Origin: Squalus acanthias | Lineage: Eukaryota | Direction: 5' to 3' | DNA length: 64,000 nucleotides | NCBI GenBank assembly: GCA_030390025.1 | Contig: CM059432.1 | Span: 97,032,001 to 97,096,000 of the forward strand | Part shown: positions 1 through 64,000 of the stretch, piece by piece | Layout: each line of letters opens with the position of its first letter | Position numbering within the stretch: position 1 is the stretch's first letter | The notes under the pieces: generated by a model | Seen by the model: the letters and a program-made list of their open reading frames with translations, nothing else | Databases searched by the model: none | Told to the model about the DNA's origin: nothing | Position numbers and translations under genes: made by a program

Positions 1-474
1 CACCGGGCCTGTGTCACATCACATGTTCAAGTCCAACTCCTATGGCATTACACTCAGTAAGTCGTGGAATATGCTTACTCTTACCTGATTCCAATGTCTT
101 TGTGTTGTTGTTTCTCTCTGCATATCCTTTTCTGCTTCTGCTCCTGTCTCTCTCTTTCTCTTCTTTGCTGCTTCTCTTCCCTTAACTCTTGTTTGCTTCA
201 ATCTGTTTTTTTCTTTCCTTTTGGGCAGGAGGTGGTGGGTGATATGATGTGGTGTGGTAGAGATAGCAGCCACCAATAGCTACAGGGCTACATTGTGGAA
301 AAAGGTGTGTTCCTGGGCAACTCCCTTCCCATTCCTTCGCCAATCATTTGAACTTACCCCACCCTCTTTCTCCCATTTCATCCCTTACACATTCACCTTT
401 CCACTGCCCATTCTCCTTCTTACCATGCTTCACTCCTATCAGTACCCCTATCTCTTCCCCTTTGAACTCCTACT

Positions 475-1935
475 TGTAAGATACTCGAAATTCACAGATC
501 CCCAAAACTCAGAGAAAAACCCTAAAGAAAAGGACTTTGGACTCTTTTCTAACCACTTCAGGGTGATAAAATGTATTGGGCCTAACAGAGGGAGATTCAA
601 GGTCAAAAACCAAGATTTGGTATTTTAAAAAGGCATGTTTGGGCTTGTAAAGGAAAAGGCTGCAACAGGAGATGGGCTCAACCTCTGTAATAGATGGTTT
701 GAGTATTGGAGTTAATCAAACTGTCTGGGGAACTGTTTAACGTCACTCAGCCCCTATCAGACAATTTACATTCTAACAATAGACCCACGGAAGAGCAGTC
801 CCCACCCAGATTACAGGACCCATCCAAAACATGCTTAAAACAAATCACCTCGCCCCACTCCATAGAAATCTCAGGCCCAGTCAGGAAACTTGAAACCTGA
901 GCACAATGACTACAATCAAGTAAGAGCTCAACAGCTCATGGAACCCTCCCGAAACCACTTCACACATTCATAAACAAGTTACTGTTAATGAGCCCGCCAA
1001 AATCTCACAATAAACCGGGACTGATTTGGCGCGCAGATTAGGAGGCCCCAATTAGTATAATTGAGGGCCTGTTTTCTCAAGAAGACAGTTCAGCAGTTAC
1101 ACAGTTACAACAAGTTCTCTACAAGCTCTACAGTTCTCGGCAGTTCTCAGGAGTTCATCGAGTTCGAAGAAGTTCACAGTTCTAGAAGCAGGTCAATACA
1201 CAAGAAGAGACCAGAGCAACAGTTCCAGTGACCATCAGACACCTCGCGGCAACAAGGGCCTTACGAAACAACCAACCGAATATTACCACCAACCAACCGG
1301 GTAATATTGGGCCACCGCGACCAAAGAAAACCAACTCAGGAGAAAGCCGAAGATTAGCAAGTTTTCCACTCTGCAATCTATTCCTGACTTACCCCATGGT
1401 AAGATTTTTACTTAAAAAGACTCTAAACCCTATCTCTAACAGAAGAAAAGTGGGTACTCACCCGATAAATCCAATACGCACCCTACCGCATCAGCAGACT
1501 CACGAAGACTGACCAGATACGCAGTCGAAGTCCTCTACCACATCCGGGGTACGGCAGGCACCAACCAACACACCCAGCGAACCCCGAAACCGCAAACCAG
1601 CTCAACTGTCAAGGATTCGTTTGGTGAGCATTATCCCTGGTCCTCTAGAGCCCAACTTAGCTAGTAAAGTGGGATTGGGAGGGGTGAGGTATTTTTCTAC
1701 TGTAATTTCCCTCATGTGTATTGAAGTGTTCCCCATTTTATTAGTGTGTTAAGATTGTTGTGTTATATTTTCTCTCTTGAATAAAGATCAAAGTTTCTTG
1801 CACCAAAACCAGTTGTCTGCTGCATTTTTTGTCACAACCCCCAAATAAGTCCAAGGTCTAGAACCAAGGGATTGGGAGCGATTCAAACCACCCATAAGTC
1901 AGAGGTGAAGCTGACACACACCACCACCCCCTACA
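475..1935 (+). mobile_element. Solo LTR (ERV1/Gypsy-type), ~1.46 kb
   Basis: Starts TGTAAG (475) and ends CCCCTACA (1935), flanked by an exact 4-bp TSD TACT (471-474, 1936-1939). AATAAA at 1780-1785. The 3' part resembles the LTR at 18639-20347. No internal coding region. Confidence 0.8.
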
Positions 1936-2862
1936 TACTCAACCCCTGCATCTTCTCCTCCCCCTTGCTCTGCTGTCACTCACCCTTAATTCTCCCAGAA
2001 CTCTTCCCCACATCTAGTTGCTTTACCCAAGGGTGGGTTCCCTCAGCCTTAACCAATCTGATTCCTCCTCCAGCTGTCCTACCATTGCTTCCAACCTGCT
2101 TCCCTCAAATAGGCATTGTTTGCTTTCAAAATTCAACTTGCTTTTTTTAAAAGAAATCAAATTAGAATAAGAAAAGAAACTGCCTGTTTGCCCTTCTCTC
2201 TATTCGTGTCTGTTTCTCTGTCTTGGTTTATCTCTCCTTGACCCCCACCCCACTTCCTATTTTACTATCTCAGCTTAATTACTTTTTAACTTCATAGGAC
2301 ACAAAACAAAAACTACAGTAGGGTGTAATTAGAACATTAATTTGTCTCTCCCACACACACAAACACGCAGATTCACTGTTTAAAAAACACATTCAATAAA
2401 AGCATTACCTCAGTAAAGTTTCTGAAATTTGTTCTCTTGATTTTCAACATTATTTGAAGAAAACTTTTTGATCAGAAAGTGCTAGCACCTGAAACGAATT
2501 ATATCATTGGAGCAGGCTGAACAGTACTGCTGCATCCTGGGAAATGAAGTACACGCCACATTCTCAGACTACACAATCTAAAATCAGCTCGCAGAGGTAA
2601 TCACTGGGCAAAAATGTCATGGCATTAAAAGACACAAATGATAATCAAATGAATGCATTTTATCATGCTCTTATGAAATGTGTAATTATTAGATTTTTTA
2701 ATTTTTTAAACCCTTATTTTGGACAATAGAAATTTCCACTACTGAGAAAAAAATAGTGTATTAAAAAAAACTCAGCCATCAGTTTGAGCAAATTGTGGGA
2801 ATGTGATGGCCAGGTCGTGCAACCAGAAGGTGACACGATCTCACTATAAAATAGCAGCTAAT

Positions 2863-3600
2863 GGCCTGGATATTCCGATCCCTACGGGTGGGTAGGCGCT
2901 GTGTACCCACCCATAGGGACATCGGAAATGCGCTGAATACCAGCATTTCCGATCTGTCAAGAATGCTCTTGACAGATCAGGCGCCTGCCTTGGAGAAGGG
3001 CCTCTGCGGGCGGATAGTTCCGCTTTCTGGAGACCCTCCACCCGCAGAAAACCCTTTGAATTCTTACGCCTGGTAAAAGCAGACGTAAGGCCTGCTTTTA
3101 CCAGGATAAGAGTTGAATAAAAAGTTTAAAAAAAATAATTTTTCAGTCATTTATCATTTTAAAATATTTTTTAAAATGGTAAGTTTATTTTTAGCCTCGT
3201 AAAAAACTTTAATTATTTTTTTCAAAAAATTAAATTTTTATTTAAAATATTTAATTTATTGTAATTTCAACTAATTTTAAAAAGGTGATGTTTTTTTTTA
3301 AATTTATTTAAAGTTTTACTATGTTTTTTCATTGATCTCCATTCATATATTTGACAGGTCTATCTGTCAAGTGTATGAAGGGAGATTCCCTTCTTTGATT
3401 GGCTCCCCATGGCCCACGTGATCCCAGGGAAGCTTGCGAACCACATGCGCCCCTGGGATACATAGGCCCTGCACACTTGGAGTTGGAGAGGCCCAACATC
3501 AGAACTATACGCACCTCGGGAGCCCACAGGTAAGTGCATAGATTTTTTCTAGATCGGAGGCCTCCGCACGCGGGAAGCCTCCGATCGGAAAATACGGCCC
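2863..3600. mobile_element. Non-autonomous Harbinger-like MITE
   Basis: Imperfect 18-bp TIRs (GGCCTGGATATTCCGATC vs reverse complement GGGCCGTATTTTCCGATC, 14/18). Flanks AAT/ATT, GC-rich ends, AT-rich core, no coding capacity. Confidence 0.65.
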
Positions 3601-4289
3601 ATTATGTGCTACACAGCGTGCGAGACATTTAACATTGAAAATACTCATCACAGCACCACTTACTATAGATTGAAATGAGTGCCCCACATATCAAATATTT
3701 ATGTTACCCTATGTTGAGCCAGTCTGTGACAGTTATTGAAACCTATAGAGATGGAAACCATAATCCTGAATTCTGTAGACTCAAACAATTATGTACATCA
3801 CAATGCCTGAACAGGAACTCACATGATACCGCCATATTATTTTACCAATCAAAACAACTTTTGCCACTGTTGAAAAATATCTTTCCAAATATAATACAGT
3901 GGAAGTATTCAGCCCGCCCTTTGACAATCTGCCTATCATAAGGTTTATGAGTTATTCAAAAGTGCTTTGATCTGATTCAGTCATCCCAGCTGAAGTGTCA
4001 CCCAGATCACTCCATCTTTGTGGAACTTTCCACAACAAGAGTGGCCAGCTAATTTCACTTGATTCAGTGAAGTCAGCTCATAAATGTAAGCAGAATATGT
4101 TCTGCATGAATGTAAGAGCAGTATGATTGGTGAGGAGAACAAGATATCAGGCAAGCTAATTTCCAAAAGACTTCTGCTCCCATTTCAAGATAGCCTGTGT
4201 TTCGGACTGCAACAAATCTGCAAGGACAGGAATGGAACGTTAAATGACATCAGCCACACATGAGCCCATTCACCCGACTTGTCTAAATT

Positions 4290-4560
4290 GACGTTATTAA
4301 TTTGGTCTGACTTGTTACCCTTCACATACATTTGTGCACCTTGAGTAAATTTAAGAATGGTTTCCTTTGAGCCCTCCTCTAAATCATTAATGAAATTAAT
4401 GAACAGAAATTATCCCAATAAAAAGGCTGTGGAATTCCATTTGTGACGAAGTCCTAATCAGATCCAGTTCCATTAATACCAGCCCTCTGCTTATGCAATT
4501 TCAATCAGCTATCTATCCCACATAACAGTTGTCCTATTATCTCATATAATCTGATTTTTT
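4290..4560 (-). mobile_element. Highly degraded CR1 RT fragment
   Basis: AAATCATTAATGAAATTAATGAACAG reads on the minus strand like the LFxxFINDL motif region of CR1 RT; otherwise very decayed. Boundaries approximate. Confidence 0.35.
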
Positions 4561-6981
4561 TCTAATTACCACTAATACCCCAGAATTCTCCTTTGATTCC
4601 AACCAAACTACAGTAATGGTAGAGGGGAGGATCTGCCACATTGTACTATCTTAACAACCCTATGAAAGAGCACCACCTGAGACTGTTTTATTTATTTTCT
4701 AACTTGTTAGCCAGTTGCATATTTTATAGATCATGGAGTAGAATTTTCACAAGCGTTTTCCCAATCTCCGGTTGTAACCTTGATGAAAGATCAGTGGAAG
4801 CCCTGGAGATACATGCATATACAGCTGGGAGAAGCCCCACAGAAATTCTCGGCACATGCATTGAGTCTATTCAGTCTCACTGATTTAACTATTGCTATTT
4901 ATTTGCAGGCTATCTAAGATCAGCTGCAAGCACTAGTCTATGAAATGCCAACACAGGTGTCACTTCACAAGGATTGAGGGAACAGGACTCAGTTCACATG
5001 TTTGGTTGGATTTAACAAGAACCTGTAGTGAGATAGACATAAGTGAAAAAAGTAAAATAAAAAAAAATACAACCTCTCTTGCATTGGAATTTTTGCAGGC
5101 GCCATAAGAGAACAAGAAAGCATGATACAAGAAAACTAGCGCATATATTCCTTTCACAGACCATTCTGAATTTTTTGTATCATGAGCTCTACTAATGGAA
5201 GCTGAAGACTGTCAAAGCAAGTTGGAAATATTAGGTTCTGTCAACTCTGGGTGCCCCACTCAAACCTCTTTAAACAAGTAAAATATAGCACCGATTAGGA
5301 GGAAAGAATACTAATTAATTTTTAAAGTATGGAGGTGATTTGATGATACTTTTCAAGTAGTGTTTTGATTTTCAGAAGTAAATTCCAGGACAAGGCCACG
5401 AACAGAGCCTAATAATCATGGACTAATCCTTTAACCAAATCTGGTGAAGGTATCAATTTGATGCAGTTGAATTATACCAGGCAAATTCAGATATGTTTGA
5501 ATTTTTGGACAGGTTTAATGCTTAGTTATACCCCACTTTCCCATCTTTAATAGGGGTTATATGTGACCTCTTTAAGTGTTCCAATGGTGTTAATATTTGG
5601 ATTACTGAAAGGACTAAAGATTTAAAGCTGAAATATATTCAAACAAGTGTACATAATGTTTTTTTTAGTTTATTCTTCACCTTTCATAAAAGAATATTCA
5701 AAAAACAATATAACTATGAATGGATATTCTTAAATTATCATTTATCAATTATGATTTCTAATTCATTAAAATGGTCATGAGTTTATCATAAGATGCTCCA
5801 TTCCACCAATCACAACACTTTGGTAGCTTACATTTCTTGTTAAAGACAGAATACATGGATGCCCTATGCTTCAATTCAGGCACTAAATGCCAGTGTAGGT
5901 ATTGTTAAAGTAAAATGCCCAGAAATGTTTCTGTTTCCTCAATTATTGTTCTTGTGGAAAATATTTGTAGCAAGTGTCTCAAATGGTAACCTAAATATAG
6001 ATTAAAACACATTTCCACTTGTGTGTAATATGTCAAAGCTTTGAATTGAATTTAATAATGATACTGATTTGATTTCTTTCCTCACAACTGTTTTGATTAA
6101 ACTGATACTTTGTACATTATTGAGCTGGGTTTTTGACATTAACATTTCAGGTCAAAAAAGAAAGCTCTGTAATTTCCAATTGGACATCTGTTTATCTGTG
6201 GCACTGCATTCCATACAGCAATTCAGCCAGTTGGTTTCCATGTTCAGCGCAATACACTACAAGATAAAATTCATCACATACTGATGTCTGGCAGTCACCT
6301 GTATTGTCTGATTTAGTTTCAACACAGATACATTCTGACCTTTTCCACTGGTAAATTAAATGTGAAATACTTGGAAGGAATGAAGTACAAACCACAAATA
6401 AATCATGCATAGCAGGATTTAAATGTGCCTCACATTTGACCCTTGGCTGTTGATTACAGGCTTGATGTTCTTTCAAAGAGCTCTCTGAAGGAATGCAGAA
6501 AACTGATTACAAATGGGACTGTCTGTCATTCTAAGCAGTTTCATTAAGCTGAGCATATTTGTCATGTTTCATGCTGGCTGCAGCAAAATGTATTTATTTA
6601 ACAATTGTACTGCTTGACTGTCACTTTCATCAGATTTCTGTATATGTGGAACATACATAGAGTATACTCTGCTGGTACACATATAGCATGTGTAGCAAAC
6701 CAGAGTTGTATATCATAGGGAAGATTTTCAAATGTTACGGTTCTGGCCTGGAGTGTCACATGCCTGGGAGTGAATACTGAGAATTTGGGCATTGAAATGA
6801 GCAAGCCGTACAGAGTTTCTGTCCTTGGTCGGACACATTGAGCAGCAAGTCTACTAAGACCATTACATTTCTTTCAACTTAATCTTAGCTGTTCTAATAC
6901 CACTCATGGAGTACTTATGTATTCCATTTTATATTCCTATGTGTAATACTTTTGCCTGTATTACATTTCATCTGCCATTAT

Positions 6982-7345
6982 AAAAAGAAAGACTTTATAT
7001 AGCGCCTTTCCCAAAGCACACTATAGCCAATGAAGTACTTTTTGAAGTGTAGTCACTGCTGTAATCTAGGAAACGCAGCAGCTAATTTACGCACAGCAAG
7101 GTCCCACAAAGAACAATGTGATAATGACCAGATAATCTGTTCTGGTGATGTTGATTGAGTGATAAACATTGGCCAGGGGAGAACTCCCCTGCTCTTCTTT
7201 GAAATAGTACCATGGGATCTTTTATCTCCATCTGAGAGGGCAGACGGGGCCTCGGTTCAATGTCTCACCCAAAAGACGGAACCTCCGCCAGTGCAGCACT
7301 CCCTTAAGTACTGCACTGGAGTGTCAGCCTGGATATTGTGCTCAG
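6982..7345 (-). mobile_element. Deu-type tRNA SINE, copy lacking the head
   Basis: Clear similarity to the full copy at 12083-12547 (GAAGTGTAGTCACTG..., CAATGTGATAATGACCAGATAATCTG), with a TTTC-rich tail on the minus strand. Confidence 0.8.
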
Positions 7346-7409
7346 TTCCACCCACTTACATATTTTACCAAATTCATGTTGTAGTTTCCAAGCAGCAGCC
7401 TCAGAATCA

Positions 7410-7950
7410 ATTGCCCCATTCTAATTTGGTATCATTTGCAAACTTGATGAATTTGCATTGAGTTTTTAAATTCTAGTTGTTATGGTATATTAGAAACAAA
7501 AGGGGTCTCAACATTAATCCTTAGGGCACTCTGTTCAATATGTCCCCCCAACCCAACATAAAACCTCTAACCACTGCTTTCTACTTATCAGCAAATTCTT
7601 ACCTATTTCAAGTTTTACCCTGAATCCCTACCATTTTGAACTTGACTAGTAGCCTTCAATGTGGAAATTTGTCTAAAGTCTAGGTACACCATGTTGTAGG
7701 GCTTTCCAGGTGTAATTGGGATGTTTCATTCAGCAAAAACATCAAGGAGGTTGATCAGGCAGGATCTTCCCTTCTGAATCCTCATTAGCTGCTAGGTTAT
7801 TATTGTACACGTAATTGTCAATTTTACTCCTGATAGTCAGTTTCATTACTTTACCTTGTATTGAAGAAAGATTAATGGGCCAGTAGTTGCCTACATCTGC
7901 TTTATCAACCTTTTTGAAAATGGGCAACATATTAGCCTGTTTTCGATCGA
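7410..7950 (-). mobile_element. Degraded CR1 LINE ORF2 fragment
   Basis: ORF 7742-7930(-) has PIFKKVDKADVGNYWPINLSSIQGKVMK, matching the CR1 PxFKKGxxxxxGNYRPISL motif. Boundaries approximate. Confidence 0.7.
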
Positions 7951-9291
7951 CCAGTGACCTCCCCAGTGTTCATCAACAATCCCTCACAAGTCTCTTACCT
8001 TTGCTCTATTAATACCCTGGGATCAATACCATCAATACTAGGAATTTATGGTCAGAACATTGAATTTCACCTGGGGTGTAAAACAGGCAGTAGCGAATCG
8101 GCCGCCCATTGTACACTCCGCCCAATTTTCCTTTCCATTGATTTTGAACGGGTGTATGATGGGCGGCCGATGAGCTGCCACTTGTTATAGCCGTTGCCAA
8201 AGTTAAAAGGTTTGTCCTAATTGTTTTGAACCCCTTTAGCCTATCGGGACTTGTATCTCATTTATATCAACTTGGGTTATTGCTATTGAGGGAGAGCATG
8301 TTGTTTATGTCTTTCCAAGTTGGAGAAAGTAAATAAATACAATATTTTAACCACAATAAGTTAAAATACTCAAGCTGAGATTTTCCACCTGGAGGTGGGT
8401 GGTGTGAAAAGAACACCCACCCAACCTACACTGCACTGATTCTACATGTATTTCAGGGGTCAGCATCATTACCATAAATTCAGAGAGCTCCCAGTATGGG
8501 AAACACCTATCATTGGGAGCTTTCCCATGCTGGATAACAATTTGCGTACTGTTGCAAGATTTAAAGGCCTACAGTAACTTAACGAGGCAGCACCTATCTG
8601 CAAGCGGTTCAGCAGGGCACAGAATAGCTCATTTGTCTGATATTCGGCTATAAACAATCTAATGGAGAAAATGAGACACAAAGGGAGGAACTCTTTGGGA
8701 TGGAGTGTTTAAGCGCTTGTAGACAAGTTGCCCAAGAATAATGACAGGAGGTAGCAACCAGCGGAGAAAGTCATGAGCAGCATATTGCAGAGCTGGACAC
8801 AGGGTACGAAGAACTTTAATGACCATACCAGATCAGCCACTGAGGACTGACAATCCATGCTGGCTTAGGCGAGGTCGGAGTGTAACTCCTGCACAAGATT
8901 TTGAGAGTTGGATAATTGGGCAGAATCTGTATCCGTCGATGTATTGGGGTGGCATTTCCTACATTCGCCCCTTCACTGCTGCGTACATGCAAATGACATG
9001 TAAAATATCAGAATACCCATCACTTATATTCCCATTAGACATAATTTCCATCGGTGTACCTTACATGCAAATAAATGAGGAGTAGCCTTCTTATGAGCTG
9101 ACCCATTTAGTTGAAATTATCCATTTAAAGGTGCTTACTACCTGGAAATCGTTTGCCCATCTCTCATTTCTACCTGCATTTATCATAATTTTTTTCTTTG
9201 CTTTGGGGAGTTGCTGTCCTGGATTCTCTGGTCACCAGCACATGGTTGACTCCCATGCACATTAAGGGATATCAAAGACAGCATGAGTTTC

Positions 9292-10836
9292 CTATAGATG
9301 GTACACACTGCAGCCACGTTACGCCGGTGATGGAGGGAGTGAATTTTTAAGGTGGTGGATGGGGTGCCAATCAAGCGGGCTGCTTTGTCCTGGATGGTGT
9401 CGAGCTTCTTGAGTGTTGTTGGAGCTGCATTCATCCAGGCAAGTGGAAAGTATTCCATCACTCTCCTGACGTGTGCCTTGTAAATGGAGGAAAGGCTTTG
9501 GTGAGACACTCGCCACAGAATACCTAGCCTCTGACCTGCTCTTGTTGCCACAGTATTTATGTGGCTGGTCCAGTTAAGTTTCTGGTCAATGACGACCCCC
9601 AGGATGTTGATGGTGGGGGATTCGGTGATGGTAATGCCATTGAATGTCAAGGGGAGGTGGTTAGACTCTCGTTTGTTGGAGATAGTCATTGCCTTGCCTT
9701 CTGTGGTGCAAATGTTACCTGCCACTTATCAGCCCAAGCCTGAACATCGTCCAGGTCTTGTTGCATGCGGACATGGACTGCTTCATTATCTGATGAGTTG
9801 TGAATGGTACTGAACACTGTGCAGTCATCAGCGAACATCCCCATTTCTGACCTTATGTTGGAGCGAAGGTCATTGATGAAGCAGTTGAAGATGGTTGGGC
9901 CGAGGACACTGCCCTGAGGAACTCCTGCAGTGATGTCCTGGGGCTGTGATGATTGACCTTCAACCACCACAACCATCTTCCTTTGTGCTAGGTATGACTC
10001 CAGCCAGTGGAGCATTTTCCCCCTGATTCCCATTGACCTCAGTTTTACTAGGGCTCCTTGATGCCACACTCGGTCAAATGCTGCCTTGATGTCAAGGGCA
10101 GTCACTCTCACCTCACCTCTGGAATTCAGCTCCTTTGTCCATGTTTAGACCAAGGCTGTAATGAGGTCGGGAGCCCAGTGGTCTTGGCGGAACCCAAACT
10201 GGGCATCAGTGAGCAGGTTATTGGTGAGTAAGTGCCGCTTGATAGCACTGTTGATGACACCTTCCATCACTTTGCTGATGATTGAGAGTAGACTGATGGG
10301 GTGGTAATTGGCCAGATTGGATTTGTCCTGCTTTTTGTGGACAGGACATACTTGGGCCGTTTTCTACATTGTCGGATAGATGCCAGTGTTGCAGCTGTAC
10401 TGGAACAGCTTGGCTAGAGGCGCGGCTAGTTCTGGAGCACAAGTCTTCAGCATGATAACCGGGATGTTGTCGGGGCCCATAGCCTTTGCTGTATCCAGTG
10501 CGCTCAGCCGTTTCTTGATATCACATGGAGTGAATCGAATTGGCTGAAGATTGGCTTCTGTGATGGTTGGGACCTCAGGAGTCGGCACTTCTGGCTGAAG
10601 ATGGTTGCAAACGCTTTAGCCTTGTATTTTGCACTCACGTGCTGGGCTCCACCATCATTGAGGATGGGGATATTCATGGAGCCTCCTCCTCCCATTAGTT
10701 GTTTAATGGTCCACCACCATTCACGACTGAATGTGGCAGGACTGCAGAGCTTTGATCTGATCCATAGATTGTGGGATCGCTTAGCCCTGTCTATAGCATG
10801 CTGCTTCCGCTTTTTAGCATGCATGTAGTCCTGTGT
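9292..10836 (-). mobile_element. CR1-clade LINE ORF2 fragment (RT)
   Basis: Frameshifted ORFs contain [31 protein letters not shown] and FADD RT motifs. Truncated at both ends. Confidence 0.92.
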
Positions 10837-11179
10837 CTCCACTTGCCAGGTCAGGAACTTCCGTATAGCAGGAATACCGCAGAATTAATCTATTTTAGGA
10901 TGTCTCCTTGGCACCAGCATAAAAGCACTATTCAGTTCTATCATGCTTCCTTGATTCCCCAGAGTTCAGAGTACATGGTGGCACCCACATTGCTCTGCAT
11001 GTTCCTACTGTAGAACTACTGAATTTCCTGTATAGAAAGAGATTCCGTCACAATATTCAAACAGTTTGTGATCAGCTACAATCAATTACATGCAAGTGGC
11101 ACATTTGCAGATAGTCCCGCCTACAACACACTTGCCATAAGGAACTCTAATCTCACAACTTTATTCAGTGAAAAAAGAT

Positions 11180-11365
11180 AAAAGAAAGACTTGCATTTAT
11201 ATAGCACAAACTCAGGATCTCCCAAAGTGCTTTACAACTAATTAAACACTTTTGAAGTGTAGTCACAGTTATAATGTAGGAAACACCGCAGCTAATTTGT
11301 ACACACCAAGGTCCCACAAACAGCAATGTGATAATGACCAGATAATCTGTTTTAGTGATGTTGGT
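11180..11365 (-). mobile_element. Deu-type SINE 3' fragment
   Basis: Matches the 3' portion of the SINE at 12083-12547, including the AAAGAAAGACTTGCATTTATATAG tail. Confidence 0.75.
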
Positions 11366-11368
11366 CTT

Positions 11369-11640
11369 CGAGACAAGGCAAACCCCTTGCTTCCATGGCT
11401 TGTGACTCCATTTTGACTGCCAAGCTTACCAGCAGAACATCGTTAGAATGAAGTCCAAACATCCACCCGAGTGGTCATTGAGAGGACTGTAGAAGTTCTG
11501 AAGGCAAGGTTTCGCTGCCTTGATAGATCAGAAGGGGTACTGCTGTATGTTGCTGAAAAGTCTCTTACACTGTGGTTGCTTGCTGTGCTTTTCACAAATT
11601 GACCATCCAGAAAGGACTGGAGATAGAATGGCAGGAGGAG
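11369..11640 (+). pseudogene. Harbinger (HARBI1-type) transposase C-terminal fragment
   Basis: Manual translation gives DKANPLLPWLVTP and TRVVIERTVEVLKARFRCLDRSEGVLLY, matching the GDKGYPL..WL.TP and IE...LK.RFRCLDRSGG motifs of the other transposases in this window. Confidence 0.75.
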
Positions 11641-12082
11641 ATGGGATCGGATGCTAAGGAACCAGGAGGCTAGCGTCGGCAGGATGAGTACTCAGATGAT
11701 TTTTCCATGCCAGTTGCCAGGGACATTCATAGGGATATCATTAGTAGAACATTCTCTTTGGAGTAAAGAGGTACTCTTAAGAACATTACTTAACAACATT
11801 CCTGCTAACTCCAATCATTTCATTCATTTTAATAGCATTAGTTGAAGATAAGTATTTGAAGGGAATCATCCCAGGTGGCAGCAGACAGCTGATATAAGTG
11901 TAAGGACAAAGGGAATACGCTGTAACACGAGAGGTTGGAGTTGTAAGGGATAGAATGCAAAAGGAGCTTGTGAGGGGAGTTCCAAACAGTAATTCCAGCT
12001 GGAAGAAGCAGAGGTCCCTTGAACTACAGTGCACTGTGAATGAAGATGTGCCATTCCATTTAAGAAGTGAGAGTGAGCAGTA

Positions 12083-12500
12083 GAAAGAAAGAAAGACTTG
12101 CATTTTTTTAGCACCTTTCACGACCACCGGACATCCCAAAGCGCTTTACAGCCAATGAAGTAATTTTGAAGTGTAGTCACTGTTGTAATGTAGGAAATGT
12201 GGCAGCCAATTTGCGCACAGCAAGCTCCCATAAACAGCAATGTGATAATGACCAGATAATCTGTTTTAGATGTTGATTGATGGATAAATATTGGCCAAGA
12301 CACCGGGGATAACTCCCCTGCTCTTCTTCGAATTAGTGCCATGGGATCTTTTACGTCCACCTGAGAGAGCAGGTGGGATCTCGGTTTAACATTTGATCTG
12401 AAAGAAGGTACCTCTGGCAGGGCAGCACTCCTTCAGCACTGCACTGAAGTGTCAGCCTAGATTTTTGTGCTCAAGTCTCTGGACTGGGACTTGAACTCAC

Positions 12501-12531
<31 letters not shown>

Positions 12532-12547
12532 AACTGAGCCATGGCTG
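12083..12547 (-). mobile_element. Full-length tRNA-derived SINE (Deu-SINE-like, L2-type tail)
   Basis: The minus strand starts GCAGCCATGGCTCAGTTGGTAGC (A box) and GAGTTCAAGTCC (B box), and ends ATGCAAGTCTTTCTTTCTTTC. Several copies are present in the window. Confidence 0.88.
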
Positions 12548-12879
12548 CCACAGCAGAAGGGGTCCCTTGGTGCTAAAATGAAAAGGTGAAGTTTGCAGTT
12601 CTCATATCTTAGCTGTCCTTGTCAAGTCATCAAACTTTTGCTATACTGTTCCTCTATCCTGGAACAAACAAAAAAAAAGCAAGAAAAAAAAGATTCTGAA
12701 ACAGCCTGTAAATGCCCCTTGCAATGTTTAAGGAGATGTCTTAAAATCGACTTCCATTTGTGGATTTGTGGACTGCCACTGTTAATAGGTGAAAACATGA
12801 ATCAGCACTATGTGGGCAGGAATGATGGAAACTAACACACACATCTAAAGGACACCATTGGGACTGCATCATCATATTA

Positions 12880-14830
12880 AAACTAATAGAAAAAGAAATT
12901 GTAAAGGATTTTATAAGCATATTAAAAGTAAAAGAATAATTAAAGAGAGAGTAGGATCACTCAAGAATGAAGGGGAATCTAGTTGTGGCGGATAAAGGCA
13001 GAGGCATTAAATTAATATTTTGCATCAGTTACAAATGATGGCAGAAGTAGAATGTAGGTGTACTGGAGCAGTGGATTTTGCTTCTAAGGCCCCCCTCCCA
13101 TGTTATAAAAATTCCACGGAGCCCCTGTGACACAAGTATTTTTTCTGTATAAAAATTCTCTCAGCGCCGCTCCCACTCACCATGTTACTGCTGCTGCTGC
13201 TGCTATCCCGACACTGCAGCCAATACTGATCCCTTCCATTCCCTCTTTCCCTCCACACAAGCCCCAATCACCTGATCCCCAGTTTCCCTCTTTCCCCCGC
13301 AACCCCCGATTCCCTCACCGACTGTTCCCGGCACATCAGCTGCTCCCCGTTTTCTGCTTGATTCTCAGTCAAACAGACTTTTCTCCCCCATCTCCAATAT
13401 TTGATAACTAATAAACAAAAGTGTACAATGAAAATGAAAAAAAACACAATTTTTTTTTTAAGGCCTCTATGATTTTTCTTACAAATTGCTCACAACAGTG
13501 TCCAGAGCAATGTTTTATTCCTGGCAAATCCAGGACAATCCTGGAAGATTGAAATCCGAACTACAGACCAACATTGGGTGCGAACAATGCGGTCTGCCTG
13601 TGATGCCTTCCTTGATAGAGCAAGACTGCTAACACTTAAGGTATAGGCTCGTAGGTAAAGAATGAATGAGGTTAGGCCCCAAAGGGCAGTCAGCACCCTT
13701 GTAACTACAGCGTGAGTCAACACTTTGACGACAGGAAGAGAGTAAATGGGAGTGGGGGCAATGGGGGGAAATTAGACAGTGCAGAATATTTAAATAAGTT
13801 TGCAAACTGCTTCAGTTTTGCTGGTAATAAGTGTCACTCCTAACAGTTTCCTAATGTTGACATATTCCGCTCTTCTTCTTACACGAAGACAGCGAATCAA
13901 TGTTTGACCCCAGCAGTTCCTTTCCTCCTTGCAGCTGCCGCCTATTTTGTTGCCCCTTCTCCATTTGATTGACAATCGCGACTGCGCGAATAACAAAAAT
14001 AGGACAAATCTGAAGCGGAACCGACCATTGGTTGATTTCAATAGTCTGGGATACTTGAATTGAATGGGTTACAGTTCCACTGGTGATGTATGGCAATGAG
14101 AGGATTCAGAGAGCGAGGGGTGAAAGTAGAGCAACTAGCCTGGGGGACGGGGAACAACAACCCACGCAGCGGGACATTCGGGCAAGTGTGGGGGGGGTAC
14201 GAAATGCAGAGTGGGACCTGGCGAGAGGAGAGCGGAGGATGGAGAGCTCGAGCCGGAGATCTGCGCTCAGCGAGCAGTGACCGCTGCCTCTCTCCCTTCT
14301 CAGTGAGCCGGGGCCTGGGCTCAGCGGCAGCTGCCGTCGTCCTCGCACAGATGTTCAGGAGGGAGGAAACAGAGCTTCGAGTCGGGGCCGGAGCCGCCAG
14401 TTCGATCCCACCTTTTAGCGACGGTGTATTTTTCTTTTTTTTAACGTGATTTTTTTTTAAAATCCTGGAGTTTATTTATGTTGGAGCCCTTGAAACCTTC
14501 TTGCAGACCCCTAGTTGAGAACCCCTGTACTAGAGGATAATATGGAAGAGTTGTTTTAGTTAACTGCAGGAAAGGAATTGGCACTCAAAATCTTGGCAGA
14601 ATTCAACATGGATAAGTCACTAACTAGATAACTCCAATGGCATGCACTCTGGGCAGTTGACGGAAATCAAAGAGAAAGCAGAGGCTGTGACCATGATTTT
14701 TCAGTCCGCCTTATAATTGCAAATTCAGCCAGAGTACTGGGGGTTAATCAATGAAACATCTTTTCAGGAAGGGAAAAAAATGGCCAGTCAGCTGGCAGAT
14801 GTATTTCATATGGATAAGTGTGAGGTAATA
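12880..14830 (+). mobile_element. Ancient CR1 ORF2 remnant interrupted by a hAT element
   Basis: FYKHIKSKRIIKERVGSL and LNxYFASV-like sequence lies before 13060. DKSxxxDGMH-like and WQMxFxxDKCEV-like sequence resumes after 14535. Boundaries approximate. Confidence 0.55.
13069..14527. mobile_element. Non-autonomous hAT DNA transposon
   Basis: Right end GTTGAGAACCCCTG (reverse complement CAGGGGTTCTCAAC); left end CAGTGG. 8-bp TSD TACTGGAG (13061-13068) / TACTAGAG (14528-14535), 7/8 match. Confidence 0.72.
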
Positions 14831-15358
14831 CACCTGAAAGCTAAGTAGAATTTACAATTCACGTCCATTTTAATTCTCTCCTTTAATCACAAGGCTCTTT
14901 TTTCAGTAACTTATGTTGGTTTTTCACTTTCAATTACCTTTTCCTTCTTTTGGTTTGTCTTGTAGCATTCTCACCTGTTGTAAAAAGAAAGAAAGACTTG
15001 CATTTATATAGTGCCTTTCACGACCACTGGACATCTCCAAGCCATTTACAGCCAATGAAGTACGTTTTTTGAAGTGCAGTCACTGTTGTAATGTAGGAAA
15101 CACGGCAGCCAATTTGTACACAGCAATCTCCCACAAACAGCAATGTGATAATGACCAGATAATCTGTTTTAGTGATGTTGATTGAGGGATAAATATTGGT
15201 CAGGACACCGGGATAACTCCCCTGCTCCTCTTCAAAAATAGTGCCATGGGATCTTTTACATCCACCTGAGAGAGCAGACGGGGCCTTAGGTTAACGTCTC
15301 ATCCGAAAAACGACACCTCCGAACAGTGCAGAACTCCCTCAGTACTGCACTGGAGTGT

Positions 15359-16919
15359 AGAAAGGTGACAAGTCCGATTGCGGTAATTACAGAGGAGTTT
15401 CCCTGCTGTCTGCCACAGGGAAAGTCATCGCAAGAATCTCCTCAATCGCCTTCTCCCAGTGGCCGAAGAGCTCCTCCCAGAGTCGCAATGCGGATTCCGC
15501 CCACTAAGGGGCACAATGGACATGATCTTCACCGCACGTCAATTACAAGAGAAATGCAGGGAGCAGCACCAACCACTGTACATGGCCTTCTTTGATCTCA
15601 CAAAGGCCTTCGACACTGTCAACCGTGAGGGATTATGGAGTGTCCTCCTCAAATTCGGCTGCCCTCAAAAGTTTGTCACCATCCTCCACCTGCTTCACGA
15701 CGACATGCAAGCCATGATCCTGACCAACGGTTCCACCACAGACCCAATTCACATACGGACCAGGGTCAAGCAAGGCTGTGTCATCGTACCAACGCTCTTC
15801 TCGATCTTCCTTGCTGCAATGCTCCATCTCACCATCCGTAAGCTCCCCGCTGGAGTGGAGCTATATTACAGAACAAACGGGAAACTTTTCAAGCTCTGTC
15901 GCCTCCAGTCCAGATCCAAGGTCGTCCCATCCTCTGTCGTCGAATTACAGTATGCAGATGACGCTTGCGTCTGCGCTCACTCGGAGGTCAAACTCCAAAC
16001 CATCATCAACACCTTCACCGAAGCGTACGAGAGCATGGGCCTTACACTAAACATCCGTAAGACAAAGGTCCTCTACCAACCTGCCTTCACCACACAGTAC
16101 TGCCCCCCGATTATCAAAATCCACGACAAGGCCTTGGAAAACGTGGACCACTTTCCATACTCGGGAGCCTACTGTCAACAAGGGTAGATGTCGATGACGA
16201 AGTCCAACACCGCCTTCAGTGTGCCAGTGCAGCCTTCGGTCGCCTGAGGAAGAGAGTGTTTGAAGTCCAGGACCTCAAACCCGGCACTAAGCTCATGGTC
16301 TACAGAGTAGCAGTGATACCCGCCCTGCTGTATGCCTCAGAGACATGGACCATGTACAGCAGGTACCTCAAAGCACTGGAGAGGTACCACCAATGCTGCC
16401 TCCACAAGAGCCTGCAAATCCATTGGCAGGATAGGTGCACCAACGTCAGTGTTCTCGCTCAGGCCAACATCCCCAGCATCGAAGCTTTGACCACGCTCGA
16501 TCAGCTCCGATGGACAGGTCACATTGTCCGCATGCCCGATACGAGACTCCCAAAACAAGCGCTCTACTCGGAGCTCCGACACAGCAAGAGAGCCCCAGGT
16601 GGGCAGAGGAAACACTTCAAGGACACCCTCAAAGCCTCCTTGAAAAAGTGCAACATCCCCACTGACACCTGGGAATCCCTGGCCCAAGACCGCACAAACA
16701 CCTCGAGTCTCTTCGCCGGGAGCAAGCGGAAGCCAAGGGCAGGCAGTGCAAGGAGCGCACGTCAACCCAAGCACTCCACCCACCCGCCCCTTCAACCACT
16801 GTCTGCCCCACCTGTGACAGAGACTGTAGGTCCCACATTGGACTCATCAGTCACCTGAGAACTCATTTTTAATGTGAAGCAAGTCATCCTCGGTTCCGAG
16901 GGACTGCCTAAGAGAAGAG
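15359..16919 (+). mobile_element. 5'-truncated RTE-clade LINE
   Basis: LPESQCGFRP, FFDLTKAFDTVNR, VKQGC, QYADD, LLYASETWT and RLPKQALYSEL motifs. 3' hairpin CCTCGGTTCCGAGG and AAGAG tail. 26-bp TSD ACTCCCTCAGTACTGCACTGGAGTGT (15333-15358, 16920-16945). Confidence 0.93.
15459..16858 (+). pseudogene. RTE reverse transcriptase (frameshifted)
   Basis: ORFs 15459-16187 and 16256-16858 encode consecutive parts of RT and the C-terminal region. Confidence 0.88.
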
Positions 16920-17084
16920 ACTCCCTCAGTACTGCACTGGAGTGTCAGGCTAGAATTTTGTGCTCAAGTCCCTGGAGTGAGACTTAGAACCCACAACCTC
17001 CAACTCAGAGGCAAGGGTGCTACCAACTGAGCCACGGCTGACAGACACAGCTGGAGATTTAAGCCCCACTCGAGGTCTAACAAT

Positions 17085-17395
17085 CTAGCGCAGTACTAAG
17101 AGACACTTTTAAAGGTGCTGTCCTTCAGATGAGATATTAAACTCTGACACCATCTGCCTGTTCTGGTGTTCTACGTGGATGTTAAAAGAAAAGCAGGAGT
17201 GGTCCCCTCCCTCAGTGAACTTCACCAAACAGATTAACTGGTTATTCACCTTGTAGCTTTTTATAGGGTCTTAAATGCACAAAATGGTTATTGCATTTTC
17301 TCGTATAATGGTCAGTCTACTCCAAAGTAATTCATTTTATTCTGCACTCAGAAATGTGATAAGGCACTATAAAAATGTGTTTTTTCTTTCTTTCG
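17085..17395 (+). mobile_element. Older, degraded Deu-type SINE
   Basis: GGTGCTGTCCTTCAGATGAGATATTAAAC ... CAGATTAACTGGTTATTC ... TTTCTTTCTTTC resembles the SINE consensus in sense orientation. Confidence 0.55.
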
Positions 17396-18638
17396 CAGCA
17401 CTTCTGACATTGAGCACTCTTGAATTGTTGGGTACTTAATAATCCAGCGTGGAATGTCAAAGGGAAAACAATTAGATTTAATATGATTGAAAATAACTTT
17501 ACATTCATCAACTCACTACTAGGTTACAAACTCTGTCTTGCAGATTGGCCCATGTCTCTGATTCTAGCCAGTTGCTTGATTGCAGCATTGCTACAATATT
17601 TACTGACGTTAAAGGAACGTCTCTAAATTCCTATTTACAGCCTGATACATCATTACACTACAAAGAAGGATCTGATTTCGTCCAATGAGGGAGGAAATCA
17701 AATTCAAAGGACAAGCTAACCCAGATCAATCTTGCTTGCCTACAATTAGCTAATTATTGGTAGATTAGTATTGTCAGAGCTTGAAATTGTCTGTGACAGG
17801 ATTGGAGTCTAAAGAGGGAGAAGACAATAAAGATACAATGAGGGAAATATAGACAATTGTGTTTTGTTGGCCATACAACCTTGCCCATTCACATATAGTT
17901 TCAAATGTAAGGTAATGCCAGCAATATAATACCAAATGTAAGTGCCAGAGTTTTACAGACAATTTACTGTATGTAAGCACGGGAGCAGTTATACTAGCAC
18001 AATACAGAGATCAATTTTCAGGAAACAACTTATATACTTTTTGTACAACTGCAATTTGATCTGACATGCTGTCGTTTTACAATTCAGAATTGGCTTCAGA
18101 GAGCAAAAAATTCAGACAATCAAAGCCAAAGTTGAGGCCTGAATGAAACCTCAATATTTATTGTACCTTTCGAATGAAATACTGAATGTGATTGTCTAAA
18201 AAGTAGTCACATGTAAGAAAATAGGCTTCAGTATTGCCCATCACGTGATGTCAGCAGGCAATAATCTTGAATGAGCCACAACACTAGCCAATTGAACAAA
18301 GTCCATTAACTGCTGACAGCACAAAGCACTGCCTATAGTCCTCCCAGAACAGATGAAAAATGTAATTTTTCTTTGTAAATGCAGCCCAAGGGTATAATAC
18401 AACAAATAAAGAGAGCAGTTTTGGGCTATAAACTATTACAACATTGGTTACAGAAGTAACCTTGCATGTGCAGTCAGAGCTGCAGTGAAAATGGAATAAG
18501 TTAACAACCGTCCTGTTGTCTTCTAATTAAATGAGAATAAAACTGGAGATGGTCAATCCAAAACCTTCACCAAATCAAATGAATGGGAGTTCAGAAAAAC
18601 GTTTATTTTTAGTATATTTCTTTTTCATGTAATATATT

Positions 18639-20347
18639 TGTAAAGTTTCGCAATTATCGCGATTCAAAATAACAAGATAGAAGCAGATTCGTTTAATCAG
18701 TTTATTTAAACAAAATGCTGTCATGATTAAAAAGGACACAGAAGCCTGTAAAATGGCCGCCGCGCATCGTGGCAGAAGCTTCCAGAAGTACAGTGGGCAG
18801 ACAAGATGGCATTCGAATACACATTTCAATATAAGACGGGATCATACTCGATAAGCACTGATAAAGACAGGATGCAACCTGTTTGCATTTGTGACAATAG
18901 CAAAAGATATGAGTGCTGGAATCGTTTTCCATGCACAAGTAAGGACCATTATACTGGGCAATCGAAGGCCCATCCAGACACATCAATACACAGATACGCC
19001 CACGGCTCTACAATGAGAGAGCCATTCTCGGGTGATTAAACAAGTATTCGGGGGCCCCCAAAACCAGTCAGGGAGACGATTCATACGATCCTGGCTGGGC
19101 CAACAATGGGGAAAACATTAACGGGTAGTTGGCCAGTCTCAGGTGCTACCGAAACCCGTTAAAGACAAGAATCACCCCATGCTGGAAGTTTTGAGCGCCA
19201 ATATTTCACAAAGGACAAACATTAAGATTTGGGCGGGAGATAAGGGAACACAGCACTATAACTATAGACAACAAATGTCCATCGCTCTCTTATTCTCTTA
19301 TCTCGCTGCTGACTGCGGAGGGTTTTATTCTTTTATTCGCTTGCCGCTTCATGAACTCGCTTGACTGGTGAGCTTCTGTGCTTTTCCTGGACTTTGTTGA
19401 CTCTTAGCCGTACTGGTCGGTTATTCGAATGTTGGGTGGAGCTCAATTAGAACGAGTCGCCTCGACGAAGGCCAGTGACCGGGTGCACCATCCCGAGAGT
19501 CGGTAAACGGTGTTTGGACCCGAAGGCCCAACAAGACAAGACGAAATGACAAGGGAAGAAGAAGAATCCACGTGCCGCCACGGTCAGTAAACCCCGACCG
19601 CGCCCGAAAATATACGACCCATTTCTTGAACTCTACAGGTTACTGCACGAACCGGTCAAAGACTCTTCTTTGAATTCTACTGACAACTGGTGTCGGTACA
19701 GGAAGACTTTTCTTTGAATTCTACAGCCGGGCCCGAGTGCTGTCGAGTTCTTCATGACAACGGGGAGCCCAGCCTGCTTGCCGCAGCAGTGAAGATAAAC
19801 AAGTGGGGTACAGAGACCCCTCCAAACACGTGACAGTCAGGCGCTGCAGCGAAACGAGCCGAGTGCCTCACTTAAAAATTCTCCGAAGTATCACGAGTGG
19901 TGAGCATGTTTCCCGATCCTACAAATCTAGATGCAGTGTAGGTATTGATAAGGGAGGGTGGTTTTATTAAGGATAAAGTATAATGTGTTCCCCTTTTTAC
20001 GATGTGCCGTGCGTTCTTCATTACCATAGACCAAGCTTTATGAATGTATGTATACTTGTACTCTCGTTAATTTGCGCCTATGACATGTACTTCATGATTT
20101 TGGACGCTATGCAATAAAGATTTCCATTTCGTACTATTCAACCGGGTCTATTTGAGTTTTTCTCTGCATTACTGCTCTCGCACCTAAGTCCAGTGTTAGA
20201 ACCGTAAGGGCGAGTGGGTCGAACCACTCACAGGTGCTTATTGCAACAAGGCTGGCCGGAGACCAGAGCAAGCAATAGTATTAGGCAACGAAGGCCTAAC
20301 CCCGCACCAGCACCGTCTGCGATACAAGCACATCAAAACCCCTTACA
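18639..20347 (+). mobile_element. Solo LTR, ~1.7 kb, related to 475-1935
   Basis: TGTAA...TTACA termini with an exact TSD TATT (18635-18638, 20348-20351). AATAAA at 20113. Shares 3' motifs with the first LTR (GGTGAGCAT, AATAAAGAT, AAGTCCA....TAGAACC, CCCCT-ACA end). Confidence 0.8.
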
Positions 20348-20493
20348 TATTAAGGGCTAGAAATTCATTATAGCCCAGGAATGGGCGGTATCATTAGAAA
20401 AGTTGGAAATTTAGCACCAGGCACTGATGCTTTAGACTGCACGCAAAATTCGTGCTCACTGCTCAAGGTCTTAAAGCCCAAGCTCATTGGCGT

Positions 20494-20633
20494 TACACTC
20501 AAAGGGTGGACCAATATTAGGTGCAGTCTAATGGCAAGTCATGATTGCTACAGGCTCTTTTTAGTTCTTAAAGGGGAGGTTCATTGATGCTACAGCACCT
20601 CATTCTCAGCATTGCTGGCTGTGCAGCTGCCTC
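20494..20633 (+). repeat. 140-bp direct repeat, copy 1 (duplicated Tx1 target)
   Basis: TACACTCAAAGGGTGGACCAAT...GCAGCTGCCTC, near-identical to 27747-27886 and 34991-35130. Confidence 0.97.
20511..20607 (+). promoter_or_regulatory. Putative Pol II core promoter inside the 140-bp repeat
   Basis: CCAAT at 20511, TTCTTAAAGGGGAGG (TATA-like) at 20565-20579 and Inr-like TCATTCT at 20600-20606. The same 15-mer precedes a Myb-like ATG in the MITE (61186-61200). Function is inferred. Confidence 0.45.
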
Positions 20634-21608
20634 AGCCAGGAGAAGGAGAAGAAGGAGAGTGAGGAGCAGAGTGGTGGTCTCTGTGACTAGGGAGAGGAGG
20701 AGGAACAAGACTGCAGACCACCACTACAACCAACAACAACAACAACTGAGGTGCCTGGAGAGAGAGGACAGGAGAGGAGAGAAAGGAAGGCCAAGGCCAT
20801 CAACACCAGAGGAGAAGCCTTTCCACACTGCCTCCTCAATTGGCCTCCATTTTAGGAGAGGGAGAGAGGGGAGAAAACATCACAACATCATCTGTTTGGA
20901 AGGAGGAAGAAGGAAAGAACAGCTACAGGTGGGTGTTATTCTGGTGCACTCTCCCAGAGACTTTGTTTTGTAGGTGGGGGGAGGAAAGAAAAAAAGAAGA
21001 GGGCCGGAACATCAAGGTGTGTGTGTGTGTGTGTGTGTGTGGCTTTTGTAAAAATTAGGCCACACACACCACTAATAAGCACACCCTTCCCATTGCCTGA
21101 CCTGGGACAGCTGGAGCTGCCGAGGTGAAGTCCCCAATTCAAGTACATCTGATTGGGCATCGTTAAGACCTGGTGCAGGACTGAGCCTGGGCATCTCCAG
21201 CTTCCCAGGTGAAGACATCTTTTCCCCCCACCAGAAGACCACCAGCAAAGACTTTATTTACATCGGAGAGTGCACCCCCTGCCAACACCCACCCACCCAC
21301 CATCCTGAGTGGCGACCCTGCCCTTGCGGCTTCCCTCCTTCCCACCCCCTCTCTCTCTCTCTTTGTCTCTTGTCTCTCTCTGCCTCTCTCTCTATCAGAG
21401 AGGCACCTCAGTTTAACTTTTATTATTAACTACCCATTGAGCAGAGGGGAGAAGGCCCCTCTCCTAATTAATTCAAATAAAGGGAGAGGTGTGCCTTCAA
21501 TTTAAACAACTCCCTCTGCTCAGGGGGAAAAAAAACAAAACCCAAGGCCATTAACACCTTCAGGCCTGTGACTTGGGGTGAGTGTAGCCCTTTAAAAACC
21601 AACCCATC

Positions 21609-23761
21609 ATGGCGACCACATCTTCGGTGGCGGGGACAGCGAGGACATACGCAAGCGTGGCAGCCGCGGCCACGGCCGCAGCCACGGGTCCTCCTGTTAC
21701 CCCGTCACCTTTTACACTCCTGACGAGGAAGAATGGGGTCAAGAGCTACACTCACCGCAACATGACGATAGAGGCATGCATTAAAGCCATGGCTGGGGTT
21801 GTCAGCCCTTCAGCCATCGTTGCCGCCTCTAAGATGTACGGCAAGGCTGTGTTCTTCCTGGGGTCGGAGCGGGCGGTGACCCTGGCCATTGAAAAGGGGC
21901 TCACCGTGGGCGGGACCTTCCTGCCGGTGGACCCCCTTGAGGCCACCGCGCAGAGAATCGTTATCTCTAATGTCCCGCCCTTTGTTCCGGGTGAGCTCCT
22001 CCTCCCCCACCTACGTCAACTGGGGGGAGGTGAGGTCGGGGATCACACCCATCCCGCTCGGCTTCCGGGAGGCCAGCCTCCGGCACGTCTTCTCCTTTTG
22101 GCGCCAGCTTTTCGTCCGGCTGGCGCGGGAGGAGGACACGGATGGCGCATTCACGGTGCTCCACGAGGGGACCGCCCATCGCGTCTTCTGGACCTCGGAC
22201 GGCGTGCGGTGCTACGCCTGTAAGGAGGTGGGGCACGTCCAGAAAAACTGCCCCGCCTCCAGGGCCGCCACGACACCTAATGCGGCCAGGGCTGGCGCCG
22301 CCGCCCCTTTTCCCCCGATACTGTCCGCGCGTTGAAATCCACAGATGCGCGGTCGACGTCGGGGGCCAGCACCATCACGGCCTCCGGCGGGGGGGAGGGA
22401 GAGCGTCCGAGGGGAAGGAAGGCGCTGAAAAAGACTAAACACCTCAAGGCGGGTCCCCTCGTGGAGGAAACTGAGCTACCCGAACTCACGCCCGCGCTCC
22501 TCGCGGAGTTGACAGGGACGCCTGAGGCTGGGGAGGGCCTCGTGCCCGGGCCCTTGACCGCAACTGCCGAGGCAGAGAAATCAAGACCTGTGGCCGGGCT
22601 CGGGCCCGAGGGGCCCAAGAAACCCAGTCATCGGGAGGGGATGGAGAGGGAGGCCCCAGCAGACATGGAGGCCTCCCCCTCTCTGGGCCCCAATACCTTA
22701 AAAAGGAGGCACGACTCCCAGGAGGAGGACAGCGAGGAGGAAGGTCGCTCTGCAGAAGGGGAGTCGTCGCCCGCCCCGGGTGCTGCGTCCCACCCTGCCA
22801 CCGTCACAATCGCGATCGATCGGCAGGGGTCTCCTGTCCCTCGGGAGGGTGAGACAGACGAGTCTGTCCGGCCTGTGCCTCCCGGGGATGGGGAAGAGAG
22901 CCTGCCCGTGGGGGGGGGCCGCGGAACAACCCGCGGAAATTAATAATCAAACACCGGAACCGTTGCTCCTCGCCGGGTCGGGCGTCCTGGGGACTGGGGC
23001 GGGCGAGGCCAAAGAGGCTGAGGCTGAGCCCGCCCAATGTGACCCAGATATATCCCAGGGACTACTCGACCTGGTCGAGGAGTGTAACCAGAATCCCCAG
23101 TCCGCTGGGTCGGAGGTTGGTGGCGGGGAGACAGAAGGCCCCCTGACTCCGTCTCTGACGTTGGCGCCGGACGTGCTGGAGGAACTGGGAATTGTTTTCT
23201 CCCCGGTTTCTCCGGTCGCCCCGGTGCCTGAGGCAGAGGGGGGCCCCGAACCGCCGCCGCCTCCCGGCCCGGCGCCCCTGAAGGAGCCCAGGGAGGACTC
23301 CTCTGCCACCGATCCTGGGGGTGGGATCGTGATAGAGGCGGGGCCGGCCGATGCGGCCGAGCCGTTCGCTGCACCCCGTGCGACGGACGGGTCGGCCGCC
23401 GGTGACGACCTCCCGGAGGAGGACGGGGACTGGGTGTTGGGCACCGAGGATGATGTGGACTCCATCGGCAGCGAGACGGTGGATGCCCTCGTGCCCCTCA
23501 CCGAAGCTCCCCTCACACCCGTAGGGGAACTCCGAGAGTTTATGGCCACGTGCCGGGGTCGTCATAATAAGATCCGGCTGGCCCTCGACAGGTGGTCGGA
23601 GCTGGCGCTGCTCGTCGGGTCCGTCCGCGCCGCCGTAAAAATCATGGGCGCGGACAAGGACGTAAGCCAGCTCTAGCTGCGTCGGCTCAGGACGTTCCTC
23701 AATGGGCTGCTGAGGGAGTGGCGGTCGTCAGTGACTGCGCTCCCTCCCCCCCGTTAGGTAG
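21609..23761 (+). pseudogene. Tx1 ORF1 (zinc-knuckle RNA-binding protein), disrupted
   Basis: MATTSS...RTYASV, ISNVPPF and CYACKEVGHVQKNC. Split into several ORFs by homopolymer frameshifts and stops; colinear with the intact ORF1 of copy B. Confidence 0.9.
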
Positions 23762-23782
23762 AGGTTGCACTATGCTTCCGAC

Positions 23783-26700
23783 ATGAAGATAACCATAGCC
23801 AGCCTCAACATCAACGGCAGCAGGGAGGCGCGCCGTAGATTCAATAACTTCTCGGTCCTTTGGGACGGGAAGTATGCGGTGTGCTTCCTGCAAGAAACCC
23901 ACACCGTTCCGGGAGACGAGGCCACGTGGCTCCTGGAGTGGCAAGGAGGGGTCAGCATGAGTCACCTCTCCAACAATTCCTGCGGGGTGGCCGTCTTGCT
24001 GGCCCCGCATCTTTCAGCCGGAGATCTTGAGGGTCAAGGAGCACGTGCCGGGCCGCTTGCTCCAGGTCACTGTTCGCCTGGGGGGGCGTGCCGCTCCATT
24101 TAGTGAACGTGTACGCCCCCCAGACCGGTGCGCAGCAAGTGCGCTTCTTCGGAGAAGTGTCCGCTCTTCTGGGCTCCATCGACGTGGGCGAGTGCGTCAT
24201 CCTCAGGGGGGATTTCAATTGTACCCTGGAGGCGCGGGACCGGTCGGGTCCCCCGCGAAGCCCGGCGGCGATGGAGAAGTTGTGGGACCTGGTCGGGTCC
24301 TTCGACTTGGTGGATGTCTGGCGAAATCTCCATCCCGACTCCAGCGCCTTCACGAGCGTGAGGTCTGGAGGAGGAAGGTCCAGAATCGACCGCCTTTACA
24401 TTTCCCGGGCGTACGTCTCCTGCGTTCCGGCGGCTTCCATGCGGCCGGTGCCGTGCACGGACCACCACCTGGTGTCGGCGGAGCTCGCTCCGCTGCGCGC
24501 GTGGGGGGGGTCCGCGTACTGGCATTTTAACAACCTGCTGCTGGAGGACGCGTGGTTCCGGGATTTGTTTCGCCGGTTCTGGGCCGACTGGAGAAGGAAG
24601 CAGGGGGGCTTCCCCTCCTTGAGGCTATGGTGGGACGTGGGCAAGGCTCACGTCCGTCTCTTCTGTCAGGAGTACGCGAAGGGGTCGACCAAGAGGCGGG
24701 AGGCCCGGGTCGGGCGATTGGAGAAAGAAGAGCTCGACCTGGAGTCCCGTCTCGGTCAAGTCGTCGAAGACCCGGCCCTGCGGAAAGTGTACGAAGAGAA
24801 GAAGGGCGCGCTGAAGGACCTGCAGCTGGTCGGGTCCCAAGGCGCGTACGTGAGGTCGCGGATCCAGTTCCTGCGGGACCCGGACCGCGGCTCCCCCTTC
24901 TTCTACTCGCTGGAAAAAAGACGGGGGCTCCGTAAGCAGCTCTTGGGGCTGCTGGTCGACGACGGATCTCTGGTCTCGGATCCGGAGGGCATCAGCGCGG
25001 AGGCCCGGGCCTATTACGGGGCTCTGTTCTCTTCGGATCCGTCCAGCGAGGATGCGCGCAGAGTTTTGTGGGAGGACCTGCCGAAGGTCGGCCCGGAGGG
25101 TGCCGAGAATTTAGAAGCTCCGCTAAGCCTGGCGGAGCTGACCGGCGCCCTGCGCCAGCTCTCGAGGGGCAAGTCCCCGGGGTTGGACGGGCTGACCGTG
25201 GAGTTCCACAGGGCGTTCTGGGACGTCTTGGGGGACGACTACTCACGGGTCCTGGGGGAAATTCTGGCGACCGGGGAGATGCCCCTCTCTTGGCGCAGGG
25301 CGGTCATCGTCCTGCTGCCCAAGAAGGGCGATCTCCGCCTACTTAAGAACTGGCGCCCGGTCTCCCTCCTCAGCACGGACTACAAAATTTTCGCCAGGGC
25401 TATGTCGGCTCACCTTGGCACCGTGCTGGCCCACATGATCCACCCCGACCAGTCCTACACGGTCCCGGGCCGGAGCATCCACGACAACATCCACCTGGTC
25501 CGGGACTTGGTCCACCAATCCCAGAGGGCTGGTCTGTCGGTCGCCTTCCTTTCCCTGGATCAGGAGAAGGCGTTCGACAGGGTGGATCACGAGTATTTTT
25601 TCGGGACTCTGCGCGCATTCGGGTTCAGGACGCATTTCGTCACCCGGATCCGACTTCTGTACGCCGCCGCGGAGTGTCTGATTAAAGTTAACGGGTCTTT
25701 GACGGCGCCCCTTCGCTTCGGGAGGTGGGTGCGTCAGGGATGCCCCATGTCCGGCCAGTTATACGCCGTTTGCGTGGAGCCTTTCCTGCGCCTCTTGCGG
25801 AAGTGGTTGACGGGACTGGCTCTGCAAGGGTCGGGCGTGGAGGTGGTCCTCTCGGCTTACGCCGATGACGTGCTCCTCGCGGTCACGGATCCCGTCGACT
25901 TGCGGAGGATGCGAGAATGCCAGCAGATTTACTCGGACGCATCCTCCGCCAAGATCAACTGGGAGAAATGTTCTGGACGCCTGGTGGGCCCATGGCGGGT
26001 GGATTCCCTGCCGGAGGAGTTCAGGCCTTTCGCCTGGAGCACCACGCACCTCCTCTACTTGGGAGTCTACCTCAGCCCGGCCGAGGATGCCTGGCCGGCG
26101 AACTGGCAAGAGCTGGAGGCCAAAGTCACCGCTCGCCTAGGGCGCTGGACAGGACTGCTCCGAGTGTTGTCCTACAGGGGTCGAGCGCTGGTCATAAACC
26201 AGCTGGTGGCCGCCATGTTGTAGTACCGGTTGGTCACTTTGATCCCTCCCCCTGCGTTTGTCGCCAAGATGCAGAAGAAGCTCGTCGACTTCTTCTGGGA
26301 CAAAAGGAAGCACTGGGTCTCTGCCGCGGTTCTGAGTCCCCCGCTTAGGAAGGGCGGTCAGGCGCTGGTGTGCCTTCGCACCCAGGCGGCGACTTTCCGT
26401 CTTCAGACGCTGCAGAGATACCTGTACGTGGAGAATCCTCCTAGGTGGCGTGCGCTGGTGACGTATTTCTTCCGCCAGCTGCACGGCCTCAATTACGACA
26501 CGCAGCTCCTGTTTGTAAGAGTTGGTGGCACGCGTGCCAGCCTGCGGGAGCTGCCTGTCTTCTACCAGGAACTGCTATGGGTTTGGAACAGCGTCGCCTT
26601 CAGGCGCAGTTCTCCGCCGTCAGGAGCGGCGGCCGTCCTTCGGGAGCCGCTGCTCAGGAATCCGCACCTCCACGACCGCGGGTTCGGCTGGCTGGCGGAG

Positions 26701-27677
26701 GGCAGGGCTGTGCCTGATAAGGTGACTAGGGTCGGGGACCTGCTCGATGGCGGAGGAGCGGGCTGGATGGCGCCGTAGGAGTTGGCGAGGCGCATGTCCT
26801 AGGTCAACGTCCGGCTCGCGGTCAAAGCCATCGAGTCGCTAAAAGTGGCACTGGGCCCCGACTCCACTAGGTGTATCGAGGAGGCTCAAGCACGTGGGGC
26901 GATCCCGTCCGAGCTGACCTCCATTCGGACGGAATTCCTTATCGGCACCCGGCCCCAAATCCTCCCTCGGGAGCCGCCGCCTCACCACTTGAGCCTTCTC
27001 AGAGAAATGACCTCCGTGCCCTTTTATTCGGCGCGGAGGCGTTTCCTGTACGGGCTGCTCCTGCACACTCTCCACTTTGCCATCTTCGTCTGCCATCTGG
27101 ACACGCCTTGGCGTACCATCCTGCCGTCCGGCGGAGATGAAGGTCCCCAATGGAGGGCTCTCTACGTGGGAGTTTTCCCTTGTTCTATCGGGGACTTGGC
27201 CTGGAGGGTGTTGCACGGAGCAGTCCCGTGCAATAGGATGTTAAATAGGTTCACGGACTCCCAGGCTGCTTGTCATTTCTGGAGGAGTCCGTGTTTCACA
27301 TTTATACGGAGTGTGAGAGGTTGCAGCACCTCTTTCATTACTTGAAGGGGCTGCTCCTCAATTTCTGGTTGCACTTCAGCCCCACGCTCCTGATCTATGG
27401 TCACCCGGCGCGGAGGGGAGCGGGCAGGTCGGAGGACCTCCTCGTAGGACTGTTCCTGGGCCTGGCCAAGAAGGCCATCAATTGGTCCAGGCAGCGGGCG
27501 GTCGAGGGGGTCGTTCGGCCCGATTGCCTGCCTCTCTTTCGCGGCCATGTTCGCGCCCGGGTGGCCCTGGAGATGGAGCACGCGGTGACCGCCGGCACGC
27601 TTGAGTTTTTCCGCGACCGGTGGGCGCCGCGGGGACTAGAGTGCATCGTCACCCCGGGCTACCAAATTTTAATTTAA
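23783..27677 (+). pseudogene. Tx1 ORF2 (APE endonuclease + RT), disrupted
   Basis: SLNINGS, FLQETH, NVYAP, GDFN, SRIDR, TDHH, KSPGLDGL, NWRPVSLLSTDYK, LDQEKAFDRVDH, RQGCPMS and AYADD motifs. Frameshifts near 24010-24090 and 27280; stop at 26221-26223 and further stops near 26776-26802. Confidence 0.92.
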
Positions 27678-27746
27678 GTTATTAAGTTTCCTTTAAAGTT
27701 TTAATTGATTTACAGTTCATTTGGTTTAGTACCCAATCAAAAAGAG

Positions 27747-27886
27747 TACACTCAAAGGGTGGACCAATATCAGGTGCAGTCTAATGGCAAGTCATGATTG
27801 CTACAGGCTCTTTTTAGTTCTTAAAGGGGAGGTTCATTGATGCTACAGCACCTCATTCTCAGCATTTCTGGCTGTGCATCTGCCTC
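27747..27886 (+). repeat. 140-bp direct repeat, copy 2 (between the two Tx1 copies)
   Basis: Same sequence as copies 1 and 3, with two private substitutions. Confidence 0.97.
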
Positions 27887-28858
27887 AGCCAGCAGAAGGA
27901 GAGGAAGGAGAGTGAGGAGCAGCAGCAGAGTGGTGGTGGTCTCTGTGACCAGGAAGAGGAGGAGAAGGAGACCAGACAGCAGACCACCACCAACACAACC
28001 ACAACAACTAAGGTGCCTGGAGAGAGAGGACAGGAGAGGAGAAGGAGATAGAAAAGGAAGGCCATCAACACCAGAGGAGAGGCCTTTCCACACTGCCTCC
28101 CCAATTGGCCTCCATTTTAGGATAGGGAGAGAGGGGAGAAAACAGCACTACAACCATCATCTGTTTGGAAGGAGGAAGAAGGAAAGAACAGCTACATGTG
28201 GGTGTTATTCTGGTGCACTCTCCCACAGACTTTGTTTTGTAGGTGGGGGGAGGAAAGAAGAAAAGAAGAGGGCCGGAACATCAAGGGGTGTGTGTGTGGC
28301 TCTTGAAAAAATTAGGCTGCACACACCATATTAAACACCCCTTCCCATTGCCTGACCTGGGACAGCTGGAGCTGCCTAGGTGAAGTCCCCAATTTAACGA
28401 CATCTTATTGGGCATCGTTGAGACCTGGTGCAGGACTGAGCCTGGGCATCTCCAGCTTCCCAGGTGAAGACATCTTCTCCCCCCACCAGAAGACCACCAT
28501 CAAAGACTTTATTTACATCGGAGAGTGCACCCCCTGCCAACACCCACCCACCCACCATCCTGAGTGGCAACCCTGCCCTTGCGGCTTCCCTCCTTCCCAC
28601 CCCCTCTCTCTCTCTCTCTCTCTCTCTTTGTCTCTTGTCTCTCTCTGCCTCTCTCTCTAAGAGGCACCTCAATTTACTTTTTATTAATTACCCATTGAGC
28701 AGAGGGGAGAAGGCCCCTCTCCTAATTAATTCAAATAAAGGGAGAGGTGTGCCTTCAATTTAACAGCTCCCTCTGTTCAGGGGAAAACAAAACCGAGGCC
28801 ATTAACACCTTCAGGCCTGTGACTTGGGGTGAGTGTAGCCCTTAAAGATCAACCCATT

Positions 28859-31003
28859 ATGGCGACCACATCTTCGTTGGTGGCGGGGACAGCGAGGACC
28901 TACGCGAGCGTGGCAGCCGCGGCCACGGCCGCAGCCACGGGTCCTCCTGTTACCCCGTCACCTTTTACACTCCTTACGAGGAAGAATGGGGTCAAGAGCT
29001 ACACTCACCCCAACATGACGATAGAGGCGTGCGTCAAAGCCATGGCTGGGGTTGTCGGCCATTCAGCCATCGTTGCCGCCTCTAAGATGTACGGCAAGGC
29101 TGTGTTCTTCCTGGGGTCGGAGCGGGCGGTGTCCCTGGCCATTGAAAAGGGGCTCACAGTGGGCGGGACCTTCCTGTCGGTGGACCCCCTCGAGGCCACC
29201 GTGCAGAGAATCGTGATTTCCAACGTCCCGCCCTTTGTTCCAGGTGAGCACCTCCTCCCCCACCTACGTCAACTGGGGGAGGTGAGGTCGGGGATCACAC
29301 CCATCCCGCTCGGCTTCCGGGAGGCCAGCCTCCGGCACGTCTTCTCCTTCCGGTGCCAGCTTTTCGTCCGGCTAGCGCGGGAGGAGGACACGGACGGCGC
29401 GTTCACGGTGCTACACTGGGGGACCGCCCATCGCGTCTTCTGGACCTCGGACGGCGTGCGGTGCTACGCCTGTAAGGAGGTGGGGTACGTCCGGAGAAAC
29501 TGCCCGGCCTCCAAGGCCGCCACGACACCTAGCGCGGCCAGGGCTGGTGCCGCCGCCCCCCCTCCCCCTGATACTGTCCGCGCGTCGAAATCCACAGATG
29601 CGCGGTCGACGTCGGGGGCCAATACCATCACGGCCTCCGGCGGGGGGGAGGGAGAGCGTCTGGGGGGAAGGAAGGCGCTGAAAAAGACCAAACACCTCAG
29701 GGCGGGTCCCCTCGTGGAGGAAACTGAGCTACCCGAACTCACGCCCGCGCTCCTCGCGGAGTTAACGGGGACGCCTGAGACTGGGGGGGGCCTCGTGCCC
29801 GGGCCCGTGACCGCAACTGCCGAGGCAGACAAATCAAGACCTGCGGCCGGGCTCGGGCCCAAGGGGCCCAAGAAACCCAGTCATCGAGAGGGGACGGAGA
29901 GGGAGGCCCCGGCAGACATGGAGGCCTCCCCCTCTCCGGGCCCCAATACCTTAAAAATGAGGCACGACTCCCAGGAGGAGGACCGCGAGGAGGAAGGTCC
30001 CTCCGCACAAGGGGAGTCGTCGCCCGCCGCGGGTGCTGCGCCCCACCCCACCACCGTCATCGTCGCGATCAATCAGCAGGGGTCTCCTGTCCCTCGGGAG
30101 GGTGAGACAGACGAGTCTGTCGGACCTGTGCCTCCCGGGGATGGGGAAGAGACCCTGCCCGTGGGGGGGGCCGCGGAACAACCCGCGGATAATCAAACAC
30201 CAGAACCGTTGCTCCTCGCCGGGTCAGGCATCCTGGGGACTGGGGCGGGCGAGGCCAAAGATGCCGAAGCTGAGCCCGCCATTTACAACCCAGACATCTC
30301 CCAGGGACTGCTCGACCTGGTGGAGGAGTGCAATAATCACCAGTCCGCTGGGTCGGAGGTTGGTGGCGGGGAGACAGAAGTCCCCCTGACTCCGTCTCTG
30401 ACGTTGGCGCCGGACGTGCTGGAGGAACTGGGAATTGTTTTCTCCCTGGTTTCTCCGGTCGCCCCGGCGCCTGAGGCGGAGGGGGGCCCCGAACCGCCGC
30501 CGCCTCCCGGCCCGGCGCCCCTGAAGGAGCCCAGGGAGGACTCCTCTGCCACCGATCCTGGGGGTGGGATCGTGACAAAGGCGGGGCCGGCCGGTGCGGC
30601 CGAGCCGTTCGCTGCACCCCGTGCGACGGACGGGTCGGCCGCCGGTGACGACCTCCCGGAGGAGGACGGGGACTCGGTGTTGGGCACCGAGGATGATTTG
30701 GAGTCCATCGGAAGCGAGACGGTGGACGCCCTCGTGCCCCTCACCGACTCTCCCCTCATCCCCGTAGGGGAACTCCGGGATTTTATGGCCACGTGCCGGG
30801 GTCGTCACAATAAGATCCGGCTGGCCCTCGACAGGTGGTCGGAGCTGGCGCTGCTCGTCGGTTCCGTCCGCGCCGCCGTAAAAATCATGGGCGCGGACAA
30901 GGACGTAAGCCGGCTCGAGCTGCGTCGGCTCAGGACGTTCCTCACTGGGCTGCTGAGGGAGCGGCGGTCGTCAATGACTGCGCTCCCTCCCCCCGTTAGG
31001 TAG
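28859..31003 (+). CDS. Tx1 ORF1 protein (gag-like; knuckle reads CYACKEVGYVRRNC, His replaced by Tyr)
   Basis: Uninterrupted ORF; the track starts at GTG 28829 and the first ATG is at 28859. RTYASV N-terminal motif, ISNVPPF motif and a long Pro/Glu-rich low-complexity region. Confidence 0.85.
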   Translation: MATTSSLVAGTARTYASVAAAATAAATGPPVTPSPFTLLTRKNGVKSYTHPNMTIEACVKAMAGVVGHSAIVAASKMYGKAVFFLGSERAVSLAIEKGLTVGGTFLSVDPLEATVQRIVISNVPPFVPGEHLLPHLRQLGEVRSGITPIPLGFREASLRHVFSFRCQLFVRLAREEDTDGAFTVLHWGTAHRVFWTSDGVRCYACKEVGYVRRNCPASKAATTPSAARAGAAAPPPPDTVRASKSTDARSTSGANTITASGGGEGERLGGRKALKKTKHLRAGPLVEETELPELTPALLAELTGTPETGGGLVPGPVTATAEADKSRPAAGLGPKGPKKPSHREGTEREAPADMEASPSPGPNTLKMRHDSQEEDREEEGPSAQGESSPAAGAAPHPTTVIVAINQQGSPVPREGETDESVGPVPPGDGEETLPVGGAAEQPADNQTPEPLLLAGSGILGTGAGEAKDAEAEPAIYNPDISQGLLDLVEECNNHQSAGSEVGGGETEVPLTPSLTLAPDVLEELGIVFSLVSPVAPAPEAEGGPEPPPPPGPAPLKEPREDSSATDPGGGIVTKAGPAGAAEPFAAPRATDGSAAGDDLPEEDGDSVLGTEDDLESIGSETVDALVPLTDSPLIPVGELRDFMATCRGRHNKIRLALDRWSELALLVGSVRAAVKIMGADKDVSRLELRRLRTFLTGLLRERRSSMTALPPPVR

Positions 31004-31024
31004 AGGTTGCACAATGCTTCCGAC

Positions 31025-34000
31025 ATGAAGATAACCATAGCCAGCCTCAACATCAACGGCAGCAGGAAGGCGCGCCGTAGATTCAATAACTTCTCGGTCC
31101 TTCGGGACGGGAAGTATGTGGTGAGCTTCCTGCAAGAAACCCACACCGTTCTGGGAGACGAGGCCACGTGGCTCCTGGAGTGGCAAGGAGGGGTCAGCAT
31201 GAGTCACCTCTCCAACAATTCCTGCGGGGTGGCCATCTTGCTGGCCCCGCATTTTCAGCCGGAGATCTTGAGGGTCAAGGAGCACGTGCCGGGCCGCTTG
31301 CTCCAGGTCACTGTTTGCCTGGGGGGCGTGCCGCTCCATTTAGTGAACGTGTACGCCCCCCAGACCGGTGCGCAGCAAGTGCGCTTCTTCGGAGAAGTGT
31401 CCGCTCTTCTGGGCTCCATCGACGTGGGCGAGTGCGTCATCCTCGGGGGGGATTTCAATTGTACCCTCGAGGCGCGGGACCGGTCGGGTCCCCCGCGAAG
31501 CCCGGCAGCGATGGAGAAGTTGCGGGACCTGGTCGGGTCCTTCGACTTGGTGGACGTCTGGCGAAATCTCCATCCCGACTCCAGCGCCTTCACGAGCGTG
31601 AGGTCTGGAGGAGGAAGGTCCAGAATCGTCCGCCTTTACATTTCCCGGGCTTACGTCTCCTGCGTTCCGGCAGCTTCCATGCGGCCGGTGCCGTGCACAG
31701 ACCACCACCTGGTGTGGGCGGAGCTCGCTCCGCTGCGCGCGCGCGGGGGGGCCGCGTACTGGCATTTTAACAACCTGCTGCTGGAGGACGCGCGGTTCCG
31801 GGATTTGTTTCGCCGGTTCTGGGCCGACTGGAGCAGGAAGCGGGGGGGCTTCCCCTCCTTGAGGCTATGGTGGGACGTGGGCAAGGCTCACGTCTGCGTC
31901 TTCTGTCAGGAGTACGCGAAGGGGTCGACCAAGAGGAGGGAAGCCCGGGTCGGGCAATTGGAGAAAGAAGTGCTCGACCTGGAGTCCCGTCTCGGTCAAG
32001 TCGTCGAGGACCTGGCCCTGTGGAATATGTACGAAGAGAAGAGGGGCGCGCTGAAGGACCTGCAGCTGGTCGGGTCCCAAGGCGCATACGTGAGGTCGCG
32101 GATCCAGTTCCAGCGGGACCTGGACCGCGGCTCCCCTTTCTTCTACTCGCTGGAAAAAAGTCGGGGGGTCCGTAAGCAGCTCTTGGGGCTGCTGGCCGAC
32201 GACGGATCTCTGGTCTCGGATCCGGAGGGCATCAGCGCGGAGGCCCGGGCCCATTACGGGGCTCTGTTCTCTTCGGATCCGTCCAGCGAGGATGCGCGCA
32301 GAGTTTTGTGGGAGGACCTGCCGAAGGTCGGCCCGGAGGGCGCCGAGAATTTAGAAGCTCCGCTAAGCCTGGCGGAGCTGACCGGCGCCCTGCGCCAGCT
32401 CTCGAGGGGCAAGTCCCCGGGGCTGGACGGGCTGACCGTGGAGTTCCACAGGGCGTTCTGGGACGTCTTGGGGGACGACTACGCGTGGGTCCTGGGGGAA
32501 ATTCTGGCGACCGGGGAGATGCCCCTCTCTTGGCGCAGGGCGGTCATCGTCCTGCTGCCCAAGAAGGGCGATCTCCGCCTACTTAAGAACTGGCGCCCGG
32601 TCTCCCTCCTCAGCACGGACTACAACATTTTCGCCAGGGCTATGTCTGCTCGCCTTGGCACCGTGCTGGCCCACATGATCCACTCCAACCAGTCCTACAC
32701 GGTCCCGGGCCGGTCCATCCATGACAACATCCATCTGCTCCGGGACCTGGTCCACCATTCCCAGAGGGCTGGTCTGTCAGTCGCCTTCCTTTCCCTGGAT
32801 CAGGAGAAGGCGTTCGACAGGGTGGATCACGAGTATCTTTTCGGGACTCTGCGCGCATTCGGGTTCGGGACGCATTTCGTCGCCCGGATCCGACTTCTGT
32901 ACGCCGCTCGCGGAGTGTCTGATTAAAGTTAACGGGTCTTTGACGGCGCCCCTTCGCTTCGGGAGGGGGGTGCGTCAGGGTTGCCCCATGTCCGGTCAGT
33001 TATACGCCGTTTGCCTGGAGCCTTCCCTGCGCCTCTTGCAGAAGAGGTGGACGGGACTTGCTCTGCAAGGGCCGGGCGTGGAGGTGGTCCTCTCGGCTTA
33101 CGCCGATGACGTGCTCCTCGCGGTCATGGATCCCGTCGACTTGCGGAGGATGCGAGAATGCCAGCAGATTTACTCGGACGCATTCTCCGCCAAGATCAAC
33201 TGGGAGAAATGTTCTGGACTCCTGGTGGGCCCATGGCGGGTGGACTCCCTGCCGGAGGAGTTCAGGCCCTTCACCTGGAGCAAAACGCACCTCCTCTACC
33301 TGGGAATCTACCTCAGCCCGGCCGAGGATGCCTGGCCGGCGAACTGGCAAGAGCAGGAGGCCAAAGTCACCGCTCGCCTACGCCGCTGGACAGGACTGCT
33401 CCGAGTGTTGTCCTACAGGGGTCGAGCACTGGTCATAAACCAGCTGGTGGCCGCCATGTTGTGGTACCGGTTGGTCACTTTGATCCCTCCCCCTGCGTTT
33501 GTCGCCAAGATGCAGAAGAAGCTCGTCGACTTCTTCTGGGACAAAAGGAAGCACTGGGTCTCTGCCGCGGTTCTGAGTCTCCCGCTTAGGGAGGGCGGTC
33601 AGGCGCTGGTGTGCCTTTGCACCCAGGCGGCGACTTTCCGTCTTCAGACGCTGCAGAGATACCTGTACGTGGAGAATCCTCCTAGGTGGCGTGCGCTGGC
33701 GACGTATTTCTTCCGCCAGCTGCACGGCCTCAATTACGACACGCAGCTCCTGTTTGTGAGAGTGGGCGGCACGCGTGCCAGCCTGCAGGAGCTGCCTGTC
33801 TTCTACCAGGAACTGCTATGGGTTTGGAACAGCGTCGCCTCCAGGCGCAGTTCTCCCCGTCAGGAGCGGCGGCCGTCCTTCGGAAGCCGCTGCTCAGGAA
33901 TCCGCACCTCCACGACCGCGGGTTCGGCTGGCTGGCGGAGGGCAGGGCTGTGCCCAGTAAGGTGACTAGAGTCAGGGACCTGCTCGATGGTGGAGGAGCG

Positions 34001-34954
34001 GGCTGGATGGCGCCGGAGGAGTTGGCGAGGCGCATGTCCTGGGTCAACGTCCGGCTCGCGGTCAAAGCCATCGAGTCGCTAAAAGTGGCACTGGGCCCCG
34101 ACTCCACTAGGTGTATCGAGGAGGCTCAAGCACGTGGGGCGATCCCGTCCGAGCTGACCTCCGTTCGGACGGAATTCCTTATCGGCGCCCGGCCCCGAAT
34201 CCTCCCTCGGGAGCCGCCGCCTCACCACTTGAGCCTTCTCGGAGAAATGCCCTCCGTGCCCTTTCATTCCGCACGGAGGCGTTTCCTGTACGGGCTGCTC
34301 CTGCACACTCTCCACTTTGCCATCTTCGTCTGCCGTCCGGACACGCCTTGGCGTACCATCCTGCCGTCCGGCGGAGGCGAAGGTCCCCAATGGAGGGCTC
34401 TCTATGCGGGAGTCTTCCCTTATTCTATTGGGGACTTGGCCTGGAGGGTGTTGCACGGAGCAGTCCCGTGCAACAGGGTTTTAAATAGGTTTACGGACTC
34501 CCAGGCTGCTTGTCATTTCTGCGGCCTGGAGGAGTCCGTGTTTCACATTTATATTGAATGTGAGAGGTTGCAGCCCCTCTTTCATTATTTGAAGGGGCTG
34601 CTCCTCAATTTCTGGTTGCACTTCAGCCCCACGCTCCTGATGTACGGTCACTCGGTATGGAGGGGAGCTGGCAGGTCGGAGGACCTCGTCATAGGACTGC
34701 TCCTGGGCCTGGCTAAAAAAGCCATTAATTGGTCCAGGCAGCGGGCGGTCGAGGGGGTCATTCGGCTTGATTGCCTACCTCTCTTCCGTGGCCATGTTCG
34801 CGCCCGGGTGGCCCTGGAGATGGAGCACGCGGTGTCCGCCGGCACGCTTGAGTTTTTCCACGACCGGTGGGCGCCGCGGGGACTGGAGTGCATCGTCACC
34901 CCGGGCTACCAAATTTTAATTTTATTTGTTAAGGTTTATTTAAAGTTTTACTGA
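31025..34954 (+). pseudogene. Tx1 ORF2 (APE endonuclease, RT, C-terminal CCHC finger), two frameshifts
   Basis: ORFs 31007-32926, 32721-33965 and 33686-34954 join at frameshifts near 32908 and 33856. YADD is present, and CHFCGLEESVFHIYIEC forms the zinc finger. Confidence 0.92.
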
Positions 34955-34990
34955 TTTACAGTTTTTGATTTGGTACCCAAACAATAAGAG

Positions 34991-35130
34991 TACACTCAAA
35001 GGGTGGACCAATATCAGGTGCAGTCTAATGGCAAGTCATGATTGCTACAGGCTCTTTTTAGTTCTTAAAGGGGAGTTTCATTGATGCTACAGAACCTCAT
35101 TCTTAGCATTGCTGGCTGTGCAGCTGCCTC
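34991..35130 (+). repeat. 140-bp direct repeat, copy 3 (continues into the Harbinger Myb gene leader)
   Basis: Same sequence with three private substitutions. The Myb ATG follows at 35183. Confidence 0.97.
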
Positions 35131-35182
35131 CGCAAGCAGCAGCAGGTAAAGAAGGAGCTGGAGGACTAATGCAGCGTTTCTC

Positions 35183-37037
35183 ATGGAAGATCCACAAACC
35201 AGAGAGAGAGAACGCAGATTCTACGATCAAGCATTGGAGGCGTTGGTGTTTGCTGTGGAGAGATGGAGGACGGTGCTCTACCCGGCAAGTTGCAGGAGGC
35301 CCTCGCCGCAAGTCATCCGTACCATGTGGAGGGAGGTAGCACAGCACGTCTTGGGCAGCACTGTGGTCCCCAGGATCCACACACAGTGCAGGAAGAAATT
35401 TAACGACCTCACTCAGGTGATCAGGTAAGTGAATGCTTCAACAAATGCTACATACCACCATCTGAACCATCGTCTTCAGACACTGCCCAAAGCACCACAT
35501 GCCCAGCACTCAACCACCAACAATCTCTACCTAGCAACACTCACACTCACATCTCACACCTTGCACACAATGAGAGCTATTCAACTATAGCAGGCACATC
35601 ACCCAAACACATTGCTCCACATTCATTCACAAGCTTTCCTTTCTCTTGCAGGCCAAGGTGGCTCACAACAGGAGGGAGCAGGAGTGCACAGGCAGGGGAC
35701 AAGCTGACACCCAACCACTGTCTGCGCAGGAGAATCGAGTGCTGCAGATTATTGGGTGCCAGGTGGTGGGCGCCATGGCCACCGGTGACGTTGACCCCCT
35801 TGGGAACAACAATGGTATATTCATCCCTACTCCTTCTTCTCACATCATGCTGTATGCATGCATTTCTCCCTTCCTGCCCCCCTCCCCTCACCTTAACCCG
35901 ACTCTTGTGCCTTTATGCTTTCAGATAATGAGCAAGCACCTGAGCAGGCTATCCCTGAGGGCACCGTAGAGAACAAAACAGGAGAAGAGGAGGAGGAAGA
36001 ACACACCTCGTCACTGCATGTCTCACCCACAGGCATCAGCTATGATACTGGCACTACGCATTCTTTAGAGGCTAATATAGTAGCGGGAGCTGCACAGGGT
36101 GAGGCACTGGGGAAGAGTTGGCTGCAGCAAGGCCAGGGGGAATGGGTAGCTTGGGAGTGAACTCTCCGGAGGGCGAATTCGTGTGCGAGTTCTGCTGCAC
36201 AGGACTCAGATGAGGATCTCAATGGGGAGGCCTTTAGAAGAAGGGTGATGGGCATGCACACGGAGCTGATGGGTGCAATGGCAAGAGTGCGCGGGAGCCT
36301 CTCGGCAATGATAAGGAGCGTGGAGGAGTCCGCCTCCAACATTGCACAGAGCTCTGCGCACACCATGGAACCCTTCATTTCCAGTTTGCAAAGGATGGTA
36401 GACTCCCAGAGAGACTGGTGACCCAGACCTGATGCCACTTGTGATGGGCGATCTGCCAGCTTCCATTGCAGCACAGGCGGATGCGAAGGAACGTTTTAGT
36501 GCTATAATGCAGTCTATGCTTGGTGGCATCTAACCTCAGAATGCTTTCATGCAGTCTCAGCTTGATACCACGCAAGCTCTAACTGCTGCCATCGTGGCTG
36601 GGTCTACCACTGTCGACCGGCGCTTTCACGTATCACAGCAGGCCAGCAATCTATGCTGCAACAGATTGCTAGGGATGCTGAGGTGCTGCCTCGGGGGAGT
36701 GGCTGTGAGTCAGTGGGGCACGAACCTGCTGTCCTCTCTCAGGATAACAGCATTCCTGCTCCCACCACTGCCACTCCGCCATTGCCCTTGTCGCTGCCTG
36801 TCATCTAGCAGCCCAGACTGCTGCCACCCATGCTGAGGTGGTGCAGTCTACAGCCAGGCCTACCAGGCCCAGAGCTGGTCGAGGGCATCATGCAAAGCCA
36901 TCTGAACTCTCCCGCATGGACACTCAGTAGCCTTCTACCAGCTCTGTTGCAGCCACTGGGCCAACACTTCGTAGGAGCTCTAGAGTAGGCAAAGGCACAG
37001 TAACGAGGGGCCCTAAAGGATTGCAAAAGGGTGAATA
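35183..37037 (+). pseudogene. Harbinger Myb/SANT-like DNA-binding protein gene, 3 exons, decayed
   Basis: Exon 1 (35183-~35424): RERERRFYDQALEALV...WREVAQHV...QCRKKFNDL, followed by GTAAGT. Exon 2 (35652-~35814): AKVAHNRREQECTGRG after TTCTCTTGCAG. Exon 3 from ~35925 has stops. Confidence 0.85.
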
Positions 37038-37199
37038 GTTAATATTTTTGTTGTAAATATGTGTTCACTGATTTTTGATAAATTTATTAATTCAGTTTGG
37101 ATTCTTTTGTGGTGTGTCTCATTTCAGCTTTGCGCTGTGATATGACCTGCGACAAAGATGGAATGATGGGAATGTGGTGAGCAACGGGGATCTGGGGTT

Positions 37200-38339
37200 T
37201 AATTTATTGTAACCGCAGTCTGATGAGGCGGTCATGGACAGCCCTGCCAGAAGGCTGATTGAGTGGCTGCCTCCTCCCTCGCTCCTGTTCCTCCTCCTCC
37301 TCCTGAGGTGGTCCCGCAATCCCTGGTCGCAAGGGCTGGGCCCTCATGATGGCCAAGTTGTGGAGCATGCAGCAGACCACCACGAACTGGGACAGCCACT
37401 CAGCTTAGTACTGGAGGGCTCTCCCAAGCGGTCAAGGCAGCAGAACCATTGCTTCAGCAGGCCGATGGTCTGCTCGATGATATTCCTGGTGGCAGCATGG
37501 CTCTCATTATATGAGTGCTGGGCAGGAGTGTTGGGGTTGCGGAGGGGAGCCATGAGCCAGGTGGAGAGCGGATACCCCTTGTCTCCGAGTAGCCAGCCGC
37601 GAGCTTGACGTGTAGGCTGGAAGAGTGCAGGCACACCGGTGTGGCGCAGGATGAAGGCACCATTGCTGCTGCCAGGATAGCGGGCAATCACATTGAGAAT
37701 TAGCTGTCTGTGGTCGCACACCAACTGAACATTAAGTGAGTGGTAGCCTTTGCAGTTACAGAAGATCTCAGGATTGTTATGCGGTACCTGCAAAGCCATG
37801 TGGGTGCAGTTATTGGCGCCCTGCACCATGGGGAATCCCGCTATCCTGGCAAAGCCACATGCATGCTCTTCCCGCTTCTCTCTGGTAATAGGGGAGGAAA
37901 TGTAGTCCCTTCTCCTACTGTAGAGAGCTTCTGTGACCTCCTGGATGCAGCGATGGGCGGCAAACTGTGAAATGTTAGCTAAGTGTCCTGTTGCAGACTG
38001 GAAGGATCCACTGGCGAAGAAATTGCGGGCGATGGTGACCTTGACTGCCACTGAGAGAGCCGTGGTCACCCTGATCTGTGGCTAGAGGTCTGGTTGCAGG
38101 AGGTGGCAGTGTCCTGTGACTACCTCCTTGGTGAGGATGAGCCTTCTAATACACTGCCCCTCACTTAATTGGAGGTAGGAGAAGATCTCTCAGAATACCC
38201 TCGGAGGGTAAGGCCTCCTGTTGAGAGCCCTGATGGCCCTCCTCCTCCCTCTGGCCACTTGTTCCAGTCTTTCTCACTGTCTCTGCTCCCTCTGCCGTAG
38301 ATCCTGGAGGACAAGGTCGACTGCCAGTACAGCCCCCAT
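37200..38339 (-). pseudogene. Harbinger DDE transposase (HARBI1-like), decayed
   Basis: [43 protein letters not shown] and TRNIIEQTIGLLK motifs. Probable ATG at 38339; internal stops and frameshifts. Confidence 0.92.
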
Positions 38340-39002
38340 TAATGTAACCATGTGTAGCAATTTGATTTTTTTATGAATAAATGTACCTACTTTTTAGTTG
38401 CCACAGCACTCCTGATACTAAATAACGTTGAAATTATGGAATGAGACTGGTGCACTTTGTGAAACTGACAAGAAAGCAATGAAATTCCACTGACCTTACA
38501 GCTGTGACTCATTACTGATGATCCCTTTAAATAATGTCCCTGGAGCTGGCTTCCTGTTGCTTGACACCAGCTCTCCCTATCGCTGTTTCCTCCTGGCGCT
38601 AAGGTTGGTGATGACAATCAATTTTGCAGATTGGGCGGTCAGTGAGCATTGCACACTCATTGATGTAACGATCCACCTGACATTGAGGCTCTCGGTGATA
38701 ACTGTTAGCGGCAGCGCTGCGTGGGGTGGGGGTGGGGGCAGGATTTGGCGTACGGCACTGGATTTGCCTTGCCCTGGCAATATTGCTCTGGCGCCCCATT
38801 AGCCCCATCTGCTGGGACTAACGGGAGGTGTTAAGCTACCGAATTTTTCCCCCAACGTGTCATAACAAGAGGGTGCATAGATTGCAGTTCTTTCAAGCAC
38901 AGAGGTCCCACAACATTCACCTGGTGGTTACTGGAATCACAAATAAATTGGGCAAGTTGTATTGGGGTTTCAATGGGCAAGTTACCAACATCCTATTGAC
39001 TA

Positions 39003-39144
39003 ATACAAAAAGAAAATACTGCAGATGCTGGAAATCTGAAATAAAAACAGAACATGCTGGAGATGCTCAGCAGGTCAGGCAGCATCTGTGAAGAGAGAAA
39101 CAGAGTTAACGTTTCAGGTCGATGACCTTTCGTCAGAACTGTTC
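39003..39144 (-). mobile_element. Penelope-like element terminal-repeat fragment
   Basis: AAATACTGCAGATGCTGGAAATCTGAAATAAAAACAGAA...GTTTCAGGTCGATGACCTTTCGTCAGAAC. Recognised from memory as a chondrichthyan Penelope-type repeat; it contains a hammerhead core, as PLE repeats do. Confidence 0.65.
39097..39144 (-). ncRNA. Minimal type I hammerhead ribozyme motif
   Basis: Minus strand: GAACAGTT-CTGACGA-A-AGGTC(ATC)GACCT-GAAA-CGTT-AACTCTGTTTC. Core CUGANGA/GAAA, 5-bp stem II, palindromic AACGTT in place of stem III, bulged stem I. Confidence 0.65.
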
Positions 39145-39319
39145 GTCACTTTTCTGACTGCATAAAAATGGTATCAAAACTGTTCTCTTGATCCTGTTTA
39201 AGAAGCTATCAATAACAAGTATTTTTTGAAAAAAATGCCTCATCATTTATACTTGGCCAATTACTACAATTGTACTGTAGCTTGCTATAAATATGATTAT
39301 TAGTAAAAGTATAAATGAG

Positions 39320-40107
39320 GCATAAGTTGCTGCGTTTGACATCAAGGCAACATTTGACTGAGTATGGCATCAAGGAGCCCTAGTAAAATTGAAGTTAATG
39401 GGAATCAGGGTGAAAACTCTCCACTGGTTGAAGTCAGAACTAGCACAAAGAAAGTTGGTTGTGGTTGTTGGCGACCAATCATCTCAGCTCCAGGACATCG
39501 CTGCAGGAGTTCCTCAGGGTAGTATCCTCAGCCCAGCCATCTTCATTTGCTTCGTCAATGACCTTCCCTCCAACATAAAGTCAGAAGTGGGAATGTTCGC
39601 TGATTCGCACAGTTCAATTTCATTTGCAACTCCTCAGATAATGAAGCAGTTCATGCCTGCATGGCAGAAAGACCTGGACAACATCCAGGCTTGGGCTGAT
39701 AAGTGGCAAATAACATTCACACTGCACAAGTGCCAGGCAATGGCCATCTCCAACAAGCGAGAGTCTAACCACCGCCCTTGACATTCAATAGCATTACCAT
39801 CATCAAATCCCCCAACATTAACATCCCGGAGGTCACCATTGATCAGAAACTTAACTGGACCAGCCACACGAATACTGTGGCTGCATGAGCTGATCAGAGG
39901 CTGGGTATTCTGTGAGGAGTGACTTACCTCCAGACTCCCCCAAGCCTTTCCACCATCTACAAGGCACAAGTCAGGAATGTGATGAAATACTCACTTGCCT
40001 GGACGAGTGGAGCTCAAACAGCACTCAAGAAGCTCGACACCATCCAGCACAAGCAGCCCGCTTGAATGGCACCCCATCCACCATCTTAAACATTCACACC
40101 CTCCACA
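39320..40107 (+). mobile_element. CR1-clade LINE RT fragment
   Basis: GVPQGSILSP, FADS and QAWADKWQ motifs; same subfamily as 9292-10836. Confidence 0.88.
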
Positions 40108-40449
40108 AGGAAGAATCCCTGTTTCACAAAACTCATCCCCGAAGCGTACCCCTGGGCAGTGAGTGTACCCCCATGAGCTGTCAGTTTGTGACTCTGAAGC
40201 TAAATTAAACAACAACTTGTACAATGGCCAGAGTGACTCACTTTGCATACGCGATTGGGCGGTCTTTCTGTGCAGGTGCCAATTGTTGTTTCTGAGCTTC
40301 CAGTTAGGCTCATGCTGCTCGATTGACAGCGCCGGAAGTGCCTGGCAGCACAGCAACCGGTGTGGGTGAGGGAGAGGCCGCGGGAGAGGGCCCGTTCACG
40401 GTCACCGGGGGAAGGGATGGGGCAGGCTAATCCTAGACACAGTGGGGCA

Positions 40450-40692
40450 TGGTCAGGTGTGACCTCAGTCACTGGGGCAGGGGGTTGGGGGGTCGGTTTC
40501 AGGTGTGACCTTCCTCACGAGGGGGAGGGGTCAGGTGTGACCTCAGTTACTCGGGGGAAGGGGGCAGGTGTGACCTCAGTCACTGGGGTGGCTCACTTGT
40601 AACCTCAGTCACTAGGGGGGGTTAATCAGTTGTGACCTCAGTCACTGGGCGGAGTCAGGTGTGACTCCATTCACTGGGAGGGGTTCAGGTGT
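40450..40692 (+). repeat. Degenerate tandem repeat (GGTCAGGTGTGACCTCAGTCACTGGGG-like, ~8 units)
   Basis: Repeated GGTGTGACCTCAGTCACTGG with G-rich spacers of variable length. Probably internal to a hAT-like element whose end (ATATGGTTACCCTA) is at ~40902. Confidence 0.75.
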
Positions 40693-40727
40693 CTGAATGC
40701 CCTTCAATAGTGTGATGTCATATCAGC

Positions 40728-40773
<46 letters not shown>

Positions 40774-40910
40774 GCTGTTAAAATATAGGCTGCTAAAAAT
40801 TTTGCCTTGCTATGCTGCACAACCTACATTCTCCGTCCTGGATACTTTGCTGTGCTTCCACCCTGTGTGTCCAGATTTGGTTTAGAAAATATGGTTACCC
40901 TAACTAAAAC

Positions 40911-41092
40911 ACAGATTATCTGGTCATTAGCACGTTGCTGTTTGTGGGACAACGCTGTGCAAAAAATTGGCTGCTGCATTTCCTACATTACAATTGAGAC
41001 TACGCTTAAAAAAGAACTTAATTGGCTGTAAAGCACTTTGCAACGGCCTGAGGTTGTGAAAGGCGCTTATAAATGCAAGTCTACTTTTTCTT
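40911..41092 (+). mobile_element. Deu-type SINE 3' fragment
   Basis: CAGATTATCTGGTCATT...ATAAATGCAAGTCT, the reverse complement of the 3' part of the other copies. Confidence 0.75.
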
Positions 41093-42023
41093 TTATGTCA
41101 TTTAATCTGCTGGGGAAAAATTCTGCAAAATTGCTTTCTGCCCCTTAATGATAAATTTTTGGAATAATTTACCAAGTAAGGTAATAGAGTGAAAAATATT
41201 GGCTTTATTCAAAATATAATGAAATACCACTACGCCAAACTTAATGTACTAGAGGAATGACCTTCAAAGGGCTGTATGGCCTTTTCTCGTTCCTGTCTAT
41301 TCTTATGTTCTAAATTGAACAAAACTCCAGAATATTTATCAAGCCTTTTATTCCTGAATTATTCATCAACGTAGAAAGTCAATGTAGTTAAATTGAAAAA
41401 AATCATTGAAATTGAATCTAGATTTCAGCACTACTCTTCAACATTTATTCTAAATGGGAAACCTTGTACACTGAAATTGATTTATAAAAGCCAGCCTGCT
41501 CTGCATTCAGCACAAACAGCCTCCAGTGCCTGTCAATAGTTGAATCTCATGGGAGTTAACATGCACTGACGAATAGTCTCTAATTGGTGTCTTTCTAAGT
41601 ATGCAGCTTCCATTGTACATCAACTATCTATGATACTTCCAGAAAAATGGCAAACCCGAAGTCTTACACGACATACCTTCACACAATTATTACAAGTCTG
41701 TTCCATAGAAATGTATGAGCAATCAGTTTTATTCAGAGAAGCGTAGTACATCTGTAAGAATGTAAGAACATAAGAATTAGGAGCAGTACAGCCCCTCGAG
41801 CTGCTCCGCCATTCAGTAAGATCACGGCTGATCTTCGACCTCAACTCCACATTCCCGCCCGATCGCTATATCCCTTGATTCCCCGAGAGTCTAAAATCTA
41901 TCTATCTCAACCTTGAATATACTCAACGATTTGAGGTCGAGAATTCTAAAGATTTACAAGCCTCTGGGTGAAGAAATTCCTCTACATCTCAGTCTTAAAT
42001 TGCGGACCCTTTATCCTGAGACA

Positions 42024-43117
42024 ATTTTTTTAATCATTCTTGGGATGTAGGTGTCGTTGGTAAGGCCAACATTTATTGCCCATCCCTAATTGCCCTTCAT
42101 AAGGTGAGTCGCCTTCTTGAACCGCTGCAGTCCTTGTGGTGAAGGTACTCCCACAGTGCTGTTAGAGAGGGAGTTCCAGGATTTTGACCCAGCAACGATG
42201 AAGGAACGGTGATATATTTCCAAGTCAGGATGGTGTATGACTTGGAGGGGAACTTGGAGGTGGTGGTGTCCCCATTTGCCTGCTGCCCTTGTATTTCTAG
42301 GTGTTAGAGGTCATGGGTTTGGGATGTGGTGTCGAAGAAGACTTGGCGAGCTGCTGCAGTGCACCTTGTAGATGGTACACACTGTAGCCACGGTGCACCA
42401 GTGGTGGAGGAAATGAATGTTTAAGGTGGTGGATGGGGTGCCAATTAAGTGGGCTGCTTTGCCCTGGATAGTGTCAAGATTCTTGAGTGTTGTTGGAGCT
42501 GCACTCATCCAGGCAAGTGACAACTATTCCAGCACACTCCTGACTTCTGCTTTGTAGATGGTGGCAAGCCTTTGGGGAGTTAGGAGGTAAGACACTTGCC
42601 ACAGAATTTCTAGCCTCTGACCTACTCTTGAAGCTACAGTATTTATGTGGACGGTCCAGTTAAGTTTCTGGTCAATGGTGACCTCCAGGCTGTTGATGGT
42701 GGGAGATTCATCTATGGTAATGCCATTGAATGTCATGGGGCAGTTGTTACACTCTCTCTTGTTGGAAATAGTCATTGTCTGCCACTTATGTAGCGTGAAT
42801 GTTACTTGCCACTTATCAGCCCAAGCCTGGATGTTGTCCAGGTCTTGCTGCGTGCGGCAGGAACTGCTTCATTATCTGAGGAGTTGTGAATGGAACTGAA
42901 CACTGTGCAATCATCAACGAACATCCCCACTTCTGACCTTATGATGGAGGGAAGGTTATTGATGAAGCAGCTGAAGATGGTTGGGCCGAGGACACTGCCC
43001 TGAGGAACTCCTGCAGCAATGTCGTGGGGCTGAGATGATGGCCTCCAACAACCACAACCATCTTCCTTTGTGCTAGGTATGACTCCAGCCAGTGGAGAGT
43101 TCCTCCCCTGATTCCAA
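42024..43117 (-). mobile_element. 5'-truncated CR1-clade LINE nested in the larger CR1
   Basis: Same subfamily as 9292-10836, with 3' UTR and A-tail at 42024. Probable TSD CTGAGACA (42016-42023) / CTGACACA (43118-43125). Confidence 0.85.
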
Positions 43118-45949
43118 CTGACACATGCTTCCTATTTTTAGACTCTCCAGCCGGGGAAAACAACCTCTCAGCATCTACCCTGTAAATCCTCCTCAGAATC
43201 TAATATGTTTAAATGAGATCACCTCTCATTCTTCTAAACTCCAGAGAGTATAGGCCTAATCTACTCAATTTCTCCTCATAGGACAACCCTCTCATCCCAG
43301 GGATCAATCTACTGAACTTTTGTTGCACCGCCTCTAAGGCAAGTATGTCCTTCTTCAGATAAGGAGTCCAAAACTGTGCACAGTACTCCAGGTGTGGTCT
43401 CAGCAAGACCCTGTACAATTGTAGTAAGACTTCCTTACTCTTGTACTCCAACCCCCTCGCAATAAAGGCCAACATGCCATTCGCCTTCCTAATTGCTTGC
43501 TGTAGCATGCTAACTTTCTGTGTTTCCTGTACGAGGACACCTAAATGTCTCTGAACACCAACATTTTATAGTTTCTCACCATTTAAAAATATTCTGTTTT
43601 TCTATTCTTCCTACCAAAGTGAATAACCTCACATTTCCCCACAGTATACTCCATCTACCACCTTAATGCCCACTCACTTAACCTGTCTATATCCCTTTGC
43701 AAGCTCTTTGTGTTCTCCTCACAGCTTACTTTCCCACCTAGCTTTGTATCATCAGCAAACTTGGATACATTGCACTCGGTCCCTTCATCTAATCATTAAT
43801 AGATTGTAAATAGTTGAGGCCCAATCACTGATTCTTGTAGCACCCCACTAGTTAAAGCCTGCCAAGCGGAAAATGACCCGTTTTCCCTACTCTCTGTTTT
43901 CTGTCCGTTAACCAATCCTCTATCCATGCTAATATATTACCCCAACCCCATGAGCCCTTGTCTTGCATAGCAACCTTTTATGTAGCACCTTATTGAATGC
44001 CTTTTGGAAATCCAAATATACTACATCCACTGGTTCCCCTTTATCTACCCAGTTAGTAATAAAGTTGTTAAACATGATTTCCCTTTCATAAGACCATGTT
44101 GCCTCTGCCTAATCATATTATGATTTTCTTAGTGCCCTGTTGCCACTTCCTTAATAATGGATTCGAGCATATTTCTGACAACTGATGCCAGGCTAACTGG
44201 CCTGTAGTTCCCTGTTTTCTCTCTCCCTCCTTTCTTGAAAAGCCAGGTTACATTTTATACCTTCCAATCTGCTGGGACTGTTCTACAATCTAGGTGATTT
44301 TGGAAGATAATGACCAAATCACCCACTATCTCTGCAGCCACCTCTTTTAGAACCCTAGGATGTAGGCTATCAGGTCCAGGGGATTTGACAGCTTTTAGTC
44401 CTATTAGTTTCTCAAGTAATTTTTCTCAACTGATATTAATTACTTTAAGCTCCTCACTCTCATTAGCCCCTTGGTTCCCCACTATTTTTGGTATGCCGTT
44501 TATGTCTTCTACGGTGAAGACATATACAAAATATTTGTTTAAAGTTTCTGCCATTTCCTTATTCCCCATTATAATTTATCCTGTCTCAGCCTCTAAGGGA
44601 CCATCACTTACTTTTGCTACTCTCTTCCTTTTTACATACTTGTAGAAGCTCTTACAATCTGTTTTTATATTTCTTGCTAGTTTACTCTCAAATTCTATTT
44701 TTTTCTTTTTTTAATCAATTTTTTGGTCATCCTTTGCTGGTTTCTAAAACCCTCCCAATCCTTAGACTTACTCCTATTCTTGGCAACATTATAAGCCTCT
44801 TCTTTTAATCTAATACTATCCTTAACTTCTTTATTTAGCCACAGAGGGATCACTTTTCCCATTGAGTTTTTATTTCTCAATGGAATGAATATTCGTTGAG
44901 AATTTTGAAATATTTCTTTAAATGTTTGCCACTGCTTATCTACCATCATATCCTTAAATCTAATTTCCCTATTTACCTTAGCCAACTTGCCACTCATACC
45001 AATGTAATTGGCTTTATTTAAGTTGAAGACTCACATTTTGGACTTATGTATTTTGCTCTAAAACGCAATATAAAATTCTATGATATTATGATCACTCTTC
45101 CCCAGTGGATCCTTTACCACGAGATTAGTAATTAACCCTGTCTGAAAATAACCTGTTCCCTGGTTGTTTCCATGACATATTGTTCTCAGAAACTGTCTCA
45201 AATGTATTCCATGAACTTCTCCTCCAGACTACCTTTGCCAATTTGATTTGCCCAGCCTATATGATAATTACATTCCCCTGTGATTATTGTATTACCTTTG
45301 TTACAAGCCCTTATTATTTGTTGATTAATACACTGTCAAATGGTATAGCTACTGTTTGGGGCTTATAAACTACTCCCACCAGTGCTTTCTCCCCCTTGTG
45401 ATTTCTTATCTCCACCCCTACTGATTCTACTTCCTGATCTTACGAGCCAAGAGCCTTTCTCACTACTGTCCTTATGTCACCTTTTATTATTAGGGCTACC
45501 CCTCTTTTTCCATTTTGCCTGTCTTTTCAAAATGTCAAGTACCCTGGAATATTTAATTCCCAACCTTGGTCACCTTGCAACCACTTCTCTGTCATGGCTA
45601 TTAGATCAAAGCCATTTATCCCTATTTGCGTCACTAATTCATCTATCTTGTTATAAATGCTTCGTGCATTCAGATAAAGAGCCTTTAATTTCAATTTTTA
45701 CAATTATTCCCTGCTTTCACCTTATTCGCTGATGCACTATTACCATTAAACTCTCTGTCCCTTCCTGTCACACTCTGCTTATCTTTATCCAAATCCCTAC
45801 ACTGCTCCATTGCCTTGAGTTTTCTGTTTAGATTTCTAAATTTCCCCTCACCTGACCCCTCCCCCACTTTTTAGTTTAAAGCCCTTGTTATTCAAATCGC
45901 CAGGACACTGGTCCTTGCCCAATTTAAATGGAGCCCATCCCAATGAAAC

Positions 45950-46820
45950 AGCTCCCTCTTTCCCTAGTACTGCCCAGTGCCCCTTTAATTGAAACCCCTT
46001 CCTCTCCCACTACTCTTTGAGCCACACATTTAACTTTCTGATCTGCTTGACCCTATGCCAATTTGAGCATGGCTCAGGTAACAATCCAGAAATTGTTAAC
46101 ATTGAAGATCTGTGCTTTATTTTGGACACTAGATCCTCAAACTCTCTCAGCAGAACCTTAATGCTACCTATGTCATTGGTTCCTTCTTGGACCACAACAA
46201 CTGGATCTTCCCCCTCCCACTCCAAATTCTTCTTCAGCCGTGGGGAGATATTCTTAACCTCAAGATATTCTTAAGGCAACACAGCCTTCGGAACTCCCGG
46301 TCGTTGCTACAGAAAACAGTATCTGTCCCCCTGACTATACTGTCCCCTATAACTACAGAATTCCTTTTCACTTCCCCCACTTGAATGGCCTCCTGTACCA
46401 TGGTACCATGGTTAGTTTGCTCATCCACCCTGCAGGCCTTTCCCTCATCCACACAGGCAGCAAGAACCTCATACCTGTTGGATAAGGGCAAATGCCGAAG
46501 CTTCTCCAGCACTGCACCTGGGGTCCCCTTACCTGCCTAAATTGCAGTCACACCCTCCTGTCCCTGACCACTAACCAGACTTGTACCACTACCTAACCTA
46601 AGGATTGTGACTGCCTCCTGGATCCTGGATCAAAATGTTCAGATAACTCTCCCCTTCCTTGATGCCCCACAATGTCTGCACCTCGGACTCTAGCTCAACA
46701 ACTCTGAGCTGACATTCCTCGAGATGTCGACACTTACTGCAGACGTAGTCGTCCGGGATTGTAATGCTCTCACAAGTTTCACATACCACAGTTGCGGCAC
46801 ACTACCTGCACTGCCATCCC
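45950..46820 (-). pseudogene. CR1 ORF1 with zinc finger/leucine zipper and SGNH esterase domain
   Basis: YVCSKCRHLEECQLRVVELESEV, LSNRYEVL, VVIGDSIVRG, GTNDIG and ISGLLPEP motifs. Confidence 0.82.
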
Positions 46821-47689
46821 TATGTAACCTTGTTTTATTTAGTTAATTAATTACAGTTTATGTAGTTAATTAACTTAGCTTATAGTTTAGTTTTTAACTA
46901 ACTACTAGATCTAGTTTAAGTTATAGGTAGATTAAATCAAATATTTACCTCTAACACAAAGCACTACAAGCATTAGAGGCAAAAAACAGCACCTCCTCCC
47001 CCTCTGCACCAAATACCCACTCTCTCCAAATTCCCAACTTTAACACTCTGTTTAGAAGCACTCCGTTTAGGACCACTCTGTGCAGACCTCTCTATAATTT
47101 ATAATCTATATGCTGTTCTTCCCCTGCCCCCTACTTACTTGAGGGTTGTTCCTGGTGAGGCAAACAGCCAAAAAATTGGATTCTTTAGTTGGGTGAGCTG
47201 CTTGTAGCGGCGTGACAAGCATGGACAGATCACCACGATTTTGTAGATGAGGCCCAACAATCAATTTGTCGAGATCTTCAGGGTCCCATCTTAGGGGGTA
47301 GGGATCATTCCGTGCTCCCATTTTGTCCATCAAAACTGGTCTGCACTAATTTCTCAGCCATGCTGTTATAATGTCTACACTGCAATTCAGCTGATATAAT
47401 CTTCTCTTGTCTGGCCATTACTGTTCTCAGAGGCAGTGCAATTTGTCTTGGACAGCAGTGCGAAATAGGCGATAATGAATTGCAACCCATATTACTTTTG
47501 CATGGAACTCCTTCTGAAACCCTCGTCCCTGCCTTTCTCACCTCCAATCTACTGAAGTAGTATGTCAGGTACGTCACCACGGGCAAGTAACACAGAAAAT
47601 GTACTCTTATCTACTAAAAGGTAACTACTTACTAAATATAATTAGTATGTGCTAAATAGTGCTACATATGAAATTCTCATCCTTGTGTT

Positions 47690-48036
47690 AAAATCCCTTT
47701 GTGACCTCACCCCTCCCTATCGTTGTAACCTCCTCTAGTCTGACAACCCATGCTCTGAACTTTCTATTTCTCTGACCTGGACACTTGTAAGTACCAACTC
47801 CCATCATGGGTGGCTGTACCTTCGGTTGCTTAGGCCCCATACTTTGCAATTCCCTCCCTAAACTCCTCCACCTCTCCGCCACCCTCTCCTCTTTTAAAAC
47901 CCATCTCTTTGACCAAGCTTTTGTTTAGCCCTCCTAAAATCTGTTTCTTTGGCTCAGTGCCAATTTTTTTGAATAGGCCTCTGTGAAACATTTTGGGACA
48001 TTGTCAAAGACCTTATATGAATGCAAGTTATTGTTG
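47690..48036 (+). mobile_element. L2 LINE 3' fragment
   Basis: CCTCACCCCTCCCTATC...AATTCCCTCCCTAAAC...CTCTTTGACCAAGCTTTT...ATGAATGCAAGTTATTGTTG. Antisense match to 61844-62450. Confidence 0.7.
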
Positions 48037-48553
48037 CTATTAACAGCACATACTTATCTTAAAGTGTGTTGCTAAATACAGATGAATCAAAATTGCTGGG
48101 ATCCCACTGTGCTGCCTTGAGTGCAGCAGTGCAGGAGTCCCAGTTGCCAATTTTACAAGCCAATGACTTCCATATCCTGGGATAGGATTATTTCAATATT
48201 CTGAGAAAAAGGCACCCACTCCAAGTCACCCTGCCACTTCAATGGGGAGGGGGGCAGGGTCGGAATGGAGGCCCTTATCTGGCTGATGATGAAATGGCCC
48301 AAACTGTCTCGAAGAGAGGCTGGAGCCCTGTGGGATTGATTACCTATGAGCTGCAACATCTTTGAAGCCTTTGAAAGGCCCACTCCAGAAGCCACATCTG
48401 AACTCAGCAGGGCTTTGCCTTCCACTGGACCGTCATGACCTACACCCCTCCCTATCTTTGTAACCACCTCTAGTCCGACAACCCATGCTCTGAACTTCCT
48501 ATTTCTCTGACCTGGACTCTTATAAATATCCCCTCCCATCATGGGTGGCTGTG

Positions 48554-48616
48554 CCTTAGGTCCAGTGGAAGCCACGCCTGAACTCAGCAGTGGCATGGCT
48601 TCCACTGGACCTAAGG
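48554..48616. repeat. Perfect 21-bp inverted repeat (hairpin)
   Basis: CCTTAGGTCCAGTGGAAGCCA ... TGGCTTCCACTGGACCTAAGG. Confidence 0.9.
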
Positions 48617-50602
48617 ACAGCATACTAGGCAGGATTCCTGACGTATCCCGGGAACTCCCTCACCCAGACATGCCTCCAAAGCAGAGGATGCAGTGGTTTG
48701 GGCCGAAAACTCGCCTGTTCCCTCGCCAATCATAAGTTGGGATGCAGATTTCTGGAGGAAAACCTGGAAGATCAATGTTCAGTCCAAAATTCCTGGTCCC
48801 CACGGGCAATCTCTCTGAATTGTGCCTTCCCCCATGCCGAGAATTCCAGCCCCATTGAATATGTAACTGGAACTCCTGGTATTCTGCTCTGATATTGTTT
48901 CCACATCCCTGTAGAAATCTGTTAGTACTAGCTAGGGAAGGATTTCAAACACATTACCCTTTCATTTTCCAAATGCTTCTTATCCCAATGTAAATAGCTT
49001 CACTCCCACAGGAAAAGTCAAACATAGACTTAAAGTTCATAAAAATAAATTTGTATAACTTTTTGATCATCAATGGGCTTTAAATCAATTAACAGATTTG
49101 GTTCAACACTATCAGAATGCAAAATTCCACAAATTCTTCAGAATAAATCAGGGAATTATTAAAAATTGACACAAGCATTGAAATGGGGTTCACTACAGTT
49201 TTATATTTACATTTGTAGTTAATGCAGTTTGAACAAGTTAATGCTCATCCTCTGCTAACAGTTTTTCGGTCTGTTGGCTACATACATCTATGATGGCTTA
49301 CAGCATATCAATGTGCAATCCCATGAGAGAGTATGCTGATATTGTACAACTGAAACCCATGAGATCACCCATTATATGATGCAAAATTAACAATAGATCA
49401 AGGGTCCATGGGTAAAGATGAATTTAATTTTCTCTAATCCTTCTAATTACAATTTTAAAAATCCAGGCCTCAGCTTGATTTGGAGATGCTCTTCATTTGA
49501 ACTCAAACATGGAAAACAAATAATGGAATCTGAAGAACATAATTTTGGACTATATTTTAAGGAAGCATTCGAAGTCAACCATGTTATTTATTTGCATCCC
49601 TTATGGCCAACAATTTGTAGTATTGTTACAGCAAGTGGAAACTGGATGCTGTGCTTATTTGATGAATCTGTGCATAGCTAATCATGAATTGTCAATGCAT
49701 TCTTTTTCATCTTTAGTCTTGGTGATCATTTACTATAATGTTGTAACATTGCTTGAGGCACAATGTAATCTCTGAATTGGTATGTTCAACTAAAAGGTGT
49801 TTCTGAAGGTTAGACATTCTTGCAATATTATTTTTCGCTGTGGCAGGAAACAGTATAAAAGCTGATGATTAAAATATCAATAGTGAGTTATTTTGATGTG
49901 AAAAATTATTTTCAAGGTATCTGCTCTCAATGGGGCCTAAATTTGATAGCACCCGATAACAGGCATGAAAAGGTTGGCACACTGGACCCATGCGCCAGAA
50001 GACAAAGGCCGAAGGATCGTCCTAAATTCATTCTCAGTCTTCATTAGAATAAATCCAGCAAGCTGTGGTTGGTAATTGGGCGGTCGGACACATCTTGCCT
50101 CCAAATTTCAGCCAGCTCAAATGTCAAGCTGATCGCAGCTAAGATCAGGAAAAGAGAGAGGAAAATCGGACGGCAGCAGCCTGCAGTATTAATGTGGAGT
50201 CAGGAGGGGCCCTACTGCTCCTCCTGGCTGTATAATTACTTACCTGGCGGTTTCTTCCACGCTGTTGTTCAGTAACTGGGCAGAAGTTATCCTCTGCCAA
50301 AGATCAGCCCCTCCATCCCAAACCATCCCCAAGAATGTCTGGACACTTTCCTGTAATACCTAGTTTTCATGGATAGTAGTTCTGCTGGGTGTGAATTTTG
50401 TTACAAAGATGAAAATAAAACAAAGAAGGCTCTTGTTAGGATTCCAGATGCTTGCTTAAATAAACCCCCGTCCAGTATCAGTGAGAGTGAAGAGAAGGAA
50501 TGTACAGCCAGAGTACAAAACCTGGTGGGGTACATTTTCAGCAGGGACCAGAGGGAAGTGCTTGGCCAATTTCCCTATTTTGCTGAAAGTAAAGATTTGA
50601 CA

Positions 50603-51050
50603 GGCATATTAAATTTTAACACCCAAAAATGAGTAGGTTGGGGTCAGAGATGAGTTGGCAATTTAATTATTTTAATGAGGCTGGCAGCCTCTGAATTAAC
50701 CTACTTTGAAGGATTTACAGTAGCTGGCCAGATTCCCCAGGCGTTGGAAAACTGGTAGCTGAAGGGAGGCAAGGACAGCTTCGGATAAGTGCCTTCACAG
50801 CACTGCTTGTGGACCAAGAGGAGCAGGAGTGCTTCCCCCAGCCCCCAAACTCCCCCCACCATCAAAGCCCCTCCATACAAAGATCCCTGGGGTCAGGGAT
50901 CGGACCCCCCCACCGGGATTAGAACCCGTCCCCACCGGGGTCGTGGATTGGACCTACCTGGTCCTGCAGCCTGCTCCGGAGTCCTCCCAGCCCGACTGGA
51001 AGCCAAGCCTGTCAATCAGGCTGACTTCAAGGTGGGGAACCTGTCAAGTA
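50603..51050 (+). mobile_element. Partial MITE of the same family as 60157-60863
   Basis: Shared segments AATTTTAAC.CC and ACAGCACTGCTT.TGG.....GAGGAGCAG...GCTTCCCC. Confidence 0.5.
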
Positions 51051-51262
51051 CTTAAGACGCACGCTGTGGAGTTAAAACAGAGGCAGAGAACTGGAGATGG
51101 CTCTCCAGTCTTCACAAATTTGACTCCAGCAGAGGAGGAGGCCCTAGAGATCTCTGGAGTTGCAGAGCCGCTGGCAGTGAGATGGAGAGGGGGGGACCTC
51201 CCAGCAACCTGGTGACAGAATTAAATCTCAAACAGCCACATGGCATACAACAGTCACCCATA

Positions 51263-52496
51263 CTAACTTGATTGAGTTTTTTGATGAGGTAACAGAGAGG
51301 ATTGATGAGGGCAATGCAGTTGACATGGTGTACATGGACTTCCAAAAGGCATTTGATAAAGTGCCACATAATAGGCTTGCCAGCAAAGTTGAATAAAAGG
51401 GACAGTGACAGCATGGATACAAAATTGGCTAAGTGACAGGAAACAGAGAGTAGAGGTGAATGGTTGTTTTTCGGACTTGAGGAAGGTATACAGTGGTGTT
51501 CCCCAGGGGTCAGTACTAGGACCACTGCTTTTCTTGATATATATTAATGAATTAGACTTGGGTGTACAGGGCACAATTTCAAAATTTGCAAATGACTCAA
51601 AACTTGGAATTTTGTGAACAGTGAAGAGGATAGTGATAGACTTCAAGAAGACATAGACAGGCTGGTGGAATGGGCGGACACGTGGCAGATGAAATTTAAC
51701 GCAGAAAAGTGACACATTTTGGTAGGAAGAAAGAGGAGAGGCAATATAAACTAAATGGTACAATCCTAAAGGGGGTGCATGAACAGAGAGACCTGAGGGT
51801 ATATGTGCACAAATCGTTGAAGGTGGCAGGGCAGGTTGAGAAAGCGGTTAAAAAAGCATACGAGATCCTGGGCTTCATAAATAGAGGCATAGAGTACAAA
51901 AGCAAGGAAGTTATGATGAACCTGTATAAAACACTGGTTCGGCCTCAACTGGAGTATTGTGTCCAATTCTGGGCACCGCACTTTAGGAAGGATGTGAAGG
52001 CCTTAGAGAGGGTGCAGAAAAGATTTACAAGAATAGTTCCAGGGATGAGGGACTTCAGTTACGTGGATAGACTGGAGCAGCTGGGGTTGTTCTCCTTAAA
52101 GCAGAGAAGGTTGAGAGGAGATTTGATAGAGGTGTTCAAAATCATGAGGGGTCTAGACAGAGTAGAGAGAAACTGTTCCCATTGGTGGAAGGGTCAAGAA
52201 CCAGAGGATACAGATTTAAGGTGATTGTCAGAAGAACCAAAGGCGACATGAGGAAAAGCTTTTTTACGTAGTGAGTGGTTATGATCTGGAATGCACTGCC
52301 TGAAAGGGTGGTGGATGCAGATTCAATCGTGGCTTTCAAAAGGGAATTGGATAAGTACCTGAAGGAAAACAATTTGCAGGGCTACGGGGAAAGGGCGGGG
52401 GAGTGGGATCAGCTGAAGTGCTCTTGCAGAGAGCTGGCATGGGCTCAACGGGCTGAATGATCTCCTTCTGTGCTGTAACCATTCTATGATTCTATG
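51263..52496 (+). mobile_element. 5'-truncated CR1 LINE in a Harbinger intron
   Basis: [21 protein letters not shown] and RPQLEYCVQFW motifs; (ATTCTATG)2 tail. Confidence 0.93.
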
Positions 52497-53859
52497 TGGT
52501 GATTGATGTCAGCAGCCAGTGAAATGTCATCATGTGCATAATGGTAATGTTACTCATTTTTATCATAACACTTCTAATTCATCTGTTTACTCTCCCACAG
52601 GTCCATCAAGTTCACCTCCTCCCCCCACAAACTGTCCAGCTGAAGGAGGGAGATGACTCCTCAGAGGAAGCTCCATTCTCTGAGGGCGCACCATCAGCAG
52701 ACCCTTGTGCACCCAGCACCAGCACAGATACGTACACCTCGGTGGGTCCTGTGCGAGATAGAGTAGTGTTGTCACCTGGTGTCTCACATGTCACAAGTGA
52801 ACAAGAACAGATGGTGTTGACAGAGACAGCAGTAGAGACTCCCGGAGGGTGCAGGATGCTCCAAGCTCTGCTGAGCTGCATAAAGATGCTGAACCTCAGG
52901 GCCATCTAGGAATAGAGTGATCTTGGAGGGCCAGCAACAAATGCGCAATCTCTGGCAGCTTTTGCAGCCGCGATGTGTGCAAATGTACAGAGAATGGAGG
53001 AGTCCATCTTCAACATGAGCACCACCATCTTGCAGGCGATGGCGACGATGTGCTGTTCCATGGAAAGGATGGCCACCTGCATGGAGCAGCTAATGCGCTA
53101 GTCCAACCAGAACATGCTTGCTGTGAATAACAGATTGCAGACGCTCATTGACCTCATCTTGAGAAAGGATATAAACATGGACTTGGGTGGTCATCACCCC
53201 ACTGATGCACAACAGGGTGCTCTCCAGCTCCTTGCTAGCAGGGAAGTGCGGGTGGTCCATGAGAGGTATGATGGTAAGAGGGGACATGGAAGTAGAGGCT
53301 CTTCTCAAAGCGTTCCCACTTCTCCCCCGATGCCTCCCCCTCAGTCAGAGCCCCACATGCTGCCTTGGATCCCGATGGCCGAGTCTGCCCCTGCACAGTT
53401 GCAGGAGGAGCAGTCTTTGTCTACAAAACCCAGAGGATGTCTGCCAAAAGTGTCAATGCAGTCACAGCAGGTAAGTGAACAGCCTGCCTCTACCTCTGCT
53501 GAAGCCACAAGGTTTACACCTCGTAGAAGCACTCGGAAACAAAACTGACACAATCCTAGCTGCACAAGTGTATGCACATGGGTGTATGACAAAATGTTAA
53601 TGTTAATTTTCAGCTCTATTTATGATGCACAGAAATTTATTTCTTTGCACAACTTTCCCGTCTTACCTGGGAAGTGGCTTTGTCACTTGGAGTGAATCTT
53701 GAGACTTGACTTAACCTCGAGCAATGGGGGTGTGGGTGACAGGAATGGTTTGGTCATTGTAGGACTGTTTTGCGGTGTTGTTAGAGGCGGGGGGGGGGGG
53801 GGGGTGGGGTGAGGGGGTTGGTAGGGCATCTGGCAACCATATGGGTGTATTGGTGCAAG

Positions 53860-55326
53860 TTAAGTAAATCTGGCCATTATGAGGCCATCCCGGGCAGCAA
53901 TGTGCGCTGCTGCTGGTGCCATCTCCACCTCAGGTTCCTCCTCCTCCTCTTGCTCATGTTCCACCTGTTCCTCCTCCTCCTCTTCCTGTTTCACCTGTTC
54001 CTCCTCCTCCTCTTCATGTTCCACCTGTTCCTCCTCCTCCTCTTCATGTTCCACCTGTTCCTCCTCCACCTCTTCATGTTCCACCTGTTCCTCCTCCTCC
54101 TCTTCATGTTTCACCTGTTCCTCCTCCTCCTCTTCATGTTTCACCTGTTCCTCCTCCTCCTCTTCATGTTTCACCTGTTCCTCCTCCTCCTCTTCATGTT
54201 TCACCTGTTCCTCCTCCTCCTCCTCCAAAGAGGCTGTGCGCTCTGCGCCTTGCATCTCCTGCAGCTCCAATCCTCGCTGCTGTGCTTTGTTGTGCAGTGC
54301 TCAGCAAATGATGATTATTCTGGAGACCCTGACTGGTGCGTACTGAAGGGCTCCTCCAGATCTCTCAAGGCATCAGAAGCGTAGCTTCAGTATGCTGATT
54401 GTTTGCTCCATGATACATCTGGTGGACTTGTGGCTGTCATTATAGTGCTCCCCGCCCTCATTACTTGGCCTCCTCAAGGGTGTCATCAGCCACGTCTTCA
54501 GTGGATAGCCCTTGTCTCCAAGCAGCCAGCTGGTAAGTCTGTTTGGAGGGGCGAAGAGCTGAGGGAGGGTGGACTGGCAGAGCACGAAAGAGTCATGGCA
54601 GCTGCCATGGAATCTGGCACACACATGCATGATGATCTTTTTATGGTTGCAGACTAGCTGCACATTGAGGAGTGGAAGCCCTTGCGGTTCACAAACACTC
54701 CTGGGTGATTTGGGGGTGCCTTGATTGCTACATGTGTGCAGTCGATGATGCTCTGCACCTGTGGGAAGCCAGCCAGAGCTGCAAAGCCAAGCAACCGCTC
54801 AGTAACACTGGCTTCATCAGTGGCAAAGTTCACATAAGTGGCTGACTTGTGAAACATGGCATCGGTGACCTGTGTGATGCAGCTGTGGGCGGCCGACTGC
54901 GAGATGCCGCATATGTCTGCTGCAGATCCCTGGAAGGAGCCTGAGGCAAAGAAGTTGAGGGCAGTGGTGACTTTCAAAGCCATTGGTAAGGAGTGTCCAG
55001 CAGATCCTCTGGGCAGCAAGTCTTGTTCCAGCAAGTTACAAATGTCTGCGATGACCTGGCGCGATAGCCTGAGCCTCCTGAAGCACTGCTGTTCAGTCGT
55101 GTCCAGGAAGCTCATCCTCTGCCTGTATACCCTGTGCTGGGGGTATTGCCTCTGGTGTGGTGCAGCCCCTGTGCTGATCCCCTCTCTCCTGTGGAGCATC
55201 AAGTCGTTGAGGAGAAGGCTGCTGGTGTGGTTGCTGCTGCTGCTGGTGTGGCTGGTGTTGTTGGTGCTGGGGCTCATCTTGGTCCGATTCTGAGGTCCAA
55301 GATGAGACAGCATAAGTGGCACCCAT
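53860..55326 (-). pseudogene. Harbinger DDE transposase (HARBI1-like), frameshifted, with expanded acidic tail
   Basis: [39 protein letters not shown] and [12 protein letters not shown] motifs. Confidence 0.92.
53935..54226. repeat. 30-bp minisatellite (~9-10 units) encoding EEEEEEQV(K/E)H
   Basis: Tandem TTCATGTT(T/C)CACCTGTTCCTCCTCCTCCTC units. Confidence 0.95.
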
Positions 55327-55637
55327 GCTGATCTAATAGATGTCAGGTAAAGTGGAGATCAGAGGCACAATCCTTCAATGTTCTGATAGTGAGAGTGGCT
55401 TCCGAGGTTACAGAAATCACCTGCAAACTCCTGACAGCTAAATGTCTGCAGAAAATGGAGTCAGCAAGAGCCTTTCCCTTAGGCAAGGAAGCTTGTGTAA
55501 TGTGTGAGTATTTATGTGTTTTTTCCAGCTGTCACTTAATAGACTCGCACAATGGCCACTGAACTTCCGCCTCCCCTTCACAGCCAAGGTTCCCGAGGTG
55601 CGTGAATCCTGTGCGCAAGAAGTTAAAGCCAAAACCT

Positions 55638-56393
55638 TGTAAGAATAAAAATATATGTTTTGTATGTGTGATGGACTCAAGACTATTAATATAAGATGTG
55701 TGTAATAAAGATAAATTTGATGTGTGTGGATCTCCCCTGGGTAAGGTAACAGCATGAAACTTAACAAAGGAAACCTGCATAACAGGATAACCCCCCACAG
55801 CAACACCATCGAAACTCACCATCGAAACTCAAGAGCCACTAAAAGGTGTCAACAAACAATTAACTTAAGCAAGAAATGGCCCCAGCCACTGCAGACAGAC
55901 ACGTGTAAAAGGAAAGCCAATCAAGAACTGCCGTGAATCTAAGACCCAAACCTGGGGTCTTAGCAATTTAGAGTCGAGACAATGGACTTAAAAAGATATA
56001 AAACAAGGAAACCAAAGGCTCTCTCTCTCTCTCTCTCTGGACAACCACGCAGAAAAACAAGAAGCCCTCCCTCTACAGACCAGACCAAGAAGCAAGGAAA
56101 AAGGCCGCGTGCATTGCTTGACTCAGGGAAGTACCAGTCTGTGTAAATCTAACCCATTACCTCACATGTTGTAATCGAGTAGAGTCCATAAATACCAGTA
56201 GGCTATTGTTTTGATGTGCATGAGTGTGTGTGTTTAATAAATTTGCATGAGTGTGTGTGTTTAATAAATTTGCATGAGTGTGTGTGTTTAATAAATTTGC
56301 ATGAGTGTTTGTGTTTAATAAACTTATTCCAAATTGTTTCAAAAGAATTGGTCTTGCTGTCAATTTAATGCCAGTCGAAATAAAAAGCTTACA
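55638..56393 (+). mobile_element. Solo LTR (756 bp) inserted in the subterminal region of Harbinger 2
   Basis: TGTAAG...CTTACA perfect 6-bp inverted termini and flanks ACCT/ACCC. TATAAAA near 55998, a (CT)n tract, and four 27-bp tandem units each containing AATAAA (~56217-56322). Confidence 0.75.
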
Positions 56394-57502
56394 ACCCGAG
56401 GTTAAAAAGGCAGTTAACGGTCTCTCAACCAGGAGTTGCGGGTCTGTGGCATGTCTCTAATCACGCCCGAGTTAAATGCGGAAGTCGGCAGGATGACGGC
56501 GGGTTCCCGACGTGCTGTCAATTTCCGCGCATTTAACATTCGACCCGCCCCCAAACCAGCATGCTCGGCACCGGAAAAATTCCGGCCTTAGTTTGCAATA
56601 GAACATGATGTAACAGTGTTTCATCTGGAACTGAAGAAAATGACAGCAACACAATTTAGAAATGCTTTTGTAAGTTTACAAAGTAGTGCTGCTGAAACTC
56701 TGGTTTCAGTTTTCTTTGCTTGCCATGCCCCTGTAAGACTAAAATAAGGAATGATTCTATTACTGTTGCTCTGTCAATAAATAGTCCTGATTTAGCAGGC
56801 CGCAAACAAAGCACTGCATTTTAATACCCCCTATTACCTCAAGAGCCCTTGGTTCAAAATGTTATGTGACAACTCCTTTTTATTACATACAATTGCATAA
56901 AAAGCCATTTGCACAATGGGGGACAAGCGTTTCCGGAACGTTTCAGCAAACCTTCTCATTAAACAGATGAAGGAAATGCAAAAAAAGGTGTATAATAACT
57001 CTGCAGCTCATTGGCATTTCATATATTCCATAGGCCAGACAACATTGTGGGCCTGCAGTCACCCCATAATCCTGTAGTGGTGTGACTGTGATTAAAATGG
57101 GAACCTTTTGCCACAACGTTCCAGTAATAGAAGAGTGGCAGTTTCTGGATGACATGCCTTCATGCATGACAAGGAGTGCTGCAGGCCCTTTTCATTTCCT
57201 TGAATTACAAGCTTCACCAGAAAGGGAGAGCAAGAGATTGACAACAAAATAAGAAACATTCTCAGCCACTTAAGCACTCAAATCTGTCTTTTATTTAGCA
57301 TTCAAAATGTGTCCATTAATGCTTTAAGTGTTTCCTGTCTTATTTCCAACTTATCTAACCATTTACACGAGGACTTGCAATGAAAATCAAAATTTGGTTG
57401 TCTACGAATTTCCCCTCATCTTTCTTGGACACTTTGGCCTGCATATTAACAAGGGTGGGTTACATGGGACGGGGGCGGAATTTCGGACGATGGTAACGAG
57501 AT

Positions 57503-58888
57503 GGTGACGATGTGCTGTTCCATCGAAAGGATGGCCACCTGCATTGAGCAGCAAATGCGCCAGTCACACCATGGCAGACGCTCATAGACCTCATCTCTAG
57601 GAGGGATATAATCATAGACTTAGGCATTCATCAACCCACTGTAGTGCAGCAAGGTGCCCTCCAGCTCCTTGCTAGCAGGGAGGTGCTGGTGGCCCAAGAG
57701 AGGGATGATAGTGAAAGTGGACATGGAAGTGGGGGCTTGTCTCACACTTCTCCCCCATTGCCTCCCCCTCAGTCAGAGCCCCACATGCTTCCTCGGATCG
57801 CGACGGCCGAGAATGCCCCTGGGTAGTTGCAGGAGGAGCAGTCTTTGGCGGGGCCCTCACAGGCTCCAAAACCAAGAGGACGTCCGCCAAAAGTGTCTAT
57901 GCAGTCGCAGCAGGGAAGTGATCAGCTTGCCTCTACCTTTGCTGAAGCCACAGGGGTTACACCTTGTAGAAGCACTCGGAAAAGAAAAAAGACACCATCC
58001 TAAATGCACAAGGGTATGCACATGGGTGTATGAATGAATGTTAGTGATAAGTTTCAGTTATTTTTATGACACAGATAAATTTATTTCTTTGCACCACTTT
58101 CCAGGTCTTGTCGATTTTTGCCTGCTACCTGGGAAGTGGCTTTGTCACTTTGATGAATGGTGAGACAATACTTAACCTCAAGCAATGGGGGTTTGGGTGA
58201 CAGGATTGGCTTGGTCATTGTAGGGATGCTTTGTGGTGTTTTTGGGGTGGGGGAAACTTAGTACAGCGTGTGGCAGCCATATGGGTGCATTGGAGCAAGT
58301 TAAGTAAATCTGGCCATTATGAGGCCATCCCAGGCTTCCCGGACAGCAATGTGCACCACTCCATGTCAGGTTCCTCCTCTTCCTCCTCATGTTCCACCTG
58401 TTCCTCCTCCTCCTCCAAAGAGGCTGTGCACACTGTGCCTTGCTCGTCCTGCAGCTCCAATCCTCGTTGCTGCGCTATGTTGTGCAGCGCGCAGCAAATG
58501 ACAATGATTCTGGAGACGCTGGCTGGTGCGTACTGAAGGGCTCCTCCAGATCTGTCAAGGTATCTGAAGCGTATATTCAGCATGCATATTACTTGCTCTA
58601 TGACATATCTGGTGGACATGTGACTCTCATTATAATACTCCTGGGCCTCAGTACTTGGTCTCCTCAAGGGTGTCATCAGCCACGTCTTCAGTGGATAGCC
58701 CTTGTCTCAAAGCAGCCAGCCGGTAAGTCTATTTGAAGGGGCGAAGAGCTGAGGGAGGGTGGACTGCGTAGCACGAAGGAGTCATGACAGCTGCCAGGGA
58801 ATCTGGCGCACATATGCATGATGATCTTTTTATGGTTGCAGACGAGCTGCACATTGAGGGAGTGGAAGCCCTTGTGGTTCACAAACAC
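57503..58888. mobile_element. Harbinger 3 fragment, paralogous to 53041-54688
   Basis: Colinear with the 3' end of the Myb gene and the 3' half of the transposase ([36 protein letters not shown]). Abuts an L2 fragment at ~58889. Confidence 0.88.
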
Positions 58889-59640
58889 ACAGAGTTTGTG
58901 GCAGGGTCCAAAGACAATTGCTTCAGTCTTCCCAATATTTAGTTGAAGGAAATTTCTGCTCATCCATTTTGGATGTGGGACTAGCAGTGTGACAAATCAG
59001 AGACAGAGGAGAGGTCCAAAGAGGTGGTGGTGAGATAGAGCTGAGTGTCGTCGGCATACATGTGGAACCTGATGCGTTTTCGGATGATGTCACCAAGGGG
59101 CAGCATGTAGATGAGAAGTAGGAGGGGGCCAAGGATAAATCCTTGCGGGACACCAGATGTAACGGTGCGGGAGTGGGAAGAGAAGCCATTGCAGGTGATT
59201 CTCTGGCTATGAAAAGAGAGATAAGAATGGAACCAGGCGAGTGCCGTCCCACCCAGTTGGCCGACGGAGGAGAGGCGTTGGAGGAGTGTGGTCAACCGTG
59301 TCAAAGGCAGCAGACAGGTCGAAAAGGATGAGGAGGGATAGCTTACCACGGTCACAGTGGCAAAGAATGTCATTTGTTTCAGTACTGTGTCTGGGCCGGA
59401 AACCTAATTGGAGGGATCCAAATATGGAATTGCGGGAAAGATGTTCACGGATATGTGAAGCGACAACACTTGGAGAGGAAAAGGAAGTTGGAGATGGGGC
59501 AGTAGTTTGCAAGGACAGAGGGGTCAAGGGTGGGTTTTTTGAGTAGAGGGGTGATGACAGCAGATTTGAAGGGGGGTGGGGAAAATACCTGAGGAAAGGA
59601 AACCATTCGCAATATCAGCTAATATGGGGCCCAGGAGGGG
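58889..59640 (-). mobile_element. L2 LINE RT fragment
   Basis: GFRPRHSTET, DLSAAFDTVDH, GVPQGFILGP, MYADDTQLY and [14 protein letters not shown] motifs. Confidence 0.92.
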
Positions 59641-60156
59641 AAGCTGTAAAAAGTGGCAAACATACTCCTTTGTGCTTTGAATTTATTAACTAATACTTTT
59701 ACATAATAAATGGATTTATTCTCAATTGAAAGGTTTTGTGGGAAACTCTTAAAAGTTTGCAAGGTAACAGTTGCTATAATTCAGTAGATAATACATGTTT
59801 GCCATCTCAATCCCCTTTCAAGCTGAAACCACAAGTTACTTTACTTATAGTATCTAACCTTTTGGGTCGATTATCATAACATTCAATCTTGTTTTTTTTC
59901 CAAACTCTTTTACTGTAGTCCATAGTAAAGCTCCACAGTGGTACACTGTACTTTTTATATTTCGTTCTCAGGAACTTTTAGTTTCTTCATATCTATTGTT
60001 TTCTGGGTTAGTCAGAATCATTATGACCACTGCATTATTGTTGGCATCTTCCCAATTTCATTCAACCTTTAAAATGTATGCCTTGCTAAGTTAACTTATC
60101 TAGTACTGTGAATGAATTCAATTGACTGGCGCTGTTGGGTCCCTTACTAATTTCAT

Positions 60157-60863
60157 AGGGGGAATTTTAACCCCACATGACAGGCGGGAAAGGGTTGGGG
60201 GATTAAATTAACAAATATGCAAAACCCGACCCCAACCCATCGTGAATCCACCTACTTCCGTTTTAATCCCGGCGAGTTTGAGGTTGTCTGAGTAATCCAC
60301 TCTGGAAGGGCGGATCCGTGATTAAAGTAGGTTAATGAGGCTCTATTCCTCAGATTTTGGCAGTCATTTAAATTTTTCACTGGCCAGATGGGTTTCCCTT
60401 AGCTCGGGAAACCTGGCAGCTAAAGGGAGTTGGAGCTGCCACATCCAGCTTTTTACAGCACTGCTTATGGGTCAGGAGGAGCAGCAGAGCTTCCCCCGGC
60501 CCCTCAAGCAAATCTTCTGCCGTGATCAGCCAACTCACCCCTCGCCCCCGATTCTGCACCAACCCCACCATCTCTCCTGGTTCCCCTTTCCTCCAAATTA
60601 CCGGACCAACTACCCCCCACCCCCACCAACCCGCGATGTTTTCCGGTTGCTGGGGACCGTCTCCATCACTCCCTGGCTGCGGCCTTCTATCACTGGCTTT
60701 CCTGCTGGCAACTGGCCAGCCTCTCAATCGGGCCGGCTGCAGGGCGGGAAACAGAATTTAAAAAATGATAATGTGGTCCTGCCGTTAAATTCGGCTGGAA
60801 ATCCGCGTTCCCAGCATTTTCGGGTTTCCCCTATAAACACGCCTTGCCGTAAATATCAATCCC
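60157..60863. mobile_element. Probable Harbinger-type MITE
   Basis: Starts AGGGGGAATTTTAACCCC and has internal similarity to 50603-51050. The right terminus is degenerate. Confidence 0.5.
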
Positions 60864-60929
60864 AATGGCTAAAAGCAATGCAAAGATTACCTTGGTATAA
60901 TGTGACAGTGTCAATCTTTGAAATCCCTT

Positions 60930-61797
60930 GGGGGAGAAATTAGGTATCGCACCGTTTGGGGCGCAATTATCGGCCGGGCGCAAAGTTTAGTGCCTGGCGC
61001 TAATTATCGCCTCCGACTGCAAACTTGGCTTCTATCGCCCCTGGAGGTGATTGGAGCGCTAAATCAGGCGCTACACACCTCTCTTAAGGCGCTAACGCCG
61101 AGGGGCGAGGCGCTACCTCAGAGCGCTGGCGAAGCTCATGTGATGTCAGTCAGCAATAGAACACAGACACAATGGCGCCAGCCAATTCTTAAAGGGGAGG
61201 GTCGATCTTGCTCTCCATCCAAACCCTGCTCATTGCAGCCTTGAATCTCAGCCTGGAGAGACCTGTACATCAAATCTGCTGGAAAGAACAATGGAGAGAC
61301 CCAGGGAAAGAGCTCAGAGTGCGGCCCCCAAGTCTCTTCTAAATCGATGCAAGGAAGATCAAATCAAAATAAACCTGCGAAGTGCTGCTCAGTACCCAAA
61401 ACTCCTCAACACAGCGTTGAATATCTCCAGAAGTCTTTCTCTCTCACTCAGAATGCGCGGTGCAAAAATGTCGCCAACAAAAAAAGGCAGGAAGCGGTCC
61501 CTTCCCGACTGCAAAACGTTCCCCTCAACCTGTCGTTGCTAGCGGCAGGCGGTAAGACAGGGGGCGCCACTTAATATCCGGTCCTGGGGCGCTACCGGGG
61601 CGTTGCATGCTCGACTGATGTCACAATCTGCGGGCGCAGGAGATCGCGGCAGTAGTGTTTAGCGCTGCCGCAAAATGTCTGGTCAATTTCACGAGCGCCG
61701 CAAACATTGCCGCGCCCCGGTGCTAGTTGCTTTGCGCCCCATTAGCACCCTCTTAGGGCGCTAATGGGAGGCGCAAACCAACCGAATTTTCCCCCCC
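60930..61797. mobile_element. Internally deleted Harbinger (MITE)
   Basis: TIRs GGGGGAGAAATTAGGT / ACCGAATTTTCCCCCC followed by TTA, with GCGC-rich subterminal repeats. Retains TTCTTAAAGGGGAGG and a Myb-like start MERPRERA at 61291. Confidence 0.72.
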
Positions 61798-61843
61798 TTA
61801 GCTTTTGATTGGACTTTAAAATTAGTTTTGAGCTGATGAAAAC

Positions 61844-62450
61844 TAAAACAACAACAATTTGCATTTATATAGTGCCTTTAACATAATAAACATCCCAAGG
61901 CGCTTCAGAGGAGCGTTATTAAACAAAATTTGACACTGAGCCACATAAGGAGATATTAGGACAGGTGACCAAAAGCTTGGTCAAAGAGGTCGGTTTTAAA
62001 GAGCGTCTTAAAGGAGGAGAGAGAGGTAGAGAGGTGGAGAGGTTTAGGGAGGGAATTCTAGAACTTAGCACCTAGGAAGCTGAAGGCTGAAGTGAGATGA
62101 CTAAAATCGGGGATGTGCAAGAGGTCAGAATTGGAGGAGCACAGAGATCTCAGAGGGTTGTAGTTCCTGGTAGGACCCGGTGCAAGTTAGGATATGGGCA
62201 TCAGAGTTTTGGATGAGCTCAAGTTTATGAATGGTGCAAGTTGGGAGACCAGCCAGGAGAGTATTGGTATTGTAGAATCTAGAAGTAACAAAGGAATGAA
62301 TGAGGGTGTCAGCTGCAGATGTGTTGAGGGAGGGGCAGAGACGGGAGAGGTTACAGAGATGGAAGTAGGCGGTCTTGGTGATGGAGAGGATATGGGGTCA
62401 GAAGCTTAGCTCAGGATCAAATAGGACGGCAAGGTTGTGAATGATTTGGA
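61844..62450 (-). mobile_element. L2 LINE 3' fragment
   Basis: (AAC)n tail followed by TTGCATTTATATAGTGCCTTT; GACCAAAAGCTTGGTCAAAGAGG; upstream ORF2-like sequence. Confidence 0.75.
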
Positions 62451-63595
62451 CTCTAAATCGCTATCAGCAGATGAGTGGCAGAGTGAACCTTGAATCCACT
62501 GAGTGGAGTGGAGTGGCCCAGACCCCATCCAAGGAAAAGCTTCATTTTTATTCCTCCTACACCCAATGGAACAAGTGGGCCTCTTATGGAAGTTAAGCAA
62601 TCCCTTTAGGGAAAAGTTTTGGGGTCTTCATGAGGCCTTAACCTGGAATCATGGCAGCTTTCAGTTAGTGAGAGTAGCCCTTAAGCCTTATAAGGGCCAA
62701 ATAGATAGAATTTCTGGTTTAGCCCAGGAACCCCCCCCCCCAGGTGAGCCCCCTTGAGATGAAGGCTGAGTTGGTGGAAGATCGACCAGATTTTAAAAAC
62801 CAACTCCAAAATGTTGAGTGGGTACAATGGGAGCCAAGAGAAAGAGCAAATCTAGTAGGAGATCTTCTCTATGTGTAGAAAAGTATTCTTTATAAGCAGG
62901 TTTAAAATGTGACATTTGTAAACAGAAAATATTGCCTGATGGTGATTCAAAGTATTAAACTTAATGGTATTAGAAAAGAAAAGACTGATTTGATTAGCTG
63001 TGAGGAAAAATCCTCCAGGAGTGAAAGGGTTAAAGATCAAATGAAAGATTGAAATAAGAACCACATTTAAGCTAAGATTCCATTAGCTCAATAATATGAG
63101 AACAGGTTAAGCAGACGCTCCTTTTTTTTTGTGATTGAATGAATCTGTCAGCCATTTTCATGAGTTAATATCCACTGGTTACCTCTTCTCAGCTGAATTA
63201 GATACATTTGATTGTGAATTGCCTATCACACAACGTGCTGACTGGCCTTGTCTTGTTCCATTTTTTAATGTTTTTCTTCTGATGACCCCATTTTCACTTT
63301 TCAATTTGCTTTAAGGTAGCTGGAAAGGTTTCACTACCAGTTAGGTATATAGGATTTCTAATGTTAGCAGAATTCTCTTTCAACAAAACCTTTTCTGGTA
63401 AGTCTGGAGTAAAATTATTTTTACTACTATATATTTAATTCTTTTGAACTGGAATCCTTTTCGAAATTGAGAAAGCAAGGTAGAGGGCTAAGGCTCATAG
63501 CACAGAACACTGCGAAGTTTCAACAGATATAAGAGCAGATATAAAGCAGAAAGCAAGGATTAAAATACACTAAGATTTGGTTTTAAAACCTATGA

Positions 63596-64000
63596 GGGCT
63601 AAATTGGGCTGTCTAGCACCCAATTTTTATGTGCTACATAGACACATAAGGCCCCAAATAGGGGATCAAGATGGGAACTACGTAGGATGCCATCTTGGTA
63701 AAGGGGTTTCGTGCGCACGCCTACCGACAACATACAAAAAAGAGAGATGATGACGCGAATCAGTGTGCAATGCTGATTTAAAGCCACTGCTGCCATTTTT
63801 GAACACCACGCTCCAGCCTACACCCTGTCTGAACCTTGCACAGCTGAACATGATGTTAAGCGGCATGAAGGACCCCCCACCAGTGCTATTTAAAGGGATC
63901 ATGGATTACTTACAGGTTAGTTGCTGGATTATTTCTTCAGGCTGCTGGTGCAATTGTACGCATTTTTGGAGCTTTCCTATACTTTACTAAAGTTTGAATA
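63596..64000. mobile_element. Possible left end of another Harbinger-type element running off the window
   Basis: TGA|GGGCTAAATTGGG resembles the Harbinger termini seen elsewhere in the window, and composition shifts here. The partner end is not visible. Confidence 0.35.

Follow-up and report, generated by a model that had tools for sequence, protein, structure and literature searches.

Organization of the locus

The window, a stretch of 64,000 nucleotides of Squalus acanthias contig CM059432.1, contains a Harbinger DNA transposon interrupted by two Tx1 retrotransposons. As originally noted, the order from 5' to 3' is Harbinger left end, R1, Tx1-A, R2, Tx1-B, R3 and Myb gene, R being a repeated segment of the Harbinger.

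20354–20493, plus strand: Harbinger left end; the terminal GGGCTAGAAATTC is preceded by TAA
20494–20633, plus strand: R1, upstream copy of the duplicated target, 140 bp
20511–20515 and 20567–20573, plus strand: CCAAT and TATA-like CTTAAAG motifs of R1
About 20593: putative RNA start in R1 (R position 100), suggested by the leaders of off-target copies
20634–27746, plus strand: Tx1-A, full length, 7,113 bp
27747–27886, plus strand: R2, 140 bp, with T at position 133
27887–34990, plus strand: Tx1-B, full length, 7,104 bp
34991–35130, plus strand: R3, resident Harbinger copy of R, running into the 5' UTR of the Myb gene
35183–37040, plus strand: Harbinger Myb/SANT gene, degraded; exon 1 at 35183–35425, 3' end approximate
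37210–38339, minus strand: degraded DDE transposase gene of the Harbinger, with an approximate 3' end
38825–38852, no strand assigned: Harbinger right end, …GAATTTTTCCCC, which matches the left terminus imperfectly; boundary ±1 bp

The three R copies are each 140 bp long and vary at six columns (25, 86, 103, 114, 121 and 133). Tx1-A and Tx1-B share both the 3' junction, AAGAG|TACACTC, and the point at which the 5' end leaves R, ...GCTGCCTC|AGCCAG.

The host displays the features of PIF/Harbinger transposons: a DDE_Tnp_4 transposase and a Myb/SANT gene, short terminal inverted repeats and a 3-bp TWA target-site duplication. The transposase match lies on the minus strand 3' of R3 (E 2.7e-26). 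The Myb/SANT exon, also 3' of R3, starts with the ATG at 35183 and matches PF13873 with an E value of 6e-4, short of the curated cut-off. The two termini of the window copy are an imperfect match, flanked by TAA and CAA. The left end of this copy is 140 bp long, and that of most copies is 164 bp. Left ends of 30 loci align at base 20354, and contigs of related organisms end at 20353/20354. The Harbinger is present in about 1,200 copies. The continuous Harbinger expected in the absence of Tx1, with left end, a single R and Myb gene, is the empty state found at 24 of 28 loci outside the window.

Tx1-A has an ORF1 from 21609 and an ORF2 at 23783–27677, both with stops and frameshifts, and its 3' end (...AAAAAGAG) is devoid of poly(A). 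In Tx1-B, ORF1 (28859–31003) is open and encodes 726 residues. ORF2 (31025–34954) is spread over three frames and comprises an APE endonuclease (PF03372), a reverse transcriptase (PF00078) and a zf-RVT domain (PF13966, slightly below the cut-off). The best full-length ORF2 matches are turtle proteins (53%) and the Xenopus Tx1 149-kDa protein (52%, E 4e-197). The assignment to the Tx1 clade was upheld by protein similarity, with this 52% identity to the Xenopus Tx1L ORF2. No Rfam ribozyme was matched up to E 5 in 20200–21700, around the 5' end of Tx1-A.

Tx1-A and Tx1-B differ by 345 substitutions, of which 230 are transitions, and 28 indels, a divergence of about 5%. For each of them there is a separate dispersed copy that is more similar: over the last 330 nt, A and B are 90.6% identical, A and locus L032 97.6%, and B and locus L050 94.8%. 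At 69 of 214 non-CpG differences, both letters are also seen in other copies. A and B are independent insertions from different lineages.

Insertion site and duplication length

Tx1 3' ends join |TACAC at both Harbinger and non-Harbinger sites, some subfamilies adding or shifting one base at the junction. The insertion site inside the Harbinger is precise to the nucleotide, as had been claimed. The further expectation that most copies end inside this Harbinger was not borne out. Exact Tx1|TACACTCAAAG junctions number at least 118 out of approximately 1,370–1,850 counted 3' ends, or about 6–9%, these being lower bounds with subfamilies pooled. Among the copies closest to Tx1-A, the flank is Harbinger at 4 of 25 independent loci. 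Under Kojima's rule, a target-specific Tx1 has one repeat in more than 20% of its flanks; the family, with its subfamilies pooled, stays below this value. Genome-wide, at least 1,849 Tx1-type |TACAC matches were counted versus 481 in a reversed-pattern control, and none of the first 30 such matches listed had a Harbinger flank. Despite its low share of 3' ends, the Harbinger site is enriched more than 250-fold. Taken as a whole, the family inserts before TACAC throughout the genome and is not Harbinger-specific.

Pattern counts are lower bounds, as the pattern GAGCAGCAGAGTGGTGGTCTCTGTGAC recovered only 3 places, fewer than known. The pattern CCMAWCMAAAAGAG was rejected as a marker of Tx1 ends, its matches being mostly due to chance (453 vs 320 in the control); in the first 30 matches listed for it, all 10 tails confirmed as Tx1 by BLAST were followed by TACA. 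A second target repeat, which may be a Penelope/hammerhead-type tail, had no match near the gathering score in Rfam.

The duplication length of the family had been given as 140 bp. At the same Harbinger base, however, 5'-truncated copies are flanked by duplications of 13–16 bp, at 12 loci and three more. All 19 filled full-length Harbinger loci with both ends in hand have a duplication of about 114–150 bp. The ~140-bp duplication at the Harbinger base is thus made only by full-length copies. Tandem truncated pairs have identical 5' breakpoints and different 3' tails, and fit the homology-guided joining proposed below. At L115, the 5' member of the pair agrees with the adjacent copy over 140 bp, with 2 differences, and then tracks a younger lineage. 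Not all tandem pairs are clean, the gradient being reversed at L053 and slight at L140, L118 and L135. A 2.4-kb duplication suspected at L328 was discarded, the likeness between its upstream and downstream segments being no more than partial.

Source of the upstream repeat and of the leader

Two views of R had been opposed, as a target duplication or as a repeat intrinsic to the element, and each is half right: R is a locus-specific duplication, the last ~40 bp of which are also borne by the element. Of 18 filled loci, 17 have an upstream R that is closest to the downstream R of the same locus, the exception being C11b. Divergence over R positions 1–100 is 2.7% within loci (47/1758) versus 12.9% between loci. 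At C3454, a 26-bp deletion private to the R pair is associated with a 114-bp duplication having the same end sequence. Positions 1–100 of R are copied from the local target.

Within loci, positions 101–140 differ at 42/720, about twofold the rate of positions 1–100 (Fisher p 3e-4). The two segments vary alike, with 2.5 variants per site each, in a set of 48 R copies from empty or downstream positions. The excess mismatches are about equally distributed between 5' and 3' copies (27 vs 22 private changes). A T at position 133 is found in four unrelated Tx1 leaders, at 4 loci, and in none of 24 empty and 19 downstream R copies. Locus variants in R101–150 are common to both copies at C12, C18, C6b, C2 and C1, so target sequence is at times retained there instead of that of the leader. 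Past position 140, the Tx1 5' end gradually ceases to resemble the Harbinger (91% over 172 bp), with exact runs of 0–12 further bases at 19 loci. Position 140 is therefore the usual switch point and not a sharp end.

Off-target full-length copies carry only R ~100–140, a target-derived 5' leader of the type found in R2 elements. The cases are few, two clean and three or four weaker, with starts scattered from 100 to 113 and one, L329, that is ambiguous. Of the clean ones, G000:C3:115705059 has a 12-bp target-site duplication on both sides and R from position 100/101, and G000:C4:101826064 has a 12-bp duplication-like flank and R from 111. The weaker ones start at 104 (L328), at ~101 (L275, an older relative) and at ~113 (the mini-units of L122). 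On a contig of a related organism, the Tx1 3' end is followed by 11 bp and R from position 100.

The leader starts about 25 bp below the TATA-like box and about 80 bp below the CCAAT box, all of them 5' of the Myb gene. CCAAT (R18) and CTTAAAG (R74) may form the promoter of the Myb gene, with a predicted start near R100. Among the 48 R copies, no clear extra conservation of the two boxes, which are short motifs, was observed. Of 30 sampled full-length 5' ends, 24 sit in a different repeat and retain R137–140 only, or none; the youngest expansions therefore did not need the upstream R. Other subfamilies acquired leaders from other repeats. A CCAAT/TATA stretch below the 'GCTGCCTCATCAGCC' subfamily was considered as a second promoter duplication and dismissed, as it is absent upstream of most copies. 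All subfamilies, including those in other targets, retain the Harbinger-like 5' end GC(C)TCA.CAGCCAG. In an ORF1 tree with rough support, an unsettled bootstrap and a midpoint root, young Harbinger-resident copies are mixed with second-target copies, and the copies do not separate cleanly by target class.

Proposed duplication mechanism and comparison with known systems

It is proposed, with a probability of about 60%, that the full-length ~140-bp duplications arise when a Harbinger-derived RNA leader pairs downstream and fill-in copies the predicted Myb promoter. In APE LINEs, the bottom strand is nicked by the APE endonuclease. The Tx1L-like LINE inserts directly before TACAC, with a short duplication of 13–16 bp in 5'-truncated copies. 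If the element RNA begins inside Harbinger sequence, at R ~100–140, the 3' end of the cDNA could anneal to the top strand at R100–140 and be extended back to the nick. Alternatively, a 14-nt overhang could be extended along the target and then switch to the cDNA. By fill-in, the new element would acquire its own copy of the predicted promoter on its 5' side. The site would be regenerated at both R copies, which could yield the R-Tx1-R-Tx1-R arrangement with a promoter for each unit. A broader proposal, offered tentatively and at somewhat less than even odds, is that of a Tx1 lineage without its own promoter, which would gain a fresh one at each full-length insertion by nicking directly 5' of the Myb promoter and pairing its leader downstream; the duplication would stand in for an LTR composed of Harbinger DNA, with a length set by the homology of the cDNA instead of a second cut.

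The duplication could instead be homology-guided and yet a by-product, the ancestor having captured a Harbinger 5' UTR and the promoter now being internal, so that the duplicated one is dispensable. The 9–40 nt of leftover likeness (GCCTCAGCA…CAGGA.AAGGAGAAGGAG) would then set the switch point. This is rather doubtful. The Harbinger-like 5' end kept whatever the target and the intermingling of target classes in the ORF1 tree speak for it, whereas the off-target leaders, three or four of which independently extend back to R100/101, ~25 bp from the TATA-like box, speak against it, and subfamilies swapping in the leaders of other repeats are what is expected of elements leaning on flanking promoters. 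A repeat that is wholly the 5' end of the element, later gene-converted to the local R, or units produced by unequal exchange, appear improbable. Near-identical arrays at C19 (at least 6 units) and C16 (first two units) indicate that unequal exchange occurs once two R copies exist. However, the 40 places followed up yielded no copy with R1–99 other than in Harbingers or in arrays within them, near-complete conversion would be needed at the 17 loci with matched R pairs, and A and B belong to different lineages.

A second-strand cut by the endonuclease at a fixed ~140 bp, a nucleosome-like spacing that might suit the 126-bp duplication of R9, would fit the switch point, which at most full-length loci is no more than a few bases from position 140. 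This possibility is very remote, as truncated copies at the same base have 13–16 bp and off-target full-length copies 12 bp, and it is largely refuted by the 26-bp-deleted target of C3454. Truncated and full-length insertions at one Harbinger nucleotide constitute a natural experiment in which target polymorphisms mark the strand that was copied, and which favours pairing of the cDNA with the downstream target rather than a second cut at a fixed distance. An assembly error, with the tandem collapsed or doubled, can practically be dismissed because of the divergence of A and B, with its 2:1 transition bias, and their separate nearest dispersed copies; the same arrangement also recurs on other contigs (C2, C8, C16 and C17).

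The completion of LINE 5' ends and the setting of duplication length are an open question (PMC6895275). The pairing proposal offers one way in which a LINE lacking a promoter might sustain the activity of its new copies. It could also account, in a manner open to testing, for long duplications like that of R9. Harbinger targeting, 126-bp duplications and leader-guided joins are each known; their combination, as in the shark Tx1, was not found in the literature. Tx1L and Tx2L have short target-site duplications of about 23 bp, and R9 has an rDNA target and a restriction-like endonuclease. Tx1L is the closest named protein to the shark Tx1 (52% over 633 residues, 47% for the endonuclease), but the target differs, Tx1L and Tx2L being described as inserting in the Xenopus DNA transposon Tx1D, a piggyBac (PMC4494074). 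Closer in target is the alligator Tx1-9_AMi, a Tx1-clade LINE that prefers a Harbinger, a short way inside its 5' end (Kojima 2015, PMC4494074). Compared by description only, its site is ~300 bp from the Harbinger end versus 140–164 bp in Squalus, and that description gives no duplication length or leader. For SINEU and Tx1-Mar in Mariner-N4_AMi, transcription from the flanking DNA transposon was proposed from 5' extensions (PMC4494074); as described there, these differ by their opposite orientation and short target-site duplications, and no promoter duplication was proposed.

The 126-bp duplication of R9, a site-specific non-LTR element of bdelloid rotifers, is ascribed to distant staggered cleavages (PMC6895275), whereas that of the shark Tx1 seems to depend on cDNA completeness and downstream homology. 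Constancy of a long duplication at every insertion, as in R9, is contradicted by the truncated shark copies. The pairing proposal has precedents in R2Bm, which is described as co-transcribed with its target and as using a 27-nt target-derived 5' leader to pair the cDNA with target DNA (PMC6895275), and in L1, the cDNA of which recombines on 25–50 bp of homology (PMC13526784). In R2, the homology is upstream of the nick, no long duplication results, and the element already lies behind the host promoter. The homology in the shark Tx1 is downstream instead, at 100–140 bp from the nick, and the promoter-like DNA in between would be doubled.

Anatomy of the array and origin of R

The window (G000:C8:97032001-97096000) contains two Tx1-type LINEs within a Harbinger transposon, together with three copies of a 140-bp segment, R (window coordinates):

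20354: Harbinger left end (HarbL), host transposon
20494-20633, 27747-27886, 34991-35130: R1, R2, R3
20634-27746: Tx1-A
27887-34990: Tx1-B
35183: Harbinger Myb/SANT exon, profile match below the cut-off
minus strand: Harbinger DDE_Tnp_4 transposase, domain match
48548-48621: short palindrome (self-complementarity 83%)
53038-58888: another repeat, in two diverged copies
53924-54225: 30-bp tandem array in that repeat
58530-58874: weak likeness (66%) to Harbinger transposase, within the same repeat

As first described, the order is R-Tx1-R-Tx1-R: the R copies have a length of 140 bp and vary among themselves in six alignment columns, both Tx1 elements share the 3′ junction AAGAG/TACACTC (slash, Tx1/target junction), and both start directly after GCTGCCTC. 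The inserts carry APE, RT and zf-RVT domains. In protein searches, ORF2 was 52% identical to that of Xenopus Tx1L, and the match of highest identity was from a stingray (65% across half of the query), which makes a cartilaginous fish the probable source.

Between Tx1-A and Tx1-B there are 345 substitutions and 28 indels. Over the last 330 nt, they are 90.6% identical to each other, while Tx1-A is 97.6% identical to L032 and Tx1-B 94.8% to L050, two copies fetched elsewhere. At 69 of the 214 non-CpG differences, both letters are present in at least two of 16 other copies. Tx1-A and Tx1-B are separate retrotranspositions; the number of differences and the nearer kin elsewhere rule out both tandem duplication of one Tx1 and mis-assembly.

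The 3.7-Gb genome was searched with HarbL+R, yielding 3,795 candidates, of which 40 places were scored and 30 fetched. Two were the window itself, four read HarbL-R-Tx1, and 24 read HarbL-R-Myb with a single R, as expected of "empty" Harbingers (without Tx1). Filled loci were fetched at both ends, and 18 had R before the Tx1 5′ end and R before Myb. C10b was outside this test but included in a later set of 19; C6, C17, C19, C20 and C25, without a usable downstream R, were left out. Over positions 1-100, the upstream R was nearest to its own downstream R at 17 of 18 loci, with 47/1758 differences (2.7%) within loci versus 12.9% between loci, a figure slightly too high owing to the interrupted start of C11. 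At the filled locus C3454, a 26-bp deletion is common to both R copies. These observations show the local target to be the source of R1-100, and for this part R can be retained as a true target duplication.

Site preference of the Tx1 family

The 3′ ends nearest to Tx1-A, of which 30 were fetched, include 25 independent loci outside the window; four of these 25 are at the Harbinger site. Exact-pattern counts over the genome, which are lower bounds, gave at least 118 junctions AAAAGAG/TACACTCAAAG, at least 1,849 AAAAGAG/TACAC (versus 481 for a control pattern) and at least 1,215 Harbinger left junctions. In the first 30 /TACAC rows, the Tx1 3′ end was confirmed by BLAST in 25, and none of the 30 had a Harbinger flank. 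The Harbinger site receives about 6-9% of the counted Tx1 3′ ends, where less than one end is expected by chance (1/4096 per TACAC; enrichment above 250-fold), and is therefore a hot spot, not the sole target. Harbinger targeting as originally proposed stands, but the expectation that most copies end inside this family does not. About one in ten Harbinger sites is occupied. Other Tx1 subfamilies prefer other repeats.

This Tx1 family also has a young subfamily (L063-L090, L194-L223, L314-L319, L330-L331), found at a single site of a short repeat, …GAGAAGTCGCA/CAACACCAGGTTATAG…, where the duplication is 16 bp or about 45-53 bp; part of the 53-bp junction is complementary to the downstream hairpin arm of the target. 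Another subfamily (L321-L325, L337-L351), with unrelated upstream flanks, is a composite. It runs from a leader of 35 or 150 nt through Tx1 and a CCAAT/TGACTCA/TATAAAA stretch to the 5′ end of a LINE that we take to be CR1-like, and may be a chimeric unit. At G000:C19:33340293-33383131, at least six near-identical R-Tx1 units with a period of about 7,090 bp lie in a diverged Harbinger subfamily, an array probably grown by unequal exchange. The array unit at G000:C17:26542055-26577819 consists of a short truncated Tx1 and R (about 245 bp); therefore, an earlier short insertion was duplicated together with its target.

Duplication length and the leader

A target duplication of 140 bp does not characterize the family as a whole. 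The first 30 listed of the at least 118 Harbinger junctions were measured by script, giving duplications of 13-16 bp, in truncated copies, at 13 rows (12 loci); of the remainder, five extended beyond the fetched flank, two lay outside Harbingers and the others were without resolved length. Three further short duplications were visible among fetched Harbinger junctions. The nearest-copy set held 23 rows of 5′-truncated copies for which both ends were available, largely at non-Harbinger sites, and 16 of these gave 13-19 bp (script values run a few bases too long; the other rows are five tandem units, one in a tandem repeat and one failure). The long duplication was present at 19 of 19 filled full-length loci. 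The 5′-truncated copy L122 has a duplication of about 129 bp, with CTGCCT as a short match at the junction. The short duplications in truncated copies rule against a fixed long stagger, and the most direct case is C3454: its duplication measures 114 bp and has the same end sequence as elsewhere. At the sequence level, the duplication is shown to be 14 or 140 bp depending on the completeness of the copy, presumably guided by a Harbinger-derived leader (R from about 100 to 140) at the Tx1 5′ end.

What the element itself carries is settled by two full-length copies outside Harbingers. At G000:C3:115705059, TACACCCTGTTT stands on both sides, followed by R from 100/101; at G000:C4:101826064, TACACTGTGTTG is followed by R from 111 (near flank only). 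Weaker cases are L328 (R from 104, flank rearranged), L275 (an older relative, R from about 101), L329 (R from 101, ambiguous because of R-Myb downstream), the L122 mini-units (R from about 113) and a contig of related organism C (Tx1 3′ end and, after it, R from 100, with 11 bp between them). R1-99 was absent from every one of these cases, clean or weaker. At the L122 locus (G000:C2:144940967-144943984), a mini-element is present in five units, each joining R, whole or from about 113, to the last ~220 bp of Tx1; this mini-element is a possible SINE-like derivative with R as its driver.

In paired R copies, positions 101-140 are twice as divergent as 1-100 (42/720 vs 47/1758, p 3e-4), an excess in line with a leader; in 48 empty or downstream R copies, variation is equal in both parts. 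The variant T133, picked after being seen, occurs in the window R2 and three other leaders, in 0/24 empty and 0/19 downstream R (Fisher p 0.014). Against a simple leader picture, the excess is about the same on both R copies, and at several loci local variants are common to both up to position 140-152.

Proposed mechanism and known systems

R contains CCAAT from position 18 and CTTAAAG from 74. Position 100 lies 26 bp downstream of CTTAAAG and about 90 bp upstream of the Myb ATG. This spacing is compatible with a polymerase II promoter, which is predicted here from the motifs. The preferred model, given a probability of about 0.6, runs as follows. A nick before TACAC would be followed by reverse transcription, and the cDNA 3′ end would pair with the top strand. 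With a truncated cDNA, only the ~14-nt overhang would be available for pairing, hence a short duplication. A complete cDNA would end with the complement of R100-140 and pair at that segment; copying as far back as the nick would then double R1-100, including the promoter-like boxes. Both R copies would again be targets, which would explain R-Tx1-R-Tx1-R in the window and in C2, C8, C16 and C17. The long duplication could then represent promoter renewal; dependence of the Tx1 lineage on the promoter is a tentative idea, held at somewhat below even odds.

Tandem 5′-truncated pairs support the pairing step independently: the nine examined (L114, L115, L118, L135, L137, L140, L048, L050, L053) have identical 5′ breakpoints and different 3′ tails, with one TSD between the copies. 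The upstream unit of L115 matches its neighbour over 140 bp and beyond that sides with a younger lineage, the pattern a new cDNA would leave on pairing with the resident copy downstream of the nick. The fit is weaker for L114 and L137, the gradient is reversed in L053, and the remaining pairs are ambiguous. The main rival, which is unlikely though worth weighing, keeps the pairing step but sees in the leader a mere leftover and in the copied promoter a side effect. In its favor, of 30 full-length 5′ ends sampled, 24 are embedded in a different repeat and retain no more than R137-140, and a rough ORF1 tree mixes the target classes.

Neither a Tx1 with a long duplication nor a LINE duplicating a promoter came up among the literature listings searched, Repbase entries and most subscription papers being outside their scope, and this Tx1 family itself may already be catalogued. 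PMC2861651, PMC1919474 and PMC5753468 contributed no specific point to the comparison. PMC6895275 gives staggers of 10-20 bp for APE LINEs and 126 bp for R9, and a 27-nt target leader that is kept by R2Bm and pairs upstream; PMC13526784 places L1 cDNA recombination on 25-50 bp of homology, not on 6 bp. In PMC4494074, transcription of SINEU from a flanking Mariner is proposed, and Tx1-9_AMi has a preferred site about 300 bp inside Harbingers. The present family resembles Tx1-9_AMi in its targeting; Harbinger targeting by Tx1 was already known.
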